From an uncultured Candidatus Saccharibacteria bacterium (GTDB lineage Bacteria > Patescibacteriota > Minisyncoccia > Portnoybacterales > UBA2143): DNA of 64,000 nt. Within the stretch, counting starts at the first letter, position 1; each line of letters starts with the position of its first letter. The notes under the pieces are model-generated. The model did no database searches. It was given only the letters and a program-made list of their open reading frames with translations, and was not told the DNA's origin. The translations under genes were made by a program, and so were the position numbers. Shown in pieces: positions 1 to 64,000 of this stretch. The stretch is from positions 7,528 to 71,527 of the forward strand of contig CAZKWY010000001.1 of the NCBI GenBank assembly GCA_964556655.1, written 5' to 3'.

Positions 1-2067
1 AATGCCCTTTACTTTAACTGGAACAATCTGACCGGCATGAAGAATATCATCCACTTTCTCCACACGATAATCAGCTAGTTCAGAAATATGAGCCAGTCCT
101 TCTTGGCCGGGAAGAATCTCTATAAAAGCGCCGAAATCAACAATTTTGACTACTTTCCCTTGGAAGATCTCGCCCGGCTTAACCTCTCTAGTAAGCCCCT
201 TCACCCATTCTAGGGCTTTTCTGCCTGCCTCTTCGTCAATAGAAGCAATATTGACTGTGCCATCATCTTCAATATCAATTTTAACCCCTGTTTGCTCAAT
301 GATTTCGTTGATTACTTTGCCCCCCGGACCAATCACGTTTCTGATCCTATCTGGATTTATTTTAAAGGAAATTACGCGCGGAGCAAAGGGAGACATTTCT
401 GGATTATATTGAGCAATAGCCTCGCTCATCTTTTTAAGAATATCCCGACGCCCCTTTTTCGCCTGGACAAAAACTTCTTTTAATATTTCTAGGGGAATCC
501 CTTCTATTTTAACATCCATTTGCATAGCTGTCACCCCTTTCTCCGTGCCCGCAATTTTACAATCCATATCTCCATGATGATCTTCTGGCCCTTGAATATC
601 AGTCATAATCTTATACTTCTCTGGCGAACTCATCACCAAGCCCATAGCCACACCGCTAACATGTCTTTTCAGAGGCACGCCGGCATCCATTAGAGCTAAG
701 CTTGAACCGCTTACTGCTGCCATAGAAGAAGATCCGTTAGAAGAAAGTATTTCCGAAACTACTCGGATAATATATGGAAAATCATCTTTTTTTGGAATCA
801 AAGGCAGTAAAGCTCTTTCAGCTAAAACGCCGTGGCCAATTTCGCGACGTCCGGGGCCTCTTATAGGGCCAGTTTCTCCAGTGCAGAAAGGAGGGAAGTT
901 GTAATGGTGCATAAAACGCCTTTTCTCCTCTATTTCCATGCCATCAACAAGCTGCTCCTCTCCCGGCGCGCCTAGAGTACAGACTGAAAGCGCTTGCGTC
1001 TCCCCTCTTTGGAAAAGTCCGGAGCCATGCGCTCTGGGCAAAATGCCTGTCTGCGACTTAATTTCTCTTACTTCGTCTAATTTTCTTCCATCAGGTCTTT
1101 TTTCTTCTCCAGCAGACGCCTCTAAAATATTTTTATGAATCAAACGATCAATCTCTTCTTCAAAAAGTTCTTTAATTTGCTTAATTTTTTCTTCGTCTCC
1201 GCGCCCCAACTGTTCTATAAGACCTTTTTCTAGCTCGCCCAATTCTTCCATGCGATGCGATTTGCCAGGCTGATAAAGAACTTTTTCAAGCTTCTCGCCC
1301 AGCCAAGACCTCATCTCTTCCAATAAAGCGCTGTCAGCCTGTTCTATTGGGAAAGAAACTTTAGCAGGATTAATTTCTGTAATAATCTTATTTTGGAAAT
1401 CAATAATCTGTTTGATATGGGGCTGAGCAAAGCTAATAGCTGACAAAACATCATCTTCTGAAATTTCTCCAGCTTCCCCTTCTATCATATTGATTCGGCC
1501 ATTTTTTCCGGCCACCACTAAATCAAGAGCGTTTTCTTCTCTAGCCTGATAAGGAGGATTAAGCAACCATTCTTTTTGGCTTGCCTCTTCTCCCACTAAA
1601 GAGGAGCCGATTCTAACTGCTCCTACTGGCTCTGGCCAAGGAATATCAGAAATGCCTAAAGCCAACGAGACAGCCAGCAGAGCGGGAACATCAGGATCAT
1701 TTTCTTTGTCAAAAGAAAGCACTGTTACTACTGCCTGGATCTCATTCCTTATTTTCTTGTCAAAGCAGGGACGGATGATGCGATCAATCATCCGAGCAGT
1801 TAAAACCGCTTCATTAGATGCCTGCCCTTCCCTTTTGATAAAACGACTGCTTTTTATCTTGCCCGCCGCATAAAGCTTTTCCTCATAATAAACCGAAAGA
1901 GGTAAATAGCTAACTTCTTTCGGCTCCTGGCTGGCCGCTACTGTTGCCAGCACCATAGTTTGGCCATAGGTGATTAGGACCGAGCCATTGGCCTGCTGGG
2001 CCATACGGCCTAATTCTACTTTAAGCTCACGGCCAGCCCATTCTGTTTTGAATTGTTTATACTCCAT
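1..2067 (-). CDS. pnp: Polynucleotide phosphorylase (PNPase), C-terminus truncated by the window edge
   Basis: The reverse-strand translation from the ATG at 2067 reads MEYKQFKTEWAGRELKVELGRMAQQANGSVLI..., the conserved PNPase N-terminus. Two RNase PH domains (FMHHYNFPPFCTGE, GSSSMAAVSGSSLALMDAGVP), KH (GPGGKVINEIIEQTGVKIDIED) and S1 (GKVVKIVDFGAFIEILPGQEGLAHISELA) motifs follow. A TAA sits immediately upstream in frame. The ORF is missing from the track only because it runs off the window start. Confidence 0.9.
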   Translation of the reverse strand, partial: MEYKQFKTEWAGRELKVELGRMAQQANGSVLITYGQTMVLATVAASQEPKEVSYLPLSVYYEEKLYAAGKIKSSRFIKREGQASNEAVLTARMIDRIIRPCFDKKIRNEIQAVVTVLSFDKENDPDVPALLAVSLALGISDIPWPEPVGAVRIGSSLVGEEASQKEWLLNPPYQAREENALDLVVAGKNGRINMIEGEAGEISEDDVLSAISFAQPHIKQIIDFQNKIITEINPAKVSFPIEQADSALLEEMRSWLGEKLEKVLYQPGKSHRMEELGELEKGLIEQLGRGDEEKIKQIKELFEEEIDRLIHKNILEASAGEEKRPDGRKLDEVREIKSQTGILPRAHGSGLFQRGETQALSVCTLGAPGEEQLVDGMEIEEKRRFMHHYNFPPFCTGETGPIRGPGRREIGHGVLAERALLPLIPKKDDFPYIIRVVSEILSSNGSSSMAAVSGSSLALMDAGVPLKRHVSGVAMGLVMSSPEKYKIMTDIQGPEDHHGDMDCKIAGTEKGVTAMQMDVKIEGIPLEILKEVFVQAKKGRRDILKKMSEAIAQYNPEMSPFAPRVISFKINPDRIRNVIGPGGKVINEIIEQTGVKIDIEDDGTVNIASIDEEAGRKALEWVKGLTREVKPGEIFQGKVVKIVDFGAFIEILPGQEGLAHISELADYRVEKVDDILHAGQIVPVKVKGI

Positions 2068-2140
2068 TTAAGAAAGCCAGCCCGAAAATATTAATCCGGC
2101 TTTCGCACAGGCTTTTATCAGCGTCAAGCAACACTGACAA
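2068..2140 (-). promoter_or_regulatory. pnp 5' leader with a stem-loop (GAAAGCC...GGCUUUC)
   Basis: An inverted repeat sits immediately upstream of the pnp start codon on the minus strand. Structured leaders that autoregulate pnp via RNase III are known in other bacteria. Confidence 0.3.
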
Positions 2141-2149
2141 AGGCCTAAA

Positions 2150-2180
2150 CGAAAAAACCCGACTCAATATCAGTCCGGGC
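2150..2180 (-). terminator. Rho-independent terminator after the NYN gene (GCCCGGACUG...AGUCGGG followed by a U-run on the minus strand)
   Basis: A GC-rich hairpin is followed by TTTTTTCG on the minus strand. Confidence 0.5.
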
Positions 2181-2189
2181 ATGGCTGGT

Positions 2190-2696
2190 TTATCTTTTTA
2201 TTAAGTACTTCTCTTTCCCTTCGCCTAAATCAATAAAATCATCGGCAATCTCTTTTAGCTTTCCAGAAGCGCTTTTAGCAAAAGCAATTACTTCGGCTTG
2301 CTGGCCTTTGGCCTTAAGATATTCCAAAAGAGGGATGAAATCGCCATCTCCAGTCACCAGCACTAAAACATCAAGAAGGGGAGATAATTTAACCGCGTCG
2401 ATAGTAATACCGACATCCCAATCTGCTTTTTTGAGACCGCCATAAAAGATTTGCAAATCCTTAACCCTTGTTTCAATGCCCGCTTTTTCCAATGCATTAA
2501 AAAAGGTCTTTTCTTCGCCAGTTTCTGTTCTGATAACATAAGCAACTGCTCTTATCAGCTTGCGTCCTGCTACAGCTGTTTTAAGGACTTCCTTGAAATT
2601 CACCCGCGCTCCGAAGAGATTTTTGGCTGAATGGTACATATTCTGGGCGTCTATCAAAACGCCAACGCGCTGTTCTTTGTGTTTAATAATGCTCAT
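2190..2696 (-). CDS. NYN/LabA-like PIN-fold domain protein
   Basis: 168 aa. The motifs GVLIDAQNMYHS and VLVTGDGDFIPLLEYLKAKG are typical of NYN/LabA (DUF88) predicted RNases. Confidence 0.6.
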   Translation of the reverse strand: MSIIKHKEQRVGVLIDAQNMYHSAKNLFGARVNFKEVLKTAVAGRKLIRAVAYVIRTETGEEKTFFNALEKAGIETRVKDLQIFYGGLKKADWDVGITIDAVKLSPLLDVLVLVTGDGDFIPLLEYLKAKGQQAEVIAFAKSASGKLKEIADDFIDLGEGKEKYLIKR

Positions 2697-2717
2697 TAAC
2701 GACTGAAGAATTAAAAA

Positions 2718-2984
2718 TTAGCGCTTTAAACCAAGTTTCTTGATCACTTTTTTGTAGCGCTTTTCGTTTTCTTTTTTAAGATAATCCAAAAGTTTTCGTC
2801 TTTTAGCGACCATCTTTAAAAGGCCACGCCTAGAATGATTGTCTTTAGGATGCTTCTTAAGGTGTTTAGCCAATTCATCAATTTGCTCGGTTAAAATAGC
2901 TACCTGCACGTCGGAAGATCCAGTGTCTGTATCGTGAGCCTTGAAATCCTCGATAATTTTTGTTTTTTTGTCTTGCTTGATCAT
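2718..2984 (-). CDS. rpsO: 30S ribosomal protein S15
   Basis: 88 aa. [51 protein letters not shown] matches the S15 consensus. It lies upstream of pnp, the conserved rpsO-pnp arrangement. Confidence 0.9.
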
Positions 2985-3221
2985 AACTAATTATACTTTA
3001 TCAAAAAAAAATAAATAAGGCAAGTTTTTGCCTTAATTATTCTTCTGGTGCAGGATACTTGAATTAGTGCGAACCCACCGCGCCTGCGATGTGGCAGAAC
3101 CCCCGCCAAAAATACAGGCGACGGAGCCGCGCCGCTGACAATTTCAAGTTTTTCTTTGACGGCAAATAATTTTGAGTTTGCGAAGCAAACACTAAAAATA
3201 TGATAACAAATTTTCAAAAAT

Positions 3222-3268
3222 TAAACAAAGAAAAAGCCCGCCAGAGGTCCTTTGGACATGGCGGGCTG
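3222..3268 (-). terminator. Rho-independent terminator for the GC-rich orphan ORF
   Basis: The hairpin GCCCGCCA-(15 nt)-UGGCGGGC is followed by a U-run on the minus strand. Confidence 0.5.
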
Positions 3269-3283
3269 GTGCTGGTGATCGGG

Positions 3284-3625
3284 TCACTTCTTGAACTCAC
3301 TCGGATAGATGACAGTCGTCTCCCAGTCGTCCGGCAGCAGCCTAAGCTCCACAGCCCAACTGCCGATACCGTCGAGAAGAAACTGCCACTTCGCCTCAGT
3401 CAGTTCGTCGATCTCGAAACACACGCAGGAGACCGGCTTCTCGTGGTTTTCCCAAACGCCCTTGTGAGCGAGGTAGCCACGATGCATTACGGTCGTCATG
3501 CCAGCGTTTCGGAGAATCGACGGGTTTCGGTAGCAATACCCCGCTACTTCACCTAAGATGTACCTCCGATCGTACGGCTCTCCGTAGTTTTTAACGATTT
3601 TGTCAAGAACAACGATCTTCGTCAT
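3284..3625 (-). CDS. Hypothetical protein encoded on a GC-rich, atypical insert
   Basis: 113 aa from the ATG at 3625, with a strong AAAGGAG Shine-Dalgarno 7 nt upstream. Local GC is clearly higher than in flanking genes. I recognise no domain. Confidence 0.4.
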   Translation of the reverse strand: MTKIVVLDKIVKNYGEPYDRRYILGEVAGYCYRNPSILRNAGMTTVMHRGYLAHKGVWENHEKPVSCVCFEIDELTEAKWQFLLDGIGSWAVELRLLPDDWETTVIYPSEFKK

Positions 3626-4050
3626 ATTAGCTCTCCTTTGTTTGTTTGGCGGAATTGCCAAACTTGCATCGGAGCGCTTACCCGCTTGCCTCCATTAATG
3701 GAAGGGATGAAGGGTAGAGAACCATACTTCCTCAAAGCCCTGATTATCCGTACAGACTATGAGGTGCCGGGACATACCGGGGTTTCTGGTCGCTTTGCGA
3801 TGATCGTGCGGCTGTGGACGCATGTATCGCTCAGCCAAGCTCTGAAGTGCATACTAGCATATCTATGTATTCCTGTCAAGTGCAACAGAAAAAAGCCCGT
3901 ATTTTAAGGCTTTTTCTAGGAGTTCGTATTGGATTAAAAATTTTTCTTCCTCTCAATCAAAATCGCAAATTCAGTTTTGAGCCGAAAATACACTGCGCGC
4001 GAGCCGCCGAGCACCGCAAGGCGGCGAGCTCTGACTTGCAATTTCCTTTC

Positions 4051-4125
4051 TGGTGCCCCCGCTAGGATTCGAACCTAGAACCAATTGCTTAAGAGGCAAC
4101 TGCTCTGCCATTGAGCTACAGGGGC
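4051..4125 (-). tRNA. tRNA-Lys (anticodon CTT), CCA encoded
   Basis: Manual cloverleaf: acceptor GCCCCTG/CGGGGGC, D-arm GCTC..GAGC, anticodon loop CTCTTAA, T-arm CTAGG-TTCGAAT-CCTAG, discriminator A, then CCA. Confidence 0.8.
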
Positions 4126-4133
4126 GAACAAGG

Positions 4134-4207
4134 CACGCCCGGAAGGACTCGAACCTCCAACCTTATGGTCCGAAGCCATACGCTCTATCCAATTGAGCTA
4201 CGGGCGC
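4134..4207 (-). tRNA. tRNA-Arg (anticodon TCG)
   Basis: Manual cloverleaf: acceptor GCGCCCG/CGGGCGT with a G-U wobble at pair 1-72, D-arm GCTC-AATTGGATA-GAGC, anticodon stem TATGG/CCATA with loop CTTCGGA, T-loop TTCGAGT. Confidence 0.75.
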
Positions 4208-4249
4208 CTTGGTCCGCATATTAGCATAAACAAGCCAAACAGGCAACCC

Positions 4250-4471
4250 TTATTGGCAGTCCTCAGGACAGCTTTCTCTTGTCTCTGGACAAGGACAGCC
4301 AAATGCTTGGCAAACCATTTCTTGACAAACGCCATCGCCACAAAGATCCTGGCATATTTCTGTTTTATTTTCGCCGCCTCCTTTTCTTTCGTTGTTTTCT
4401 CTGGCCAATAAAAAAGCGGCGAAAATAAGAGAAATTACAACTAATAATAAAATTATCTTTTTGTTAAACAT
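4250..4471 (-). CDS. Small secreted or membrane-anchored cysteine-rich protein
   Basis: 73 aa from the ATG at 4471 (the track's longer ORF begins at TTG). An N-terminal hydrophobic segment MFNKKIILLLVVISLIFAAFLLA is followed by 10 Cys in about 35 aa: CQDLCGDGVCQEMVCQAFGCPCPETRESCPEDC. Confidence 0.4.
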   Translation of the reverse strand: MFNKKIILLLVVISLIFAAFLLARENNERKGGGENKTEICQDLCGDGVCQEMVCQAFGCPCPETRESCPEDCQ

Positions 4472-4559
4472 AAAAATTATCTCTTTATTATTGATCAAAA
4501 AGTTGCTCTAAGCGCTTAACCATGATATGATTTTACCGTAAGATCAGCCAATTATCAAT

Positions 4560-5999
4560 ATGGAAAAATTACCTAGTATCATTAAGAATATCCTTGAGAA
4601 ACTGGAGAAAGAAGGCTTTGAAGCTTATGCTGTGGGAGGATGCGTTCGCGACTTGCTCCTCGACAGAGAACCGAAAGACTGGGACATTGCTACTAGCGCT
4701 CTTCCTGAAGAAATTCAAAAAATATTCCCCGAAAGCTTTTACAAAAACAAGTTTGGCACGGTTACCGTTAAAACAAAAAGCTTGGTTGAAACGCTTAAAG
4801 AAGTTGAAATAACCACTTTTAGAACAGAAGAGGGGTATTCTGATAAAAGGCATCCCGACAGAATAGAATTCGCTAAAACGCTTAAAAAAGACCTTTCTAG
4901 AAGAGACTTTACCATCAACGCCCTGGCCTTAAATAAGGAAGAAAAGCTCATCGATTTTTATTGCGGCCAAAAAGATATAGAAAAAAAGTTTCTTCGGGCA
5001 GTCGGGACGCCCAACAAACGATTTGAGGAAGACGCTCTGCGCATGCTAAGAGCTGTTAGGCTGGCCGTAGAGCTCAATTTTAAAATAGAAGAAAAGACTT
5101 TGTCAGCTATAGAAAAAAACGCCGGCTGGCTTCAGGCTATCGCTAAAGAAAGAGTTAGAGACGAATTCTCCAAAATGATTATGACTGACCGCCCTCACCA
5201 AGGGATAGAGCTTTTAAGAAAAAGCGGATTGTTGAAATATATTATTCCAGAATTAGAAAAAGGTATTGGGATAAGCCAAAACCGCCACCATATCTACACC
5301 ATCTATCAACATGCTGTCCTTTCTTTGAAATTTGCCGCCCAGAGGAAATATAGCATGGAAGTTCGCCTTGCCGCTCTTTTGCATGATATTGCCAAACCGC
5401 AGACTAAAAGAGGGGAGGGGCCTGATGCTACTTTCTACAATCACGATAACTTGGGAGCGCGCTTTGCCGTAAAAATCCTTAGTCGATTGAAGTTTCCTAA
5501 AAAAACCATAGAGAAAACAGCCCTTTTAGTACGCTATCATATGTTTGTTTACGGAGTAGAAGAAGTCAGCGAAGCTGGCGTAAGAAGGCTTTTGCGCCGC
5601 GTCGGGCCGGAAAATGTTCAAGATTTAATTGATTTAAGGGTAGCCGACAGGCTGGGTAGCGGATGCCCCAAAGCTGTCCCCTATAAATTACGCCATTTGC
5701 GATATATTATTGAGAAAGTCTCCAAAGATCCTATTTCTCCTAAAATGATCAAAATTAATGGCAGCGACTTAATAGAGCGCCTCGGTCTAGGGCCTGGACC
5801 AAGAATCGGCCTGCTTCTAGAGGCGCTGCTTTCAGAAATTTTAGAAAATCCTAAAATTAATATCAAAAAACACCTTCTTGAGAGAGCCGAAGAGCTAAAC
5901 AAGTTATCTGAAAAGGAATTAGAGAAAAAAACAGAAAGAGTAAAAGAAAGAAAAGAAGAAATAGATCTCCAAACAAAGCAAAAACACTTCGTCAAATAG
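4560..5999 (+). CDS. cca: CCA-adding tRNA nucleotidyltransferase with HD domain
   Basis: 479 aa. The N-terminal pol-beta NTase motif GGCVRDLLLDREPKDWDIAT, the downstream RRDFTINA motif and the HD motif LLHDIAKP are all present, followed by a K/E-rich C-terminal tail. Confidence 0.85.
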   Translation: MEKLPSIIKNILEKLEKEGFEAYAVGGCVRDLLLDREPKDWDIATSALPEEIQKIFPESFYKNKFGTVTVKTKSLVETLKEVEITTFRTEEGYSDKRHPDRIEFAKTLKKDLSRRDFTINALALNKEEKLIDFYCGQKDIEKKFLRAVGTPNKRFEEDALRMLRAVRLAVELNFKIEEKTLSAIEKNAGWLQAIAKERVRDEFSKMIMTDRPHQGIELLRKSGLLKYIIPELEKGIGISQNRHHIYTIYQHAVLSLKFAAQRKYSMEVRLAALLHDIAKPQTKRGEGPDATFYNHDNLGARFAVKILSRLKFPKKTIEKTALLVRYHMFVYGVEEVSEAGVRRLLRRVGPENVQDLIDLRVADRLGSGCPKAVPYKLRHLRYIIEKVSKDPISPKMIKINGSDLIERLGLGPGPRIGLLLEALLSEILENPKINIKKHLLERAEELNKLSEKELEKKTERVKERKEEIDLQTKQKHFVK

Positions 6000-6000
6000 C

Positions 6001-6028
6001 AAGGACTGTCATTCTAGGACAGTCCTTG
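6001..6028. repeat. Palindromic repeat element, copy A (single unit AAGGACTGTCATTCTAGGACAGTCCTTG)
   Basis: A perfect inverted repeat GGACTGTC/GACAGTCC lies between the cca stop and tRNA-Pro. It belongs to the same family as the copies at 8143, 23578 and 23956. Confidence 0.7.
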
Positions 6029-6033
6029 AAAAT

Positions 6034-6104
6034 CGGGATGTAGTATAACGGAAGTACGCATCCTTCGGGTGGATGTAGTCTGGGTTCGATTCCCAGCATC
6101 CCGA
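6034..6104 (+). tRNA. tRNA-Pro (anticodon CGG)
   Basis: Manual cloverleaf: acceptor CGGGATG/CATCCCG, anticodon stem CATCC/GGATG with loop TTCGGGT, T-arm CTGGG-TTCGATT-CCCAG, discriminator A. CCA is not encoded and the variable loop is short (4 nt). Confidence 0.7.
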
Positions 6105-6158
6105 CTAAGATAGTATTTTTTAAAAAAGGTCGAAAAATAAAATAAGGAGAAAAACAAT

Positions 6159-6440
6159 ATGCTTTCGAAGTTGCCCATTGACCTAAAAAAGGTTGATAAA
6201 AACAACATCGACAAAGAAATTCTAAGACTTGGCGTCATCGCAGAACTTGATGCGGTAAGTCTTTACGAACAATTGGCCGCTATGACCGAAAACGAAAAGA
6301 TTAAGAAGATTATGTTTGACGTTGCCAAAGAAGAAAAAACTCATGTAGGGGAGTTTCAAGCACTTCTTTTGCAACTTGACCAGGAGCAAACAAAAGAGCT
6401 AGAAAAAGGCAAAGAAGAAGTAGAAGAAATAACAGAATAA
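6159..6440 (+). CDS. Ferritin-like (rubrerythrin/EncFtn-like) small protein
   Basis: 93 aa. ELDAVSLYEQLAA and the EExxH motif AKEEKTHVGEF are characteristic of small ferritin-like di-iron proteins. Confidence 0.45.
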   Translation: MLSKLPIDLKKVDKNNIDKEILRLGVIAELDAVSLYEQLAAMTENEKIKKIMFDVAKEEKTHVGEFQALLLQLDQEQTKELEKGKEEVEEITE

Positions 6441-6515
6441 GCAGAGAAATGAAAAACTGCCGCAGAAAAAAAGATCTGCGGCAGTTAATGCGCTGGATAA
6501 TTAAGTTCTTAAAAA

Positions 6516-6588
6516 GGGCCAATAGCTCAGCTGGGAGAGCGCAGCATTCGCATTGCTGAGGTCGAGGGTTCGAATCCCTCTTGGTCCA
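6516..6588 (+). tRNA. tRNA-Ala (anticodon CGC)
   Basis: Manual cloverleaf with the G3:U70 alanine identity pair (acceptor GGGCCAA/TTGGTCC), anticodon stem CAGCA/TGCTG with loop TTCGCAT, T-arm GAGGG-TTCGAAT-CCCTC. Confidence 0.8.
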
Positions 6589-6604
6589 CCGAAGAATAAG
6601 TCTT

Positions 6605-6979
6605 ATGCTGGCAAAAGATAAACTAGGCAAAACCGGAGAAAGAATCGCGGAAAAATTCTTAAAAGAAAAAGGTTATTTTATTCTAGCAAAAAACTACAGA
6701 AAACCATGGGGAGAAATTGATATTATTGCCGAACAAAATAAAGAAATAATTTTTGTCGAAGTGAAAACAAGAACAAGTAATAATAAAAACCCAGTTCTTC
6801 CGGAAACGGCAGTTAACTACTACAAGCAAAGAAAGATTATTAAAACAGCCCAAACGTATCTTTTAGAAAAAAGTTACCACGAAGAAACACCTTGGCGAAT
6901 TGATGTTATCGCCATAGAAGTTTCCGCCCTTAAAGAACATCCTCTTATAACCCATATAGAAAACGCTGTCTGGGAATAA
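6605..6979 (+). CDS. YraN-family (UPF0102) endonuclease
   Basis: GERIAEKFLKEKGYFILAKNYRKPWGEIDIIAEQNKEIIFVEVKTR is the YraN signature. I placed the start at the ATG at 6605 because the longer ORF overlaps tRNA-Ala. Confidence 0.65.
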   Translation: MLAKDKLGKTGERIAEKFLKEKGYFILAKNYRKPWGEIDIIAEQNKEIIFVEVKTRTSNNKNPVLPETAVNYYKQRKIIKTAQTYLLEKSYHEETPWRIDVIAIEVSALKEHPLITHIENAVWE

Positions 6980-6995
6980 AAATATTTTTGTCTTC

Positions 6996-8213
6996 TTGCC
7001 AAAACTTAAATTTATGGATTATTCCAAAGAATCTCTTTCTTTGCACAAAAGAAACAAAGGTAAAATAGAAATAAAATCTAAAATAAAGCTTAGCGACAAG
7101 AGAGATTTAAGCCTGGCCTATACTCCTGGCGTAGCCGAACCGTGCAGGAAAATAGATCAGCAGACTTCTCGAGTCTATGATTACACCATTAAGGGCAACA
7201 GCGTAGCAGTAGTCTCCAACGGCACTGCTGTCCTAGGGCTTGGAGACATAGGGCCCCACGCCGCTATGCCAGTAATGGAAGGTAAATGCCTGCTTTTCAA
7301 AAAATTTGCCGGCATTGACGCTTATCCAATATGCCTAGATGCCAAAGACTCTGAAAAAGTAATTGAAATAACTAAAGCAATAGCGCCAGGCTTTGGAGGC
7401 ATCAACCTAGAAGATATCAAAGCGCCTGAGTGTTTTAAAATAGAGGAGAAACTAGCTCGAGAGATAGACATTCCTGTTTTTCACGACGATCAGCATGGCA
7501 CAGCTATTGTTGTTTTAGCGGCTCTTATTAACGCGCTAAAAATCGTCAAAAAAGAAATAGGGGAGACAAAAATTGTCGTTAGCGGAGCAGGAGCCGCTGG
7601 AATAGCCACAGCCAGACTACTTTTAGCAAAAGGCGCGCAAAAAATAATTCTCGTTGACAGAAAAGGAATAATTTACAAGGGTAGGGAAGAGCTAAATCCT
7701 GAAAAACAAAAAATGGCTGAACTAACTAATCCGGAAAAAATCAAGGGCGACCTCCAAGGAGCGCTTGAAAAAGCCGATGTTTTCATCGGCATTTCGTCAG
7801 GCAACCTACTAAAAAAAATAGACATTAAAAAAATGTCCTCTAACGCAATCGTTTTTGCTATGGCCAATCCTATTCCAGAAATTATGCCTGATGAAGCCAA
7901 AAAAGGCGGAGCTATCATTGTTGCCACAGGAAGAAGCGACTTTGAAAACCAGATCAATAATGTTCTCGTTTTCCCAGGTTTTTTTAGAGGGCTTTTAGAT
8001 AGTCGGGCTAAAAAAATAACCACGGAAATGAAATTATCTGCCGCCCACGCCCTAGCCAAGATAGTTAAAAATCCTACTCCCAAAAAGATCATTCCTTCGG
8101 TTTTTGAGAAAAATATTGCCAAAATCATATCGTCAAACATCCAAGGACTGTCAAAAAAGGACTGTCCTAAAATTACAGTCCTTGGAAGGACTGTCAAAAA
8201 AGGACTGTCCTAA
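6996..8213 (+). CDS. NAD(P)-dependent malic enzyme (small type), with the last ~23 codons supplied by a palindromic repeat element
   Basis: 405 aa. [27 protein letters not shown] and [11 protein letters not shown] are malic-enzyme motifs. The C-terminal [23 protein letters not shown] is encoded by repeat copy B. Confidence 0.8.
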
Positions 8214-8232
8214 AATTACAGTCCTTGGAAAG
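8143..8232. repeat. Palindromic repeat element, copy B (two tandem ~43-bp units)
   Basis: The unit AAGGACTGTCAAAAAAGGACTGTCCTAAAATTACAGTCCTTGG occurs twice and is 90 bp in total. It overlaps the malic enzyme 3' end and lies just upstream of the trxB-like start. Confidence 0.8.
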
Positions 8233-8238
8233 GGATTA

Positions 8239-9126
8239 ATGAAAGATTTAATAATTATAGGAGCGGGGCCAGCAGGAATATGCGCAGGAGTATATGCCGA
8301 AAGGTATAAAATGAATTTTTTAATAATGGGAGAAAAGCCGGGAGGAACAGTAAATGAAGCGCATAAAGTAGAAAACTATTTAGGTTTTGGCTCTATTAAT
8401 GGGAAAGACCTAGCCGAAAGGTTCGCTAGCCACATAAAATCAGACATTGTCAATGAAAGAGCGGAAAGAATCTGCTCTCAAAAAGATTTCTTTGAAATAC
8501 AAACTAACCGAAACAAATATAAAGCGAAATCATTAATTATCAGCTTAGGCATGAAGTCAAAAAAGCTAGACCTAGAAAATGAAGCTAAATTTCTCAACCA
8601 AAGCATTTTTTATTATCTTCCTTCAAAGGCAAGTATTTTCAACCAAAAAGAAGCGGCTGTTGTCGGAGGAGGCGATAGCGCTTTAGACGCCGTTCTTAAA
8701 ATTTCTCTAGAAGCTAAAAAAGTCTATCTTATTCATAGAAGGAACGAGTTTAGAGGGTCGCCTGATCTTTTAGAAAAAGCGGAGCAAAAAGAAAATGTCA
8801 CCATCCTGCGAGAAAGGCGGGCTAAATCAGCGCGAGGAGGGAAAAAATTAGAAAAAATTATTCTTGACAATGGAAAAGAAATTAAGATAGATCTTCTTTT
8901 TGTCCAGATAGGAGGAGTGCCTAATGTTTCCCTGTGCGCAAACCTTAGCCTTGAGATGAAAGGAAGCTTTATTAAAACAGACAAAACCCAGTCTACAAAC
9001 AGAGATGGAGTATTCGCCGCTGGAGATATCACTAACAACCCATTAAAACAGATTATCACCGCCGCGGCTGAAGGCGCCATCGCGGCAACCAGCGCCTATC
9101 GCTTTATTAAAGGGACAAATAATTGA
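8239..9126 (+). CDS. Thioredoxin-reductase-like FAD/NAD(P)-binding flavoprotein lacking the CxxC redox centre
   Basis: IIIGAGPAGICAGVYAERY (FAD GxGxxG), VVGGGDSALDAV (NADPH site) and FAAGDITNN motifs are present. Where TrxR carries CAT/VCDG the sequence reads YYLPSKASIF. Start is the ATG at 8239 with a GGAAAGGGA Shine-Dalgarno; the track's longer ORF begins inside the repeat. Confidence 0.7.
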   Translation: MKDLIIIGAGPAGICAGVYAERYKMNFLIMGEKPGGTVNEAHKVENYLGFGSINGKDLAERFASHIKSDIVNERAERICSQKDFFEIQTNRNKYKAKSLIISLGMKSKKLDLENEAKFLNQSIFYYLPSKASIFNQKEAAVVGGGDSALDAVLKISLEAKKVYLIHRRNEFRGSPDLLEKAEQKENVTILRERRAKSARGGKKLEKIILDNGKEIKIDLLFVQIGGVPNVSLCANLSLEMKGSFIKTDKTQSTNRDGVFAAGDITNNPLKQIITAAAEGAIAATSAYRFIKGTNN

Positions 9127-9180
9127 CAATCTCTCTGAAAACATGATAAGCTTTTAATAAGGTAAGAAAAGAGTTATTTT

Positions 9181-9207
9181 GTCCGCCCGAAAGCGGACTT
9201 TTGTTTT
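9181..9207 (+). terminator. Rho-independent terminator after the trxB-like gene
   Basis: GTCCGC-CCGAAA-GCGGAC followed by TTTTGTTTT. Confidence 0.6.
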
Positions 9208-9220
9208 AAAAGAAGCATTT

Positions 9221-9229
9221 TGTTATAAT
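9221..9229 (+). promoter_or_regulatory. Extended -10 promoter element (TGtTATAAT) upstream of nusA
   Basis: TGnTATAAT matches the extended -10 consensus and lies 43 nt upstream of the nusA ATG. Confidence 0.4.
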
Positions 9230-9271
9230 TTAAGATTCCTACTATTTTAAATAATTTCTCAAAATAAAATT

Positions 9272-10645
9272 ATGGAACAACAATCATTTGTCTCAGCCCT
9301 AGAACAAATTTGCGAGGAAAAAGGAATTTCCAAAGAAAAAGCCATAGAAACAGTGGAGCTAGCTTTAGCGGCGGCCTATAAAAAAGAATACGCGTGCAGA
9401 AATAAAAATATTCGAGTAAAACTAGACCCTAAAAGCGGCGAGATGAAAATTTATCAGATCAAGACAGTCGTTGACGAGTCAATGATTAAATCAGAAGAGG
9501 AAATTGCTCAAGAAAAAGAAGAAAAAGGGATAGATAGCGAGCCAGAAAATAAGCAAGAACAGGAAGACGACCTCCCAGAAGAAGAAAAAAAAGTAAGATT
9601 TAATCAAGAAAAGCATGTTATGGCAGACAAGATAAAAGAAGATGAAGACATTCCTAAGAAGAAAAAAGAGAAAGAATATCAAGTAGGAGAGGAGATAAAA
9701 ATCCCTCTTAAAATTACTCATGACTTCGGCCGCATTGCCGCCCAAACAGCCAAACAAGTTATTATCCAAAGGATAAGAGAGGCTGAAAGAGACGCAATTT
9801 TTGAAGAATATAAAGATAAAGAAGGTCAGATAGCCAGCGGCATTATCCAGCGGATAGAAGGCAATACCGTCTTTTTGGATATTGGCAAAGCCACGGGCGT
9901 CCTTTTTCCTGAAGAGCAAATCTCGCATGAAAGATACCGTCTCGGGCAAAGAATTAAAGTGTATCTTGCCGAAGTGCAAAAAGACTCGCGAGGTCCCACC
10001 ATTGCTCTTTCGCGATCTCATCCTCAAATGATCAGTCAGCTCTTTTATCTAGAAGTTCCAGAGATAGCAGCTGGATCAGTGGAGATCAAAGCTGTGGCGC
10101 GCGAAGCAGGCTCCCGTTCTAAAATAGCGGTCAGCTCAACAGAAGAGAAAATCGACCCCATTGGCTCAATGATCGGACAAAAAGGGACAAGAGTTCAAGC
10201 AGTCATTAACGAACTAAACGGAGAAAAAATAGATATTGTTGAGTGGTCAGAAAACCCTGTCCAATATATTACTAATGCTCTTTCTCCTGCCAAAGTAATT
10301 GACGTTAGAATGAAGAAAGAAAAGAAGGAAGCAGAGGTGGTTGTTCCAGAAGAACAACTCTCTCTAGCGATCGGGGTAAAAGGACAAAATGTTAGATTAG
10401 CCGCCAAGCTAACTGACTGGAAAATAGACATCAAGCCACAAGAAGAAAGTCCCAAAGAAAAGAAAGGGGAAAAGGGGAAAGAAGAGAAAAAAACAAAACT
10501 AAAAGGCAAAGAAGAAAAACCAGCTCAGACAGAAAAAAAAGAGAAAAAAACCTCCAAAAAGAAGGCAACAAAAAAAGAAACGGAGGGGGACAAGGAAGAA
10601 AAGCTAAAGAAAAAAAGTAAAAACATTGCGAAAAAAAATAAATAG
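9272..10645 (+). CDS. nusA: Transcription termination/antitermination factor NusA
   Basis: 457 aa. It has an N-terminal domain, an S1 region (GQIASGIIQRIEGNTVFLDIGKATGVLFPEEQ), tandem KH motifs (IGQKGTRVQAVINELNGEKIDIV, AIGVKGQNVRLAAKLTDWKIDIK) and a long K/E-rich low-complexity insert and tail. Confidence 0.85.
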   Translation: MEQQSFVSALEQICEEKGISKEKAIETVELALAAAYKKEYACRNKNIRVKLDPKSGEMKIYQIKTVVDESMIKSEEEIAQEKEEKGIDSEPENKQEQEDDLPEEEKKVRFNQEKHVMADKIKEDEDIPKKKKEKEYQVGEEIKIPLKITHDFGRIAAQTAKQVIIQRIREAERDAIFEEYKDKEGQIASGIIQRIEGNTVFLDIGKATGVLFPEEQISHERYRLGQRIKVYLAEVQKDSRGPTIALSRSHPQMISQLFYLEVPEIAAGSVEIKAVAREAGSRSKIAVSSTEEKIDPIGSMIGQKGTRVQAVINELNGEKIDIVEWSENPVQYITNALSPAKVIDVRMKKEKKEAEVVVPEEQLSLAIGVKGQNVRLAAKLTDWKIDIKPQEESPKEKKGEKGKEEKKTKLKGKEEKPAQTEKKEKKTSKKKATKKETEGDKEEKLKKKSKNIAKKNK

Positions 10646-10656
10646 AAAAAACAAAA

Positions 10657-10690
10657 AGAGGATGTCTTGCCAAGCATCCTCTTTTTGTTT
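10657..10690 (+). terminator. Rho-independent terminator after nusA
   Basis: AGAGGATG-(10 nt)-CATCCTCT followed by TTTTGTTT. Confidence 0.6.
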
Positions 10691-10928
10691 GACAAAACAG
10701 GCCATCTCCTGATAAAATTAAGCGGTCATTAAAAGACATTAATAAAAATAAATGGCAAATTTCCCTTTGTTTATCTATTTATTGATCTAAAAAATCTATG
10801 AGAAAAGACCAAGCAAAACACATATTTTTTCAGACAGGCCAGTTTCTGCCTAATTTAGCTTTTCTTTTTTTTAATGTAAACGCACGCATTCAAAAGATAA
10901 CCATAAAGGAATTTACCAAAAGAGAAAT

Positions 10929-12461
10929 ATGGACAATCAACTTATTCTTATTGGAATTTTTTTCGCTACTCTTATTTTCGGCTCAACCTTGGGCTATTAT
11001 ACCAGGCAAACTATCGCCAAGAAACAAGCTGGGACAATTGAGGCAAAACTAAACAAGCTTATTGGCCAAGCCAAAGAAGAAGCCAAAGAAACTGTTTCAC
11101 GAGCCAAAGAAAAAGCCAATACTATCCTAGAAGAAATCAAGGAGCAAGAAAGAGAAAGACAAAGCCAGCTGACCAGAATGGAAGAAAGATTGCTTAAAAA
11201 AGAACAATTTGTCGATCAAAAAGGCAATCAAATAGAAAAAGAACAGCACCGACTTAAGGCCAAAATTCAAAAAGTAAAACAAATTAAGGACGAACTTTCC
11301 CAGGCCAGGCAAGAACAAACAGAAAAACTTGAAAAAATAGCTAATCTCAATCAAGATCAAGCCAAAGAAGAACTGCTTAAACTAGCCGAAGAAGACCACC
11401 AGCAAGTATTGGTGGAAAAAATCAAGAAGCTAGAACAGGAGGGGCAGGAAGAGTTAAATAAAAAGGCTCAAAGAATTATTGCTCTGGCTATGCAACGCTA
11501 CGCTGCCTCCCAAGCCAGCGAAACCACTTCTACGGCCGTTGACCTTCCCAACGAAGAACTCAAAGGGAGAATCATCGGCAAAGAAGGAAGAAATATCAAA
11601 GCGCTGGAAAAGTTTACTGGGGTAGAAATATTAGTAGACGACACTCCGGGAGCAATCATTATTTCCGGATTCGACCCGGTTAGAAGGCAAACAGCTAAGA
11701 TGGCTCTAGAAAAACTAATGGGCGACGGGAGGATCCAGCCAGCGCGCATTGAAGAAGCGGTAGAAAAAGCCACTGAGGAAATAGGGCAAAAAATTATTGA
11801 GGCAGGAGAAGCAGCCGTCTATGATGTGGGCCTTGCCGGAATCAACCCCCAGCTGGTTAAAACACTAGGACGCCTGAGGTTCAGAACCAGCTACGGCCAA
11901 AATGTTCTGCTTCATTCTGTAGAAACCGCCCATTTAGCAGGCGCCATCGCCTCTGAGCTTGGCGTTGATATTAATATAGCCAAAAAAGCCGGCCTTTTCC
12001 ATGATATTGGCAAGGCCGTTGACCATGAAGTCCAAGGCTCTCATGTAGAAATTGGCAGAAGAATTCTTCAAAAATTCGAAGTGGACGAAAAAGTTATTGA
12101 AGCTATGCAGGCACATCACGAAGAATACCCTTTTGACAGCTTGGAGTCTATCATCGTCCAAGTGGCTGACGCCATTTCCGGCGCCCGACCAGGAGCCAGA
12201 AAAGACACTCTGGAAGCTTATCTCAAAAGGCTGGAAGAGCTGGAAAGCATTGCCAACGCCTTCCCCGGAGTAGAGAAAACATACGCTGTGCAGGCAGGAA
12301 GAGAAATAAGGATTTTTGTAAAACCGGAAGAAATAGACGACCTCAAAGCCCATAAAATGGCCAGAGAAATTGCCTCTCAGATTCAGCAAGATCTTAAATA
12401 CCCCGGAGAAATTAAAGTTAATGTTATCAGAGAAACAAGAGCGATAGAATATGCCAGATAA
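10929..12461 (+). CDS. rny: Ribonuclease Y
   Basis: 510 aa. It has an N-terminal TM helix, a coiled-coil region, a KH domain (GRIIGKEGRNIKALEKFTGVEI) and an HD domain (LLHSVETAHLAGAIASELG...GLFHDIGKAVDHE). Confidence 0.85.
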   Translation: MDNQLILIGIFFATLIFGSTLGYYTRQTIAKKQAGTIEAKLNKLIGQAKEEAKETVSRAKEKANTILEEIKEQERERQSQLTRMEERLLKKEQFVDQKGNQIEKEQHRLKAKIQKVKQIKDELSQARQEQTEKLEKIANLNQDQAKEELLKLAEEDHQQVLVEKIKKLEQEGQEELNKKAQRIIALAMQRYAASQASETTSTAVDLPNEELKGRIIGKEGRNIKALEKFTGVEILVDDTPGAIIISGFDPVRRQTAKMALEKLMGDGRIQPARIEEAVEKATEEIGQKIIEAGEAAVYDVGLAGINPQLVKTLGRLRFRTSYGQNVLLHSVETAHLAGAIASELGVDINIAKKAGLFHDIGKAVDHEVQGSHVEIGRRILQKFEVDEKVIEAMQAHHEEYPFDSLESIIVQVADAISGARPGARKDTLEAYLKRLEELESIANAFPGVEKTYAVQAGREIRIFVKPEEIDDLKAHKMAREIASQIQQDLKYPGEIKVNVIRETRAIEYAR

Positions 12462-12481
12462 TCTTTAAAGAGCTAAAAACT

Positions 12482-13270
12482 ATGAAAATAATATTTTTTG
12501 GAGATATTGTCGGTCGCCCTGGGCGAGAAGCAGTCAAAAAAATTATCCCCCAATTAAAAAAGGCCTACCAGCCTGATTTTATTATCGGCAATGGAGAAAA
12601 CGTGGCCCATGGCTCGGGCATCACTGAAGCAACCATGAAAGAGCTTTTAGAAGCGGGCCTTGATCTGATTACCTTAGGCGACCACGCTTTGCGCAAAAAG
12701 GAAGCTTTTCGCCTCCTAGAAGACAAAGAAGCAAAAATCATTAGACCAGCTAATTTTCCTCCGCAAGCGCCAGGCAGAGGATGTCAAGTTATCAAAGTAA
12801 GGACCAAAAAAATTATGGTGGTAAATCTAATCGGGCGCGTTTTTATGAAACAAGATTACGACTGTCCTTTTAGAAAAGCAAACGAAATTCTCCAAGAACA
12901 GGAAGAAAGCCTTGATGGCATTGTTGTTGACTGGCACGCTGAAGCTACCTCGGAAAAAGTATGCTTAGGATGGCACCTAGACGGCCGCGTATCAGCTGTC
13001 CTAGGCACTCATACCCATGTCCAAACCGCTGATGCAAGAATTCTTCCCCAAGGCACAGCATATCTCTCTGACGTCGGCATGACGGGAGTCAAAGATTCCA
13101 GCCTGGGGCTAAACAAAGAAGAAGCGATAAAAAGGTTTATTACCCAAGCGCCGTCCAACATAAGCATGGCCAGCGGGCCATCAGAAGCAAGCGCCGTCTT
13201 GGTAGAAATAGGCCAGGATAAAAAAGCTAAAAAAATAAAGCCCCTTCAAGAAGCAGCTGCCAACGATTAA
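12482..13270 (+). CDS. ymdB: YmdB-family 2',3'-cyclic-nucleotide phosphodiesterase (metallophosphoesterase)
   Basis: MKIIFFGDIVGRPGR, GNGENVAHGSGIT and GTHTHVQTADARIL are YmdB/TIGR00282 motifs. It sits directly downstream of rny, as in Bacillus. Confidence 0.75.
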   Translation: MKIIFFGDIVGRPGREAVKKIIPQLKKAYQPDFIIGNGENVAHGSGITEATMKELLEAGLDLITLGDHALRKKEAFRLLEDKEAKIIRPANFPPQAPGRGCQVIKVRTKKIMVVNLIGRVFMKQDYDCPFRKANEILQEQEESLDGIVVDWHAEATSEKVCLGWHLDGRVSAVLGTHTHVQTADARILPQGTAYLSDVGMTGVKDSSLGLNKEEAIKRFITQAPSNISMASGPSEASAVLVEIGQDKKAKKIKPLQEAAAND

Positions 13271-13477
13271 CAATTAGCTGTTGATTAATTTTGTTGACTA
13301 ATAATAAAATTTAGTAAAAAATAGCTTAATAGCTTGCTCTGGCACAAAAAAACCTGTTAAAATAAACTGTTGTTGGCAAAAACAGCATAAAGGTCGAAAA
13401 ACAAAAATAAGCTTGCGAAATCTGTCCAAAAGAATAACTGTTATTCAAGATAGGATTCGTAAGCCATTAACGACATT

Positions 13478-13747
13478 ATGACTAAAGATGATTTAATTGA
13501 AGCAGTGGCTAAAGTATGCGACTCAAAAAAACAAGCCACTGACGCAGTTAACGCCATAACTGACGCAATTGCCAAGGCTCTCTCTAAAGGAGAAAAAGTT
13601 AGTTTGCCAGGATTTGGCACTTTCAGTATTTCGAAGAGAGCGGCTCGCACCGGCGTCAACCCAAGGACAGGCGAAAAAATTAAGATCGCGGCAACAAAAG
13701 TTCCTAAGTTCAAAGCAGGCAAGTCTTTGAAAGACGCGGTCAAATAG
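13478..13747 (+). CDS. hup: HU-family DNA-binding protein
   Basis: 89 aa. MTKDDLIEAVA...GEKVSLPGFGTFSISKRAARTGVNPRTGEKIKIAATKVPKFKAGKSLKDAV is the canonical HU sequence. Confidence 0.9.
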   Translation: MTKDDLIEAVAKVCDSKKQATDAVNAITDAIAKALSKGEKVSLPGFGTFSISKRAARTGVNPRTGEKIKIAATKVPKFKAGKSLKDAVK

Positions 13748-13782
13748 ATAAACTTTTCAAGACATTGAAAGTCCAACGAAAA

Positions 13783-13808
13783 AAGGCGCTTTTTACGCGC
13801 CTTTTTTA
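13783..13808 (+). terminator. Rho-independent terminator after hup
   Basis: AAGGCGC-TTTTTAC-GCGCCTT followed by a T-run. Confidence 0.6.
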
Positions 13809-13843
13809 ATATGCCCTAGGATGCATTGGCTTAGGCAAAAATG

Positions 13844-13914
13844 AGCGGGTAGGGGGAGTCGAACCCCCGTCATCAGGTTGGAAACCTGAGGTAATACCGT
13901 TATACAATACCCGC
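13844..13914 (-). tRNA. tRNA-Gly (anticodon TCC)
   Basis: Manual cloverleaf on the reverse strand: acceptor GCGGGTA/TACCCGC, anticodon stem TCAGG/CCTGA with loop TTTCCAA, T-arm GGGGG-TTCGACT-CCCCC, discriminator U (typical of tRNA-Gly). Confidence 0.75.
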
Positions 13915-13931
13915 TTATATTAAGATTGCTG

Positions 13932-14004
13932 TCGGGGATACCAGACTCGAACTGGTAACCTCCTGCTCCCAAAGCAGGCGCGCTAGCCATTGCGCCAATC
14001 CCCG
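13932..14004 (-). tRNA. tRNA-Pro (anticodon TGG)
   Basis: Manual cloverleaf on the reverse strand: acceptor CGGGGAT/ATCCCCG, D-arm GCGC-AATGGCTA-GCGC, anticodon stem CCTGC/GCAGG with loop TTTGGGA, T-arm ACCAG-TTCGAGT-CTGGT, discriminator A. Confidence 0.8.
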
Positions 14005-14125
14005 TTTCTACACTAAATTAACCGGCTTTCTCTAGCCAGCTTTTTATCTTAATCCAGAAAAAGCACCAAGTCAATCATCCCCAGCCGCCACTAGAACAGT
14101 TTTCGCACTTATGATATAATATTGA

Positions 14126-15115
14126 TTGATTATGATAAAAGAAATTTGCGAAAATATTAATTTCTTCAAACAATGCCGCAAATATAATATCGGACTCTGG
14201 CAGTGTCCGACTTTCCTTTTTCTTATCACTGGAATAGTGACTATCTCTGCTATCATCACGACCTACTTTATTGGGACAAAATACGCTAACCCGGAAATAG
14301 TTGTTTTAATTGTCATTGGCATGTCAATTATTCTTCTAGTGGTTAGTTATCTCATTATTCATGGCTTCGAAAGACTGGCTGAGGCCAACCGCATGAAGTC
14401 AGAGTTCGTCAGCGTCGCCTCCCACCAGCTAAGAACTCCTCTCACTTCTGTAAAATGGGCCCTTAACATCATCGACCAACGAAAAGACAAACACCATCTT
14501 GATGGCCAAGAAATAAGCTTTCTAAAAGACGTGGAAAAAGGCAACCAGCGCATGATTGATCTAGTCAATGATCTCTTAAACGTTTCCCGCATTGAGCAGG
14601 GAAGATTGTTTTTTAATCCTAAAAAAACTTCTTTTGTTAAAATAGTTCAACAAAAAGTAGATGAATATCGACCCATCGCTAAAGCTAAAAACATTAAATT
14701 AACCTTAAAGATAGAAGACCTCCAAGAAATCCCTTTGCTTTTTGTTGATCCGCAAAGCATTAAATTGGCCGTTAATAATCTTATTGACAATGCCGTTAAA
14801 TATAGCCGTGAAAAAGGAGAGATATTGGTTCGGCTAGAAAAAGACAAAAAATGTTTGAGATTTTCCGTTAGAGACCACGGAGTGGGCATCCCAAAAACAG
14901 AGCAAAAAAAGATTTTTGATAAATTCTTCCGCAGCCAAAATATTTTAAAATACCAGACTGAAGGCACGGGATTGGGGCTTTTTATCGCCAAGGCAGCCGT
15001 GGAAAGCTACGGCGGAAAAATGAATTTTAAAAGCCAGGAAGGCAAAGGATCGCTTTTCTGGTTTGCCGTACCAATTAAACAGCCTAATAAAGAGGCCGTA
15101 ACCGAGATAGAATAA
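14126..15115 (+). CDS. Membrane-bound sensor histidine kinase
   Basis: Two TM segments precede HisKA (SEFVSVASHQLRTPLTSVKWAL) and HATPase_c (DNAVKYS, RDHGVGIP, GTGLGLFIAKAAVESYGGKM). Confidence 0.85.
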   Translation: MIMIKEICENINFFKQCRKYNIGLWQCPTFLFLITGIVTISAIITTYFIGTKYANPEIVVLIVIGMSIILLVVSYLIIHGFERLAEANRMKSEFVSVASHQLRTPLTSVKWALNIIDQRKDKHHLDGQEISFLKDVEKGNQRMIDLVNDLLNVSRIEQGRLFFNPKKTSFVKIVQQKVDEYRPIAKAKNIKLTLKIEDLQEIPLLFVDPQSIKLAVNNLIDNAVKYSREKGEILVRLEKDKKCLRFSVRDHGVGIPKTEQKKIFDKFFRSQNILKYQTEGTGLGLFIAKAAVESYGGKMNFKSQEGKGSLFWFAVPIKQPNKEAVTEIE

Positions 15116-15155
15116 TGGCTATCTCCGGAAATGTCTCTTTCTAGCGTTTTGCTAT

Positions 15156-15530
15156 ATGAAAACAATATTGTTTATTGAAGACGAACCAACTCTACAAAAA
15201 ACAGCTGGACGTTTTTTAGAGGAAGAAGGATACGAAATAAGAAGCGCCCTTGACGGAGAGGCCGGTCTTGCTCTAGCTAAAAAAATAAAGCCGGACTTGA
15301 TCCTGCTAGATTTAATCCTACCAAAAAAAGACGGCTTTGAGGTACTTGAAGAACTCAAGACAGACTCCTCTACCAAAGAAATTCCTGTTATTGTCTTAAC
15401 TAACCTCGAAGGTAGCCACGATGTAGAAAGAGCTCTTTCTTTGGGCGCGACTACCTATTTAGTCAAGGCTAATTACAAATTGAACGAAATTTCAAAAAAG
15501 ATTAAAAAAGCCTTTGAAAGCAAGAAGTAA
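15156..15530 (+). CDS. Single-domain response regulator (CheY-like receiver)
   Basis: 124 aa. ILFIEDEP, the phospho-acceptor context PDLILLDLILP, and TNLEGSHDVERALSLGATTYLVK are receiver-domain motifs. Confidence 0.85.
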   Translation: MKTILFIEDEPTLQKTAGRFLEEEGYEIRSALDGEAGLALAKKIKPDLILLDLILPKKDGFEVLEELKTDSSTKEIPVIVLTNLEGSHDVERALSLGATTYLVKANYKLNEISKKIKKAFESKK

Positions 15531-15568
15531 AAACGCCTTACTAAATGTTTTTATTGCCGCTTTAATAT

Positions 15569-17320
15569 ATGAAGGTGGATAATTCCCAATTAAAAGCTTT
15601 CATTCTTGACGCAGAGCTAGTTAAAAAAGAAGACCTGGAAAAAGCTGATCAGAAAGCAAAAAAAGAGAAAAAAAGCCTGGGAGATATCTTAGTCCAACAA
15701 AAACTCCTTACTCAAGAACAGCTTATTAAGCTCAAAGCCTATATCCTAGGCATTCCTTTTGTAAACTTGGAAGAAGCCAATATCGACCAAGATGTTTTAA
15801 GAATTATCCCAGAACCGATTGCCAGGCGTCATAACATCATCGCTTTTCGTAAAAACGGACGCGATCTAGAAGTGGCGATGCTTGACCCCAGAGACCTTCA
15901 GACGATTGAGTTTATCAAAAAGAAGTCAAGCTTAGAAATTCTTCCCCGCCTAACTACCCCGGAAAGCATTAAAAATATCCTCAAGCAGTATCAAAAAAGT
16001 CTAGAAGCGGAATTTGGCGAGCTTATTAAACAAGAGTCTGAAATGGTCTCTCTCCCTGAAGAAGCCACCGAAAAAGAAAGCAAAGAAGACCTGGAAAAAG
16101 CAGCCGAACAAATGCCAATTATTAAAATTGTTGATACTCTTTTAAAGCATGCTATTCTCCAGCAGGCCTCGGACATTCACATTGAGCCAACAGAGAAAGA
16201 AGTTGTCGTCAGATATCGCATTGACGGCATTCTGCGCGATGCTATGACTCTGCCCAAAAAAGTTCATTCCGGCATTGTCGCGCGCATCAAAGTCCTTTCC
16301 AATTTAAAATTAGATGAACACCGCCTTCCCCAAGACGGAAGGTTTAAAATAGAAACGCCTGATTATAAAATCTCTTTCCGCGTTTCCATTCTGCCTGTCT
16401 ACGACGGAGAAAAAATAGTTATGAGGCTGCTTTCTGAAGACAATAAAGGCCTCACCTTAGAAACTCTCGGCTTGGCCGGCAAAGCGCTGGAAAAAGTCCA
16501 CCAAAACATCGCCCGTCCCAATGGCATGATTCTAGCAACCGGCCCAACAGGATCCGGAAAGACAACCACCCTCTACACTATTTTAGATATTCTCAATCAG
16601 CCAGAGGTTAACATCTCCACTGTTGAAGACCCCATTGAATACCGTATGCCACGCATCAATCAGACTCAAGTAAGACCGAAAATAGGGTTGACTTTTGCTA
16701 ATGGCCTGCGCGCTCTTGTCAGGCAAGACCCCGACATCATTATGGTAGGCGAGATTAGAGACAACGAAACAGCTGGCTTAGCTGTCAATGCCGCTTTAAC
16801 CGGTCATTTAGTTTTATCTACCCTCCATACCAACAGCGCTTCCGGCGCTTTTCCACGATTAATCGACATGAAAGCGGAGCCGTTTCTCATCACCTCTACT
16901 GTTAACGTGATCATCGCCCAAAGGCTGGTCAGAAAGCTTTGCTCAGAAACCAGAAAGGCTTATCATTTAAGCGAAAAAGACTTAAAGAATTTTTCTGAAC
17001 AAGTTGACTTAGAAAAACTATTAACTACTATGAAAAACGAAAAAATTGTCGGTCCCAAGGACACTTGGGAAACAATTAATTTTTTCCGGCCTCAAAAATC
17101 CGAAGACTGTCCTGACGGATACAAAGGACGCTTGGGTATTTATGAAGTGCTAGAAATAAGCGAAAAGATAAGAGAAATGATCGTTAAAGAAGCTAATACC
17201 GACCAGATAGAAAAGCAAGCGAAAGAAGATGGCATGCTCACTCTTATTGAAGACGGCATCATTAAAGCCGCCCAAGGGCTAACCAGCATTGAAGAAGTCC
17301 TGCGCGCTACCCAGGAATAA
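15569..17320 (+). CDS. pilB: Type IV pilus assembly ATPase PilB (GspE family)
   Basis: 583 aa. It has an N-terminal GspII_E_N-like domain, Walker A GPTGSGKTTTLY, aspartate and histidine boxes (DPIEYRMPRINQTQV, STLHTNSA), and Walker B in PDIIMVGEIRD. Confidence 0.9.
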   Translation: MKVDNSQLKAFILDAELVKKEDLEKADQKAKKEKKSLGDILVQQKLLTQEQLIKLKAYILGIPFVNLEEANIDQDVLRIIPEPIARRHNIIAFRKNGRDLEVAMLDPRDLQTIEFIKKKSSLEILPRLTTPESIKNILKQYQKSLEAEFGELIKQESEMVSLPEEATEKESKEDLEKAAEQMPIIKIVDTLLKHAILQQASDIHIEPTEKEVVVRYRIDGILRDAMTLPKKVHSGIVARIKVLSNLKLDEHRLPQDGRFKIETPDYKISFRVSILPVYDGEKIVMRLLSEDNKGLTLETLGLAGKALEKVHQNIARPNGMILATGPTGSGKTTTLYTILDILNQPEVNISTVEDPIEYRMPRINQTQVRPKIGLTFANGLRALVRQDPDIIMVGEIRDNETAGLAVNAALTGHLVLSTLHTNSASGAFPRLIDMKAEPFLITSTVNVIIAQRLVRKLCSETRKAYHLSEKDLKNFSEQVDLEKLLTTMKNEKIVGPKDTWETINFFRPQKSEDCPDGYKGRLGIYEVLEISEKIREMIVKEANTDQIEKQAKEDGMLTLIEDGIIKAAQGLTSIEEVLRATQE

Positions 17321-17347
17321 GCCCAACACAGGCGCATTTTTTAAACT

Positions 17348-18580
17348 ATGCCTAATTTTATCTATACCGCCAAAGACCAAACAGGAAGGGATATCGAAGG
17401 CCACAGCGAAGCCTCCAATATTCATGAATTGGCCAATATCCTCAGAAGAAAAAATCTTTCTCTTATCTCGGCTGATATAGCCGGAGAAGAAAGTGGCGGA
17501 TTACTGAAAAAAATCAAAATAATCTTTACCAAAACAGGCTTTGGCAAAGTTTCTTTGGTAGATAAAATGGTTTTTACTAGGCATCTTTCCGTTATGATTG
17601 AAGCTGGCCTATCTCTCAATCAATCCCTTCAAGCTCTTTCTAAACAAACTAAAAACCCGAAATTTAAAAGAATATTAAAAGACGTTGAGCAGAAAATTAA
17701 AAAGGGAGTTTCATTTAGCAACGCTTTAGGCCGGTATCCAAAAACGTTTCCTGATCTTTATGTTAATATGGTGCGGGTAGGAGAGTCTAGCGGCAATCTA
17801 GAAGAGGTGCTTAAAAAACTAGCCGAACAGATGAAGAAAAACCACGAACTGGTTAGCCGCGTCCGAGGAGCTATGATTTATCCATCTGTTATTGTGGCTA
17901 CTATGATTGGAATAGGTGTTTTTATGATGATTATGGTAGTGCCAAAACTAAGCCAAGTCTTTGCGGAACTAAAAATAGAGCTGCCTTTAAGCACGAGGGC
18001 CATTATTGCTATCAGTGAATTTCTTAAAAATAATTATCTGCTATCTCTTATCGGCTTAGCCTGCTTGGCAATCCTTTTAAAGATAGCTTTAGGCAATAGC
18101 GCCGTCAAAAAGGTTCTACAAAAAGCCTATCTCCGCATGCCTGTTTTCGGCCCTCTAATCAAAAAAGTAAACTCCGCCCGTTTTGCCCATACTTTTAGCT
18201 CTCTCATTGAAAGCGGAGTACCTATTGTTGAATCCCTTAAAATTACCGGCGGGACCCTAGGCAACATCAACTTCAAAAATTCGCTTTTAAAATCAGCCGA
18301 AAAAGTACAGGAAGGAAAACCGCTAAGCAAGGCGCTGGCCCGGCACACTCGGCTCTATCCTCCTATGATTATCCAAATGATAAGCGTAGGAGAAGAGACC
18401 GGCCGTCTTTCTGACACCCTTAAAACGCTGGCTGACTTCTATCAAGAAGAAATCGACAATACTACTAAAAATCTTTCTTCCGTTATTGAGCCAATTATTA
18501 TGGTTGTTATAGGCGCTGCGGTGGCCTTTTTTGCTATTTCTATGATCCAGCCAATGTATTCAATGATGGGAGAAATGTAA
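17348..18580 (+). CDS. pilC: Type IV pilus platform protein PilC (GspF family)
   Basis: 410 aa with duplicated T2SS_F domains (VFTRHLSVMIEAGLSLNQSL; NFKNSLLKSAEKVQEGKPLSKAL) and three TM segments. Confidence 0.85.
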   Translation: MPNFIYTAKDQTGRDIEGHSEASNIHELANILRRKNLSLISADIAGEESGGLLKKIKIIFTKTGFGKVSLVDKMVFTRHLSVMIEAGLSLNQSLQALSKQTKNPKFKRILKDVEQKIKKGVSFSNALGRYPKTFPDLYVNMVRVGESSGNLEEVLKKLAEQMKKNHELVSRVRGAMIYPSVIVATMIGIGVFMMIMVVPKLSQVFAELKIELPLSTRAIIAISEFLKNNYLLSLIGLACLAILLKIALGNSAVKKVLQKAYLRMPVFGPLIKKVNSARFAHTFSSLIESGVPIVESLKITGGTLGNINFKNSLLKSAEKVQEGKPLSKALARHTRLYPPMIIQMISVGEETGRLSDTLKTLADFYQEEIDNTTKNLSSVIEPIIMVVIGAAVAFFAISMIQPMYSMMGEM

Positions 18581-18581
18581 A

Positions 18582-19439
18582 ATGATAATTAAAAAAGACC
18601 AAGGTTTTACTGCTATTGAAATTCTGATCGTTATTTCTATCCTGATTATTCTGCTGGCTATCACTATAGGAAGCTACTTATTTTTTGAGAGAAGAAGCGA
18701 GCTTGATGATGCTACCCACCGTATTCTTGAAATTATCCGCTCGGCCCAAAATAAAACTCTTGCTTCAAAAGATGACACCCAATACGGAGTCTATTTTCAA
18801 AATGACCGCATAACCATTTTTAAAGGAGATTCTTATTCGGCTACTTCTACCGACAATGAAATATTTACCCTTCCAGACCGCTTAGAAATATACGATACCA
18901 GCCTGCGGGGCGGCGGCAATGAGCTAGTTTTTGAAAAGTTAAGCGGCCGCACCGAACAATATGGCAGCACAACTATTAGGATGATTGATCAGCCCTCTCA
19001 AGCAACCACTATTTTTATTGCTTCTTCCGGCCAGCTTAATACCAGCCAGCCTAGCGCTTGTTGCCAGAGCAATAGAATCACTGACACTAGACATCTTCAT
19101 TTTGATCTTGGCTGGAGCATCCAAAATTCTGCTACTACAACGCTTATTTTTTCCGACTCTCCGACAATAACTGAAACCATTAATATGGCTGACTATTTCG
19201 ATCCGACCAAGACAGAGTTTGACTGGAAGAAAACAATAGATGTCAATGGAGAAAATCAAACTTTGCGCATCCATACGCATTCTTTAGACGCTTTTAACAC
19301 TATTTTATGCGTCCATCGAGACCGCATGAGAAACGATAAACCTGTTCAAATAGAAATTGACGGCAAAAGCATTGTTTCTTATGACGCCGATGGAGCTATT
19401 TCTGTAGAAGCCTATGGCGGAACAGTGGAAAAACAATAA
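18582..19439 (+). CDS. Prepilin-type N-terminal cleavage/methylation domain protein (large pilin or pseudopilin)
   Basis: 285 aa. KDQG|FTAIEILIVISILIILLA is the class III signal, with G at -1, F at +1 and E at +5. Confidence 0.7.
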   Translation: MIIKKDQGFTAIEILIVISILIILLAITIGSYLFFERRSELDDATHRILEIIRSAQNKTLASKDDTQYGVYFQNDRITIFKGDSYSATSTDNEIFTLPDRLEIYDTSLRGGGNELVFEKLSGRTEQYGSTTIRMIDQPSQATTIFIASSGQLNTSQPSACCQSNRITDTRHLHFDLGWSIQNSATTTLIFSDSPTITETINMADYFDPTKTEFDWKKTIDVNGENQTLRIHTHSLDAFNTILCVHRDRMRNDKPVQIEIDGKSIVSYDADGAISVEAYGGTVEKQ

Positions 19440-19902
19440 ACAAAAAGGCATTGGCATGATAGAGGTAATGATTTCTCTAGCGATTATAGTCATCGTCTTT
19501 TTCTCTTTTATCCTGCTTATCAAAATTAATCTGCAAATCCAAAGAGAAAATCAAAACAGCCTGAAGGCCCTTAACCTTGCCACAGAGACAATGGAGGCAG
19601 TTAGAAGCTTTAAAGAAAATGACTGGAGCGCTTTTTCTTCACTGAGCACAGCTAGTCCCTATTATCCAGTTATCTCTGGAAACGAATGGACGCTTTCCGA
19701 GTCTGATCCGGGCGAAATTGACAGCTTCAGCCGATGGATTGAAATAGAAGAAGTTTACCGCGATGCTAACGACAATATCGCTGAAACAGGCAATCTTGAC
19801 AATAAAAGTCGCGAAATTAAAGCTTTTGTCCAATGGGAGGAACGGTCCAGAATAAAACAAATTACTCTTTCAAGCATTTTAACTAATTGGAAAAACCAAT
19901 AA
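19414..19902 (+). CDS. Minor pilin or pseudopilin with a prepilin-like N-terminus
   Basis: KQKG|IGMIEVMISLAIIVIVFF has G at -1, E at +5 and a hydrophobic helix. The start is ambiguous, and an alternative ATG lies at 19456. Confidence 0.5.
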   Translation: MAEQWKNNKQKGIGMIEVMISLAIIVIVFFSFILLIKINLQIQRENQNSLKALNLATETMEAVRSFKENDWSAFSSLSTASPYYPVISGNEWTLSESDPGEIDSFSRWIEIEEVYRDANDNIAETGNLDNKSREIKAFVQWEERSRIKQITLSSILTNWKNQ

Positions 19903-19906
19903 GCTT

Positions 19907-20440
19907 ATGCGCTTGCCCATCAAACAACAATCCGGCTTTACCCTGATTGAATTAGTTGTCTACGCGGCTGTTTTTATTCTTGTTATTATTCTGCTGACTT
20001 CCTTTGTTTTTGATTTGATTAAGGCGCAAAACAGGACTAGAATTAGCAAAGAACTGACTGAAAACAATAAAAGAGCGCTGGAAGCGATTGTTTACGAAAT
20101 AAAACACGCCCAAGAAATATATCTGCCTACCAGCAATTTGAGCGCAGACAAAGGACAATTAAGCCTAAAAACATCCCAAAACGCTCCTTCCGGGGAAGAA
20201 AATTCCTATATTGATATTTATTTAGACGACAACGACTGCTTATGTGTCAAAAGAGAAAGCAGCCAACCGGAAAGAATGATGTCTGAAGACATTAAAACAT
20301 CTCGTCTTTTTTTTAGCAGCTTAGGCACCAGCACTAGCCAAACCATTAGAATAAAACTAACCTCTTTTTACGATCATCCGCAGGCTAAATACCGCGCCAG
20401 CTCAACAATTATCACTTCAGCAGGATTAAGAAATGATTAA
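19907..20440 (+). CDS. Type IV pilin or pseudopilin
   Basis: 177 aa. KQQSG|FTLIELVVYAAVFILVIILL is a canonical prepilin signal. Confidence 0.75.
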   Translation: MRLPIKQQSGFTLIELVVYAAVFILVIILLTSFVFDLIKAQNRTRISKELTENNKRALEAIVYEIKHAQEIYLPTSNLSADKGQLSLKTSQNAPSGEENSYIDIYLDDNDCLCVKRESSQPERMMSEDIKTSRLFFSSLGTSTSQTIRIKLTSFYDHPQAKYRASSTIITSAGLRND

Positions 20441-21698
20441 ACACCAACAAAAAGGAGCCGCCCTTATTATAGGCATCATTATTATTATGTCTATTACTTT
20501 AATTATTGGCCTAAACCTAAGTTTTTTGGCTTTTAGCGCTATGGCTAATATGAAGAACAAAATTTATTCCGCCCAAAGCCTTTACGCCTCAGAAGCCGGC
20601 CTAGAAGACGCTCTCCTAAAATTATCTGACAGCTCTCTTTCTCTAACCAGCCCCTACAGCTTCTCCCTAGACAACCAAGCAGTGGAAGTTAATGTTTCAG
20701 AGTTAGTTGGCGGAGCAAGAACTATCACCTCTCTGGGAAACGCTGAAGAAAGAATCAAAAAATTAGCCGTCACTTATATGATTAAATCGGACGATGTCTC
20801 TTTTCACTACGGTGTTCAGATAGGAAAAGGAGGTATGATTATGGGCAACAACAGTCTAGTGGAAGGCAATGTTTTCTCCAACGGCAGCATTGTTCCGGCC
20901 GGAGGAGGCAACGGAGAGATTGACGGCACAGCTATTGTCGCCATTGACAACAACGTTCTTGATAGTATTGATGTGACCAACGGAGACGCTTACACCTACT
21001 CCTGCAAGGACTCCAATATTTCAGATACTCTTTATTATGTTTCCGGCGGTACTGTTGATAATTGCTCTTACGGCAGTTTGGTTATGCTAAATGAAGAGAT
21101 AGCCAGCGAGCCCCTGCCTATTTCCAATAACGATATTCAAGAATGGAAAACCGAAGCCGAAGCAGGCGGGACTATTACCGGAGACCATACTTACGATTCT
21201 CAAAACGCCTCTTTGGGGCCGGTAAAGATCACAGGCAACTTAACAATCACTAATAATTCTATCGTAAATATTACTGGCACCATCTATGTGCAAAAAGACC
21301 TAATTATTGACAACAACGCCATTGCAAAACTTGATTCAGAATATGGCTCTTTAAGCGGCATGGTTATCGCTGACGGGAAAATCTCTTTTAGAAACAACGG
21401 CATTGCTGCCGGATCAGGAGAAGAAGGAAGTTTTATTATGCTTCTTTCTACCAATGCTTCTCTTAACGCAAACAGCCCGGCCATAGATGTTACCAACAAC
21501 ACCGAAGGAGCTATTTTTTACACAAACACTGGTTTGATCCATCTGCATAATAATATTAATATTAAAGAAGCTACGGGCTACCAAGTTCAGCTAGACAACA
21601 ATGCTGAGGTTAATTACGAAACTGGCCTAGAAAACATCAGCTTTACTAGCGGGCCAGGAGGAAGCTGGGAAGCAGTTAATTGGCGAGAAATAAAATAA
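20433..21698 (+). CDS. PilX-N-like minor pilin with a repeat-rich (beta-helix-like) body, possibly tip or adhesin
   Basis: 421 aa. The N-terminus KGAALIIGIIIIMSITLIIGL resembles the PilX N-terminal domain. The body is N/T/G-rich with repeated motifs (NNSIVNITGTIYVQKDLIIDNNAIAKLD). Confidence 0.5.
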   Translation: MIKHQQKGAALIIGIIIIMSITLIIGLNLSFLAFSAMANMKNKIYSAQSLYASEAGLEDALLKLSDSSLSLTSPYSFSLDNQAVEVNVSELVGGARTITSLGNAEERIKKLAVTYMIKSDDVSFHYGVQIGKGGMIMGNNSLVEGNVFSNGSIVPAGGGNGEIDGTAIVAIDNNVLDSIDVTNGDAYTYSCKDSNISDTLYYVSGGTVDNCSYGSLVMLNEEIASEPLPISNNDIQEWKTEAEAGGTITGDHTYDSQNASLGPVKITGNLTITNNSIVNITGTIYVQKDLIIDNNAIAKLDSEYGSLSGMVIADGKISFRNNGIAAGSGEEGSFIMLLSTNASLNANSPAIDVTNNTEGAIFYTNTGLIHLHNNINIKEATGYQVQLDNNAEVNYETGLENISFTSGPGGSWEAVNWREIK

Positions 21699-23579
21699 AT
21701 GAACGTTTTATCTTCTCTCAACAGTAAACAAAAACAAGCAGTCACGGCTCTCAAAGGGCCTGTTTTGGTTATTGCCGGACCCGGAAGCGGGAAAACCAGA
21801 TGTCTAACCCATCGCATTGCCTATCTCGTTACTAAAAAGAAAATCCCCGCTTTTAATATTTTGGCCGTCACCTTTACTAACAAAGCAGCCCAGGAAATGA
21901 AGGAAAGATTAGCTAAAATTCTTCCACCTTCTTTTCAGAGAATGCCTGATATCGGAACTTTTCACGCTATTTGCCTGCGGATTCTTAGGCAGGATATTGA
22001 CAAACTCCCCCAAACCTCTTTAGGCAGAAATTTTGTCATTTACGACGAAGCTGACCGATTATCCTTAATCAAAAAAATTATTAACGACTTAGCTGTTAAC
22101 ACCGACCAATTCAAGCCTTCTACTCTGCAAAACACTATTTCTAGAGCAAAAGACGAATTAATTGACCCCGGATCATACCAGGAACAAGCTAAAGAATATT
22201 TTCCTAAAACAGTCGCCCAAGTTTATCAAGCCTATCAAGAGGCTCTAGCTCAAGCCAATGCCCTTGATTTTGACGATCTTATTATGCTAACCGTTAAGCT
22301 TTTCCAAACACGGCCCGATGTCTTAAAAAAATATCAAAACAGATGGCGCTATTTTTTGGTAGATGAAGCCCACGATACCAATTTAAGCCAATACAAACTG
22401 ACCAACCTTTTGGCGCGAAAGCGCCAAAACTTGTGGCTGATTGCTGATCCAGACCAGTCTATCTATATGTGGCGAGGCGCCGACTTTAGAAATATTCTTA
22501 ATTTTGAAAAAGATTATCCTAAGGCTCGCGTTATCCTTTTAGAAGAGAACTACCGCTCTACTAAAAATATCTTGGAGGCTGGCCATTGCGTTATTAATAA
22601 AAACACCCAACGCCGAGAAAAAAATCTTTGGACAAAAAATGGACAAGGCGCGCCCATTAATTTAATTCTAGCGTCAAACGAAAGAGCGGAAGGCGATTTT
22701 ATTGTCAACGAAATTGAGGGATTAATTAACGAAAAAGGATATACTCTAAAAGACTTTACCGTTCTTTACCGCACCAATGCCCAATCCAGAGCCATTGAAG
22801 AAGCCTTCCTGCAAGCCGGCTTCCCCTATAGAATTATTGGCACAGTCAAATTCTACGAAAGAAAAGAAATTAAAGATATTTTATGCTACCTCCGACTAAC
22901 AGCCAACCCTCAAGACCTCGTCAGTCTGCAAAGAGTAGTCAATCTCCCCCCGCGCCGCCTTGCTAGATACAGCAAAGATCCGTCTTTGGTCTTAAGAAAA
23001 AACGACAAAGCCCTAGAGAGTTTCAATCAGATAATGAACTCTTTTAGAATTTTCAGCCGGCAAAATTCCTTAACTGCTCTTATTAAAAAAATAATTGAAG
23101 AAATCGGCTATGAGAAATACATTAAATCCTTTGCCTCTGACGCAGAAGAAGGGGAGAGAAGATGGGAGAATGTAGAAGAAATTTTTACCGTGGCTAGCCG
23201 CTATGACAAAGAAGATCCAGGCACAGGATTAGAAAAATTCCTTGAAGAAATCAGTCTTTTGACAGGCCAAGACGAGATTGAAACCAACAGCGAAGTTATT
23301 AACTTAATGACTCTTCACTGCGCTAAAGGATTAGAATTTCCTGTTGTCTTTATCGCCGGATGCGAGGAAAGCATCCTGCCTCATTCCAGAAGCCAGCTTC
23401 ACCGGGACCAGATGGAAGAAGAAAGACGCCTATGCTATGTCGGCATTACCCGGGCTAAAGAAATTAGCTATCTTACTTTCACTAATCAACGCCGCCTGTG
23501 GGGACAAACAATGGCTAATTATCCTTCCCGCTTCCTTTCCGACTTGCCCGAACACCTCATCGCCTTCCGCCAATTCTAG
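21699..23579 (+). CDS. UvrD/PcrA/Rep-family ATP-dependent DNA helicase
   Basis: 626 aa. Motif I AGPGSGKT, Ia TFTNKAAQEM, II FLVDEAHDTN, III DPDQSIYMWRGAD, V LEENYRST, and VI TLHCAKGLEFPVVFI are all present. Confidence 0.85.
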   Translation: MNVLSSLNSKQKQAVTALKGPVLVIAGPGSGKTRCLTHRIAYLVTKKKIPAFNILAVTFTNKAAQEMKERLAKILPPSFQRMPDIGTFHAICLRILRQDIDKLPQTSLGRNFVIYDEADRLSLIKKIINDLAVNTDQFKPSTLQNTISRAKDELIDPGSYQEQAKEYFPKTVAQVYQAYQEALAQANALDFDDLIMLTVKLFQTRPDVLKKYQNRWRYFLVDEAHDTNLSQYKLTNLLARKRQNLWLIADPDQSIYMWRGADFRNILNFEKDYPKARVILLEENYRSTKNILEAGHCVINKNTQRREKNLWTKNGQGAPINLILASNERAEGDFIVNEIEGLINEKGYTLKDFTVLYRTNAQSRAIEEAFLQAGFPYRIIGTVKFYERKEIKDILCYLRLTANPQDLVSLQRVVNLPPRRLARYSKDPSLVLRKNDKALESFNQIMNSFRIFSRQNSLTALIKKIIEEIGYEKYIKSFASDAEEGERRWENVEEIFTVASRYDKEDPGTGLEKFLEEISLLTGQDEIETNSEVINLMTLHCAKGLEFPVVFIAGCEESILPHSRSQLHRDQMEEERRLCYVGITRAKEISYLTFTNQRRLWGQTMANYPSRFLSDLPEHLIAFRQF

Positions 23580-23647
23580 GACTGTAATTCTAGGACAGTC
23601 CTTTTTTGACAGTCCTTCAAGGACTGTAATTCTAGGACAGTCCTTGG
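23578..23647. repeat. Palindromic repeat element, copy C (about 1.7 units, inverted relative to copy B)
   Basis: AGGACTGTAATTCTAGGACAGTCCTTTTTTGACAGTCCTTCA plus a partial second unit. It begins at the helicase stop codon and ends 3 nt before the rsmA ATG. Confidence 0.8.
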
Positions 23648-23649
23648 CT

Positions 23650-24519
23650 ATGAACCTTACTTCGCCCAAAATATTAAGGGAAACATTTAAAAAACACGAC
23701 TTTAAACCCCAAAAAAGACTGGGGCAAAATTTTTTAATTGACCAAAATATTGTTAATAAAATTGTCAAAATAGCTCAAATAAGTAAGAAAGACACTATTT
23801 TAGAAATCGGTCCCGGCACAGGCGCTATTACTAAAGCACTAGCGCAAAAGAGCAAAAAAGTAATTGCCGTAGAAAAAGACCCTCAACTATCAAAGATCCT
23901 AAAAGAAAACCTTTCTTCTTTTAAAAACACATCCATTATTACCTCCGACATCCGCAGGACTGTAATTCTAGGACAGTCCTTTTTTGACAGTCCTTCAAGG
24001 ACTGTAATTCTAGGACAGTCCTTGAAGGACTGTCCTTGGAAGGTGGTGGCTAATTTGCCTTATTATCTTAGCCAGCATGTTATTAGAAAGCTTTTAGAAT
24101 TAGAAAATCAGCCGGAAAAAATAGTTCTTCTAGTTCAAAAAGAACTTGCCCAAAGGATTTGCGCCAAGCCCCCGCGAATGAACATTCTAGCTGTTTCAGT
24201 CCAGTTTTACAGCCAGCCCGAAATTAAAGGATATGTTTCCAAAACTTGTTTTTGGCCTCAGCCAAAAGTAGATTCTGCCATTATTGAAATAAATCCCCTT
24301 GAAAAAACACAAGAGATATCCTCGGAGAGATTTTTTAAAACAGTTAAGGCCGGATTTTTTGCCCCCCGCAAACAGCTAGCCAATAATTTAACCAGTCAAC
24401 TAAAAAAAGGAAGGGAAGGAATAATAAAAGCGATCAAAAAGACGGGGATAGAAGAAAAGGCCAGAGCAGAAAACTTAACCATTAAAGAATGGATTAATTT
24501 AAGCCGTTTATTAACATAA
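23650..24519 (+). CDS. rsmA: 16S rRNA (adenine1518/1519-N6)-dimethyltransferase RsmA/KsgA, carrying an in-frame 28-codon repeat-element insertion
   Basis: The SAM motif ILEIGPGTGAITKAL and motif IV VVANLPYYLS are present. The insert [30 protein letters not shown] (nt 23956-24039) is encoded by the palindromic element and sits just before motif IV. The track's longer ORF (from 23344) overlaps the helicase in another frame. Confidence 0.8.
   Translation: MNLTSPKILRETFKKHDFKPQKRLGQNFLIDQNIVNKIVKIAQISKKDTILEIGPGTGAITKALAQKSKKVIAVEKDPQLSKILKENLSSFKNTSIITSDIRRTVILGQSFFDSPSRTVILGQSLKDCPWKVVANLPYYLSQHVIRKLLELENQPEKIVLLVQKELAQRICAKPPRMNILAVSVQFYSQPEIKGYVSKTCFWPQPKVDSAIIEINPLEKTQEISSERFFKTVKAGFFAPRKQLANNLTSQLKKGREGIIKAIKKTGIEEKARAENLTIKEWINLSRLLT
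23956..24039. repeat. Palindromic repeat element, copy D (84 bp), inside the rsmA coding sequence
   Basis: It is near-identical to copy C plus a GAAGGACTGTCCTTGG extension. The length is a multiple of 3 and the reading frame is preserved across it. Confidence 0.8.
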
Positions 24520-24545
24520 AAAAACCGACCGCTAGGCGGTCGGTG
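24518..24545 (-). terminator. Terminator for the minus-strand lipoprotein gene (hairpin shared with the rsmA 3' end)
   Basis: CCGACCGC-TAG-GCGGTCGG with a U-run on the minus strand (an A-run on plus). Confidence 0.5.
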
Positions 24546-24554
24546 GGTGAAGGG

Positions 24555-25064
24555 TTATCTTAATTTTCGGTAGCTTCTGATGTGCCAGAAGCCTTCCTCC
24601 CCTCTTCTGACTCGGATACGCCTACTGGCTGTCCCGAGCAACTCAGAACCGCTATAGACTCTGACCATAATGAGTGTCTCCTCTCTTCTTCGCGCTCCCC
24701 ATCCCCTAGGAACATCTTTCACAAGTATCCCGCCGGGATTAAGGGAATGCCAAGCCGCGTCATCCTGGATGTAAACTAGAACTTTGCGGCTAAGGCCATT
24801 AAAAATTTTGAACCGCCAGTTGAAAAATCCAGGCGGCTCGGACGGATCTACGTAGGCTTTCTCCTCCCCGCTTTTGGAAAGATGATCCACGACCGACCCG
24901 ACTCCAGCGCCAGTTAACCCGCCTACGAGAGCGCCTCTTTCATCTCCCGTATGAAGGCCAATACCAGCGCCCAGAAGGGCGCCTGTCGCTGCCCACTGAT
25001 GAGTGCATCCAAAAGAAAGCGCCATGACTATTGCCATTGCCATTGTTGCCCTAATTCTTTTCAT
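24555..25064 (-). CDS. Glycine-zipper lipoprotein
   Basis: 169 aa. The signal peptide has a lipobox (MAMAIVMALSFGC). The glycine-zipper TM-like motif is GALLGAGIGLHTGDERGALVGGLTGAGVGSVV. GC content is visibly higher than in neighbouring genes. Confidence 0.5.
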   Translation of the reverse strand: MKRIRATMAMAIVMALSFGCTHQWAATGALLGAGIGLHTGDERGALVGGLTGAGVGSVVDHLSKSGEEKAYVDPSEPPGFFNWRFKIFNGLSRKVLVYIQDDAAWHSLNPGGILVKDVPRGWGARRREETLIMVRVYSGSELLGTASRRIRVRRGEEGFWHIRSYRKLR

Positions 25065-25239
25065 TTTCTCCTCCTTTGTAAAGAACTAAAATATTTTCTA
25101 AATTATACCACTTAAAATTATATATTGTCAATAGAAGAAGAACGAAAGGAGAAAGCTAATTTCACCGAATTAAAAAGGCTATTAGTTGTGGATAGGATTT
25201 TGTTGTTTTTGGCTACACTGTGGTATAATAAGCTAACAA

Positions 25240-26046
25240 ATGATGAAAAAAAAGCAATCTTCTATTAAAAAGAAAATTTTCGGAGGCTTTTTTATCTTTT
25301 CAGCGGCAATGGTAGGATGGTTTTTAATCAAAGACGATCCCGCTAAAAATAGCCCTAAAAATAACGGACCAGAAAGATTCAGCGGAGAAAAGCAAAGCAT
25401 CCAAGATCTTCCCGGCGGAAAAGACTCTGACAATGATGGGCTTACCGACAGAGAAGAGAAGGCTTACGGCACGGATCCATATAATCCTGACTCCGACCAA
25501 GACGGATATTTAGACGGAGAAGAAATCGCCGCTGGATACGATCCGCTAGTTCCTTCTCCTGGGGATAAAATCACCAATTTGGAAAATTTCTTGGCTAAAA
25601 TTAATCCCAGCCTAGACATTCAGATGCCGGATGAAAAAGATCTTAATATTTCTCTAGAAACAGGGCCAGAAGCATTAGAAAAATATTTTCAAGAAGCGCA
25701 AACTCCGTCTGAATTAAAAAACCCTGATTTATATAAAGAAGCCTTTCTGGAAGCCAGGCTGGGCAAAAGCGAAAAGATTAACCAGATTATCGCTAATCTT
25801 AAACAAAGCCGCCAGCGCCTTCGACAGATAACCGTCCCCATAGAAGCGCTCCAAGTCCATAAGCTAACTTTAGCTTTAATGACTCCCTTAATCCAACTTT
25901 TTGAAGACCTTAAATCGGCCCAAGACAGCCCCCTTAAAACATTAGTCTCTATCAAGGGTTCTCAAGAATTAGTCCCTTATACCGTAGCCCTCCAAGCACA
26001 GACAAATAATTTGGCGAAAAAATACGACATTACTATTCCTCAATAA
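25240..26046 (+). CDS. Membrane-anchored protein with thrombospondin-type-3-like Ca-binding Asp repeats
   Basis: 268 aa. An N-terminal TM segment is followed by DSDNDGLTDREE and DPYNPDSDQDGYLDGEE repeats. A TGgTATAAT extended -10 lies upstream. Confidence 0.45.
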   Translation: MMKKKQSSIKKKIFGGFFIFSAAMVGWFLIKDDPAKNSPKNNGPERFSGEKQSIQDLPGGKDSDNDGLTDREEKAYGTDPYNPDSDQDGYLDGEEIAAGYDPLVPSPGDKITNLENFLAKINPSLDIQMPDEKDLNISLETGPEALEKYFQEAQTPSELKNPDLYKEAFLEARLGKSEKINQIIANLKQSRQRLRQITVPIEALQVHKLTLALMTPLIQLFEDLKSAQDSPLKTLVSIKGSQELVPYTVALQAQTNNLAKKYDITIPQ

Positions 26047-27558
26047 ATGACCGCAAAGAGAACAGCTAAGCTAATAATGATTATAACCGTTTTTAGCGCG
26101 GGCGTTTTTTTGGCGCCCTTAAAAAGCCAAGCGGCTGTACCAGTAGTCGTTTTTGGAGAATACCTTAATCAAATTAAAACCGTTTCCGATATCTCTGATA
26201 CCGATCCGGAAGCAGATCTTCAATCAAAAATTATCGGCGAAAGAGAATACACCGAAGGAGATCCCTATAACGCCACTGTTACTCATACACAGAAAATGCA
26301 AGGATCACCTGACGACAAAGAAATCGTCCTTGACAGCCTTTTAGATAATATCAACGAAAGGATCGTAGAGCTTGAAAGAGCTATTGCCGAAGAAGAAAAC
26401 AAAGAAGATTCTAATAAAGCGCTAATCGACACCATGGAAGAAAGCGTTGGAGAGCTGACAGCTCTACGCGCTAGAATTAACTCTTTAAAAAGCCAACTAG
26501 CAGAAAGCGTAGCCCTTGATGTTCATATTGTCAAAGATACTTCTGATACTCTTGACGACTTAAAAGCGCTGGCAAGAGAAAAGCTGGCCAGAACACAGGT
26601 TTCAGAATTAAGCCGCGCCTTTAATAACCAATACGAAGAGACCATTATTAGAAATTTCCACGACTATATGTATCAAGAGCCGGTCCAAAGCGCCTATAAC
26701 TATTTAGATAATGTCCATTTCAAAGCAGACGAAACTGTTATGAGCGAAGAGAAAAAGGAAGCTATGAGCGTTGCCGTAAAAAGAAGCCTTGTTTCTTCAT
26801 ATTCTGACCCCGCGCTTCCGGAAAAAGATCCTGAATTTGTCGGTATAGAAAACATTTTTAAAAAAGAAGAGGGCGGCGGATGGGACCAATGGCGGCTAGC
26901 CCTCAAACCTAATAATAACGATTACGGCATTTTCTTTTCTGCCAAAAAAGCAGCCCAAGAATTAGCAGAAAGCAAAAAAGAAGAACAAATCACTAAAACA
27001 CTAGCCTATCAAGGCATTAAGCCCATTACTGGCGAAAACGAAAAAGGGGAGCTTGGACCAGGCGGCAATAGCAAAGAAGAAATTCAAGTTCCAGGCAGTT
27101 TAATCGCCTCCAACAAAGCGGCCGTTACCGAAGCCCAGTTTAACTTAGCGGCTACGCCGGAATACGCCGCTCCCCAAGACGCTCTAGGCGCTCCCGGCCA
27201 AACTCCTGAACCGCCCTACAAAGACGTCACCGCCGGAACGGCCAGCCAGGAAAATATTGTCTGGTGGAATAATGTAGCAGCAGACAGCCTTAGCGCTTTA
27301 GAAGATATTTTCTGCGCCTGCTTCCCTGAATTCTGCCGCAGCTATGAAATTTTTGACTTAAGCGGCATTATTCCTGGACTTAAAGTTCCCAGCGTTAATA
27401 TTTGCGGAAGAAGTTTTGATGTTTGCCGCTATTATCCTGAAATGTGCGAGAGCCTTTTAGGCCCGCTTGAAGGCCTTTTAGACAACTTAAACGACTTAAC
27501 CGATGTTAACGTTACCATTCCAGGCCTGCCCGACATTCTGGACGATATCGGAATTTAA
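26047..27558 (+). CDS. Secreted coiled-coil protein with a cysteine-rich C-terminal module
   Basis: 503 aa with a signal peptide and long predicted coiled coils. The C-terminal ~80 aa contain 8 Cys (CACFPEFC...NICGRSFDVCRYYPEMC). Confidence 0.45.
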   Translation: MTAKRTAKLIMIITVFSAGVFLAPLKSQAAVPVVVFGEYLNQIKTVSDISDTDPEADLQSKIIGEREYTEGDPYNATVTHTQKMQGSPDDKEIVLDSLLDNINERIVELERAIAEEENKEDSNKALIDTMEESVGELTALRARINSLKSQLAESVALDVHIVKDTSDTLDDLKALAREKLARTQVSELSRAFNNQYEETIIRNFHDYMYQEPVQSAYNYLDNVHFKADETVMSEEKKEAMSVAVKRSLVSSYSDPALPEKDPEFVGIENIFKKEEGGGWDQWRLALKPNNNDYGIFFSAKKAAQELAESKKEEQITKTLAYQGIKPITGENEKGELGPGGNSKEEIQVPGSLIASNKAAVTEAQFNLAATPEYAAPQDALGAPGQTPEPPYKDVTAGTASQENIVWWNNVAADSLSALEDIFCACFPEFCRSYEIFDLSGIIPGLKVPSVNICGRSFDVCRYYPEMCESLLGPLEGLLDNLNDLTDVNVTIPGLPDILDDIGI

Positions 27559-27573
27559 TAACAAACGATCATT

Positions 27574-28392
27574 ATGTTCAGCCTTAAACAGCTTCTCGCC
27601 ATCTGTCTAGGATTATCAGCAATAATTTTTTTAAATAGTATTGATATTAACAGCCACAAACAAAACAACCTCTCGCCCCAACAAGCTTCTCTGCCCGAAC
27701 CCAGCCTTTTGCCCCTAACAGAAAACAAGGCTTCGCTGGAATATTCCTCCCAAAACACCCTCGCAGAAGAAATTAAAACTATTGCCCAAAAAATAAACTA
27801 TTACAGCAAGGAAGATAATGAAGACGACGTTTGCGAAGCGACATTCCTAATTGAAGAAGACAGTCCCGAAATAAGAAACAACATCCAAGCAGTCTTTGAC
27901 TGGGTAGGCAAGGAAAAAGAAGTTTCTAAAGCTCAGGATCAAGGCATGGAAGCGCCCCAGGAAATAGTTGAAGGGACAAAAGATGTTGTTAGGTCTAGAA
28001 TTAAAGAAGCGGAAAGAATGATTGAAGAAATAGAAGAAAAAAAAGAAGAAGCGGCTCTGTCTATTGAAGAAATGGTCCAGATCCAACACTACCAACAACA
28101 AATTGACTATATCGACGAAATGGTAAAAAAACTGAAAAGAACGATGTCTTTAATAAGCACATCTAATAAAATTCCCTTGGGCATGCAATGCGGAGACGGA
28201 ACACATCCTAAAGAAGGTATTGGCCATAGTTTTTTTGCCTTTTGCTGTTCTGACTGCTGCCTATCGTGCCTGCCTAAATGCTGTTATTGCGGATGCTGCA
28301 TCCCCAGCTGTGAAGTATTGTGCCAATGCCTCTACGGATCATCTGCCTATTTATGGGACTCTGTAACCGGCACTTGCGGATGCGGCAATTAA
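27574..28392 (+). CDS. Secreted protein with an extremely cysteine-rich C-terminal tail
   Basis: 272 aa with a signal peptide and an acidic coiled-coil region. The last ~70 aa contain about 20 Cys (QCGDGTHPKEG...CCSDCCLSCLPKCCYCGCCIPSCEVLCQC...GTCGCGN). Confidence 0.45.
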   Translation: MFSLKQLLAICLGLSAIIFLNSIDINSHKQNNLSPQQASLPEPSLLPLTENKASLEYSSQNTLAEEIKTIAQKINYYSKEDNEDDVCEATFLIEEDSPEIRNNIQAVFDWVGKEKEVSKAQDQGMEAPQEIVEGTKDVVRSRIKEAERMIEEIEEKKEEAALSIEEMVQIQHYQQQIDYIDEMVKKLKRTMSLISTSNKIPLGMQCGDGTHPKEGIGHSFFAFCCSDCCLSCLPKCCYCGCCIPSCEVLCQCLYGSSAYLWDSVTGTCGCGN

Positions 28393-28399
28393 AAACTTT

Positions 28400-30280
28400 A
28401 TGAAAGGAAAAAAGACAATAAAAAACAAGAAAAAAATTTTGGGCGTTTTCCTCGTTTTTATTTTTCTTTTTTCTTCTTTTCTTACCGCGCCCGCCGCTAA
28501 AGCTCAAACTTTTGCAGACTTCGGACCCGGAGGAGGACTGGGCAGTTATACAGTAGGAAAATACATAGGGAACAAAGCTTTGGGAGCAATAGGAGACGCC
28601 TTTCAATGGCTCCTTGAAAAAGCGCTTATGATTGTAGGAGGACTAATGGCCTTAGTAGGAGAATTGTTTGACTACGCCCTCAACATCAGCAGTTTTACTG
28701 ATTCGCCCACTATCCGGGCCGGATGGGAAATAAGCAGGGACATCGTTAATTTATCCCTTATTCTCATCCTTTTAGTAATTGCCTTTGCTACAACCTTAAA
28801 AATTGATAACTACAGCATGAAAAGCCTTCTACCCAAGCTGATTGGCGTAGCTCTTTTGGTTAATTTTAGTTTAGTGGGATGCGGTCTGGTGATTGATTTT
28901 ACTCAATTAATAGCTGGTTTTTTCATAGAAAAAGCTGGCGGATCTTTTTCGGTAGAGCTTATGAGGGGGATAGAACTGCAAAAAGCGATCCAAATGAACG
29001 AAGAAGGAGTTAGAGAAATTGCCACTAATCCAGACCCGTCAGGGAAAGTTATCGTCAGCCTTATAGGAAGCATTATTGTCATCCTTATTGCCACTCTAGC
29101 CCTTTTTCTAGGAGCGTTGCTCATGATTTTTAGAGTGGCCGCTCTATGGATTCTACTTATTTTGGTCCCCTTGGCGCTAATGGCAATGATTTTACCTGCT
29201 ACTCGCGGATCTTGGAATTCATGGGTCAATCAATTTTTAAAATGGTCGTTTTTCGCTCCTCTTTATGCTTTCTTTGTTTATCTCGCCCTTTTGACTGCCC
29301 AAAAAGGGTTGGTCACTCAATATATTACTTCAACCGGAACTGGAAGCAAAGACGGCCAGCAGGCTACCGTTGCCGGACTTAATGGTTTTTCCAACATTGA
29401 TTTGATCCTTAATTATGCTGTAGTAATAGGATTTGTAGTCGGCGGATTGATCGTAGCCCAAAAAATGGGCATAAAAGGATCTAACTTCACCATGAGAACA
29501 GCCAAAGGGTTTGGCGAAAAAGCGAAAAAAATAGGCAAAAGAACAAGCATGGCTCCCGTTAAATGGGCTGGCCGAACGGCGGCCACAAGCGGAGCCATGA
29601 AAAAACTGACTGAAAGCGCGAGTGAAAGCAGATTTGGCAAAAAAATCTCTAAGCCGCTCCAACAATTCACTGAAAAAGAGAGAAAAGCTATGGCAGAATC
29701 AGAGAAGAAGTTTGACGACTTTACCGATGAAAACGTGGTCAGAAGATTTCGCGCAGGGAACCCACGCGAAAAAGCAGCCGCGGCTAAAATACTGGCCAAA
29801 AGAAAAAAGACAAACCTCTTAAATAGAAAAGGAGAAATGGACAAAGCAATGAAATTGGCCAGAAGATACAATGTCCAAGGAGATTTGGAAAAAGCGCGTC
29901 TTGACTTAGCCGCTGACGTCGACAAAACTATTGCCGGACTTAAGCTTAATGATACAGAAAAAATCCAGTCGGAAAAAATAACCCCCGAAATTGCCAGAAA
30001 ATTCACTGCTCAGTTTGAAGCAGGAGGCAATTTTAAAAGCAAGTTCCTAGAAAAAATAGGCGAGACAAACCCAGCCCTCATAGACAAGCTAGAATCAGGC
30101 CTCAAGGAACGCTGGACCGCATTGCGTCCAGAAATTAAAAAATACTTTATGGGCCCGGGAGGACAAGCTTTATGGAATGTCGCTCCTTCAGAAAGAGAAA
30201 CCTCCGAAGGCCCAACGACTACAACTAATAGGATAACCAAACATGGAAAAATACAAAGCGAAAAAATACGTCCAGCCTGA
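28400..30280 (+). CDS. Polytopic membrane protein, VirB6/TrbL-like (type IV secretion channel component)
   Basis: 626 aa. A signal peptide is followed by at least 6 TM helices and a hydrophilic K-rich C-terminal domain. The architecture is typical of VirB6/TrbL/PrgH-like proteins, and it is adjacent to PrgI-like and VirB4 genes. Confidence 0.5.
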   Translation: MKGKKTIKNKKKILGVFLVFIFLFSSFLTAPAAKAQTFADFGPGGGLGSYTVGKYIGNKALGAIGDAFQWLLEKALMIVGGLMALVGELFDYALNISSFTDSPTIRAGWEISRDIVNLSLILILLVIAFATTLKIDNYSMKSLLPKLIGVALLVNFSLVGCGLVIDFTQLIAGFFIEKAGGSFSVELMRGIELQKAIQMNEEGVREIATNPDPSGKVIVSLIGSIIVILIATLALFLGALLMIFRVAALWILLILVPLALMAMILPATRGSWNSWVNQFLKWSFFAPLYAFFVYLALLTAQKGLVTQYITSTGTGSKDGQQATVAGLNGFSNIDLILNYAVVIGFVVGGLIVAQKMGIKGSNFTMRTAKGFGEKAKKIGKRTSMAPVKWAGRTAATSGAMKKLTESASESRFGKKISKPLQQFTEKERKAMAESEKKFDDFTDENVVRRFRAGNPREKAAAAKILAKRKKTNLLNRKGEMDKAMKLARRYNVQGDLEKARLDLAADVDKTIAGLKLNDTEKIQSEKITPEIARKFTAQFEAGGNFKSKFLEKIGETNPALIDKLESGLKERWTALRPEIKKYFMGPGGQALWNVAPSERETSEGPTTTTNRITKHGKIQSEKIRPA

Positions 30281-30752
30281 AGAAAAGCTGGAGGAGATAA
30301 AAAATCCTAGACGAAAAGAAGTTTTTCGCCGCTATTTTAATCTTCCGCCAAAATTAAGAGAAACTCTTTTAAGCACAGAAACGGCCGAAAAGATGTTTCA
30401 GGCGGCAAGAAAAAACAGCTTAAACGAAACCCAGCACTGCCAAGCATCTTGGGCGGCAGGAATGATTATCTTAGGCGAAATTAATATCGTTAATTTCGTC
30501 AAGAAGCTGGAAGAGAAAAGCGGCTTAGAGAAAGAAAGCGCCCGCCAGCTGGCAAGAGATATTAATCAACTCATTTTTTTGCCAGTTAAAGAAGAGCTCA
30601 AAAAAATTCATCATATAGAAGAATGGCCCAGAGAAAAAGAAGCTTCTCCAGCCCCAGAGAAACCTGCCATGCCCGAACCGGAACCAAAAAAACAAAAAGA
30701 AGCTCCTTCCGGCAACGGAAGAATAGTAGATTTAAAAAATAATATTTATTAA
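30243..30752 (+). CDS. Hypothetical protein in the T4SS-like cluster
   Basis: 169 aa, hydrophilic, with no recognisable motif. Its start overlaps the upstream gene by 38 nt. Confidence 0.35.
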   Translation: MEKYKAKKYVQPEEKLEEIKNPRRKEVFRRYFNLPPKLRETLLSTETAEKMFQAARKNSLNETQHCQASWAAGMIILGEINIVNFVKKLEEKSGLEKESARQLARDINQLIFLPVKEELKKIHHIEEWPREKEASPAPEKPAMPEPEPKKQKEAPSGNGRIVDLKNNIY

Positions 30753-30758
30753 TGGGTT

Positions 30759-31055
30759 ATGCAATTTAAAGTGCCACAATTTATTGAAATGGAAGATAAG
30801 ATTGTCGGCCCCTTCACCTTAAAACAGTTTCTCTATCTGGCAGGAGGAACGGGCGTTCTTTTTGTTTTATGGTTTATTCTAAGATTGGGCGCTTTTATTA
30901 TTGCCGCTATTCCTGTTGGCGCCGCCTCTTTATTGCTGGCTTTTCGCAAGGTAAACGGCCGGCCCTTTATCAGTTTTTTAGGCTCTTTTTTTAAATATCT
31001 TAGCAAGCCTAAAATATATCTTTGGCGCAGGAACAATAATAATAATTTTTCCTAA
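30759..31055 (+). CDS. PrgI-family (VirB3-like) small membrane protein
   Basis: 98 aa. The N-terminal VPQFIEMEDKIVGPFTLKQFLYLAGG, followed by two TM helices, matches the PrgI family pattern of Gram-positive T4SS. Confidence 0.55.
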   Translation: MQFKVPQFIEMEDKIVGPFTLKQFLYLAGGTGVLFVLWFILRLGAFIIAAIPVGAASLLLAFRKVNGRPFISFLGSFFKYLSKPKIYLWRRNNNNNFS

Positions 31056-31058
31056 ATT

Positions 31059-31712
31059 ATGGCCTTATCAGACAACAGCACTCCCATTCAAAAACACCTA
31101 GACATTAAAGAAATTAAAAACGATGTAATCATCCTTAAGAGCAAAGAGTTAAGGGCTGTTTTGATGGCCAACAGCTTAAATTTTTCCCTCAAATCAGCTG
31201 AAGAACAAGACGCTATTGTCTATCGCTACCAAGAATTTCTTAATTCGCTTGATTTTTCTATCCAGATTTTAACTTCCTCAAGGCAATTTGACATTACTGA
31301 ATATATTGAGTCACTGGAGAAAAGACAGGCGCGCCAAGAAAACGATTTGTTAAAAATTCAAACTGCTGAATATATTGACTTTATTAAAAGCCTTTCGGAA
31401 ATAGCTAACATCATGGCCAGTTCTTTTTATCTGGTTGTTCCTTACACGCCTAATGTTTTTAAAAAAGGAGGCTTTTTAAGCGGCCTCTTTGGCAAAAAAA
31501 AGAAATCAGAGGCAGAAAACCAGCATTTCCAGACTTTGAAAAACAGCCTCTGGCAAAGAGTAGAATTCGTGGCTACCGGCCTTAGCTCTATGGGCATCCG
31601 CACTGCTCCCTTAAAAACCGATGAATTGATTGAGCTTTTTTACAAACTTTACAATCCCGGCGCGAAAGAAGAACCTGAGCTGCCTAGAAATAAAAAACTT
31701 AAACTGGAATAA
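31059..31712 (+). CDS. Hypothetical protein in the T4SS-like cluster
   Basis: 217 aa, soluble. Its stop lies 2 nt before the VirB4 start, so translational coupling is likely. Confidence 0.35.
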   Translation: MALSDNSTPIQKHLDIKEIKNDVIILKSKELRAVLMANSLNFSLKSAEEQDAIVYRYQEFLNSLDFSIQILTSSRQFDITEYIESLEKRQARQENDLLKIQTAEYIDFIKSLSEIANIMASSFYLVVPYTPNVFKKGGFLSGLFGKKKKSEAENQHFQTLKNSLWQRVEFVATGLSSMGIRTAPLKTDELIELFYKLYNPGAKEEPELPRNKKLKLE

Positions 31713-31714
31713 TT

Positions 31715-33526
31715 ATGGCTTGGTTTAATAAAAACAAAAAAGAAGAGTCTTTCAATTTTAACGGCCAATCTTTAGATCTTACAGATTTAATCGCCCCGGC
31801 GGCTTTAAAGATTGACTCTAACTATATCCAGCTGGGAGAAAAATACGGCCGGACTATTTTTGTTTTTAGCTACCCGCAAGCCCTTACTACAGGATGGCTT
31901 TCTCCCATTATTACCCTCGACCAAGAAACTAATATTTCTCTTTTTATCCATCCTGTAGACACTAGCGACATCTTGAAAAAAATGACCAAAAGGGTAGCTG
32001 AAATTCAGTCTCAGGTCTCTTTACAAATGGAAAAAGGCAAAGTGCGAGACCCCAAACTAGAAGCGGCTTTGCGCAATGTGGAAGAATTGCGCGACCGCCT
32101 CTTGCAAGGACAGGAAAAACTTTTTAAATTCGGCCTTTATATCACCTTCTTCTCTCGGTCGGTAAAAGAGCTTGATGATATTGAAACCCGCATTAGAGCG
32201 CTTTTAGAAAACCAAATTATTTATGCTAAACCGGCTATTTTTCAACAGGAAGAAGGATTTACTTCAACTCTACCCTTAGGCAGCGACAAGCTCTACATCA
32301 ATAACAGCCTTAACACCGGCCCTCTTTCCTCGGCCTTTCCCTTTGTTTCCTCTGACTTAACTGATAACAAAGGAGTTCTTTACGGCATTAACCGACACAA
32401 TAATTCTCTGATCCTTTTTGACAGATTTAGCCTAGAAAACGCCAATATGGTTGTTTTTGCCAAATCTGGCTCGGGGAAAAGCTATTCCGTAAAACTAGAG
32501 GTGCTAAGATCGTTAATGCAGGATACCGAAGTAATTATTGTTGATCCAGAAAAAGAGTATAAATATCTTACCGAAACAGTAGACGGCTCTTTTATTGACA
32601 TCTCTCTAGCTTCACCCAACCACCTAAACCCTTTTGATCTGCCTCTTCCCGGACCCGACGAAAACCCAGCCGACCTACTCAAAGGAAATATTATTAACCT
32701 TGTCGGTCTCTTGCGCATTATGCTGGGCGGACTGACTCCAGAAGAAGACTCTATTATTGACCGCGCCCTCCATGAAACTTATGCCGCCCGCGACATCACC
32801 CCCAAATCAGATTTCAGTAAAATTAATCCTCCTTTAATGCAAGATCTCTGCACTATTTTAAGGGGCATGGAAGGCGCAGAGGGGCTGATTAATCGGCTAG
32901 AAAAATATATCAGCGGAAGCTACGCGGGGTTTTTTAACCAGCCGACTAATGTTAAACTAGATAAAAAACTAGTCACCTTCAGCATCAGAGACATGGAAGA
33001 AGAGCTAAGGCCGATGGCCACTTATGTTATCCTGCGCTATATTTGGAACATTATTCGTTCGAAAAGAAAGAAGCGCCTGATGGTAGTAGACGAGGCATGG
33101 TGGATGATGCAACACGAAGATGCTGCTTCTTTCTTATTCGGCATTGCCAAAAGATGCCGCAAATACTATCTGGGCCTAACGACTATTACTCAGGACGTTA
33201 CAGATTTTATGAAGTCAAGATACGGCAAACCGATTATCACTAACTCTTCACTCCAACTTCTCCTTAAGCAGTCGCCAGCAGCCATAGATTTGGTCCAGAA
33301 AACATTCAACCTCACCAACCAAGAAAAATATATGATCTTGGAAAGCGCGGTAGGGGAGGGCATCTTTTTCGCTGGCGGCAAACACGCAGCCATAAGGGTT
33401 GTCGCCTCCTACACCGAAGATCAGGTTATTACTTCTGACCCAGCCCAGCTCCAAGAAATTGAACGAGCCAAAAGAGAGCTAGATGAAGAAGAGGGCAATG
33501 GACCGCCTTCTGATAATATTTATTAG
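31715..33526 (+). CDS. VirB4/TrbE/CagE-family type IV secretion ATPase
   Basis: 603 aa. The N-terminal CagE_TrbE_VirB-type region (IDSNYIQLGEKYGRTIFVFSYPQALTTGWL) is followed by Walker A (FAKSGSGKSYSV) and Walker B (RLMVVDEAWWMM), then a YLGLTTITQDVTDF segment. Confidence 0.8.
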   Translation: MAWFNKNKKEESFNFNGQSLDLTDLIAPAALKIDSNYIQLGEKYGRTIFVFSYPQALTTGWLSPIITLDQETNISLFIHPVDTSDILKKMTKRVAEIQSQVSLQMEKGKVRDPKLEAALRNVEELRDRLLQGQEKLFKFGLYITFFSRSVKELDDIETRIRALLENQIIYAKPAIFQQEEGFTSTLPLGSDKLYINNSLNTGPLSSAFPFVSSDLTDNKGVLYGINRHNNSLILFDRFSLENANMVVFAKSGSGKSYSVKLEVLRSLMQDTEVIIVDPEKEYKYLTETVDGSFIDISLASPNHLNPFDLPLPGPDENPADLLKGNIINLVGLLRIMLGGLTPEEDSIIDRALHETYAARDITPKSDFSKINPPLMQDLCTILRGMEGAEGLINRLEKYISGSYAGFFNQPTNVKLDKKLVTFSIRDMEEELRPMATYVILRYIWNIIRSKRKKRLMVVDEAWWMMQHEDAASFLFGIAKRCRKYYLGLTTITQDVTDFMKSRYGKPIITNSSLQLLLKQSPAAIDLVQKTFNLTNQEKYMILESAVGEGIFFAGGKHAAIRVVASYTEDQVITSDPAQLQEIERAKRELDEEEGNGPPSDNIY

Positions 33527-33528
33527 CC

Positions 33529-33912
33529 ATGCCAGATTACAGCCAATCATTTAATCAAGAAAGAAGCCTTGAAAGAAAAAAAGCTAGAAAAATTTCAGCA
33601 AGAAAAACTGCTGGAAGTCCTCCAAGCGATCTTAGCGGGGTAGAATTTATTGTTTTTGGCAGCATTGCTTTTTTAAATGACGCTTGCGACTGGATAGGAT
33701 TAGACCTGCTTTTATTTAGAGCTCTTGATTTAGCCACCTCTTTTATTCTCGGTTCATGGTGTTGGCTCCGGCTAAAACGCTTTCCTACAACTAGGTTTGC
33801 CTCTACTTTTGCCATAGAAATTATCCCATTAGTCGGAGATGTTTCCCCTGCCTGGACAATTTTTGTCATCAGCCTTTATTTAGAGCAAAGAAAAAATCAT
33901 AACGCAAAATAA
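33529..33912 (+). CDS. Small membrane protein in the T4SS-like cluster
   Basis: 127 aa with 2-3 predicted TM helices. Confidence 0.35.
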   Translation: MPDYSQSFNQERSLERKKARKISARKTAGSPPSDLSGVEFIVFGSIAFLNDACDWIGLDLLLFRALDLATSFILGSWCWLRLKRFPTTRFASTFAIEIIPLVGDVSPAWTIFVISLYLEQRKNHNAK

Positions 33913-34650
33913 ATGAACCGCCAACTAATCAAAAATTTCGCCGCTCTTTTTCTAGTAGCAATTTTTTTTGCTTTTACAATAAGCGTTGGGGCGCAAAATG
34001 CCCCCTCTGCTAGCCCTATTGATCTGTTATGGTCAACAAACGCCTACACTCCTCCTCTGTACCAAGGCAAAGCTCTGCCTATTAGAGAAAGCACAATAGA
34101 AATCGCGGCTATTACTTATTCTACAGACCGGCCCGATAGCGAGCTTTTTTTTAGCTGGTATTTAAACAACCAACTGATGAGAGAAGAATCAGGGCGGGGC
34201 AAAAATACTTTTTCCTTTGAATGTTTCCGTCCTTCTTGCCAGGTCAGGCTCCGGCTTCAAGACGACAACAAGCTGCCTCTTGCGGACAAAGAGATATCTA
34301 TTCCTCTTGTCTCGCCAGAAGTGGTCTTAGAAAAAAGACACTTTTCGTTAGACGGGCCCCGCTTATCAGGCGCCTTTGCCCTAATTTCCGGCCAAGAAAG
34401 CTCCTTTTTTATCCAACCCTACTTTTTTAATATCAACCAGCCCGAAGAGCTGGCCTATGAATGGCGCTTGGGCGATAAAAAAGCTCAAAATACTAGCGGA
34501 GAGAACCCCCAAGAGCTCGTTTTAAGAGTTGATAATATTAAAAAAATCGTTTCTGGGAATCTGTTTTTTAGCGCTATTGACTCCCAGACCAATCAATCAG
34601 CGAAAAACAGCGCTTTGCTTTATTTAATTCCTCAAAATAATGGCCAATAA
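33913..34650 (+). CDS. Secreted hypothetical protein
   Basis: 245 aa. It has an N-terminal signal peptide and no recognisable domain. Confidence 0.35.
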   Translation: MNRQLIKNFAALFLVAIFFAFTISVGAQNAPSASPIDLLWSTNAYTPPLYQGKALPIRESTIEIAAITYSTDRPDSELFFSWYLNNQLMREESGRGKNTFSFECFRPSCQVRLRLQDDNKLPLADKEISIPLVSPEVVLEKRHFSLDGPRLSGAFALISGQESSFFIQPYFFNINQPEELAYEWRLGDKKAQNTSGENPQELVLRVDNIKKIVSGNLFFSAIDSQTNQSAKNSALLYLIPQNNGQ

Positions 34651-35251
34651 GTCATCACTGCTTGTTTTTATTATTCTTTTTTCTCTCTTTTCAGCGGCTC
34701 TTCTTTTGGCTCCGGAAAATTCTCTTGCCGAATACGAATTGATCATAGATTATCCGGAACTTCCCTTTGAAAACGCCGGAAGCCCCGAAGAAGGCCTGCT
34801 TAGTTATCTTCGTTATATTTATATGGGAAGTATTAGCATTGTAGCCGCCACTGCCTTGATCATGCTGGTTTATTCCGGCTTTGTTTATATGCTTTCGGAG
34901 TCGGTCACCTCTAAAGAAAGCGCGATAGAAAGGATCCGCTCTGCCCTTTCCGGCCTTCTTTTAGCTTTGATGGCTTTTCTTATCTTAAACACCATCAATC
35001 CAGACTTAGTAAGCTTAAGGGAGCCAAAAGCCGCCCCTATCAATATTGAGGGGTCTGGGAAAGAAACAAATTGGTGGGGAGGAAGATATAAATGTTATTA
35101 TCCAAAAGGAAACGAGGAACCTTATTCTATAACATGCAATGGGGAAAACGAAACAAGCTGTCAGTTAAACTGCGAGGAGGCTTGCAAGGAAGGTTGCGAA
35201 GTAAATTGCGCGCCAGTCAACAATTGCGAGCCATCTCCAGCGTCAGAATAA
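34640..35251 (+). CDS. VirB2/TrbC-like T4SS pilin candidate with a cysteine-rich C-terminal extension
   Basis: 203 aa. A signal peptide is followed by two hydrophobic helices separated by a short loop, which is the VirB2-like topology. A C-terminal tail carries 10 Cys (CYYPKGNEEPYSITCNGENETSCQLNCEEACKEGCEVNCAPVNNCEPS). Confidence 0.45.
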   Translation: MANKSSLLVFIILFSLFSAALLLAPENSLAEYELIIDYPELPFENAGSPEEGLLSYLRYIYMGSISIVAATALIMLVYSGFVYMLSESVTSKESAIERIRSALSGLLLALMAFLILNTINPDLVSLREPKAAPINIEGSGKETNWWGGRYKCYYPKGNEEPYSITCNGENETSCQLNCEEACKEGCEVNCAPVNNCEPSPASE

Positions 35252-35257
35252 TAATAT

Positions 35258-36349
35258 ATGTCTTACAAAAATATTCTTATTGGATTAATCATCGCTTTTT
35301 TGGCCAGCCTAGGCGCTTTAATCGCCTATGAGGTCTATTTTAGCGACGAAGAAGAGCCGTCCGGGGGAAAAGAAAAATCCCTCCTTGGCAATCTTAAAAT
35401 TATTTCTGAAGAGCCAGCGTTAGGGCCGATTGTTGACGGACAAAAAGTGAAATACTATCTCCAAAACAACGGCAATGTTTTTCAAGCCAATTTTGACGGA
35501 TCGGACACTAAAAGAATCTCTTCTGATATTTTAGAGGGCCTTGTTAAAGTAATCTGGTCGCCCCAAAAAGACCAAGTCATTACTTTTTTTGAGAAAGAAA
35601 ACAGCATAGAAAAATATCTCTACGATTACCAGAGCCAAAAAGCTCAGCTTTTAGACCAAAACATCAAAGAAATTTCCTGGCATAATCGACAAAACACCAT
35701 AGCTTATCAATATACCAGCCAAGAAACAAATAATATTAGCCTGAAACAATTCGCTCAAGGGCCTCATAAAATTATTTCTAAAACACCGTTAAAAAATCTC
35801 CTCCTTGATTGGCCAAAAGAAAACAAGCTCGCTGCCTCAACGAAAGCCAGCGGACTAGTCCAGGGCTTTATTTATTTAATTGACACTGCTTCCGGCAAAT
35901 GGGAAAAAGCAATGGGAGGAAAATACGGCCTCACTGCCCTTTGGTCGCCCCAAGGCGACAAAATTCTTTTTTCTGAAACCAACGAACAAGGAAAAAAGCT
36001 AAGCCTAAAAATGCTTGACCTTAACAGCCAAAAAACTATAGCCACGGAGTTTGAAACATTGGCTGAGAAGTGCGTCTGGAGCCGCGATAACCGCAGTATT
36101 TTTTGCGCCGTGCCAAAAGAAATTCCTTCTTCTTCAGTTTTGCCAGACGATTACTATAAGGATAAAATAACTTTTTTTGACGATATTTGGTGGATTAATC
36201 TAGACACTCAAGAGACAGAAAAAGTTTTTGATTCTTCAGGGATAAAAGGCGAACCGTATAATATTTCTAAAATTATTCTTTCAGAAACAGAGGACCATCT
36301 TGTTTTCCTTAACAAGCAAGACGGTCACCTTTATTCGCTAGAGCTATAA
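35258..36349 (+). CDS. Membrane-anchored TolB-like beta-propeller protein
   Basis: 363 aa. An N-terminal TM segment is followed by PD40/WD-like repeats (VIWSPQKDQVITF, ALWSPQGDKILFS). Confidence 0.45.
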   Translation: MSYKNILIGLIIAFLASLGALIAYEVYFSDEEEPSGGKEKSLLGNLKIISEEPALGPIVDGQKVKYYLQNNGNVFQANFDGSDTKRISSDILEGLVKVIWSPQKDQVITFFEKENSIEKYLYDYQSQKAQLLDQNIKEISWHNRQNTIAYQYTSQETNNISLKQFAQGPHKIISKTPLKNLLLDWPKENKLAASTKASGLVQGFIYLIDTASGKWEKAMGGKYGLTALWSPQGDKILFSETNEQGKKLSLKMLDLNSQKTIATEFETLAEKCVWSRDNRSIFCAVPKEIPSSSVLPDDYYKDKITFFDDIWWINLDTQETEKVFDSSGIKGEPYNISKIILSETEDHLVFLNKQDGHLYSLEL

Positions 36350-37511
36350 TAAGCCAGAAAATAATTGCTAAATCGTTCTTCCAATAAGGCGTGTCGAAAA
36401 GGCCGTGAACAAGAAAATATAATAAAACTGCCCCCAGATAAAACTGCCAGCCCTGAAATTGAGGGGCTTTTTTAAATGAAAAAACTTTTTTAAAAACGGC
36501 CAATAAAAGCCAGATAAAACCAACAATGCCCAGCAGTCCTGTCTGCAGCCAAAAAGCTAGGAAAATGTTATGTGGCTGGGGAACAGCCCACTCTGGATAA
36601 GGAGGAAAATTATGCTGATAAGCCAAATAATATCTCTGGAACACTCCCGGCCCAATGCCGACAAAAGGGTGATCTTTAGCGATTTCTAAGGCGCTTTGCC
36701 AAATAACCATCCTTGATTTAAGGGAAGGATAAGAAAAATCAACTATTCTTTGCAATTTTTCCTCTGGCCACTGGATTAAAAAGAAAATAATTATCATTAA
36801 AAAAAAGAGAATGATGAGATTTTTTCTATCCGAAAGAAAAGCTGCTTTCTTTAATCCAACCAGCAAAAAGAAAAAGGCTCCGACCAAGCCAAGCCACGCG
36901 CCATAAGAAAAAGTCAGATAAAGAACAAACGCCATACAAAAATAACCAACGGACAAAACAGTTTTTTTAGCTTTTTTTCTCGCTAAAGGCCATAGTCCTA
37001 GAGAAATAGCCAAAATCGGAGCTAAATACATAGCTAGATGATTAGGAGAAAGGAAAAAAGCTTTTAATCGACCGTCATAAGTCAAATCCCCATTGAGCCA
37101 ATACCAAAGACTAACTAAGCTGACTAAGGCGCCTGAGAGAAATAATCCTCGCAGAAGAGAAATAAAATAGCTTCTTTTTTTGATAAGATCAATTAAAACC
37201 AGATAAAAAAGAAGGGGCGCCAAAAACCACCCCTTCCATATGCCAGCGCTGGCAGAAAGATTGGAGGAAAAGAAAACAGCTAAGGTAGCTCCAAAAAAAA
37301 TTAAAAAAACAGGATATGGAAAATCAAAAAAAGATATTTTTTCTTTTTGAAGAGCCTTTTTTAAAAGCCATAAAAAGAAAGTAAGATAAATAAGGATCTC
37401 AATAAAATTAAAAGGGACCCAGCCAGCCTTAAAACGCAGCAAATAGAGAGGCAGGCAAACAATAATGAGATAGGAAAAATGTTTTACTAAACTATGGATT
37501 AAACTAGCCAT
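36309..37511 (-). CDS. O-antigen ligase (Wzy_C) family membrane protein
   Basis: 400 aa with about 10 TM helices. A periplasmic loop carries HPFVGIGPGVFQRYY and HNIFLAFWLQTGLLG. Confidence 0.6.
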   Translation of the reverse strand: MASLIHSLVKHFSYLIIVCLPLYLLRFKAGWVPFNFIEILIYLTFFLWLLKKALQKEKISFFDFPYPVFLIFFGATLAVFFSSNLSASAGIWKGWFLAPLLFYLVLIDLIKKRSYFISLLRGLFLSGALVSLVSLWYWLNGDLTYDGRLKAFFLSPNHLAMYLAPILAISLGLWPLARKKAKKTVLSVGYFCMAFVLYLTFSYGAWLGLVGAFFFLLVGLKKAAFLSDRKNLIILFFLMIIIFFLIQWPEEKLQRIVDFSYPSLKSRMVIWQSALEIAKDHPFVGIGPGVFQRYYLAYQHNFPPYPEWAVPQPHNIFLAFWLQTGLLGIVGFIWLLLAVFKKVFSFKKAPQFQGWQFYLGAVLLYFLVHGLFDTPYWKNDLAIIFWLIIALANKGDRLAC

Positions 37512-38802
37512 TGTTTCGAGAAATATCTTCTAAAAGGCTCCTCGCCAAGCCTAAAATAACCATCAGCAGAGCCAAAAGGGAGGGGTGGTAAAGGCTTGTT
37601 TCAAAAAAGCTATGGCCCAAAAAATAAACAAGCGCTCCCATCAAAGAGACGGACAAGAATAATTCCTCGCTGCCGACCTCGTCCTTTCTTAAACATATTC
37701 TCTTAAAAAGAAAAAGAATAAGACCCAAGAAAAGAGCCAGCCAGACAAGCAGAGAAAAAATACCCATTTCAGAAAAAATATCTAAATAAAGATTGTGGGC
37801 GTTAATCGGACTGCGATAATCAGAATCACTATCAACCACCAAAGTATAGTTTCCAAACCCCACCCCTTGCCAAAAATTACTCCGTCCCGCCGTTCCCGCC
37901 TCTTTCCACATTTCCAATCTGCCTGTGTTAGATCCCTCTTCTAAATCAAAACTGGAATAAAAACGACTGGCAAAAGGATTAAAAGGCAGAAGAAAAATCA
38001 TCAAAGAAGCCAGCCAAATAAAAAGCCATTGTTTTTGTTTTAAACGAAGAAAAATTACTAATCCCGAAAAAGCAAAAAAAGAAACTATTACTGCTAGATA
38101 CGCGCCTCTGGCAAAGCTAAAAAGAAGGGCAACGAACAAAAGCCAATAACCGCCAAAAAGCCACTTTCTTGTCTTTTCTTTTCGGCTCAAGAAAAAACCC
38201 AGAGGAATAATTAAGCCAAGGTAAAAAGAAAAAATATGAGGGTCAGAAAAAACAGAAAAAGCCCTCATTATAGCAACGCCCTTAATTTCGACTAACCAAC
38301 TGGGATAAGCCAAGATTAAAGAGCCAAGATTAAATCCTGAAAAAACAGGTATTATGTTTAGAGCCCAAAAAGAAGCGACTCTTTCCAAGCCAAAAAGAAA
38401 CTGGCCCAAAAACTGACTCCAGCCAACAAAAGCCAAAAGACAAGCGCCTCCCCATAAAGCCCAAAGGGCTTGTCTTCTTTTTCTCCCATTGTCCAATAAA
38501 TCAACGGTTAAAAAATAAAGGGGAAAAATAGAAAGAAAAAACAATATCTTCCTTAGCCCCCAAAGAACATTTTCCGCGAAAAATAAAGAAAAGACAGCCA
38601 ACAGCAAAAATAAGATCAAAAAGAAAGACTCATAATGAAAAAAGAGGGGGCGAGAAAAAGATTTTCTTTTCTGCCAAAGCCAGATTAGAAAAAAAATTAA
38701 AATAAAAACGCGCAAAGAAGAAAGATCTATCCCCGGCAGAGGGTTGAGAGCGATTTGGAAGGGCAAATATGCTATTAAAAGAATCAACCATTTATACAAC
38801 AT
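37504..38802 (-). CDS. O-antigen ligase (Wzy_C) family membrane protein, paralog
   Basis: 432 aa and polytopic. It carries WQGVGFGNY and AHNLYLDIFSEMGIFSL motifs. Confidence 0.6.
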   Translation of the reverse strand: MLYKWLILLIAYLPFQIALNPLPGIDLSSLRVFILIFFLIWLWQKRKSFSRPLFFHYESFFLILFLLLAVFSLFFAENVLWGLRKILFFLSIFPLYFLTVDLLDNGRKRRQALWALWGGACLLAFVGWSQFLGQFLFGLERVASFWALNIIPVFSGFNLGSLILAYPSWLVEIKGVAIMRAFSVFSDPHIFSFYLGLIIPLGFFLSRKEKTRKWLFGGYWLLFVALLFSFARGAYLAVIVSFFAFSGLVIFLRLKQKQWLFIWLASLMIFLLPFNPFASRFYSSFDLEEGSNTGRLEMWKEAGTAGRSNFWQGVGFGNYTLVVDSDSDYRSPINAHNLYLDIFSEMGIFSLLVWLALFLGLILFLFKRICLRKDEVGSEELFLSVSLMGALVYFLGHSFFETSLYHPSLLALLMVILGLARSLLEDISRNNG

Positions 38803-40213
38803 CTTTCCTTATTAAAGGTAAAAGATCTTTTTTAATGGAAAAAACGCCCATCAAATAAAGAACAATGAAATAAACCGCCCCTCCTGAAAAAACGGCTACC
38901 CAAGGATTATTTAATAAACCCGACCAAATAAATAAGGCCATTATTGCTCCAGCTCCGAAATATTTCAATAAAGAAACAAGGGAAGGCAGACGCCCCAGAA
39001 GCCGCCTGACGACCACAAGCATTAAAAACGTGACTATTAATTCGGTAAAAAGAGTGGTGAAAGCCGCTCCAAAGTAAGAATAGCGAGGAATTAAAAGCAA
39101 GTTGGCCGCCAAATTTATTAAAGCTCCTAAGCCATAAAAATAGGTAAGAATTTTTTGTTTTTTAAAGGAAATAATGGTATTGGAAAAAAGAACGGCCAGA
39201 AAAATAACACTAGCTGCGACAACAAGAATGTTAAGCACCGACGCTGAAGCAATAAATTCTCTGCCTCCTACCAACACTACTAATTCCTTGGAAATAAAAA
39301 AAGTGCCGACAGCAAGAGGAACGATAAAAAGAGCCAAAAGATTAAATCCTTTTTGGAAAATATGGTAAAATTTTTCGCGATTTGTAAACGCGTAGCGAGA
39401 CATCAACGGAACGATTAAGCCAACAAACATTGCCGGAAAAAACAAAAGGCTCTCTAAAAATTTATAAGCCAAATTATAAATCCCTACTTCGCCCGGAGGT
39501 CTCATCACTGAAAGCATTAAGGTGTCCATTTTAAAATAAACAGCCGTAAAAATAATTGCCAAAGCCAAAGGAACGGATTCCTGGAGCAAACGGCGCCAAA
39601 AAGAAAAATCAAAATCAAACCCGACTTTAACATAGCGGCGAGAAAAAAGGAAAGTTAAGCCAAAAGAGATCAAGGAACCGACCGCCATAGCCCAAAGCAA
39701 AGAAAAAAATCCTAAGCCAAGTTTAATAAAGAAAAAAACCAGCCCTAACTGAATAAGCCGGCCCAAAAGCTCAGCCAAAGCTACCTTATCCATCCTAAGG
39801 TATTTTTGAAAAATCCCCATTAAAACCTGCTGATTAGACATCAGCCAAAAAGCTAGAGCGCCGATTAAAACGCCCCATTTTACTTGGCCGGGATAAGGGA
39901 ATAAAAGAATTGTCAAAGGAGCCAAAGAAAAAACAGCCAAACCCGCAAAAAATCTTAAAGAAAAAGCATTGCTAGCAATCTTTTTTTTATCGGCAAGAGG
40001 ACGAGAAATATCTCTGACGCAAATAGAGTAAAGACCAAGATCTGATAAAACAGTAAAAAAATACAAAAAAGCCAAGATGGTCGCGTAATAGCCAAAACCC
40101 TCTTGGCCAAGATGACGGGTAATCAACCCGATAATAATTAAAGAAAGGGCTAGACCAATAATTCTAGCCCCCGCAGAAACCAAACTGTTATAAGCTATCT
40201 TTTTATCAATCAT
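38792..40213 (-). CDS. Wzx/MurJ-superfamily oligosaccharide flippase
   Basis: 473 aa with about 12-14 TM helices. The N-terminus YNSLVSAGARIIGLALSLIIIGLITRHLGQEGFGYY is typical of polysaccharide-biosynthesis flippases. Confidence 0.65.
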   Translation of the reverse strand: MIDKKIAYNSLVSAGARIIGLALSLIIIGLITRHLGQEGFGYYATILAFLYFFTVLSDLGLYSICVRDISRPLADKKKIASNAFSLRFFAGLAVFSLAPLTILLFPYPGQVKWGVLIGALAFWLMSNQQVLMGIFQKYLRMDKVALAELLGRLIQLGLVFFFIKLGLGFFSLLWAMAVGSLISFGLTFLFSRRYVKVGFDFDFSFWRRLLQESVPLALAIIFTAVYFKMDTLMLSVMRPPGEVGIYNLAYKFLESLLFFPAMFVGLIVPLMSRYAFTNREKFYHIFQKGFNLLALFIVPLAVGTFFISKELVVLVGGREFIASASVLNILVVAASVIFLAVLFSNTIISFKKQKILTYFYGLGALINLAANLLLIPRYSYFGAAFTTLFTELIVTFLMLVVVRRLLGRLPSLVSLLKYFGAGAIMALFIWSGLLNNPWVAVFSGGAVYFIVLYLMGVFSIKKDLLPLIRKDVV

Positions 40214-40668
40214 TTTTTAGAAACAGATCTGACGACAATTCTTCTTTCAGGTTCCTCGCCAACGCTTTCTGTTTCTATTCGCGGATAAGAGGATAGGACA
40301 AGGTGAATAATTCTTCTTTCGCGAGCAGGCATCGGCTGAAGAGTAACAGCTATTTTTTCTGACAAAGCTTGCTGAGCAATGTTTTGAGCTAATCCCTCCA
40401 ATAGTCTGCTCCGATGCTGGCGATAATTGTTGATATCAAGACAGAAATAAACAGGTTCTCCAGCTTGCTTGCTAACTAAAAGACGAGCTAGATGTTGGAA
40501 AGCTTCTAAATTAATCCCGCCCTGGCCAATTAAAAAACCAGCCTTTTCGCTTTGAATATTAACCAACAAACCCTCTTGGGGATGCTCTTCTATGGAAACC
40601 TCTTCGCGCAGGCTCATATATTCAAGCATCTTGGCAATAGTTTCTTTAATCAGCCTAATCTTATCCAT
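40210..40668 (-). CDS. jag: Jag/KhpB RNA-binding protein (KH + R3H)
   Basis: 152 aa. An R3H-like C-terminus (RERRIIHLVL) is present, and the gene lies directly downstream of yidC as in Firmicutes. Confidence 0.7.
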   Translation of the reverse strand: MDKIRLIKETIAKMLEYMSLREEVSIEEHPQEGLLVNIQSEKAGFLIGQGGINLEAFQHLARLLVSKQAGEPVYFCLDINNYRQHRSRLLEGLAQNIAQQALSEKIAVTLQPMPARERRIIHLVLSSYPRIETESVGEEPERRIVVRSVSKK

Positions 40669-40702
40669 AAGAATACTAATATAATACTTATTGGATTAAA
40701 TT

Positions 40703-41425
40703 TCAAGCCTCTGCCTCTGTTCGAACCTTAGTTAAGCGATGTTGAATAATGCCAAAAACAGTAATCACAGACCAATAAAGAGGCAGAGCGGCGGGAAGAT
40801 TTAAAGCAATAAAAAAAGTAAGCAAAGGCATAAAATAAGTCATTTGGCTGCTTAGGATAGAAGAAACATCAATGCCGCCTACCTTGCCTTTCTGGGCCGA
40901 AGATCCTTTTTTGGGCATTACCATTTTAGAATGAAAAAACTGCAAAATACCAGCAAGAAAAGCGAAGATGATGCTTTTTTGTGAAAGATCAACTAGATTT
41001 AAAAACATAACATTGAAAGAAGCAGGCTCCTGAACAAAATTATAAAGCAAATCAAAATTATGCGCGTCTAAACCGGTAAAAAAAACTCGATACAAAGCAA
41101 TTAAAATCGGCAGCTGAATTAAAATAGGCAGGCATCCAGCCATTGGATTGATACGATGCTTTTGGTATAAGGACATTAAGGCGCGCGCCTGCTCTTCTTT
41201 GTTGGGATGCTTTTTCTGAATTTCCTTAATTTTTGGCTGAAGCTGGCTAATTTCTTTCTGCGAACGAACTGCTTTTTTAGAAAAAGGATAAAGAATCAAA
41301 CGAATAATAGAAGTAAGAACAATAATGGCAATGCCCAAATCGGGAATAATATTATAGATAAAAACAAGAGCATTAAAGAGGGGACGATAAAGAGTTTCGT
41401 TAAAAATAGTAATAAAAATTTCCAT
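40703..41425 (-). CDS. yidC: Membrane protein insertase YidC/Oxa1
   Basis: 240 aa. YRPLFNALVFIY...LTSIIRLILYPF, MAGCLPILIQLPILIALY and polytopic TM segments are present. Confidence 0.85.
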   Translation of the reverse strand: MEIFITIFNETLYRPLFNALVFIYNIIPDLGIAIIVLTSIIRLILYPFSKKAVRSQKEISQLQPKIKEIQKKHPNKEEQARALMSLYQKHRINPMAGCLPILIQLPILIALYRVFFTGLDAHNFDLLYNFVQEPASFNVMFLNLVDLSQKSIIFAFLAGILQFFHSKMVMPKKGSSAQKGKVGGIDVSSILSSQMTYFMPLLTFFIALNLPAALPLYWSVITVFGIIQHRLTKVRTEAEA

Positions 41426-41429
41426 TTTT

Positions 41430-41774
41430 TTATTTTTTTATTAAACCAGCCTTTTCAAATAAGCACGTTAATTCTTCTTTAATAAGCTGATATTCTTTTT
41501 CTATAATCTTATCAGAAGGAATAACTACGATATCAAAACAACATTTAAGCTTCTCTTTTTCATCAAAGACTATTTCTTCTAGCCTTTTTTTTATTTTATT
41601 TCGCCAAACAGCTTTCTTTGATATTTTCAGGCCTACTACAAAAGCAAATCTATTAAAGCCTAAATTATTAGCTTTAGTTTTGATTTTTAAAAAATCTCCG
41701 TAATAAGAACGACCTTGATCAAATAGTTCCTTAAAATCGTTCTTTTTTTTGAGCTTGTGTTTTCGTTTAAGCAT
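41430..41774 (-). CDS. rnpA: Ribonuclease P protein component
   Basis: 114 aa and basic. FGLKISKKAVWRNKIKRRLRE-like motifs are present, and the gene sits between rpmH and yidC. Confidence 0.8.
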   Translation of the reverse strand: MLKRKHKLKKKNDFKELFDQGRSYYGDFLKIKTKANNLGFNRFAFVVGLKISKKAVWRNKIKKRLEEIVFDEKEKLKCCFDIVVIPSDKIIEKEYQLIKEELTCLFEKAGLIKK

Positions 41775-41813
41775 TTACGCGCAAAACAAAAACTCCTTCT
41801 TTTGCAATGAAGG

Positions 41814-41948
41814 CTAGACAGTTATTTTTTTTCTTTTTTTAAGTCTTCTTTTAGAAAGAACCCTTTTCCCAAATTTATCTGCCATTCTTTTTTTAAAACC
41901 ATGGGTTCTTTTCCTTTTTTTTCTCTTGGGATTGTAAGTAAAAGACAT
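41814..41948 (-). CDS. rpmH: 50S ribosomal protein L34
   Basis: Manual reverse-strand translation gives MSFTYNPKRKKRKRTHGFKKRMADKFGKRVLSKRRLKKRKKITV (44 aa), which matches the L34 consensus. It is absent from the ORF track because it is under 60 aa. Confidence 0.85.
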   Translation of the reverse strand: MSFTYNPKRKKRKRTHGFKKRMADKFGKRVLSKRRLKKRKKITV

Positions 41949-42132
41949 AACTAAAATTAATTAAAGACCTAGTTTAGGTTAGCATTTTAAAAAAACTAAG
42001 TCAAATCACTAACAACTTATCCCCAATCAATCCACAACTAAAGAAAAAACAGCATTATCTGTGGATATTTTTTAAAATATCGGGTTTGTGATAGAATAAA
42101 AGCGCTAACAAAAAAATAATTTCCCCAAGTTT
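41949..42132. promoter_or_regulatory. oriC part 1 (rpmH-dnaA intergenic) with DnaA-box-like 9-mers
   Basis: TTATCCCCA (42017-42025), AATCCACAA (42029-42037), TGTGGATAT (42060-42068, reverse complement ATATCCACA) and TGTGATAGA (42088-42096) are compared against the TTATCCACA consensus. Confidence 0.6.
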
Positions 42133-43494
42133 ATGGACTTAAAAGAACTTTGGCAGACAACTTTAACCGAAATAGAGCTGACCACATCCAAAGCCAATTA
42201 TATCACCTGGTTCAAAAACACTGACATTCATGCCAAAAAAGAAGGAACTGTTATCATCAACACTCCCAACGGGTTCACCAAAGAATGGCTGGAGAACAAA
42301 TACAACAAACTAATTTTAAAAATTCTCCGCAATCACTCTCCTGACGTTAAAGATGTCCAATTCGTTATTGGGAAATCTTCTTTTTCACCAAAAGAAAACG
42401 AATACAAGAAAGAAAAAGAAGAAAACTTCTTAAACGACCAGCAATTAGGCTTTCAAGAATTTAATCTTAATAAAGAAACCAATCTCAATCCTAAATATAA
42501 CTTTGACAACTTTATTGTAGGCTCTTTCAACGAATTAGCTCAAGCGGCCGGCCGAGCTGTGGTTAAGCATGCAGGAACTCTCTACAACCCTTTATTTGTT
42601 TACGGCGGCGTAGGATTAGGCAAAACCCACCTCTTGCAAGCTATTGGCAATGAATTAACCAAAAAACACCCGAATAAAAAAATAAAATACTTAAGCTCTG
42701 AAAAATATACCACTGAACTTGTAGATGCTATCTCTAAAAGAGGGATGGAAAGTTTTAAAGATAAATACCATAAAACAGATGTGCTTATTATTGATGATAT
42801 TCAATTTATTGCTGGCAAAGAAAAAACACAAGAAGAGTTTTTCCATACCTTTAATTCTCTTTATCAAAAAAATAAACAAATTATCATTAGCTCCGATAGG
42901 CCGCCTAACGCTATCGCCACCTTAGAAGACCGCCTAAGATCAAGATTTGAAGGAGGAATGATCGCTGATGTGAGCACTCCTGATCTAGAAACAAGATTTG
43001 CTATTTTAAAAAATAAAGCTCAAGAGAAAAAAGTTAAAATCCCTGATGAATCAATTAATTATATTGTCACCCATATCCAAAAAAGCATTAGGGATCTAGA
43101 AGGAGCGCTTAACAGGGTAGTGGCTTTTTCTCAAATTAACAATACCACTCCTACGCTTAAAAATACCGCCAAGATACTTTCTCAGATCATTAAAACACCA
43201 AAAAAAATGACCAATCACAAAAACATCATTCAAACTGTGGCAGAATTTTATGATATCGCCATCAGTGATTTAACTAGCCACTCCCGCAAAAAAGAATTAG
43301 TCAGACCTAGACAAATTACTATGCATCTCCTAAGAGAAGAGCTAAAAGGATCGTATCCTTTTATTGGAGAAAAATTGGGCGGTAGAGATCATACCACTGT
43401 TATTTATGCCTGCCAAAAAATTAATAAGGAGATAGAAGAAAACGACTCTCTTCAACAAGAAATCAATCTCATTAAAGAAAGGCTTTATAATTAA
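42133..43494 (+). CDS. dnaA: Chromosomal replication initiator DnaA
   Basis: 453 aa. AAA+ Walker A GGVGLGKTHLLQAIGN, Walker B LIIDDIQF and sensor RFEGGMIADV are present, with a C-terminal DNA-binding domain (ITMHLLREE). Confidence 0.9.
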   Translation: MDLKELWQTTLTEIELTTSKANYITWFKNTDIHAKKEGTVIINTPNGFTKEWLENKYNKLILKILRNHSPDVKDVQFVIGKSSFSPKENEYKKEKEENFLNDQQLGFQEFNLNKETNLNPKYNFDNFIVGSFNELAQAAGRAVVKHAGTLYNPLFVYGGVGLGKTHLLQAIGNELTKKHPNKKIKYLSSEKYTTELVDAISKRGMESFKDKYHKTDVLIIDDIQFIAGKEKTQEEFFHTFNSLYQKNKQIIISSDRPPNAIATLEDRLRSRFEGGMIADVSTPDLETRFAILKNKAQEKKVKIPDESINYIVTHIQKSIRDLEGALNRVVAFSQINNTTPTLKNTAKILSQIIKTPKKMTNHKNIIQTVAEFYDIAISDLTSHSRKKELVRPRQITMHLLREELKGSYPFIGEKLGGRDHTTVIYACQKINKEIEENDSLQQEINLIKERLYN

Positions 43495-43662
43495 CCTCTT
43501 ATAAGATTTTTATCAACAAGCTTTTCTATTCTTTTTGCCCAAGCTGTTAAAAAGAAAAATAACTCTAATAAACAAAAAAGAAGTTTTTCCCCATAAAAAT
43601 TATCACTAATAATATCAATAATAATTTTATATTTATATTATTAATATTATTATTAATTAATA
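43495..43662. promoter_or_regulatory. oriC part 2 (dnaA-dnaN intergenic): DnaA-box-like TTATCAACA plus an AT-rich unwinding element
   Basis: TTATCAACA lies at 43513-43521. An A+T tract of more than 90% spans 43605-43660 (AATATCAATAATAATTTTATATTTATATTATTAATATTATTATTAATTAATAA). Confidence 0.55.
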
Positions 43663-44775
43663 ATGGAAATTATTTGTCTCAAAGAAAAATTAAAAAAGGC
43701 CCTTAATATTGCGGAAAGAATTATCGGAAGAAACTTAACTTTGCCTATCTTAAATAACCTTTTATTGAATACAGAAAAGAATAAGCTAAGAATTTCTTCT
43801 ACTAACCTTGAAATAGGCATTAATTGTTGGCTTCCTGTTAAAGTTAAGGAAAAAGGAAGCATTACTGTGCCTGCTAAATTGATAGCTGGTTTTGTTAATA
43901 ATCTTCCCAATAAAAAAGTAGAGATAAAAAATAAAAACAACCAACTGCAGATAAAATGCGAAAGCTATAAATCAATTATTAACGGCTTAAGCGCCGATGA
44001 TTTTCCTATTATCCCTAAAGTTAAAAGTGATTGTGTCTTAGAAATCAAAGGCAGTAATTTAAGGGATACTCTTTCTCAGGTGGTGAGCATTGCTTCTTTT
44101 TCAGAATCAAGGCCTGAAATTTCTGGTGTTTTTATTTCCTTTAATAAAAATAATATTACCTTAGCGGCAACAGATAGCTTTAGGTTGGCGGAAAAAAATT
44201 TAGAAGCGGAGAAAAGCAACTTTTCATTCGGAGAAAACAGCTCTATTATTGTTCCTCAGAGGACAATTCAGGAATTAATAAGGATCTTAGGCGAAGAAGA
44301 TAGCGAGCTGGTTAAATTATTTTTTGCTAATAGCCAAATTTTATTTGATATGGGCAATCAGCAGATTGTTTCACGTCTTATTGAGGGTCAATACCCAGAT
44401 TATCAACAAATTATCCCCGACAAACTTGAAACAGAAGCTATTATTAATAAACAGGAGTTAATTAACAGCGTTAAATTATCCGGTTTATTCAGCGGCAAGG
44501 CAGGAAATGTCAATCTATTAGTTAATCCTAAAAAATCGGCGGTCATTGTTTCCTCAAAAGACACTGAACTAGGGCAAAACCAATCCCAAATAGAGGCTAA
44601 GATTAAAGGGAAAGAAATAGAGGCAACGTTAAATTATCAATATATATTAGAAGGATTAAGCAATATTTTTAGCGATAAAGTTGTTTTGGGGCTTAATGAT
44701 AATTCCAAGCCAGTTTTATTAAAACCAGTAGGAGATATTAGTTATAATTATATTGTTATGCCTATTAAAGTATAA
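43663..44775 (+). CDS. dnaN: DNA polymerase III beta sliding clamp
   Basis: 370 aa with the three-domain clamp pattern (LKKALNIAERIIG...LPILNNLLL). It is directly downstream of dnaA. Confidence 0.85.
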   Translation: MEIICLKEKLKKALNIAERIIGRNLTLPILNNLLLNTEKNKLRISSTNLEIGINCWLPVKVKEKGSITVPAKLIAGFVNNLPNKKVEIKNKNNQLQIKCESYKSIINGLSADDFPIIPKVKSDCVLEIKGSNLRDTLSQVVSIASFSESRPEISGVFISFNKNNITLAATDSFRLAEKNLEAEKSNFSFGENSSIIVPQRTIQELIRILGEEDSELVKLFFANSQILFDMGNQQIVSRLIEGQYPDYQQIIPDKLETEAIINKQELINSVKLSGLFSGKAGNVNLLVNPKKSAVIVSSKDTELGQNQSQIEAKIKGKEIEATLNYQYILEGLSNIFSDKVVLGLNDNSKPVLLKPVGDISYNYIVMPIKV

Positions 44776-44776
44776 T

Positions 44777-45541
44777 GATTAGCAAATTAAAACAAATTGG
44801 CTTATCAGACAAAGAAGCTAGAGTTTATCTAGCTTCTTTGGAGCTTGGAGAAGCTTCTATCCAAAAATTTCTTTAAAAGCAGAAGTCAATCGACCAACTA
44901 CTTATGTTCAGATGGATAGCCTTATTAAAATGGGATTAATGGCTTCTGTGGAAAAGAATAAAAAAAAGCGCTTTTCGCCTCTTCCTCCTTCGCAACTGCT
45001 TTCTTTTTTAGATAACAAAGAAAAAGAAATTGCCAAAAAGAGAGAAGATCTTAAATTGTCTCTATCAGAGTTTGATTATATTTATAATTTATCTTCTTCT
45101 AGCGAAAAGCCCAGGGTGATGTTTTTTGAAGGAAGAGAGGGGATTAAAGCTATCCAAAACGATATTCTTAAAAGTAAAATAGATCATATTTGCGAATTTG
45201 TTTCTTTAGATGATTCTTATCGTGTTTTTCCGCCAAAAAAAAACGATCATAGGGCAAAAATGAAAAAGAAGTTAAAAAAAGTTGTCAGTCGTGTAATTTA
45301 TACCACTCAAAAAGGCCCTTTTCTAAAAGAAAAAGACAATCTTACTGAACGGCGGTTTGTGCCTTATGAGAAATATCCTTTTCATACTGAAATTAGTGTT
45401 TATGCCAATAAAACAGCCTTTGTTTCCCATCAAGATAAGCTTATTGGCGCGGTAATTGAATGCCAAGATATTTCTAACAGCTTGGAGATTATTTTTAATC
45501 TAGCTTGGGAGGCAACAGAAAAACACCAAAGAGAAAAATAA
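44777..45541 (+). pseudogene. TrmB-family transcriptional regulator interrupted by a frameshift in an A5 tract (about 44866)
   Basis: Frame 1 gives MISKLKQIGLSDKEARVYLASLELGEASIQKFL followed by a stop. The HTH continues in the +1 frame (ISLKAEVNRPTTYVQMDSLIKMGLMASVEK) into the 209-aa ORF at 44912-45541. Confidence 0.5.
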
Positions 45542-45566
45542 GTCGTAGTTGTTTTTAATTTTTAAA

Positions 45567-45603
45567 GCCCCTATTCCGAAAACAAAGGAATAGGGGCTTT
45601 TAA
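45567..45603 (+). terminator. Rho-independent terminator after the TrmB-like gene
   Basis: GCCCCTATTCC-(10 nt)-GGAATAGGGGC followed by TTTT. Confidence 0.65.
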
Positions 45604-45812
45604 GCTGCCCTCTTTGCAGTGGGCAACCCTAGGTAGTGTGAATTTTTTTATTGCCATAAAGCAGCACTCTCCTTTCTTAATATTTTATTATAGATGTTTT
45701 TTGATAGGATATCAAGTGAATATTTTATGTCAACAATATTTGACATAGATCAACAAAATTTATATGATATCAATAATGTCAGTTTTTTAGCGTAGTTTTA
45801 TGTCATTATCTA

Positions 45813-45841
45813 TTGACATAAAATATAATAAGTGATATAAT
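45813..45841 (+). promoter_or_regulatory. Consensus sigma70-type promoter (TTGACA, 17-bp spacer, TATAAT)
   Basis: TTGACA lies at 45813-45818 and TATAAT at 45836-45841 with exactly 17 bp between them. No protein-coding gene follows on the plus strand. Confidence 0.6.
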
Positions 45842-45847
45842 CTAGAA

Positions 45848-45961
45848 AACAACACTTTTTAGTGCGAGAGTCTCGCCTCGTTCTCCTCCTTACGAGGCCT
45901 CCTTCCGGGGGGATAGGGGCTTGATGCCGTAAGAGGCTTTCGCGCTAAAGGGTGTTTTTTT
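45848..45961 (+). ncRNA. Candidate small RNA (~110 nt) with C/U-rich hairpin loops, class unknown
   Basis: It is bounded by the consensus promoter and a T7 run. Predicted hairpins are GCGAG-AGU-CUCGC, CCUCGU-UCUCCUCCUU-ACGAGG and CCUCC-UUCC-GGGGG; the last contains a U-G pair that is valid only on the plus strand. Confidence 0.35.
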
Positions 45962-48509
45962 ATTCTATTCTTATTTCAACAATATCTTCTGCTTTATTAA
46001 GCGATTTATCATAAACTCTTGCTTTGATAATTTGTTTTTCAGAAGAATGGTCTAGATAAGAAACAATAGGCAGAGTCAAAGAATAAGGCACACGAGTATC
46101 GACTCCGATTAAATAGTCGTTGAAGTAAAATTCTACTTGGCTAACTTTTAATAATGATTTTACTTGAGCAGAAATAGTTAATTCTGATTTTTTTATTGTT
46201 TCGTTGTTTTTAGGAGAGATGATTTTAATATTAATGCTTTCTTCAGGCGAATTGTTTCCATTCTGGCAGGATTGGCAGGGCGGAGTTTGATTATAACAAA
46301 TGTCTTCGGAGCACCCTTGTTCTTGCGCCCATAAAAGAACTGGCGCTTCCCAGTTGTTGAACTGGGGGTCTTGGCTGGGGTTTTTCGGATAATCGCCCAG
46401 AGGATTATCTTTATCAACATAGTAAAGAATATTATGCGCTTGGCGATAATTTCTTTCTTCTATTAGGCCAATAGGAGTTTCGCCAGTAGCAGCCTCTCCG
46501 GTTTTTTTGTTAATAAGAACAGTTGTTTGAGAAAAAAATTCTCCATTTAACATTGGTTTAGTTGGCGGGTTGTTTTCTTGAGGAGGAGCGAACTCTTCAT
46601 TCTGGATGGGCAGATTGAAATAATTATTAGTTGATTTTTTTTCTTTTTTTGTTTCTTCTTTTGCTTGGTAGCTTTTTTCCATAAAAGCTTTCCATATAGG
46701 GGCGGCCACATAAAGACCGGCTGCTCCCGGCTTCATTTTTTGAGAATAATCGTTATTACCAGCCCAGACTCCTACTACTAAGCTGGGCGTGTATCCTACA
46801 GTCCAGCCGTCGCTGTAGTTTTGCGTGGTGCCTGTTTTAGCGGCGGCGGAACGGCCTGGCAGGTAGAGATCTGACTGAGGGCCAAACATAGGCACGCGCG
46901 CTGCTTCATCAGAAAGGATGCTGTTAATTTGACGCGCGGTTTGCGCTTCAAGCACTCTTATAGAATCAGGGCGGTATTCTTCTAGGATATTTCCTTGGGC
47001 ATCCTCTATCTTTAAAATGATGGCTGCCTTGTTCTTAATCCCCTCGGCGGCAAAAACGCCATAGGCGGCTGTTTCATCAAAAAGCTTTACTTCTCCGCCT
47101 CCTAGAACCAGAGAAAGGCCGTATGCTTTTCTGTTTTTGAGGGTAGAGATGCCCATATCGTGGGCAAGATTAATGGTTTCCTCTATTCCTGCCAGGTAAA
47201 GCGTTTTTACCGAAGTTACGTTAATAGATTGGGCCAGAGAATTTCTCATGCTAATAGGGCCGCGATACTGAAGGTCGTAGTTTTTAGGCAAATAAAGTTG
47301 TTCGCCAGCGCCAAAATTGGTAGGCATGTCAAAAAGCATTGTTTCTGGGGTATATCCTTTTCTAAAAGCGGCAGCATAGGCAAAGGGCTTAAAAGAAGAT
47401 CCTGGCTGGCGATAGGGGCTGGTAGCTACATTAAACTGGTCTTCTTGATAATTCTTTGATCCTACCAAAGCCACTACATGGCCTGTTTTAGGATCAATAG
47501 CGACTAGAGCGCCATTGTTCGCGCTATATTTTTGCTGGTTTTTTTCCACTCCTTCGGCTACTATTTCTTCGGCGATCTGCTGGAGATCCCAGTCTAAAGT
47601 AGTGTAAACCTTAAGGCCCGCTTTGTTAATGTCAGCATAAGTTTGCTGGTAGTTTTTCTCTAGGTATTCTTTAACCATAGCAACAAAATGATGCGCTTTT
47701 AGATCTTTCTGGCTGGCGTATTTTATTTCTTCATCTTTGGCTTCTTGCGCTTGCCGCGCCCCTAAATAGCCTAATTGGACCATTCGATCTAAGATATAGT
47801 TTTTTCTTTGTTTTAATTCTTCAACATGAGAGCCATAAGGAGAATAATAGCTGGGAGCTTTAGGCAGGGCCGCTAAGGCGGCTCCCTCCGCGAGAGTAAG
47901 CTCTTTAGCCGATTTGTTAAAAAAAGTTCGGCTGGCGGCTTCTATACCGTAAGCGTTTGAGCCATAAGGAACCTGATTAAGATAGAAGCTCAAAATTTCA
48001 TCTTTCGTATATTTGCTTTCTAGCTCAAGAGATAAGATAGCTTCTTTAATTTTTCTAACAATAGTTCTCTCTGATTGAGGCCCTCCCAGATAGGCGTTTT
48101 TAATAAATTGCTGAGTAATAGTAGATCCACCCTGGGATATTCTTTTTTGGGTGATATTTGACCAAGCGGCTCTAAGGATGCCGCGCCAGTCTAAGCCGAT
48201 ATGATGATAAAAATTATCGTCTTCTATGGCAATAGTAGCCTCTTTGATAAATTGGGGAATTTCTTTATAGGGGATGACGGTCCTTTTTTCTTCGCCATGG
48301 ATGTCGTAAAGAATGACTTCTCCGCTGCGATCATATATTTTGGTTGATTCGATGATTTCTCTTTGCCCCATATTATTAGGATTAGGCAGGTCCTTGGCAA
48401 AATAAGCGAAGAGAAAGATAGTCCCTAAAAGACCGAAGACAAAGCAAAAAACAGCTAACTTAAAAGCTACTTTAACAATTCCCAGGCTTGTTATTCTTTT
48501 GATACTCAT
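45960..48509 (-). CDS. Class A penicillin-binding protein (PBP1A-type transglycosylase/transpeptidase) with a C-terminal extension
   Basis: There is an N-terminal TM anchor. Glycosyltransferase motifs are EDDNFYHHIGLDWRGILRA, GGSTITQQFIKNAY and RKIKEAILSLELE. Transpeptidase motifs are the active-site SSFKPF, plus SINV and KTGT. The start is ambiguous (ATG at 48509 or TTG at 48545). Confidence 0.85.
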   Translation of the reverse strand: MSIKRITSLGIVKVAFKLAVFCFVFGLLGTIFLFAYFAKDLPNPNNMGQREIIESTKIYDRSGEVILYDIHGEEKRTVIPYKEIPQFIKEATIAIEDDNFYHHIGLDWRGILRAAWSNITQKRISQGGSTITQQFIKNAYLGGPQSERTIVRKIKEAILSLELESKYTKDEILSFYLNQVPYGSNAYGIEAASRTFFNKSAKELTLAEGAALAALPKAPSYYSPYGSHVEELKQRKNYILDRMVQLGYLGARQAQEAKDEEIKYASQKDLKAHHFVAMVKEYLEKNYQQTYADINKAGLKVYTTLDWDLQQIAEEIVAEGVEKNQQKYSANNGALVAIDPKTGHVVALVGSKNYQEDQFNVATSPYRQPGSSFKPFAYAAAFRKGYTPETMLFDMPTNFGAGEQLYLPKNYDLQYRGPISMRNSLAQSINVTSVKTLYLAGIEETINLAHDMGISTLKNRKAYGLSLVLGGGEVKLFDETAAYGVFAAEGIKNKAAIILKIEDAQGNILEEYRPDSIRVLEAQTARQINSILSDEAARVPMFGPQSDLYLPGRSAAAKTGTTQNYSDGWTVGYTPSLVVGVWAGNNDYSQKMKPGAAGLYVAAPIWKAFMEKSYQAKEETKKEKKSTNNYFNLPIQNEEFAPPQENNPPTKPMLNGEFFSQTTVLINKKTGEAATGETPIGLIEERNYRQAHNILYYVDKDNPLGDYPKNPSQDPQFNNWEAPVLLWAQEQGCSEDICYNQTPPCQSCQNGNNSPEESINIKIISPKNNETIKKSELTISAQVKSLLKVSQVEFYFNDYLIGVDTRVPYSLTLPIVSYLDHSSEKQIIKARVYDKSLNKAEDIVEIRIE

Positions 48510-48714
48510 TCTTATAATAATGCCAAAATTAAATATTTTTGGCAAGAAAATTACTCAATAAAAAATCTCTTCTTGAGAGAAAAAATCCTATAGCTAGCAG
48601 GATATTTTAATTTTTTGCTTAAAAGATAATCAATAGTTTCCCCGGCCGAGTTCATTTTTTTTCGTGATGAGGGAAGTGGTGGATCTATAATCCAGGAAAA
48701 GAGCAAGATGTCAT

Positions 48715-50211
48715 TTATCCTTTAGCGATAAAGTGAGGAAAAAATATTTTTTTTAGTTTGAGCAGACGGATCGGTCTCAAATCAAATGATTGATAAACAG
48801 CCTCGGCGACGCTTTTGGCCCATTCGTTAAGAGATTGATAATTATCTTGGGCTAGAGTTCTGTTTAAGGAGAGAATGCGGCAGAGTCTTCTGTTGGGGCT
48901 GAAATGAGATTTCTTAAAAGGGACGCCATCAGAAATAAGGAATTCTTCTTCTTTTTCGAGGTGTTTTAAATGGTATCCCGGGCGCAAGTAAGATAGTTTT
49001 CCTTGTTTAAGGCGATAGATTCCTGCCTTGGTTTGTTTATGGTTTCTTGCCCAGTGGCCGGTAAGATTATGCGGGAAGAGCTGGCTTCCTCTTTTGGCTT
49101 GTCTTATCAGGCGATTAATCTCTTGGCAGTTGATGCGGTAGGGATGATTAAGGAATTCCAGCGCGTGGAATCCTATTAGAGGAGGTTCGTTATTAATAGT
49201 TTGGCACATTGTTAAAGCAGGGAAGGACCCTAAAAGGCGCGGATTGCATTCAATTAAAAAAAGTTTTTCTGTTTTTTGGTCTAAAATAAAATCTAATCCA
49301 AAAATGCCTTGATATCCCCGCTGATGGAAATAAAGGCCGATTTTTTCTACCATTTCGTAAGCTTGATGAAGAATTTTTTCAGAAAAGGAAGAGCTTGTCC
49401 AGTCATGGCCACAGAAAAGGCCGCTTCCTTTTTCTGGATTGTAGAGCTGGGGAATATCTAGAATTTGCAATTGGGGATTAGTGGAGAGAATCCCTTGCCT
49501 GGTTACACAGCCAGTAATGCTGGGAGAAGGGCCGTGGATAAATTGAGCTACAATGGCTTCAGTAGGCGGACGGATTATTTTCGCTTCTTCCTTGTTCCAT
49601 TTTTCTTCTAGTTTAGCAATGGCCTTCTGAAAATCTTCTTTATTCTTAATAAAAAAAGTTCCTTTTCCGCCCCCCTTGGCGGGATGTTGAATAACGAAAG
49701 GAAGGCCGTATTTATTAACAAGATGGCCGTAATGGAGGCGACGGGGCGTATCTATTTTTCCCGGCGGAAGATTAAGCTTTAGCTCTTGGGCGATTTTTCT
49801 GAAATTAACTTTGTCTTCAAATAGTTTTTTGCCAAAATTAGTAGGGTTGCTCATTAAAAGCCAATTATTTTCTTGGCATACTTTTTCCATTTTTTCAGAC
49901 GATTTATAAACAGTAATCGCCGGCCGATCGAATTGGTTTAAGTATTTTTTAGTTTTGGGGTGATCTAAGATAGTAGTGGCGTTGCGCGGTGCTTGAATAT
50001 GCTTGGTGCCCATGCCTTTTTCTAGAGAAAGAGTAGGGACATCTTTTTCGATTAAAGCGGTATCTAAACTATAGCGCAAGGCAAGAAGACGGTAATTAGA
50101 AGTGATTTCTTCTAGTCCTAGCCGATCAAAAGCATAAGCCCCCGCGCCGAAGAGGGGATTTTTGATTTCTTTAAAGGCTTGCTTGAGGGAGGAAAGGTCT
50201 TTAACTTCCAT
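48715..50211 (-). CDS. ATP-grasp domain protein (carboxylate-amine/peptide ligase superfamily)
   Basis: 498 aa. PFVIQHPAKGGGKGTFFIKNKEDF and GLDFILDQKTEKLFLIECNPRLLGS fit the ATP-grasp core and catalytic loop. Confidence 0.6.
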   Translation of the reverse strand: MEVKDLSSLKQAFKEIKNPLFGAGAYAFDRLGLEEITSNYRLLALRYSLDTALIEKDVPTLSLEKGMGTKHIQAPRNATTILDHPKTKKYLNQFDRPAITVYKSSEKMEKVCQENNWLLMSNPTNFGKKLFEDKVNFRKIAQELKLNLPPGKIDTPRRLHYGHLVNKYGLPFVIQHPAKGGGKGTFFIKNKEDFQKAIAKLEEKWNKEEAKIIRPPTEAIVAQFIHGPSPSITGCVTRQGILSTNPQLQILDIPQLYNPEKGSGLFCGHDWTSSSFSEKILHQAYEMVEKIGLYFHQRGYQGIFGLDFILDQKTEKLFLIECNPRLLGSFPALTMCQTINNEPPLIGFHALEFLNHPYRINCQEINRLIRQAKRGSQLFPHNLTGHWARNHKQTKAGIYRLKQGKLSYLRPGYHLKHLEKEEEFLISDGVPFKKSHFSPNRRLCRILSLNRTLAQDNYQSLNEWAKSVAEAVYQSFDLRPIRLLKLKKIFFPHFIAKG

Positions 50212-50216
50212 AAGGG

Positions 50217-51548
50217 CTAAGTTCGTTTAATTTTTTTGCCCATAAAGACATTTTTGGCTGGATCTACTAAAAATCTTTTTAAGTCTCTCCGACCGATAAT
50301 AATATCATATTTCATTTCTTTTCTGTCGGCAAGAAAAACTTCTGCGCTGACAATTCTTTTGTCTAAAACAAAGGAAGCTTGGATGAGGGGTCTCTCTTGA
50401 GCCCCTAGGGCGCCGCGGACTTTTTTGTAGCCGATAATTTTTTCATCAAGGCCTAATTTTTCCGCTAGACTTTTGCAGACAGTTGTATGATAAGCGCCAG
50501 TATCTATTTTGGCTATTGCGCTATGCTTGTTTTTGTCTTTGTCGATTATCTCGACTGGTTCGTTAATGCCAATGACTTTGCGTCCGGAAATTTCTTCCAG
50601 TTCCTCTTCTACTTCTCCGCCAAAGAGATCTCGGGCGATCTGAACTCCTTTAGAAACATTTTTAATCTTTAGCCCCTTTACTCTTTGGAGCTTTTCTTTA
50701 AGAGAGGAGAGATTGGCGATTTGAATAGAGAGTCCCGGCCGGGCATTAAGCTCTAAAATAACAGGGCCTTTTTCTCTATCAATAGCGATATCAACGCCCA
50801 AGAAGCCAATGCGGCTGGTCTCTTGGGCGTTGATAGCCATTCTCAAAACTTCTTTCCACTCGGGAATATGGATGCCGCTAAGGAGCAGGCGGCTTTGGGG
50901 CAAATATTCAATAATTTTGTCTTTTTGAATAGCAGTGGTAGTAACTCCGCTGCCCATATCGATGCCTACGCCAATGCCTCCCAAGTGAAGATTGGCTTTA
51001 CCGCCAGATTCTTTAGTGGGCAGGCGCAGTTCGGCCATGACTGGAATAGAGTTGTAAACGATGATTCTAATATCAGGAATGCCGCGGTAAACATAGGGCT
51101 TGAAGAGCTTAAGCAGTTTGATGCGCTCTTCAAAAAAAGCGGTGTCAGGTAGATTGGAAAGAGAATAATTACCTTCAATAATGTTATAGATATGGTTCTG
51201 GAGATCTTTAACGTCAATCAACTTTTTATCAGCTTTAATCCAAGAATAGGGAAATTTCTTTTTGCGGCCGTAAACAATAATGATGCCCTCGCCTGCTAGC
51301 CCTCGATTAGGCTTGAGGGCGAAAGTGGAAGGAAGATTGCGCCAGTCAAGGTTTTTTATCTGGCTTGGCCTCTCAACCACAGAAAAAGTTTGCAGAACAG
51401 GCAAGCCTGCTCGACTAAGGACTTTTTTGGCCAGAAGCTTGTTGTCAGCAATACGAACAGCCCTCATCTTATTTGAGGGCCGGAGGTAGTTAAGATTTCG
51501 CGCGTTGATTCCCAGGACGTATTGAGATTTCTTAAAAAAATCTAGCAT
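50217..51548 (-). CDS. RimK-like ATP-grasp ligase fused to a C-terminal retropepsin-like (DTGA) aspartic peptidase domain
   Basis: 443 aa. The N-terminal region has FALKPNRGLAGEGIIIV and GVDIAIDREKGPVILELNARPGLS. The C-terminal ~120 aa carry KIDTGAYHT (the D-T-G active-site motif) with a PF05618-like pattern. Confidence 0.6.
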   Translation of the reverse strand: MLDFFKKSQYVLGINARNLNYLRPSNKMRAVRIADNKLLAKKVLSRAGLPVLQTFSVVERPSQIKNLDWRNLPSTFALKPNRGLAGEGIIIVYGRKKKFPYSWIKADKKLIDVKDLQNHIYNIIEGNYSLSNLPDTAFFEERIKLLKLFKPYVYRGIPDIRIIVYNSIPVMAELRLPTKESGGKANLHLGGIGVGIDMGSGVTTTAIQKDKIIEYLPQSRLLLSGIHIPEWKEVLRMAINAQETSRIGFLGVDIAIDREKGPVILELNARPGLSIQIANLSSLKEKLQRVKGLKIKNVSKGVQIARDLFGGEVEEELEEISGRKVIGINEPVEIIDKDKNKHSAIAKIDTGAYHTTVCKSLAEKLGLDEKIIGYKKVRGALGAQERPLIQASFVLDKRIVSAEVFLADRKEMKYDIIIGRRDLKRFLVDPAKNVFMGKKIKRT

Positions 51549-51561
51549 TTAACGGATTAAG

Positions 51562-52224
51562 TTATTTTTTTTCAGGCAATTCCACTTCTTTAATAACAGT
51601 CTTGAAGCGAAAATATTCAGAAAGGCGCAAGCCGGTCCATTTACTTAGGATGAAATTAATTAAAAGAGCTCCGACAATAGTCCATAAGGGAAAGTTAAGG
51701 GCTTGGTTTTTTGCCCATGGGCAAACGATCGCGCCGTAGCAAACCAAGGAGAGGAAAAGAGTTTCAGCAGTCAGAAGAACAGCGCCTTTAGGGCCTCTTT
51801 CAATTTGGGCAGCGACAAATTTTTCCACCAAGGTAATCATAATTAAAATAGCGAAAATAGAGCTATAAGGAGGCCCGCTTTGGCCTAAGAGAGGAGCGAT
51901 CAAAAGAAGCGCTAGAATAGCCAATGTAGTAAAAGTTAGGATAATGGCCATGCGAGGGAGGTAAAGCATTCTGATTTTTTTTAGCGCTAATCTAGCTAGA
52001 CTACCAGCAAGAAAAATAGTAACAAAAAAAGCTAGGCCGTATTTTAGGCCGATAGACCAAAAAGCGAAGGCAAGAATAAGGGGGGTATAAATGCCGAATC
52101 CTTTGATGCCAATAACCTGGCGGGCAAAAGCAACAATAGTAGCCGCGACAGGCAGGAGGAGCAAGAAAACGATTGTTTCTTGAGGGACTCCTTGGTTGAT
52201 AATATATTGGGTTAATGGGGACAT
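51562..52224 (-). CDS. Polytopic membrane protein (6-7 TM), candidate partner of the ATP-grasp/peptidase pair
   Basis: 220 aa and almost entirely hydrophobic helices. Its start overlaps the ruvC stop by 13 nt. Confidence 0.45.
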   Translation of the reverse strand: MSPLTQYIINQGVPQETIVFLLLLPVAATIVAFARQVIGIKGFGIYTPLILAFAFWSIGLKYGLAFFVTIFLAGSLARLALKKIRMLYLPRMAIILTFTTLAILALLLIAPLLGQSGPPYSSIFAILIMITLVEKFVAAQIERGPKGAVLLTAETLFLSLVCYGAIVCPWAKNQALNFPLWTIVGALLINFILSKWTGLRLSEYFRFKTVIKEVELPEKK

Positions 52225-52706
52225 TTGAATTGGTAATTATTTATTGAATGAGCGCAACAAATAGCAGCCGCAAGAGCGTCAGCGGCATCGTCTGGCTTAG
52301 GAATTTCTTTAAGATCAAGAATAATTTTAACCATCTGCTGAATTTGTTTTTTATCTGCTCGGCCGTAACCGGTAACTGCTTGTTTAATTTGAAGCGGAGA
52401 ATATTCTTCAATAGTTAATTTAGCTCGACAGACTCTGGCAAGAACGACTCCTCGCGCTTGGCTGACTTTCACCGCTGTTTTAAGATTTTTAAAGAAAAAA
52501 ATATCTTCTATCGCCGCTTTTTCAGGTCGATATTTTTTTATAACGCTTTTTAGCTGCTGGTCTATAATTTGAAGGCGTTGAGCAGTGGCAAGATGGTTTT
52601 TGGTGATAATACATCCATAATCAATCAATTTTATTTTATGGGACTCTTTGGAGATAAGGCCGTAGCCAGTAAGGGCAGTCCCTGGATCAATGCCAAGGAT
52701 AATCAT
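52212..52706 (-). CDS. ruvC: Holliday junction resolvase RuvC
   Basis: 164 aa. MIILGIDPGTALTGYG and the catalytic acidic residues are in place. Confidence 0.85.
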   Translation of the reverse strand: MIILGIDPGTALTGYGLISKESHKIKLIDYGCIITKNHLATAQRLQIIDQQLKSVIKKYRPEKAAIEDIFFFKNLKTAVKVSQARGVVLARVCRAKLTIEEYSPLQIKQAVTGYGRADKKQIQQMVKIILDLKEIPKPDDAADALAAAICCAHSINNYQFKCPH

Positions 52707-52736
52707 AAAAATATTTTTTAAAAAGCTTCTACGGGA

Positions 52737-53276
52737 TTATTTAAGACTGGAATATATTTCCTGAACATCGTCATTTTCGTCAAGCGCTTCGAAGATTTTT
52801 TCTAGCTGGTTATTGGTTTTTTCGTCGCTTATTCCCATTGGATATTTGGCAAGCCATTCGTTGCCTTTTTTATCAAACATATATTTAACGCTTCCGGCTT
52901 CTGCTAATTTGCCGTCAAATTTATTGAGGATTTGCTTGATTTCTGATAGAGTGCGGTTTTTGTTATCAGTAATTCCTTCAATGATTAAAGCAATCCCGCC
53001 AGGCCCGTAAGCTTCGTAAGTAAATTCTTCAATGCTTTCGCTCCCTGTCTGCCCCGCCCCTTTTTTAATAGCCCGTTCAATATTTTCTTTGGGCATATTG
53101 AATTGCTGGGCTTTTTCGATGGCAGCGCGGAGACGCGGATTAGTTTCAGGGTCGCCGCCCTTTTCGCGGGCGGCAATAGTAATAAGGCGGGATATTTTGC
53201 TGAAAACCTTACCCCGCTTAGCGTCAGTAGAGCCCTTTTTGTGTCTAATGGAATGCCAGTGGCTATGACCAGACAT
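52737..53276 (-). CDS. YebC/PmpR-family transcriptional regulator (short form)
   Basis: 179 aa. MSGHSHWHSIRHKKGSTDAKRGKVFSKISRLITIAAREKGGDPETNPRLRAAIEKA is the YebC N-terminal signature. Confidence 0.8.
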   Translation of the reverse strand: MSGHSHWHSIRHKKGSTDAKRGKVFSKISRLITIAAREKGGDPETNPRLRAAIEKAQQFNMPKENIERAIKKGAGQTGSESIEEFTYEAYGPGGIALIIEGITDNKNRTLSEIKQILNKFDGKLAEAGSVKYMFDKKGNEWLAKYPMGISDEKTNNQLEKIFEALDENDDVQEIYSSLK

Positions 53277-53317
53277 GTTCTTATGATACTATTTGGCTTT
53301 TATTGGTGTCAACTTAT

Positions 53318-54913
53318 TTAGTTCTTAAAAATTTTTTGCGGATGGGTTTTTCGCCATTTTCTCCATTTGATAGCCAGCCATGCCATTGCCAAGCCGGCTC
53401 CGGAAGCTGATAGCGCTAGTGGGAGGAGATTTTTCTTGTTGGCAGTATTTTGGTTAAGGCTGGCAAAATGAAGAGATAGCGAGGCAGCAGAATCTTTCCC
53501 TGTTAAACTTGCCATAGAAGTAGAGCTTGTGGATGTTTTTTCTTCCCCCTTGTCTTCTTGGTTTTTGGCTAAAGAGAGATTACCTTGAGGAAAGGATGGT
53601 GTTTCTTTGCTCTTCTTTACAGAAAAACGGCGGTTCTCTTCTATAAGGGCGAGCGGTTGGTGGCTGGTAATAATGTTTTTTGATCCTGGCGTAGGCTGGT
53701 TGGTCCAATGATAATCTCTTCCATCAAAAGACAAAGAAGATCCTGCGGCGCTTTGGCGGTAGTTAATTTCGCAGGCCAAAGAGTTATTGGGATAAAAAAG
53801 TCTTATTTGATCTTGCTCATTATTAAAGGAAAGCTTGGTTGTCTCTTTTTTCAAAACTAAAAATTGCTGGGGGCCGAGAAAGGTGTTCTCGGGGAAGACA
53901 AAAGGGCTGCTTCCTTCTTCTCTGTCATCAATTGTCCAGCCAGAAAGGTTGGCTATGTTTTCGCTTTGGTTAAAAAGCTCCAGCCATTCGCGGTCATCGC
54001 TTCCTTTGGGATTAGGCATCGCTTCATTAATAATAATGGAATCTTGATAAACATTAATTGAAATGATGTCGGTATCAGAAAGGATGCCGTCAGAGGCAAA
54101 GAGACTAGCGAGATATTGGCCGGGATAATGGTAGATATGGTTTACCCGCTCTCCTTCTTGACTGGCCCCATCGCCAAAACTCCAAAAAAAATTCAATAGT
54201 TCGTTTTCGGGATCGTAAGAATTACTGGCGTCAAAGGAAATATTTTGTCCTACCAAAGCAATGAGGTCGGGTCCGGCTTGCGCTTGGGGAGGGCGATTGA
54301 TTGAAGTATTTTTTTCTTCGGACGAAAAAATAGGCGGATTTTCCGGTTCAGCTTCTTTTTGTTTTAATTGGTTTGGATTTTCTCGTTTTTTTTGCTGGCC
54401 AGCGCTGTTTTCTTCTTTGGGCGTACCGCCGGAAATAGCGCTTGTTTGCCATTGTCCGTCCGATGATTTCTCCATTGTTTGCTTGGTTTCATTGTCCCCA
54501 TTCAGCCAGCCGTTAGAACAATCAACAACATCAATGATCTCGTTTTCTCTGTCGTAGAGTTCTAATTTTTCTCCGCTATTGCCAAGGGCGCCCGTATAAA
54601 TTTGGTCGGCGAAAAGATGGGGAAGCGTTTCTTCGCTAGTTCTTTCTAATAAAAAATAGCCGTGAGCGGCTATTGTGTTGGATAAACTTATTCGCGGGGA
54701 GCCGTCCCGCGCTTTGAGGGTCCATCCCTCTAAGTTGATTTCCTCTGCCGTATTGTTTTTAAGCTCTATCCATTCATGGCGGGGGCTTTTTTCTGTTCCC
54801 ATCCAGGCAATCTCATAAAAAATAATTTCTTTTTGTTCTCCCGCGGCAAGGCAAGGCGTTATTAATACAGCCAATAAGGCGGCTGCTCGAAAACCTGTTT
54901 TGAAGTGAGGCAT
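53318..54913 (-). CDS. Secreted, C-terminally anchored protein with two lamin-tail-domain (LTD) modules
   Basis: 531 aa with a signal peptide. The LTD motifs are IIFYEIAWMGTEKSPRHEWIELKNN...GWTL and IIINEAMPNPKGSDDREWLELFNQ...GWTI. The C-terminal TM segment is LLPLALSASGAGLAMAWLAIKWRKWRK. Confidence 0.55.
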   Translation of the reverse strand: MPHFKTGFRAAALLAVLITPCLAAGEQKEIIFYEIAWMGTEKSPRHEWIELKNNTAEEINLEGWTLKARDGSPRISLSNTIAAHGYFLLERTSEETLPHLFADQIYTGALGNSGEKLELYDRENEIIDVVDCSNGWLNGDNETKQTMEKSSDGQWQTSAISGGTPKEENSAGQQKKRENPNQLKQKEAEPENPPIFSSEEKNTSINRPPQAQAGPDLIALVGQNISFDASNSYDPENELLNFFWSFGDGASQEGERVNHIYHYPGQYLASLFASDGILSDTDIISINVYQDSIIINEAMPNPKGSDDREWLELFNQSENIANLSGWTIDDREEGSSPFVFPENTFLGPQQFLVLKKETTKLSFNNEQDQIRLFYPNNSLACEINYRQSAAGSSLSFDGRDYHWTNQPTPGSKNIITSHQPLALIEENRRFSVKKSKETPSFPQGNLSLAKNQEDKGEEKTSTSSTSMASLTGKDSAASLSLHFASLNQNTANKKNLLPLALSASGAGLAMAWLAIKWRKWRKTHPQKIFKN

Positions 54914-54920
54914 GTTTTTA

Positions 54921-55931
54921 TTAAAAAAGACTGTTTTCTTCTTCTGGATAAGTTTTCTTAAGGTGGTGGTAAGCGGAAGGAGTAGTTATTCTCCCTCGGG
55001 GAGTGCGGCAAAGAAAGCCTAATTGCATAAGATACGGCTCATAGACATCCGCGATGGTGTCCGTTTCTTCATTGGAAGCTGCGGCCATGGCCTGAAGGCC
55101 TACAGGACCGCCGTTGAATTTCTCGATAATCATTTCTAAGAGGTGGCGGTCTGACGGCTCTAGTCCGAGGTGGTCTATTTCCATCATTGCTAGCGCTTCT
55201 TGGGCCGATTTTTCGTTGATTATTCCGTCTCCTTTAACTTGACTATAATCGCGGACTCTTTTTAAGAGGCGGTTGGCAACTCGCGGAGTTCGCCGAGCTG
55301 ATTGGGCGATTGTTAAAAGAGCTTTTTCGTTTTTTATTTCAACATTCAATATTTGGGCCGAGCGGGCAATAATTTTTTTAATTTCTGAAGGATCGTAAAA
55401 ATCAAGACGATAAGCGGCTCCAAAGCGGCTTCTTAAAGGGGAGGACAAGAGACCGATTCTTGTGGTGGCGCCGATGAGAGTGAAACGAGGCAGATCTAAT
55501 TGGAGGGTGCGCGCCGATGGCCCTTTGCCAATAACAATATCCAAAACAAAATCTTCCATAGCTGGATACAGGGTTTCTTCCACAGTCTTGTTTAGGCGAT
55601 GACATTCATCAATAAAAATGATGTCGCCGTTTTCCAAGTTGGTCAGAATAGAAGCCAAATCTCCGACCTTTTCAATAGCCGGCCCAGAAGTAATTTTAAT
55701 ATGGCGGCCCATTTCTTTGGCGATAATATAGGCAAGACTAGTTTTACCCAGCCCGCTTGGCCCGTGAAGCAGAGTATGGTCGATAGGCTCTCCTCTTCTT
55801 TGCGCGGCCTCTATTAAGATAGAAAGATTTTTCTTTATTTTTTCTTGGCCGATATATTCGTTAAAACTTCTAGGGCGCAAAGTGTTTTCTATGGTTTTGT
55901 CTTCGCTTTTTTTTTGCGAATTAGTAAGCAT
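54921..55931 (-). CDS. ruvB: Holliday junction branch-migration helicase RuvB
   Basis: 336 aa. Walker [12 protein letters not shown], Walker [11 protein letters not shown] and sensor GATTRIG are present. Confidence 0.9.
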
Positions 55932-55994
55932 AATTTGATTGAGGATGCTCCTCTCTCTATTGACAAAGATTTATAAATCTGTTATTATCTCAAA

Positions 55995-56318
55995 AATGGA
56001 GAAATAAAACTCCATTATTTTTAATCTTTGACAAACTGCAGGCAATAGGGCTTTTTATTTTATGAGACAGCCCGATGGGATTTCCTCTTAGTTTTCGGAT
56101 ATCCTGGCGCCTTCCACTTACTTGCTAAGAGGCATGATGATAAAACATCAAACGGTGAAAACCGCTTTTCTGTTGGCAAGTAAGTGGGAGGACAAGCTGG
56201 GTTATTCCTCGGAGCAATCTTTCTTTCTGTCCTCAGGCAGAGAGTCTTTGCCTGCAGCTTGGCAAAGATTAATTCATACGTCCCTCTTTAATATTTAAAG
56301 AGGGGTTATTTTTTCAGC
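55995..56318 (+). ncRNA. Candidate structured RNA (~300 nt) in the ruvB-pilB2 intergenic region
   Basis: A plus-strand promoter-like TTGACA-17-TATTAT lies at 55962-55990. An 18-bp stem CCUUCCACUUACUUGC/GCAAGUAAGUGGGAGG has a U-G pair that is valid only on the plus strand, and there are nested small hairpins. An intrinsic terminator CCCTCTTTAA-TATT-TAAAGAGGG followed by TTATTTTTT lies at 56282-56314. Confidence 0.3.
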
Positions 56319-58001
56319 GGCTATTTGATAAGAGCCAACCTCTCTTTCTATTTCTTCTAAGCTGGTGATGCCTTCGCTAGCCTTAAGAAGGGCGTCTTGA
56401 ATCATGAGGATCATTCCTTCTCGACGGGCCGTCCCTTGGATTTGGGAGGCAGAGGCTTTATCAATGATTAACTGTCCAATTTTGTGGCTTACTGCTAAAA
56501 ACTCAAAAACGCCAACTCTTCCTTGGTAGCCAAGGCCGTGGCAAGAAGAACAGCCTTGCGGTTGATAGAATTGTCTAGAAGGAGGGATTTTTATGCCGGC
56601 TGAAGAGGGTATGCAAGAAATAACTTTTTCAATAGCCTCCAGGCCTTTTGGCGAAGGCTGGTGTTTCTTTTTGCACTCAGGGCAGAGCTTTCTGACAAGT
56701 CTTTGGGCGATAATAAGGGTAAGCGCTGAAGCTAAAGAATCAGGCCTCGCTCCCATGCCTGTTAAACGAGGGATGGCGCCAGCCGCTTCATTAGTGTGAA
56801 GGGTGGAAAAAACAATATGGCCGGTCAGAGAAAACTGAATGGCGATGTCGGCGCTTTCTTGGTCTCTAATTTCTCCTACCATAAGAATATCCGGGTCCTG
56901 TCTGACAATAGCTCTTAGGGATTGGGCAAAAGTATGGCCGCGACGCTGGCTGATTTGGGTTTGAGTAATGCCTTCCAGTTGATATTCAATAGGATTTTCT
57001 ACAGTGATAATTTTGTTTCCTGGCTGGTTGACGTAATTTAGAAAAGAATAGAGGGTAGTTGTTTTCCCGGAGCCTGTAGGGCCGGTAGAAAGAATCATTC
57101 CATTGGGTTGGCCAATTTGCTTTTCTACCAAGGGGAGAAGCTCTTTTTTAATGCCAAGGTCGCGCAAAGAGGGTTTTACTTGTCCTATTCCCAAAAGACG
57201 CATGACAATTGTTTCTCCGTGGTTACTGGGCAAAAGAGAGACTCTTACATCTATTTCTTGCTTGATTCTGCTTGATGATTTGATGTGAATAGAAAAACGT
57301 CCGTCTTGGCTGATGTCACGGACGTTTAAAAGCATATCGGAAAGCGTTTTAATTCTGGAAAGAATAAAAAGATAATCTTTATTAGGCATATCGGCCGCTT
57401 TTTGAAGGATCCCATCAACGCGATAGCGTAATCTTGTCTTGTTTTTTTCCGGCTCTAAATGAATATCCGAAGCTTTCATCTTGAGGGCGCCTGCGATAAT
57501 AGCCGAAAGAAGTTTTGTCGTAGAAAGATGGCGGATAGTTTTTTCTAATTCTTGGATAGTAGCCAGAGATTTTTCAAGCTGGGACAATTCTTCTTTGGGG
57601 ATATTAAAAACGCCGCGGAGGGGCGCTTTTTTAGATAGAGAAGCGCTAGACTGGTAAGCAGGCCATCTTTTTTTAAGGCCGCTTAAGGAAACGACAAAAA
57701 TTTGGCACTGGAAGCCTTTGGCTTGAAGATGTTCAATAATTTTTTGGGCTTTTTTATTTTGGGGATCTGCGGCAGCAATTATTATTTTGGGGCCGCTTTT
57801 ATCAATAACAAGAACTTTTGCTTGTTTTGCTTGCTCTTCAGGAATAGTGGCCATGTCCTCCGCGTCTATTGGGGCAAGAGACAAATCAAGATAGGGCAAA
57901 TCTAATTTTTGGGCTAGCTGTTTGGCCCTGGTCTCTTCTTCTTGTTTTTTGATTTGAGCCAGTTTTTCCTCTAGTTGTTTTTTGCTCTTGAGCTCGGACA
58001 T
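56295..58001 (-). CDS. Second GspE/PilB-family secretion ATPase with a tetracysteine zinc motif
   Basis: 568 aa. It has an N-terminal T2SSE_N-like domain, Walker A GPTGSGKTTTLYSFL, Walker B in PDILMVGEIRD, and CPECKK...CSSCHG cysteines typical of PilB rather than PilT. Confidence 0.8.
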   Translation of the reverse strand: MSELKSKKQLEEKLAQIKKQEEETRAKQLAQKLDLPYLDLSLAPIDAEDMATIPEEQAKQAKVLVIDKSGPKIIIAAADPQNKKAQKIIEHLQAKGFQCQIFVVSLSGLKKRWPAYQSSASLSKKAPLRGVFNIPKEELSQLEKSLATIQELEKTIRHLSTTKLLSAIIAGALKMKASDIHLEPEKNKTRLRYRVDGILQKAADMPNKDYLFILSRIKTLSDMLLNVRDISQDGRFSIHIKSSSRIKQEIDVRVSLLPSNHGETIVMRLLGIGQVKPSLRDLGIKKELLPLVEKQIGQPNGMILSTGPTGSGKTTTLYSFLNYVNQPGNKIITVENPIEYQLEGITQTQISQRRGHTFAQSLRAIVRQDPDILMVGEIRDQESADIAIQFSLTGHIVFSTLHTNEAAGAIPRLTGMGARPDSLASALTLIIAQRLVRKLCPECKKKHQPSPKGLEAIEKVISCIPSSAGIKIPPSRQFYQPQGCSSCHGLGYQGRVGVFEFLAVSHKIGQLIIDKASASQIQGTARREGMILMIQDALLKASEGITSLEEIEREVGSYQIAAEKITPL

Positions 58002-58084
58002 ATTTTTAAAGCTTCTTTTAAAATAAAATGGCTTTGCTTTTCTTAAAGAAAGTCTAGCTTATTTTTTCCACAGGGTCAAACTGA

Positions 58085-58597
58085 TTGTTTTGGCATTATG
58101 GCTGTAGTATAATAAAAATAGTGAAAGCGAACAATTTATTGGAGGTTGTTGTCAAAAGCAAAGAAGAAATGAAGAAAGTAGGCCTTCTTTTAGGGCGGGA
58201 GATTAAGCAGACTATGGCAGAAAGAAAAAAGTCTTTGGTTATCTGCCTAAAAGGCGAATTGGGAAGCGGCAAGACGACTTTTGTTCAAGGACTGGCCCAA
58301 GGATTAGAGGGGAAAGGTAAAATCACCAGCCCTACTTTTGTGATTATGAAAAAAATTCCTGTTTCGGCTGGCTTTTTATATCATTTTGACTGTTATCGCC
58401 TCCATGGCAAAAAAGAAGCGATCGAGTTGGGCTTTGACGAAATTATTTCTTTTCCCAAAAATATTGTTGTCATTGAATGGCCGGAAAAGATTAGAAGCCT
58501 TCTTCCCGCGGGCGTTCTTTGGATAAAATTTGTTCATTTGTCAGAGGGCCAGAGAAAAATTGAAATTGGAACAAAACGATTAAGCAGGGAAAGTTAA
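58085..58597 (+). CDS. tsaE: tRNA threonylcarbamoyladenosine biosynthesis protein TsaE
   Basis: The P-loop LKGELGSGKTTFVQGLAQGL and SPTFVIMKKI...FHFDCYRL are TsaE/YjeE signatures. The start is uncertain. Confidence 0.75.
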   Translation: MFWHYGCSIIKIVKANNLLEVVVKSKEEMKKVGLLLGREIKQTMAERKKSLVICLKGELGSGKTTFVQGLAQGLEGKGKITSPTFVIMKKIPVSAGFLYHFDCYRLHGKKEAIELGFDEIISFPKNIVVIEWPEKIRSLLPAGVLWIKFVHLSEGQRKIEIGTKRLSRES

Positions 58598-59467
58598 ATG
58601 AAAAAGCAAACGAGCAAAGCAGTTATCCTTGACAGTAATTCTTTGGTCCATCGGGCTTATCATGCTCTGCCGCCTTTAAAGACGCCGCGAGGATGTTTGG
58701 TCAATGTTGTTTATGGTTTTATTTCAATATTTTTCAAAATTATTAATGACACCGCGCCTGCTTATGTGGCGGCGGCCTTTGACTTAGAGGGCCCGACCTT
58801 TAGGGATGAAATTTACCATGAGTATAAGGCTAAGAGGGTTAGGCCGTCACAGGAAATGTATGATCAAATTCCTCTGATAAAGGAATTTCTCGATTGTCTT
58901 TCCGTGGCTATTTACGAAAAAAAAGGCTTTGAGGCAGACGATATTATTGGGACAATTGTAGAAAAAAATTCATCCAGGCCTCTTACTAATATTATTATTA
59001 CTGGTGATTTAGATACTCTTCAATTGGTTAACAGCAAAACAAGAGTTTATTTAAGCCAAGGAGGGGGAAGGGTTAAAATTTATGATTTTTCTTCGGTCAA
59101 AGAACGTTATGGATTCGCGCCTTGTTATCTGCCTGATTTTAGAGGGCTGAGGGGAGATCCTTCTGACAATATTAGCGGAGTGCCGGGGATAGGAGAAAAA
59201 ACAGCCCAAAGTCTTATTGTTGAGTTTGGCCGGCTGGAAAAGCTATATCAAGAAATAGAGAAAAGCTCTCTAGACCAAAAAATTAAATCTCGCTTGCTTG
59301 AATATAAAGGAGAAGCTTTTTTAAGCAAGCGCTTGTCAGAGATCAAAAGAGACGCGCCCATTCCTTATTCTTTAAGGGAATGCCAATGGGGCGGATATGA
59401 TCGCAAAAAAGCAAATGATTTTCTTGAGGGGTTGGGTTTTAAATCCTTAGTTGGGCGTCTGCCTTAA
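58598..59467 (+). CDS. Stand-alone 5'-3' exonuclease/FEN (PolI N-terminal-domain-like)
   Basis: 289 aa. ILDSNSLVHRAYHALPPLKT, VAAFD, YKAKR, IITGDLDTLQLV and GVPGIGEKTA (helix-hairpin-helix) are present. Confidence 0.8.
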   Translation: MKKQTSKAVILDSNSLVHRAYHALPPLKTPRGCLVNVVYGFISIFFKIINDTAPAYVAAAFDLEGPTFRDEIYHEYKAKRVRPSQEMYDQIPLIKEFLDCLSVAIYEKKGFEADDIIGTIVEKNSSRPLTNIIITGDLDTLQLVNSKTRVYLSQGGGRVKIYDFSSVKERYGFAPCYLPDFRGLRGDPSDNISGVPGIGEKTAQSLIVEFGRLEKLYQEIEKSSLDQKIKSRLLEYKGEAFLSKRLSEIKRDAPIPYSLRECQWGGYDRKKANDFLEGLGFKSLVGRLP

Positions 59468-59485
59468 TAATAAATAAATTTTAAG

Positions 59486-60418
59486 ATGGAGCTAAAAAAA
59501 ATCATCAAAGAGAAAATTCTTCTTTTAGGGCCGGAGTATGAATTTGAGGGTGCTGATCTCTATTGCGATCTAAAAAAGAAGATTGCCGAAAACAATCGTA
59601 TTAGATATGTTATTGTAATTATTTTTATTATCAATCCTTTTTTGATGAGATTTCTCTTTGGGGTGGCAATCCCTTACATGGCTTCTTTCCTGGCTGGCAT
59701 TATTTTGATTTATACTTATTTTTCTCAAGTGGTCGTTAACAAAAATATTTTTAAGACTGCTAGCAGTTTAAGTAATTTTTATTTGTTCTTTTTAATCATT
59801 TTAGACCTAATTATTTTCTTGCCGTTTGCTTTTCATTATATGAGCGGACTTAATTGGATTCATCTAATGATTTACTGCTATTTTATTGTTTACGGCTACT
59901 TGGTTTTTCCCAAGTATTGGCAGGCGGGTCTTTTGACGGTGGCAGTAGTTGTTTCGGCAGTAGAAACAGGTCTCTTGGACTATCTTAGGATATTGGAGCC
60001 GGTTCAAATCTTTCCTGAACTAATGAACAATCCCCAGCTTCATAAAGGATTTTTTCTGGCGACTTCAGTAACTTTTTTTATCATTTTATATTTTATTGCT
60101 TATTGGAGCTATTCTTTCGCCCGTTATCTCAAAGATGAAAAAGAAGAACTAAGAGAAGCCAAGACAAAATTAGAAAAGATAAAGAGCGGTTTAGAGGAAG
60201 AGGTGGGGCAGAGAACTATGGCTTTGCAAAAAGAAAAAGAACTTCTTGACAAAAGAGTTAGAGAAAGGACTGAAGAGCTCCAAGAAAAGGTCAATGATTT
60301 AGAGAGATTTCATCGCTTAACAGTTGGAAGGGAGTTAAGGATGATTGAACTTAAAAAGAAAGTCGAACAATTTGATAAAAAGAAAAAAGAGAAAAATAAA
60401 AAAAATAAATCGAGCTAA
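59486..60418 (+). CDS. Polytopic membrane protein with a C-terminal coiled-coil, possibly a truncated sensor module
   Basis: 310 aa with about 6 TM helices, then EELREAKTKLEKIKSGLEEEV...FHRLTVGRELRMIELKKKV. No kinase domain follows. Confidence 0.4.
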   Translation: MELKKIIKEKILLLGPEYEFEGADLYCDLKKKIAENNRIRYVIVIIFIINPFLMRFLFGVAIPYMASFLAGIILIYTYFSQVVVNKNIFKTASSLSNFYLFFLIILDLIIFLPFAFHYMSGLNWIHLMIYCYFIVYGYLVFPKYWQAGLLTVAVVVSAVETGLLDYLRILEPVQIFPELMNNPQLHKGFFLATSVTFFIILYFIAYWSYSFARYLKDEKEELREAKTKLEKIKSGLEEEVGQRTMALQKEKELLDKRVRERTEELQEKVNDLERFHRLTVGRELRMIELKKKVEQFDKKKKEKNKKNKSS

Positions 60419-60439
60419 TAAGGCCGTCATTTTGGTCTT

Positions 60440-61618
60440 ATGGTTTTTAAGCAGATGAAAGTAGGCATTGTTGGGAGCGGAGTGGCCGGTTTAACTTGCG
60501 CTTACCGGCTTTCCCAAAAGAAAATAGAAACTATCAACATAGAAAGAGAGCCTTTTATCGGCGGTCGGCTCTTTTATAATATTGGAGCTATTACTGGCGA
60601 GGATGTTTACCCAAGGACGCACAGTCTCATTAAGGACCTAGGCATAGAAGTCTTAGTGACGCCCCTCGCTCCGTCTGAGCTGGCGGTAGTAGGCGGCAAA
60701 AAAGTGATAGGAGCTGAAACGGCTCCGGAAATGCTAAAACAACTTTCCAAAGAAGATCTTGATTATTACCAGGAATTTATGAAAACTTTAGCCACCCTTG
60801 ACTTTGATGGCGGGACTGGCGAGATAGAAAAATTAAGAGACATCTCTTTAGAGGAGTATTTAAAGGACTGTCCTGATTCTATCAAGCATTTCTTTGTTAG
60901 CGCTATTATGAACTTTGTTTTTGAAAGCGATTACAGCAAGATGGCGGCTGATTACGGACTTTTTGTCTTAAAGCATGGTTTTGATGTTTTTGCCGGCAAG
61001 GGATATATCTTTGAAGAAAGCTTAATCCCTCTAGGCAATGTTTTAGAAGAAAAAGTTAGGCAAGCAGGTGGAAAAATTGAAAACGACTCATTAGTAGAAG
61101 AGATTACGGAAGAAGGAGGAGAATTTAGGATAAAATATGACCAGAAAAAGAAAGAAAAAGATATCGTTGTAGATAGAATTGTTCTGACGACGCCCCTTCC
61201 TGTTGCCAAAAAAATATTCCCTGCCTTAGAAATAACTAGCGATATTTTTTATAAGGACATTAAATGCTTTTTAGTTAAGGGAGAGCTCAAAGAAAATAGA
61301 AAACTTTTTGTCGGTGTTAGAGAACAGGATGTGAGCAATATGGATATTATCTCCACGGGCCTTCCTTTTGAGCATTTAGTGATTCCTTTTGATCCGGGGA
61401 AAGAGATAGATTTTGACGTTTGGTATAATAGTTATTCTGTGATAGACGAAAAAATAGTGCCTAACGGAATGTCTGTCCGCCCTCCAAAGGCGCGAATGCC
61501 AGAGCTAACCACTAATATTAAGGGGGCTTATTTGTGCGGAGATTTTTATCATTACCCGATGATTGAGGCTTCTGTTAATTCAGCTAACCAAGTAGTTGAA
61601 ATGATCAGCAGTTATTAA
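60440..61618 (+). CDS. FAD/NAD(P)-binding oxidoreductase (amine-oxidase/desaturase-like)
   Basis: 392 aa. The N-terminal Rossmann dinucleotide motif is KVGIVGSGVAGLTCAYRL. Confidence 0.6.
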   Translation: MVFKQMKVGIVGSGVAGLTCAYRLSQKKIETINIEREPFIGGRLFYNIGAITGEDVYPRTHSLIKDLGIEVLVTPLAPSELAVVGGKKVIGAETAPEMLKQLSKEDLDYYQEFMKTLATLDFDGGTGEIEKLRDISLEEYLKDCPDSIKHFFVSAIMNFVFESDYSKMAADYGLFVLKHGFDVFAGKGYIFEESLIPLGNVLEEKVRQAGGKIENDSLVEEITEEGGEFRIKYDQKKKEKDIVVDRIVLTTPLPVAKKIFPALEITSDIFYKDIKCFLVKGELKENRKLFVGVREQDVSNMDIISTGLPFEHLVIPFDPGKEIDFDVWYNSYSVIDEKIVPNGMSVRPPKARMPELTTNIKGAYLCGDFYHYPMIEASVNSANQVVEMISSY

Positions 61619-61631
61619 AAATAAAAAATTT

Positions 61632-62231
61632 ATGATTAATGCAGAAGAAGTGGAAAAATTAATGGCTCTGGAAGGGAGATGCCGAGGGGCGGTTTTTCAG
61701 ACTGATGGGCAGTATATTATTAACCAAAAAGGCAGGGCCGGGATGGAGAAAATTAAGGAGCTGGGCAAAAAAATCGGCCAACCTATTCCCTACGGGAAAG
61801 AGGTTCAAGCTACTAGATGGTATCCTTTGGGTTGGCGTGTCATTTCACTATTGATGGCACAAGAAGTTTTTGGCTGGGGAGAAAGAGATTTGTTCGATAT
61901 GGGCTGCGAGGCGCCCAAAAAGTCATTTATTATCAAAACCATTCTTCGTTATTTTATCTCAATAGAAAAAACTTTTGCTGAAAGCTCTAAATATTGGGAA
62001 AAGCATTATTCTGTTGGCTTTCTAACAGCTCCTGAAATTAGCGAAGAAGAAAAGACGCTTGTTCTTCGTTTGGAAGAATTTAATGTCCATCCTATCCTTT
62101 GCCCTTATTTTAGGGGCTATTTTAAGGGACTGGCCAATTTGGTTATTAGGACCGATAAAATAACCATTAAAGAGACGAAGTGCCCTTTTAAGGAAGGCGG
62201 CTACCACGAATTTGTCATTAAATGGGAGTAA
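61632..62231 (+). CDS. Hypothetical protein whose 3' end overlaps the downstream PAS-histidine kinase start
   Basis: 199 aa with no recognised domain. It overlaps the kinase gene by 20 nt, which suggests co-translation. Confidence 0.35.
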   Translation: MINAEEVEKLMALEGRCRGAVFQTDGQYIINQKGRAGMEKIKELGKKIGQPIPYGKEVQATRWYPLGWRVISLLMAQEVFGWGERDLFDMGCEAPKKSFIIKTILRYFISIEKTFAESSKYWEKHYSVGFLTAPEISEEEKTLVLRLEEFNVHPILCPYFRGYFKGLANLVIRTDKITIKETKCPFKEGGYHEFVIKWE

Positions 62232-63807
62232 TTTTTTACTATCAATGGCGGAGGAAGAAAAATATTTACTTGAGCAAACAGAAGAGGATTTAGAAAACCT
62301 CGAAAAATATATCGAAGACTTTTCGATCTTTTTGCCTATGCCTGTTTGTTCGGTCAACCCGGCCGGCAACATTGTGGATGCCAACCAAGCTGCGGTTAAT
62401 CTTACTGGCTACTCTGATATAGAGCTAATCGGTCAAAAAATAGAGTCTATTTTTAAAGATCAGGAAAGCGTCCGCCATTTATTTAATGATGTCTTAGAAA
62501 GGGGCGTAGTTAGAAAGAAAGAATTTATTCTTCTTTCTAAAAAAAGAAACAATATTCCTGTTAGTGTTTCGGCGGCGGCTAGAAAAGACAGCGTGGGCGA
62601 TGTTATCGGAGTCTTTTGGGCTATGTCAGATATTACTGAAGCCAAGAAATGCCAAATAGGGCTGGAAGAAGAAGTCTCTGAAAGGATGCAGGAATTAGAA
62701 AGAACCAGAAGAGCTTTGCTCAATATGCTAGAAGACGCTGAAGGCTCAAGAAGGCTTTTAGAAGAGGAGAAAAATAAAACCAGAGCGACTTTGATAAGCT
62801 TGACTGACGGATTGATTGTTTTTGACAACAAGGAAAGAATTAGCTTAGTTAATCCTCAGGCAGAGCAGATTCTAGGAGTTAAAGAAAGCGAAGTTTTAGG
62901 CAAAAGGATTTCCCAGGCTAGAAAATTTGGGGAAATAAATAAGCTTTACCAGTTATTAGGAGGAGAAATTGCTTGGACTGGGCAAAGATACGAGCTTTTT
63001 CTAAAGGAACCTCTTAAAAGATATTTTCAGGTTTCTATTACTCCTGCTACTGCCGGAGGAGAGATTTTTGGCATGATGGTCGTCCTTCATGATATTACCA
63101 GAGAAAAAGAAATTGATCGCTTAAGAAACGAATTTGTTTCTATTGCCGCTCATCAGCTAAGAACGCCTCTTTCCGCTATCAAGTGGATTTTAAAGATTCT
63201 TCTAGACGGAGACGCGGGAGAGCTGAATAAAGAGCAAAACTCTCTTTTGCGAAAAGGGTATCAAAGCAATGAAAGGATGATCTCCTTAATTAACGATCTT
63301 TTGAATGTGGCTCGGATCGAAGAGGGGAGGTTTGTTTACGAACCGTCTTTTTGCTCCATAGAAAAAATTGTTAAAGAAAGAGTAGAGGGGTTAAAAGAGC
63401 TAGCGGAAAAGAAAGGCGTTAATCTTTCTTTCGATATGCCGGACAAGCCCTTGCCGCGGATTAAAGTAGATAAAGAAAAAATTGATCTAGTAGTGCAGAA
63501 CTTTCTGGACAATGCTGTTAGCTTTACCTCCTTTGGCGGGAGGGTGACAGCGTCAATAAAGCGTGATAATATGGTAATAAGATTTGCTGTTGAAGATACG
63601 GGAATAGGCATCCCAGAATCAGAACAAAACCGTATTTTCAAAAAGTTTTTCAGAGCGGAAAGCGCTATGCGTTCAGAATCAGAAGGAACCGGCTTAGGCT
63701 TATTTATCAGCAAAAATATTATTAAGGCTCATGGCGGAGAAATTGGTTTTGAGAGCGAGGAAAGAAAAGGAAGCACTTTTTGGTTTGAGTTGCCTATTAA
63801 AACATAG
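62212..63807 (+). CDS. PAS-domain sensor histidine kinase (cytoplasmic)
   Basis: 531 aa. PAS-like regions precede HisKA (NEFVSIAAHQLRTPLSAIKWIL) and HATPase_c (DNAVSFT, EDTGIGIP, GTGLGLFISKNIIKAHGGEI). It is a paralog of the kinase at 14126. Confidence 0.85.
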   Translation: MSLNGSNFLLSMAEEEKYLLEQTEEDLENLEKYIEDFSIFLPMPVCSVNPAGNIVDANQAAVNLTGYSDIELIGQKIESIFKDQESVRHLFNDVLERGVVRKKEFILLSKKRNNIPVSVSAAARKDSVGDVIGVFWAMSDITEAKKCQIGLEEEVSERMQELERTRRALLNMLEDAEGSRRLLEEEKNKTRATLISLTDGLIVFDNKERISLVNPQAEQILGVKESEVLGKRISQARKFGEINKLYQLLGGEIAWTGQRYELFLKEPLKRYFQVSITPATAGGEIFGMMVVLHDITREKEIDRLRNEFVSIAAHQLRTPLSAIKWILKILLDGDAGELNKEQNSLLRKGYQSNERMISLINDLLNVARIEEGRFVYEPSFCSIEKIVKERVEGLKELAEKKGVNLSFDMPDKPLPRIKVDKEKIDLVVQNFLDNAVSFTSFGGRVTASIKRDNMVIRFAVEDTGIGIPESEQNRIFKKFFRAESAMRSESEGTGLGLFISKNIIKAHGGEIGFESEERKGSTFWFELPIKT

Positions 63808-63879
63808 AAGGCACTTCTACGGTTTGCCCGCAAGAAGCGCTAGCCTCTTCTTGCGTTGCATTCTGGGTGCTATATAATA

Positions 63880-64000
63880 ATGAAAAAGATACTCATTATT
63901 GAAGATGAAGAGGTCTTGCTTAATCTCATTGAGGCGAAGCTAAGAAAAGAAGGCTACAAAGTAGCAATAGCCAAAGACGGAGTAGAGGGGCTTAAAATGG
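63880..64000 (+). CDS. Response regulator receiver domain (N-terminal fragment; continues beyond the window)
   Basis: MKKILIIEDEEVLLNLIEAKLRKEGYKVAIAKDGVEGLKM is a receiver-domain N-terminus. Confidence 0.7.
   Translation, partial: MKKILIIEDEEVLLNLIEAKLRKEGYKVAIAKDGVEGLKM

What the first reader, a model, noticed from the sequence alone, without database searches (positions are those of the whole stretch)
48715..52224. Tandem ATP-grasp ligases, one fused to a retropepsin-like DTG peptidase, next to a 6-7 TM membrane protein: a candidate peptide-ligation or modification system
50217-51548 encodes a RimK-like ATP-grasp (alpha-L-glutamate-ligase-like motifs) fused to a C-terminal domain with KIDTGAYHT, the aspartic-peptidase D-T-G signature of the PF05618-type domain that partners RimK-like ligases. 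48715-50211 is a second, larger ATP-grasp (ECNPRLLGS catalytic-loop motif). 51562-52224 is an almost wholly hydrophobic 220-aa protein. Established comparative-genomics work links RimK-like ligase, a retropepsin-like peptidase and a 7TM protein as predicted systems that add and trim amino-acid tails on a protein or cell-envelope target. A fused ligase-peptidase plus an additional ATP-grasp is an unusual configuration whose substrate is unknown.
Basis: partly seen in the sequence, partly recalled or inferred. Interest (0 to 1): 0.7.

Follow-up and report, generated by a model that had tools for sequence, protein, structure and literature searches.

The report
Fused peptide ligase–protease membrane system
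This operon from an ultra-small (Patescibacteria/CPR) bacterium encodes a membrane protein, an amino-acid ligase fused to an HIV-protease-like peptidase, and a second ligase; it is a compact, fused variant of the RloABC envelope-stress system recently described in Pseudomonas, it is conserved in hundreds of such bacteria, and its product is still unknown.

Summary
Three tightly packed minus-strand genes encode:
- a 220-aa 7TM_transglut protein (Pfam E=6.5e-27);
- a 443-aa ATPgrasp_ST / alpha-L-glutamate-ligase-like domain fused to a C-terminal retropepsin-like domain with an intact K-x-DTGA motif, whose fold matches retroviral and Ddi1 proteases and RloA;
- a 498-aa second ATP-grasp ligase (AG2).

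1. The kind is now experimentally known. It corresponds to Pseudomonas RloA (peptidase), RloB (membrane protein) and RloC (ATP-grasp). Here RloC and RloA are fused and cytoplasmic, and RloB lacks its transglutaminase domain.
2. The fusion is not rare. It occurs in at least 468 GTDB species. The 7TM gene sits immediately upstream in 79 of 80 loci examined, and the fusion is as conserved as RuvC.

AG2 is a lineage-specific accessory (30 of 80 loci). Other lineages carry different extra ATP-grasps or a MATCAP carboxypeptidase instead. Some proteins fuse ligase, peptidase and AG2, or ligase, peptidase and MATCAP, in one chain, which ties the parts together.

The arginines that bind polyglutamate in RloA are conserved. 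They co-vary with DTGA and with an invariant acidic linker.

Most likely function: membrane-docked synthesis and trimming of an acidic peptide. Substrate and product are unknown. This is a new variant of a known kind, of moderate interest.

The parts
51562..52224 (-). RloB-like 7TM membrane protein (220 aa), 7TM_transglut module only, with no transglutaminase or other extracytoplasmic domain. Predicted 7 TM, N-terminus out and C-terminus in. The conserved residues cluster on the cytoplasmic face.
   Evidence: - Pfam PF14402, E=6.5e-27.
- NCBIfam RloB NF052267 matches only model positions 311-508 of 508: 69 bits against a cut-off of 900.
- Hydropathy and positive-inside analysis.
- Present immediately upstream of the fusion gene in 79 of 80 loci, median gap 17 nt.
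- Conserved R35, R78, R85, LYLPR91, E134, K135, F136 and the C-tail motif W196-x-G-L-R-x-x-E-Y-x-R-F207.
50217..51548 (-). Ligase-peptidase fusion protein (443 aa): an RloC-like ATP-grasp, an acidic linker, and a retropepsin-like (RloA/RimB-like) domain. Cytoplasmic.
   Evidence: - Family hits.
- 120 top cluster representatives, mostly about 420-460 aa (five are shorter, 370-404 and 423-428 aa), 64-76% identical (one is the 100% self-hit), 111 of them carrying PF05618 together with PF14397.
- 468 GTDB species.
- No TM segment or signal peptide.
50676..51500 (-). ATP-grasp domain (residues 17-291) of the ATPgrasp_ST / alpha-L-glutamate-ligase-like (RloC) type.
   Evidence: - PF14397: 214.7 bits.
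- TIGR02291: 256.8 bits over model positions 10-293 of 317, against 44.6 bits for rimK_fam.
- Invariant K79, D253, E266, N268 in alignment A1.
- Foldseek hits to ArgX/LysX, Ddl and GshB.
50583..50624 (-). Conserved acidic linker FGGEVEEELEEISG (residues 309-322).
   Evidence: - Translation confirmed.
- The motif LFGGE[IV]EEE[LV]E[ED][IL]SG[RK]K is kept with only occasional single-residue substitutions across the 80 loci, down to 50% overall identity.
- It co-varies with an intact DTGA and the two substrate arginines across 100 representatives.
50235..50576 (-). Retropepsin-like aspartic peptidase domain (residues 325-438). Catalytic D349-T-G-A352 lies at 50493-50504. The residues equivalent to RloA's polyglutamate-binding residues are K347, R386 and R409.
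   Evidence: - PF05618 at 40.3 bits, above the cut-off of 27.
- Fold matches 2jys, 7d66, 2i1a, 2pma, 9g58, 9g59 and 5c9b.
- Residue equivalences come from alignments to RloA chains 9g58 and 9g59 and from the residue roles given in PMC12239564.
- D349, G351, A352, K347 and R409 are invariant, and R386 nearly so.
48715..50211 (-). AG2: a second ATP-grasp ligase (498 aa) of the three-domain biotin-carboxylase / PurK / L-amino-acid-ligase structural class. A Patescibacteria-specific family with unknown substrate.
   Evidence: - Pfam CPSase_L_D2 and ATP-grasp_3 above cut-off.
- PRK06524 at 143 bits, far below the cut-off of 684.
- AF2 model with pLDDT 90.8.
- 344 homologues, and every source name given is from Patescibacteria.
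- Directly downstream of the fusion in 30 of 80 loci.
- Fused to the ligase-peptidase in the 926-aa protein P0262: 35% identity over 486 aa, E=4e-82.
52212..53276 (-). Upstream yebC and ruvC, probably co-transcribed with the system. This is context, not part of the mechanism.
   Evidence: - Pfam RuvC and TACO1/YebC.
- The ruvC stop overlaps the 7TM start by 13 nt.
- A sigma-70-like site matching 11 of 12 positions at 53312-53283(-), upstream of yebC.
- The order YebC-RuvC-7TM-fusion holds in 75-78 of 80 loci, but not in Woesebacteria.

Best explanation
This is the Patescibacteria (CPR) form of the RloABC-type system, compressed into two core genes plus one accessory ligase.

Shown:
- The 7TM protein, the ligase-peptidase fusion and AG2 form a conserved gene module.
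- Their domains are found fused to one another in other organisms.
- Both ligases and the peptidase are cytoplasmic.
- The peptidase domain has the retropepsin fold, an intact DTGA motif, and the basic residues that bind polyglutamate in RloA.

Inferred mechanism:
1. The RloC-like ATP-grasp domain docks on the arginine-rich cytoplasmic face and C-terminal tail of the 7TM protein.
2. There it uses ATP to add acidic residues, most likely alpha-linked glutamate, stepwise to an acceptor, making an acidic peptide chain.
3. The fused retropepsin-like domain must dimerise to form its active site. It cuts such acidic chains, either limiting their length or releasing them, as RimB does for RimK.
4. AG2 adds a different residue, as a primer, a cap or a branch. 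Other lineages use RimK-type or YheCD-type ligases for this role, and a MATCAP carboxypeptidase for trimming.
5. The 7TM protein passes the product to, or presents it at, the cell envelope.

The conserved acidic linker is probably a tethered pseudo-substrate or regulatory element of the peptidase, less likely a self-cleavage site.

The acceptor and the final product are not known.
For: Family assignments:
- ATPgrasp_ST, PF05618 and 7TM_transglut all score above their Pfam thresholds.
- The best NCBIfam hits are the RloC-type TIGR02291, RloA/RimB and RloB models.

Fold:
- The C-terminal domain matches retroviral, Ddi1, RloA and APRc proteases.

Known biology:
- In Pseudomonas aeruginosa, loss of the RloA peptidases is rescued by deleting rloB or rloC, and RloA cleaves runs of 8 or more Glu.
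- RimB cleaves runs of 5-6 or more Glu and stimulates poly-alpha-Glu synthesis by RimK.

Residue equivalence:
- RloA K46, R114 and R137 correspond to K347, R386 and R409 (same 23-residue spacing for the two arginines). These are invariant or nearly so.

Gene linkage:
- The 7TM gene is directly upstream of the fusion in 79 of 80 loci, median gap 17 nt.
- The same module occurs in Woesebacteria in a different neighbourhood.

Domain fusions (Rosetta-stone evidence that these domains work together):
- ATPgrasp_ST + retropepsin + AG2-type ligase (P0262).
- ATPgrasp_ST + retropepsin + MATCAP (P0249 and many others).
- ATPgrasp_ST + retropepsin + YdjC (P0241).
- Transglutaminase + 7TM + ATPgrasp_ST (P0375), which places the 7TM C-terminus on the ATP side of the membrane.

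Accessory ligases:
- 91 further ATP-grasp ORFs lie just downstream in 55 of 80 loci.

Co-variation:
- Among 100 representatives with the C-terminal domain, the 37 that keep D[TS]GA also keep the two arginines (0.75-0.97). The 29 of them shorter than 640 aa have an acidic linker (median 5 acidic, 0 basic); the 8 of 640 aa or more have a median of 3.5 acidic and 2 basic.
- The 63 that lost the motif lost the arginines (0.07-0.33 kept) and much of the linker acidity.

Selection:
- The fusion's median identity across loci is 58%, equal to RuvC (57) and YebC (59) and above PBP1A (48).
Against: - No enzyme of the RloC/ATPgrasp_ST family has been characterised biochemically. Glutamate as the substrate is inferred only from the partner peptidase and from RimK.
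- In Pseudomonas the peptidase is secreted. Here it is fused to a cytoplasmic ligase, so the 'export, then degrade' logic suggested by the Pseudomonas genetics cannot be transferred directly.
- The linker has at most three consecutive Glu, too few for cleavage by RimB or RloA as characterised.
- All three proteins score below the NCBIfam equivalog cut-offs.
- The ATP-grasp half of the AF2 model is of low confidence.
- The accessory ligase set differs between lineages, so the product may differ too.
- No transport function has been shown for any 7TM_transglut protein.
Confidence: 0.6

Rival explanations
1. Reversible tail editing of a protein. The ligases add amino acids to the C-terminus (or a side chain) of a specific cellular protein, and the peptidases trim them back. 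This would resemble RimK/RimB on ribosomal protein S6, or TTL/TTLL and MATCAP on tubulin. The 7TM protein would only localise or regulate the enzymes.
For: - RimK/RimB and the RimBK hybrid do exactly this on S6.
- MATCAP, a tubulin C-terminal carboxypeptidase family, is fused to or adjacent to the ligase-peptidase in many related loci.
- The ligase domain has weak TTL-family similarity (stronger in P0335).
- Both making and breaking activities sit in one polypeptide, as expected for a length-control cycle.
Against: - No candidate acceptor with an acidic C-terminus is encoded near the system in the window or in 80 loci.
- The C-tails of the 7TM protein and of the fusion itself are basic.
- The ligase is of the RloC type, not the RimK type.
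- The invariant pairing with a membrane protein is not explained by a soluble target.
- S6 of these organisms could not be examined here.
Confidence: 0.2
2. Amino-acid or peptide decoration of an envelope glycopolymer or lipid-linked precursor. The ATP-grasp enzymes would amidate carboxyl groups of, or add peptides to, a sugar polymer or peptidoglycan precursor held by the 7TM protein.
For: - The Pfam family is named 'sugar-transfer associated ATP-grasp'.
- Related loci include a glycosyltransferase, YdjC-like proteins, a GNAT and GalT, and one protein fuses YdjC to the ligase-peptidase.
- A class A PBP lies downstream in 60 of 80 loci.
- Many invariant arginines lie on the cytoplasmic face of the 7TM protein and could bind phosphates.
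- The Pseudomonas rlo phenotypes concern cell shape, beta-lactam sensitivity and osmotic lysis.
Against: - The window's operon has no sugar-handling gene.
- The PBP linkage is absent in Woesebacteria and may be inherited synteny near oriC.
- The conserved polyglutamate-binding residues of the peptidase point to a peptide chain rather than a single amidation.
- This rival overlaps with the best explanation if the acceptor of the acidic chain is a glycopolymer.
Confidence: 0.15
3. AG2 is functionally unrelated to the other two genes. It would be a metabolic ATP-grasp enzyme, such as a carboxylase or purine-pathway enzyme, that merely sits next to them.
For: - Its best sequence and structure matches include biotin carboxylases and PurK.
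- It is absent from 50 of 80 loci that have the core pair.
Against: - When present, it lies a median of 27.5 nt downstream of the fusion gene.
- An AG2-type domain is fused to the C-terminus of the ligase-peptidase in P0262 (35% identity over 486 aa, E=4e-82), next to a 7TM gene.
- Loci lacking AG2 carry other ATP-grasp ligases in the same position.
- Identity to any carboxylase is only 10-14%, and peptide ligases score equally well.
Confidence: 0.05

Closest known systems
RloABC of Pseudomonas aeruginosa / P. fluorescens (Lormand et al. 2025, mBio; PMC12239564)
   Same: - The same three protein families in one operon: a retropepsin-like PF05618 peptidase, a 7TM_transglut membrane protein, and an ATPgrasp_ST / TIGR02291 ligase.
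- The peptidase keeps DTGA and the basic residues that bind polyglutamate.
- The ligase is cytoplasmic.
   Different: - The peptidase is fused to the C-terminus of the ligase and therefore cytoplasmic. It has no signal peptide and shorter flaps.
- The RloB-like protein lacks the periplasmic inactive transglutaminase domain.
- An extra ATP-grasp (AG2) is present.
- The host is a monoderm-like CPR bacterium.
- All three proteins score below the NCBIfam equivalog cut-offs.
- The system looks vertically inherited and housekeeping-like, rather than restricted to Gammaproteobacteria.
RimK-RimB, and the RimBK hybrid of Desulfotalea psychrophila (Little et al. 2025, JBC; PMC11957791)
   Same: - A cytoplasmic ATP-grasp glutamate ligase working with, or fused to, a cytoplasmic retropepsin-like peptidase specific for polyglutamate.
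- The peptidase modulates the ligase's output.
   Different: - RimBK has the peptidase at the N-terminus of a canonical RimK. Here the order is reversed and the ligase is of the RloC type (rimK_fam only 44.6 bits).
- Rim systems have no membrane partner.
- Rim systems act on ribosomal protein S6, which is not indicated here.
Tubulin tail code: TTL/TTLL ligases and the MATCAP carboxypeptidase
   Same: - ATP-grasp ligases that add Glu or Tyr to acidic C-terminal tails, with dedicated peptidases that remove them.
- MATCAP-family domains are fused to or adjacent to this ligase-peptidase in related CPR loci.
   Different: - The window itself has no MATCAP gene.
- There is no tubulin-like acceptor.
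- Similarity of the ligase to TTL is marginal (E=0.0023).
Comparative-genomics prediction of ATP-grasp / 7TM-transglutaminase / aspartyl-peptidase systems (Iyer, Abhiman, Burroughs, Aravind 2009, Mol Biosyst 5:1636). Cited from my own knowledge and from the reference list seen; the paper itself is not held.
   Same: The Pfam families used here (ATPgrasp_ST, 7TM_transglut) derive from that work, which predicted a joint role in peptide modification at the cell surface.
   Different: As far as I could check, that work did not describe the CPR-wide fused form or its accessory fusions.
Amino-group carrier ligases LysX/ArgX and other peptide-forming ATP-grasps (PylC, BesA, PGM1, L-amino-acid ligases)
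   Same: - These are the closest solved folds: ArgX/LysX for the fusion's ligase domain, and PylC, BesA, PGM1 and 8ynd for AG2.
- All form amide bonds through an acyl-phosphate intermediate.
   Different: - Identity is only 10-18%.
- There is no LysW-like carrier, and no biosynthetic context for lysine, arginine or antibiotic synthesis.

Membership tests
Pfam PF14397 ATPgrasp_ST | Profile score above the gathering threshold, over the full domain | tested here: met
   214.7 bits against 31.4; residues 17-291 cover model positions 2-277 of 278.
NCBIfam TIGR02291 alpha-L-glutamate ligase-like protein (RloC type) | Score above the curated cut-off (314.2 bits) | tested here: not met
   256.8 bits over model positions 10-293 of 317. 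This is the best-scoring family by far but falls below the cut-off.
RimK proper (TIGR00768 / PRK10446) | Score above the curated cut-off | tested here: not met
   44.6 bits against 143.4, and 16.3 against 331.
Pfam PF05618 (RimB-like / 'Zn_protease') retropepsin-like peptidases | Profile score above threshold, a D-T-G-A active-site motif, and the retropepsin fold | tested here: met
   - 40.3 bits against 27, though the profile match is partial (positions 63-134 of 138).
- DTGA is present and invariant in relatives.
- Foldseek hits to retroviral, Ddi1, RloA and APRc proteases, E from 2e-4 to 1e-3.
RloA / RloA2 / RloA3 / RimB equivalogs (NF052261-NF052264) | Score above the cut-off (200-280 bits) | tested here: not met
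   Best score is 32.9 bits, to RloA3.
RloA (secreted Rlo peptidases) | N-terminal signal peptide and periplasmic location | tested here: not met
   The domain is at the C-terminus of an ATP-dependent ligase. The 443-aa protein has no hydrophobic N-terminus or TM segment (maximum KD19 of 1.14).
Retropepsins in general | Homodimer, with one catalytic Asp contributed by each subunit | not testable with these tools
   Only monomer prediction was available. The protein has one DTGA, so dimerisation would be required.
Pfam PF14402 7TM_transglut | Profile score above the gathering threshold | tested here: met
   95 bits against 25; residues 15-210 cover model positions 53-247 of 248.
RloB (NF052267, inactive transglutaminase fused to 7TM) | Full-length match including the periplasmic inactive transglutaminase domain (cut-off 900 bits) | tested here: not met
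   69.3 bits, covering only model positions 311-508 of 508. The protein is 220 aa and has no room for the domain.
RloABC-type system | Peptidase, 7TM protein and ATP-grasp encoded together and conserved as a unit | tested here: met
   The genes are adjacent, with 13-nt and 5-nt gaps. The 7TM-plus-fusion pair is present in 79 of 80 loci and in a different context in Woesebacteria. A TGase + 7TM + ATP-grasp fusion exists.
RloABC-type system | Genetic interaction: peptidase loss is toxic unless rloB or rloC is lost. Peptidase cleaves polyglutamate. | not testable with these tools
   This needs genetics or biochemistry. Only conservation of the polyglutamate-binding residues could be shown.
RimBK hybrid | RimB domain at the N-terminus of a canonical RimK | tested here: not met
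   Here the peptidase is C-terminal and the ligase is of the ATPgrasp_ST type.
ATP-grasp superfamily (AG2, 48715-50211) | ATP-grasp fold, with a glycine-rich loop and Mg-binding E-x-N | tested here: met
   - Pfam CPSase_L_D2 at 35.4 against 19.8, and ATP-grasp_3 at 33.5 against 23.2.
- Invariant G180-G-G-K-G184, D307, E321 and N323.
- AF2 pLDDT of 90.8.
PRK06524 'biotin carboxylase' (NF005096) / biotin carboxylases | Score above the curated cut-off (684 bits) | tested here: not met
   143.1 bits. PDB biotin carboxylases score E of 0.007 or worse by sequence and share 9-13% identity by structure.

The most novel reading that the evidence does not exclude
The fused enzyme is a membrane-docked, self-regulating synthase of an acidic (poly-alpha-glutamate-like) peptide.
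- Its invariant Glu-rich linker would serve as a built-in pseudo-substrate, primer or self-processing site for the retropepsin domain.
- Its product would be handed by the 7TM protein to the envelope as a CPR-wide anionic wall component, functionally analogous to teichoic acids or to the mycobacterial poly-L-Glx layer.
- This would be a housekeeping pathway of ultra-small bacteria that has not been described.
Probability: 0.15. Interest if true: 0.85.

Novelty: new variant of a known kind. Interest (0 to 1): 0.55.

Why it matters
The molecular function of RloABC is an open question. It matters for antibiotic tolerance, biofilm formation and cell shape in Pseudomonas, yet the product of RloC and the role of RloB are unknown.

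The CPR version offers natural experiments that constrain the answer:
- The peptidase can work on the cytoplasmic side, physically tied to the ligase.
- The transglutaminase domain of RloB is dispensable, so the 7TM module is the conserved core.
- The ligase, endopeptidase, MATCAP carboxypeptidase, a second ligase and the 7TM protein occur as single polypeptides in various combinations. This argues that they form one machine.

The system is also one of the few multi-enzyme modules kept at housekeeping-level conservation in the very small genomes of Patescibacteria. That suggests an important and unstudied feature of their envelope or physiology.

The compact two-gene core would be a convenient target for biochemical reconstitution.

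Tried and rejected
1. A small substrate protein with an acidic C-terminus. I scanned the window and 9 kb on each side of the fusion gene (contig permitting) in 80 loci for ORFs of 25-120 aa with an acidic tail. Only four unrelated chance ORFs turned up, so this was rejected.
2. The 7TM protein's own C-tail as the acceptor. The tail is conserved but basic and amphipathic (GKWTGLRLSEYFRFREVIK...KK), so this was rejected.
3. An apparent 689-aa fusion of the 7TM protein with the ligase-peptidase in L043. It is an artefact of a run of N between the genes.
5. The linker as a plain RimB/RloA-type cleavage site. It has at most three contiguous Glu, whereas 5-6 or more (RimB) or 8 or more (RloA) are needed. 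This is unlikely as such and is kept only as a low-probability option.
6. The promoter and terminator scan. It shows only consensus matches, with no clear terminator after AG2. The operon boundaries are not settled.
7. RuvC/YebC linkage as functional. The module occurs without them in Woesebacteria, so I treat it as inherited synteny.
8. The AFDB50 fold library was unavailable, and the Iyer et al. 2009 paper is not held.
9. Literature searches for this system in CPR/Patescibacteria found nothing specific.

Full report

Yes. Three minus-strand ORFs lie at exactly the reported coordinates: 51562-52224 (220 aa), 50217-51548 (443 aa) and 48715-50211 (498 aa). They are separated by 13 and 5 nt. The first ORF's start overlaps the stop of ruvC by 13 nt.

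Pfam assigns:
- the 443-aa protein to ATPgrasp_ST (PF14397, E=1.9e-63, residues 17-291) plus PF05618, the RimB-like 'Zn_protease' family (40.3 bits, cut-off 27);
- the 220-aa protein to 7TM_transglut (PF14402, E=6.5e-27);
- the 498-aa protein (AG2) to generic ATP-grasp families.

NCBIfam gives TIGR02291 'alpha-L-glutamate ligase-like protein' as by far the best family for the ligase domain: 256.8 bits, against 44.6 for rimK_fam. It also gives weak hits to the RloA3, RloA and RimB peptidase models. Its RloB hit covers only the C-terminal 7TM half of that model.

The quoted motifs are there. DTG is at 50496-50504, and ECNPRLLGS is in AG2.

**2. The peptidase domain**

The AlphaFold model of the fusion is mediocre overall (mean pLDDT 63.6) but good for residues 330-420 (pLDDT 72-85).

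Foldseek against the PDB returns foamy-virus protease, Ddi1 RVP domains, EIAV and FIV proteases, Legionella Lpg0085, Rickettsia APRc, and the RloA and RloA2 crystal structures for this domain. It returns ArgX/LysX, Ddl and GshB for the N-terminal part.

Sequence alignments to RloA chains 9g58 and 9g59 place the window's residues as follows:
- K347-x-D349-T-G-A on RloA's K46-x-D48-T-G-A;
- R386 (ERPLI) on R114;
- R409 (ADRKE) on R137, with the same 23-residue spacing between the two arginines.

In the RloA paper these are the residues that coordinate polyglutamate. R114A and R137A abolish function. In an alignment of 27 relatives, D349, G351, A352, K347 and R409 are invariant and R386 nearly so.

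So the domain is very likely an active retropepsin-like endopeptidase with a preference for acidic chains. It has one DTGA, so it must dimerise. Dimerisation was not testable here.

**3. What is known about this kind of system**

The triad of ligase, retropepsin-like peptidase and 7TM protein was predicted by comparative genomics (Iyer et al. 2009). That paper is not held here; I cite it from knowledge and from a reference list.

It is now experimentally anchored as RloABC in Pseudomonas aeruginosa:
- RloA proteases are secreted dimeric retropepsins that cleave runs of 8 or more Glu.
- A triple rloA mutant dies in low-salt medium and has defects in shape, biofilm formation and beta-lactam tolerance.
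- Deleting rloB (inactive transglutaminase plus 7TM) or rloC (cytoplasmic ATP-grasp) rescues these defects.
- The product of RloC and the role of RloB remain unknown.

The related cytoplasmic pair RimK/RimB glutamylates and trims ribosomal protein S6. RimB strongly stimulates poly-alpha-glutamate synthesis by RimK. A RimB-RimK hybrid is known, with the peptidase at the N-terminus.

**4. How common is the window's arrangement?**

It is very common within one group of bacteria.

- The fusion protein has 4,791 database hits at E of 1e-5 or better. The top 120 cluster representatives are mostly about 420-460 aa (five are shorter: 370, 404, two of 423, and 427-428 aa). Apart from the 100% self-hit they are 64-76% identical. 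111 of the 120 carry PF05618 together with PF14397 in the precomputed annotation. Where named, they come from Patescibacteria, Portnoybacteria or Parcubacteria.
- A scan of one genome per GTDB species found 468 species with a relative.
- In the 80 loci retrieved, the 7TM gene is directly upstream of the fusion gene in 79, at a median gap of 17 nt. The wider order RuvB - LTD/PKD surface protein - YebC - RuvC - 7TM - fusion - ... - PBP1A is largely conserved.
- The fusion's median identity to the window protein (58%) equals that of RuvC (57%) and YebC (59%) and exceeds that of PBP1A (48%). It is therefore under housekeeping-level constraint in these small genomes.
- A 35%-identical version occurs in Woesebacteria, another CPR class. 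Its operon is 7TM - fusion - MATCAP - RimK-type ligase, set between uvrA and uvrC rather than next to ruvC. The module, not the ruvC neighbourhood, is therefore the conserved unit.

**5. The second ATP-grasp (AG2)**

AG2 has 344 homologues. All those listed are about 500 aa, and every source name given is from Patescibacteria.

It follows the fusion gene in 30 of the 80 loci, at a median gap of 27.5 nt.

It belongs with the system:
- A 926-aa protein (P0262) carries ATPgrasp_ST, the retropepsin domain and an AG2-type domain in one chain (35% identity to AG2 over 486 aa, E=4e-82). It sits directly after a 7TM_transglut gene.
- Loci without AG2 carry other ATP-grasp ligases in the same place. 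These are RimK-like, YheCD-like or Ddl-like: 91 ORFs in 55 loci. They are often accompanied by a MATCAP-family carboxypeptidase, a YdjC-like protein, a GNAT or a glycosyltransferase.

**6. Domain fusions in the wider family**

A full HMMER search of 1.84 billion representatives found 1,891 relatives. Of the best 150, 50 are stand-alone ligases of about 312 aa (the RloC form) and 100 have the C-terminal retropepsin-like domain.

Of the 100 with the C-terminal domain, 50 are 640 aa or longer (most about 780-815 aa). All four of these tested against Pfam add a MATCAP carboxypeptidase domain; two other long ones add YdjC or an AG2-type ligase. One protein fuses transglutaminase, 7TM and ATPgrasp_ST. 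That last fusion places the C-terminus of the 7TM module on the ATP (cytoplasmic) side. This agrees with my hydropathy and positive-inside estimate of 7 TM segments with the N-terminus out and the C-terminus in.

The extracytoplasmic module of the 7TM protein varies. It is absent here, consists of PKD domains in L084, and is a transglutaminase domain in RloB and P0375.

**7. The acidic linker**

Between the ligase and the peptidase lies FGGEVEEELEEISG (50583-50624). This motif is kept with only occasional single-residue substitutions across the 80 loci, including those only 50% identical overall.

Across the 100 representatives with the C-terminal domain:
- The 37 that keep D[TS]GA also keep the two arginines (0.75-0.97). 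The 29 of them shorter than 640 aa have an acidic linker (median 5 acidic, 0 basic residues). The 8 of 640 aa or more have a less acidic linker (median 3.5 acidic, 2 basic).
- The 63 that have lost the catalytic motif have mostly lost the arginines (0.07-0.33 kept) and much of the linker's acidity (median 2-3 acidic, 2 basic).
- 42 of those 63 are the long forms, mostly fused to MATCAP.

The Woesebacteria protein is an example of the second group: NTG instead of DTG, and a non-acidic linker.

This co-variation links the linker to peptidase function. The linker has at most three consecutive Glu, fewer than RimB (5-6) or RloA (8) need. I therefore favour a tethered pseudo-substrate or regulatory role over simple self-cleavage. 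This is inference only.

**8. The 7TM protein**

Its conserved residues lie mostly on the predicted cytoplasmic face:
- R35, Q36, G39
- R78
- R85 and LYLPR91
- E134, K135, F136, Q140
- the post-TM7 motif W196-x-G-L-R200-x-x-E-Y-x-R-F207

This fits a docking or substrate-handling surface facing the ligase. Whether the protein transports anything is unknown.

**9. Substrate**

No conserved small ORF with an acidic C-terminus lies near the system. The C-tails of the 7TM protein and of the fusion are basic. S6 of this organism is not in the window. The acceptor therefore remains unknown.

**10. Most likely mechanism and rivals**

Best explanation (confidence 0.6 for the overall picture, much lower for the details): this is a membrane-docked machine for making and trimming an acidic peptide.
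- The RloC-like domain polymerises acidic residues, probably alpha-Glu.
- The fused dimeric retropepsin domain limits or releases the chains.
- AG2 contributes a different residue.
- The 7TM protein couples the process to the envelope.

Rivals:
- Reversible tail editing of a protein, RimK-like or tubulin-code-like (0.2).
- Peptide or amino-acid decoration of a glycopolymer or peptidoglycan precursor (0.15). This overlaps with the best explanation if the acceptor of the acidic chain is a glycopolymer.
- AG2 being unrelated to the other two genes (0.05).

**11. Novelty and interest**

The kind is known: RloABC and RimBK, together with the 2009 prediction. The window shows a distinct variant:
- domain order reversed relative to RimBK;
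- an RloC-type ligase;
- a cytoplasmic peptidase;
- RloB reduced to its 7TM core;
- an extra Patescibacteria-specific ligase;
- an invariant acidic linker.

This variant is widespread and strongly conserved in CPR bacteria. I found no paper describing it, and public annotations are generic. I rate it a new variant of a known kind, with interest 0.55. It is not a surprise in kind. It is a useful, compact and evolutionarily informative version of a system whose biochemistry is an open question.

Noticed in passing
window 40703-44775: The window spans the probable replication origin region. It holds rpmH (41814-41948, -), rnpA and yidC-like ORFs (40703-41774, -), dnaA (42133-43494, +) and dnaN (43663-44775, +). 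The GC skew changes sign near 44 kb. The ligase system lies about 4-8 kb from dnaN. dnaN and dnaA also appear downstream of PBP1A in many related loci (clusters 4 and 5).
   Followed up: partly
window 53318-54913 (-): A 531-aa surface-type protein with a signal-like N-terminus, two LTD (lamin tail) repeats, a PKD domain and a C-terminal TM anchor. It is kept between ruvB and yebC in 51 of 80 related loci. In one distant locus (L084), PKD domains are fused to the 7TM protein itself. Whether this protein is connected to the ligase system is unknown.
   Followed up: partly
window 48715-48760 (C-terminus of AG2): The extreme C-terminus of AG2, F-x-P-x-F-[IL]-A-K-G, is conserved. K497 and G498 are invariant in 31 sequences. 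The fused AG2-type domain of P0262 lacks these last ~16 residues. This is an unusually conserved free C-terminus with no explanation.
   Followed up: no
related proteins P0254, P0264, P0273-P0277 and others: In most of the ~790-aa proteins that fuse ATP-grasp, retropepsin domain and MATCAP, the retropepsin-like domain has lost DTGA (for example IDTSRR, IDPGQE, INLNQA). It looks like an inactive spacer or dimerisation module, as if the carboxypeptidase had taken over the trimming role.
   Followed up: partly
window 52737-53276 (-): YebC here is only 179 aa. The Pfam 'second and third domain' match covers only part of the profile, whereas YebC is 238 aa in more distant CPR loci. The short form is conserved in the closest relatives.
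   Followed up: no
window 15569-21698 (+) and 56295-58001 (-): A type IV pilus-like cluster: a PilB-type ATPase (15569-17320), a PilC-type platform protein (17348-18580), then four ORFs with pilin-like hydrophobic N-termini. A second PilB-type ATPase lies at 56295-58001, just upstream of ruvB.
   Followed up: partly
window 25240-36349 (+): A run of same-strand ORFs, many with hydrophobic N-termini. It includes a TraG/VirB4-like P-loop ATPase (31715-33526; PF19044, E=1.2e-25). This may be a secretion or conjugation-like apparatus. It was not analysed further.
   Followed up: no
window 36309-40213 (-): Two Wzy_C (O-antigen ligase/polymerase-like) membrane proteins and a Wzx-like polysaccharide flippase. 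These are envelope glycopolymer genes about 10 kb from the ligase system, and are not linked to it in other loci.
   Followed up: no
window 4051-4207, 6034-6590, 13843-14004: Six tRNA genes: Lys-CTT, Arg-TCG, Pro-CGG, Ala-CGC, Gly-TCC and Pro-TGG.
   Followed up: no
L043 7272-9342: An apparent single 689-aa ORF joining the 7TM protein to the ligase-peptidase is caused by a masked run of N between the two genes. It is not a real fusion.
   Followed up: yes

Follow-up and report, generated by a model that had tools for sequence, protein, structure and literature searches.

A predicted structured small RNA encoded opposite the pilB–ruvB spacer in Patescibacteria

Introduction

A large share of bacterial diversity belongs to the Patescibacteria, whose genomes are tiny and have few known regulators. 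To our knowledge, almost none of their non-coding RNAs have been described beyond the universal ones, and we know of no annotated 6S RNA in the group; a search of the literature found no 6S RNA for Patescibacteria either. The locus considered here lies in a 64-kb stretch of DNA, the whole of which is referred to as the window. It raises the question of what is encoded in a gap of 363 bp (55932–56294) between ruvB and a pilB-like gene, with a minus-strand gene on either side. A first-pass annotation had proposed that this gap holds an independent plus-strand structured non-coding RNA outside the standard families. The promoters, the covariation, the strand bias of the G–U pairs and the Rfam searches presented below support that proposal, and the remaining question is how such an RNA may act.

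Genomic setting of the element

The coordinates of all features are presented in Table 1. The products of the two neighbouring genes, which had been read as lying on the minus strand and indeed do so, are RuvB and a T2SSE ATPase of the PilB type; the small-RNA gene is divergent from the former and convergent with the latter. The gene order that recurs among the loci studied is TsaE, PilB, small RNA, RuvB, an LTD/PKD protein, YebC and RuvC. In the compact members of the family the entire pilB–ruvB spacer is taken up by the RNA gene, and the pilB stop codon is found a few bases beyond the closing helix P1.

Concerning the other end of the gene, the ruvB start codon (CAT on the strand of the RNA) lies within the sequence TTGACAT and overlaps the −35 hexamer of the small-RNA promoter in nine relatives (L001, L002, L094, L099, L100, L102, L104, L106 and L107), whereas in the window (55929–55988) the two are separated by 29 nt. 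The promoter spacer is conserved (TTTTNTAATAAYTTG) and resembles a −10 element on the ruvB strand, 4–5 nt before the ATG. The ruvB mRNA may be leaderless and start from a promoter interleaved with that of the small RNA. In the window, the ruvB start codon is immediately preceded by a small hairpin (GAGGATGCTCCTC, 55941–55953), within which the sole Shine-Dalgarno-like GGAG of ruvB would be enclosed on the minus strand. Differences are also seen in the length of the upstream pilB-like gene, which is called at ~1000 aa with two T2SSE hits in L103, L106 and L109 (usual length ~560 aa); the product of these three genes looks like a tandem-fused double ATPase.

Table 1. Features of the pilB–ruvB locus and tRNA genes of the window
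Feature	Position	Strand	Remarks
ruvB	54921–55931	−	RuvB_N, AAA_lid_4 and RuvB_C domains
Sigma-70-type promoter	55960–55988	+	−35 TTGACA (55960–55965), 17-nt spacer, −10 TATTAT (55983–55988)
5' leader hairpin	55995–56023	+	AAUGGAG/CUCCAUU followed by a U run; terminator-like, between promoter and P1
P1, 5' strand	56021–56045	+	Inner part CUGCAGGCAA, sequence-conserved across the family
P2 hairpin	56048–56073	+	GGGCU.../...AGCCC
P3, long interrupted hairpin	56077–56221	+	Highest conservation within the family
Window-specific 87-nt insertion at the P3 tip	56109–56195	+	Gap in every other sequence
P4 hairpin	56223–56244	+	CUUUCUGUC/GGCAGAGAG
P1, 3' strand	56248–56272	+	UUGCCUGCAG...
Intrinsic terminator	Stem 56280–56306, U run to 56313	+	12-bp stem, 3-nt loop, UAUUUUUU tail
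pilB-like gene (T2SSE ATPase, PilB-type)	56295–58001	−	Stop codon 56295–56297
Six tRNA genes	4051–4207, 6034–6590, 13843–14004		Lys-CUU, Arg-UCG, Pro-CGG, Ala-CGC, Gly-UCC, Pro-UGG

Signals for transcription

The promoter of the window copy matches 11 of the 12 consensus positions and has an extended −10 element (TGn, 55980–55982), from which a transcription start at ~55995 on the plus strand is predicted. The first-pass annotation had described the same elements, TTGACA and TATTAT with a 17-nt spacer, correctly; its coordinates (55962–55990) were 2 nt off. In alignments A1 and A3 neither hexamer varies. Looking at the whole family, TTGAC(A/T/G), a spacer of 17–18 nt and TAnnnT are found on the strand of the RNA in all 20 homologues, 18–68 nt before the core, usually together with an extended −10 TGn. 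On the minus strand, a scan of the region found no promoter-like site.

The leader hairpin that follows the promoter is flanked in the window by A5 and U5, a composition with which it might work bidirectionally. It is an optional part of the family: similar hairpins are present in L097, L099, L102, L104 and L106, and absent from L001, L002, L100 and L107. Such a hairpin could be an attenuator, an insulator against read-through from pilB or a 5' stabiliser; a terminator-like structure right after the promoter, as seen at six loci, one of them the window, agrees poorly with simple constitutive expression.

At the 3' end, the intrinsic terminator that had been placed over the stop codon of the pilB-like gene is found there (56280–56313, with the stop codon at 56295–56297). 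Read on the minus strand, its stem is not followed by a U run. A separate terminator of this kind is present in the window, L060, L099 and L104, while in L003, L097, L106, L109 and L037 the closing helix P1 and a directly following U run form the terminator. The only minus-strand terminator-like candidate for pilB transcripts before ruvB is a weak hairpin with a U-rich tail at 56150–56167, which lies inside the window-specific insertion of P3.

Secondary structure and the insertion in P3

The plus strand folds at −131.8 kcal/mol, compared with −81.0 ± 5.2 kcal/mol for dinucleotide shuffles (z = −9.8), and none of 100 shuffles was as good; the fold of the minus strand is also good (z = −7.5). 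The whole structure is enclosed by the closing helix P1, which was missing from the first-pass annotation. As an inverted repeat P1 is 25 nt long and 92% complementary; it comprises 23 bp in the window and from 11 to ~30 bp in the family, with up to ~30 bp in L102. In its inner part, CUGYAGGCAA/UUGCCURCAG (CTGYAGGCAA...TTGCCTRCAG in the DNA), both the sequence and the pairing are conserved across the family.

P1 encloses the hairpins P2, P3 and P4, and the four helices together make a four-way junction. P2 is predicted as a hairpin in all 16 sequences of the main alignment, and the sequence of its stem is different in almost every homologue. P3 contains invariant A–U and G–C pairs, fixed G–U wobbles, a U-rich bulge and a AUUCCUCGGA segment. 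No P2 is placed by the model alignment for members of the Sungbacteria type, whose P4 seems expanded by eye. A possible LexA/SOS box in P2 was also considered and rejected: the GAAC...GTTC motifs of L001–L003 are spaced 14–20 nt apart and other stems are found elsewhere, and a literature search on LexA and the SOS response found nothing relevant to the P2 box.

The helix that is most visible in the window is not part of this conserved core. The first-pass annotation had centred on an 18-bp stem with a single U–G wobble and on hairpins nested in it, and all of these are present: CCUUCCACUUACUUGC (56110–56125) pairs with GCAAGUAAGUGGGAGG (56176–56191), the stem being longer in the minimum-energy fold, and the nested hairpins are located at 56135–56150 and 56153–56164. 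They belong to an insertion of 87 nt which folds alone at −42.6 kcal/mol and has no counterpart at any of the 19 distinct related loci. The P3 tip of the relatives is a UCCG, UUCG or UUUG tetraloop (UNCG-type), with ~20 extra nt in L007. Since the relatives have a tetraloop where the window has 87 nt, the 18-bp stem and its nested hairpins are a lineage-specific expansion of the P3 tip. Without the insertion, the core of the window copy is an RNA of 169 nt, similar to its relatives. The earlier description of a ~300-nt structured RNA headed by the 18-bp stem thus stands as regards a structured RNA and a real stem, but the conserved size is ~170–200 nt and the stem lies outside the conserved core. 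In a single sequence, the helix that catches the eye most can turn out to be an expansion segment that is dispensable.

Distribution across Patescibacteria

Almost all relatives of the element were located via RuvB as an anchor, so the strict synteny reported here is partly a sampling effect. A protein encoded on a 94-kb NCBI/Logan contig matches the RuvB of the window with 100% identity, and this RuvB occurs in the Logan assembly SRR7048225; its nearest relatives (67–77% identity) carry Patescibacteria, Parcubacteria or Portnoybacteria labels. Homologues of the element are found in the pilB–ruvB spacer of 20 distinct loci, namely the window and 19 others, not counting duplicate contigs. The host genomes are of the Parcubacteria/Portnoybacteria type, Moranbacteria and the Sungbacteria/Minisyncoccia type. 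The element is present upstream of ruvB in the GTDB genomes L001–L004, L007 and L060, as well as in every contig fetched via RuvB homologues. The first-pass proposal was to be judged by conservation in relatives; the element is conserved, with a promoter of its own at every one of the 20 distinct loci. A scan of metagenomes with a 22-base degenerate pattern of P3 gave 15 loci, of which three (L091, L093 and L094) are true homologues and the remainder are chance matches.

A covariance model, R1, was built from 16 distinct sequences with P1 trimmed; its calibration was shortened and its E-values are rough. Copies of the element score 69–155 bits with R1 (114.5 bits for the window copy), and the divergent Sungbacteria/Minisyncoccia-type loci L112–L114 and L031 score 30–36 bits. 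L037, which was assigned by eye, shares the promoter type, the P1 ends and the U run with the family, around a diverged interior. No homologue was detected by R1 at ~60 ruvB loci outside Patescibacteria (Chloroflexota, Bacillota and others). Within Patescibacteria, the element is absent from the corresponding site in genomes where ruvB lies directly after another gene, L012 and L036 being examples.

The genes pilB and ruvB run in the same direction, and the small-RNA gene occupies the strand opposite their spacer in the window and at 18 of the 19 further distinct loci. The exception is L031 (2900–3052): compared with its closest relatives, L112–L114, it carries the entire gene and the promoter in the reverse orientation (29.9 vs 7.0 bits by strand); this single case, on a 4-kb MAG contig, could be a real inversion or a misassembly. 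The copy of L008 (3651–3783; Moranbacteria GW2011_GWF2_35_54) lacks ~33 nt covering the P1 5' strand and P2, and retains the promoter, P3, P4 and the P1 3' strand; it is either decaying or affected by an assembly error.

The long terminal inverted repeats would suit a MITE, a REP-like palindrome or another mobile or repeated element. Such an origin is hardly credible: BLAST and the covariance model found one copy and no second one within the 64-kb window, the syntenic position is constant across class-level divergence, and the element lacks target-site duplications and further copies and is equipped with a promoter and terminator of its own.

Covariation and coding strand

The main test of covariation was carried out on a MAFFT alignment of 16 sequences, with column shuffles and pairing partners slid by 1–3 columns as controls. 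Standard pairs occupy 93.9% of the cells, compared with 85.5 ± 0.6% in the shuffles and 40–53% in the slid controls. Double changes are found in 30 of the 54 pairs, compared with 14.5 ± 2.4 in the shuffles and 8–16 in the slid controls, and none of 500 shuffles reached the observed values. The covariation that had been proposed as a check on the syntenic regions upstream of ruvB is therefore strong. Looking at each helix separately, 16 of the 22 pairs of helix 1 (P1) have double changes and 95% of its cells are paired; for helix 5 (P4) the double changes affect 5 to 7 of 9 pairs. In an alignment of 20 sequences that includes the divergent clade, 94.2% of the cells are paired and 22 of 43 pairs are double-changed, though this alignment was fitted to the model and leans to its structure. 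Four pairs of P3 (60–180, 61–179, 68–178 and 78–168) are invariant in all 20 sequences, and several G–U wobbles are fixed in 17–19 of the 20.

The wobble pairs also indicate the strand. The stems contain 210 G–U or U–G pairs vs 15 A–C or C–A pairs, and only 71% of the cells pair when the reverse strand is read, vs 94% on the plus strand. This asymmetry, together with the direction of the promoter and of the U runs, identifies a plus-strand RNA, antisense to ruvB and pilB, and rules out a strand-symmetric DNA palindrome as well as a minus-strand ruvB leader. A structured 5' leader of ruvB would profit from the good fold of the minus strand and from the position of the element directly upstream of ruvB; we give it a negligible probability, since 71% of the conserved pairs are standard on its strand vs 94% on the other, the conserved promoter and U-run terminators point the opposite way, and a minus-strand promoter-like site was not found in the region. 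We also regard as very improbable a role at the level of DNA or as a pure terminator, in which the element would be an operator palindrome of ruvB or a bidirectional terminator or insulator and the RNA fold would have no function. In the inner P1, conservation extends to the sequence as well as the pairing, and P1 with its U run forms the terminator at several loci, both of which such a role would explain. Palindromes are strand-symmetric, however, whereas the wobble counts favour one RNA strand; a dedicated promoter is kept in all 20 loci, and the covariation of P2–P4 is unnecessary for a terminator or an operator.

Concerning coding potential, two candidates for a small-protein gene were rejected. 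A 58-aa plus-strand ORF (56122–56298) lies mostly in the non-conserved insertion. At the base of P3, an AUG gives way to AUA or UUG in L002, L094, L107 and L003, and indels break the frame.

Comparison with known RNA families

A search of the whole 64-kb window with Rfam 15 at gathering thresholds detected only the six tRNAs, which lie elsewhere. Lowering the threshold to E ≤ 10 for the window copy, the insertion-free L102 and the divergent L037 gave weak, chance-like matches to eukaryotic or unrelated families; 6S, SRP, RNase P and tmRNA were not among these sub-threshold matches. The Rfam 6S models in particular gave no match even at E ≤ 10 in regions of 551 nt and 261 nt (the window copy and the insertion-free relative). 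ARAGORN found no tRNA or tmRNA at the locus and only ordinary tRNAs elsewhere in the window. The earlier reading by eye, that the RNA could not be placed with RNase P, tmRNA, SRP or 6S, is thus borne out by the Rfam scans. Full-text literature searches on non-coding RNAs of Patescibacteria/CPR, on 6S RNA and on ruvB found no description of the small RNA.

The locus has the features by which a stand-alone small-RNA gene is generally recognised: a promoter, a terminator, a covarying structure and no conserved ORF. We consider it very probable that the locus is a genuine small-RNA gene and represents a new family. The family is an orphan, as none of the 4227 families of Rfam 15 matched, within a known kind, the stand-alone structured small RNAs of bacteria.

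A scan of viral contigs with the P1 ends detected a ~140-bp phage inverted repeat with nested palindromes in L110 (8943–9083) and L111 (3306–3446) of IMG/VR. It shares the ends CTGTAGGCAA...TTGCCTACAG and lies between the gene of a DUF5906 protein and a parB gene. We rejected it as a homologue: it is an unrelated palindrome whose ends are alike by chance, and it may be an origin- or parS-like site.

The closest known classes differ in how much they share with the new family. The raiA motif RNA and OLE RNA are orphan structured non-coding RNA classes of bacteria found by comparative genomics. Like them, the present RNA was found by covariation, has its own promoter and terminator, consists of a multi-helix junction with conserved internal loops and is restricted to one lineage. 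Unlike them, it has Patescibacteria as hosts and a strictly conserved pilB–ruvB position; neither its sequence nor its structure matches those families in Rfam 15, and it is smaller than OLE RNA. Concerning SRP RNA (4.5S), there is no Rfam hit, and the GNRA-closed domain IV with its symmetric and asymmetric loops differs from the only long hairpin here, which has a UNCG-type loop accepting insertions of 20–87 nt. RNase P RNA, tmRNA and tRNA gave no Rfam or ARAGORN match at the locus.

Discussion

The question posed by the locus can now be narrowed to the way in which the RNA works. We consider it slightly favoured, at a probability of roughly 55%, that the region from 55995 to ~56313 on the plus strand is the gene of a stable structured small RNA of an uncatalogued Patescibacteria (CPR) family that acts via its fold, likely with a protein. 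As read from the sequence, the near-consensus sigma-70 promoter with its extended −10 would drive the gene from ~55995, the ends of the transcript would pair as P1 and close the P2–P3–P4 four-way junction, and transcription would stop at the intrinsic terminator at ~56313 or, in several relatives, at P1 and its U run. The RNA would then work by its fold, and its most likely role is that of an RNA partner to a protein; long antisense pairing would probably not be its mode of action.

Four observations point to action through the fold. The conserved nucleotides are found in helices, bulges and fixed G–U wobbles, and no conserved single-stranded seed stands out; the hairpin tips, which would be solvent-exposed, are free to vary and accept insertions of 20–87 nt; both ends of the RNA are locked in P1; and the whole gene is inverted in one relative (L031). 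For the narrower claim that the RNA acts in trans, through its fold and with a protein, we see an even chance.

The main rival is that the RNA is a cis-encoded antisense RNA on co-transcribed pilB and ruvB. GadY, a cis-encoded antisense RNA located between gadX and gadW, is the known example of this type, and the likeness is clear: here too the gene lies opposite the spacer of two co-directional genes and would be fully complementary to any transcript reading through it. Perfect pairing with the intercistronic RNA would lead to processing, or the convergent promoter would block read-through, and the expression of ruvB would be set independently of pilB. Much in the architecture of the locus agrees with such a role: the small-RNA gene, read from the opposite strand, takes up the spacer at 19 of the 20 distinct loci, the pilB-like gene is without a minus-strand U-run terminator beside its stop codon, the terminator of the small RNA overlaps the 3' end of pilB, and, because the ruvB start codon lies within the −35 hexamer in nine relatives, the transcription of ruvB must cross or abut the small-RNA promoter. 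An antisense RNA has no need of a conserved fold, however, yet strong covariation and fixed G–U wobbles are found, and a helix of 20–30 bp keeps both ends sequestered. The inversion in L031 would make the RNA sense to the spacer, and the co-transcription of pilB and ruvB is itself presumed. The elaborate covarying fold with its sequestered ends, the conservation at class level and the one inverted genome also set the RNA apart from GadY. On balance we regard the antisense reading as unlikely, and prefer a stable RNA that acts through its fold.

A second rival takes the RNA as the Patescibacteria counterpart of 6S RNA (ssrS; RF00013 and related models), which sequesters RNA polymerase. The RNA would imitate an open promoter, with P1 and P3 as the duplex arms and the junction region as the bubble; it would bind to the sigma-70 holoenzyme until the synthesis of a short product RNA released it. 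Both are stand-alone RNAs that are strongly transcribed (here as judged by the very strong promoter) and plausibly protein-bound, and the size of ~170–200 nt is suitable. The two also share a long closing helix made of the 5' and 3' ends, with a long interrupted stem opposite, which here is the apical stem P3. Some described 6S RNAs carry hairpins in the bubble strands, which also speaks for this rival. The open single-stranded central bubble of 6S RNA is replaced here, however, by the stable, covarying hairpins P2 and P4, and what is conserved is the bulged P3 helix with its fixed G–U wobbles and the sequence of the inner P1. Covariance models reveal no similarity, either at the gathering threshold or at the permissive one. 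The variation of P2 and P4 in the Sungbacteria-type members is unexpected for a conserved promoter mimic, and the tight synteny with pilB and ruvB is atypical of 6S genes. A 6S counterpart is improbable in our view, more so than an antisense RNA. Because the bubble is replaced by covarying hairpins and the 6S models give no signal, we do not file the small RNA as 6S; 6S RNA is its nearest functional analogy and not a family assignment, and a specifically 6S-like activity is doubtful.

The fold-based reading with a protein partner has a wider form, which we hold tentatively, at somewhat less than even odds: the RNA would be an undescribed abundant RNA widespread in Patescibacteria and a subunit or regulator of a protein machine, and its pilB–ruvB position would reflect an ancient gene order and not antisense action. 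If this is true, the RNA could be a structurally distinct stand-in for 6S RNA or, equally, the partner of a lineage-specific protein. Its role is probably central, because it occupies a whole spacer in streamlined genomes, keeps its promoter in all 20 loci and has a fold that covaries across class-level groups, which together indicate strong selection. The covariance model offers a handle for mapping the distribution of the family, the proteins that co-occur with it and its expression in existing groundwater metatranscriptomes.
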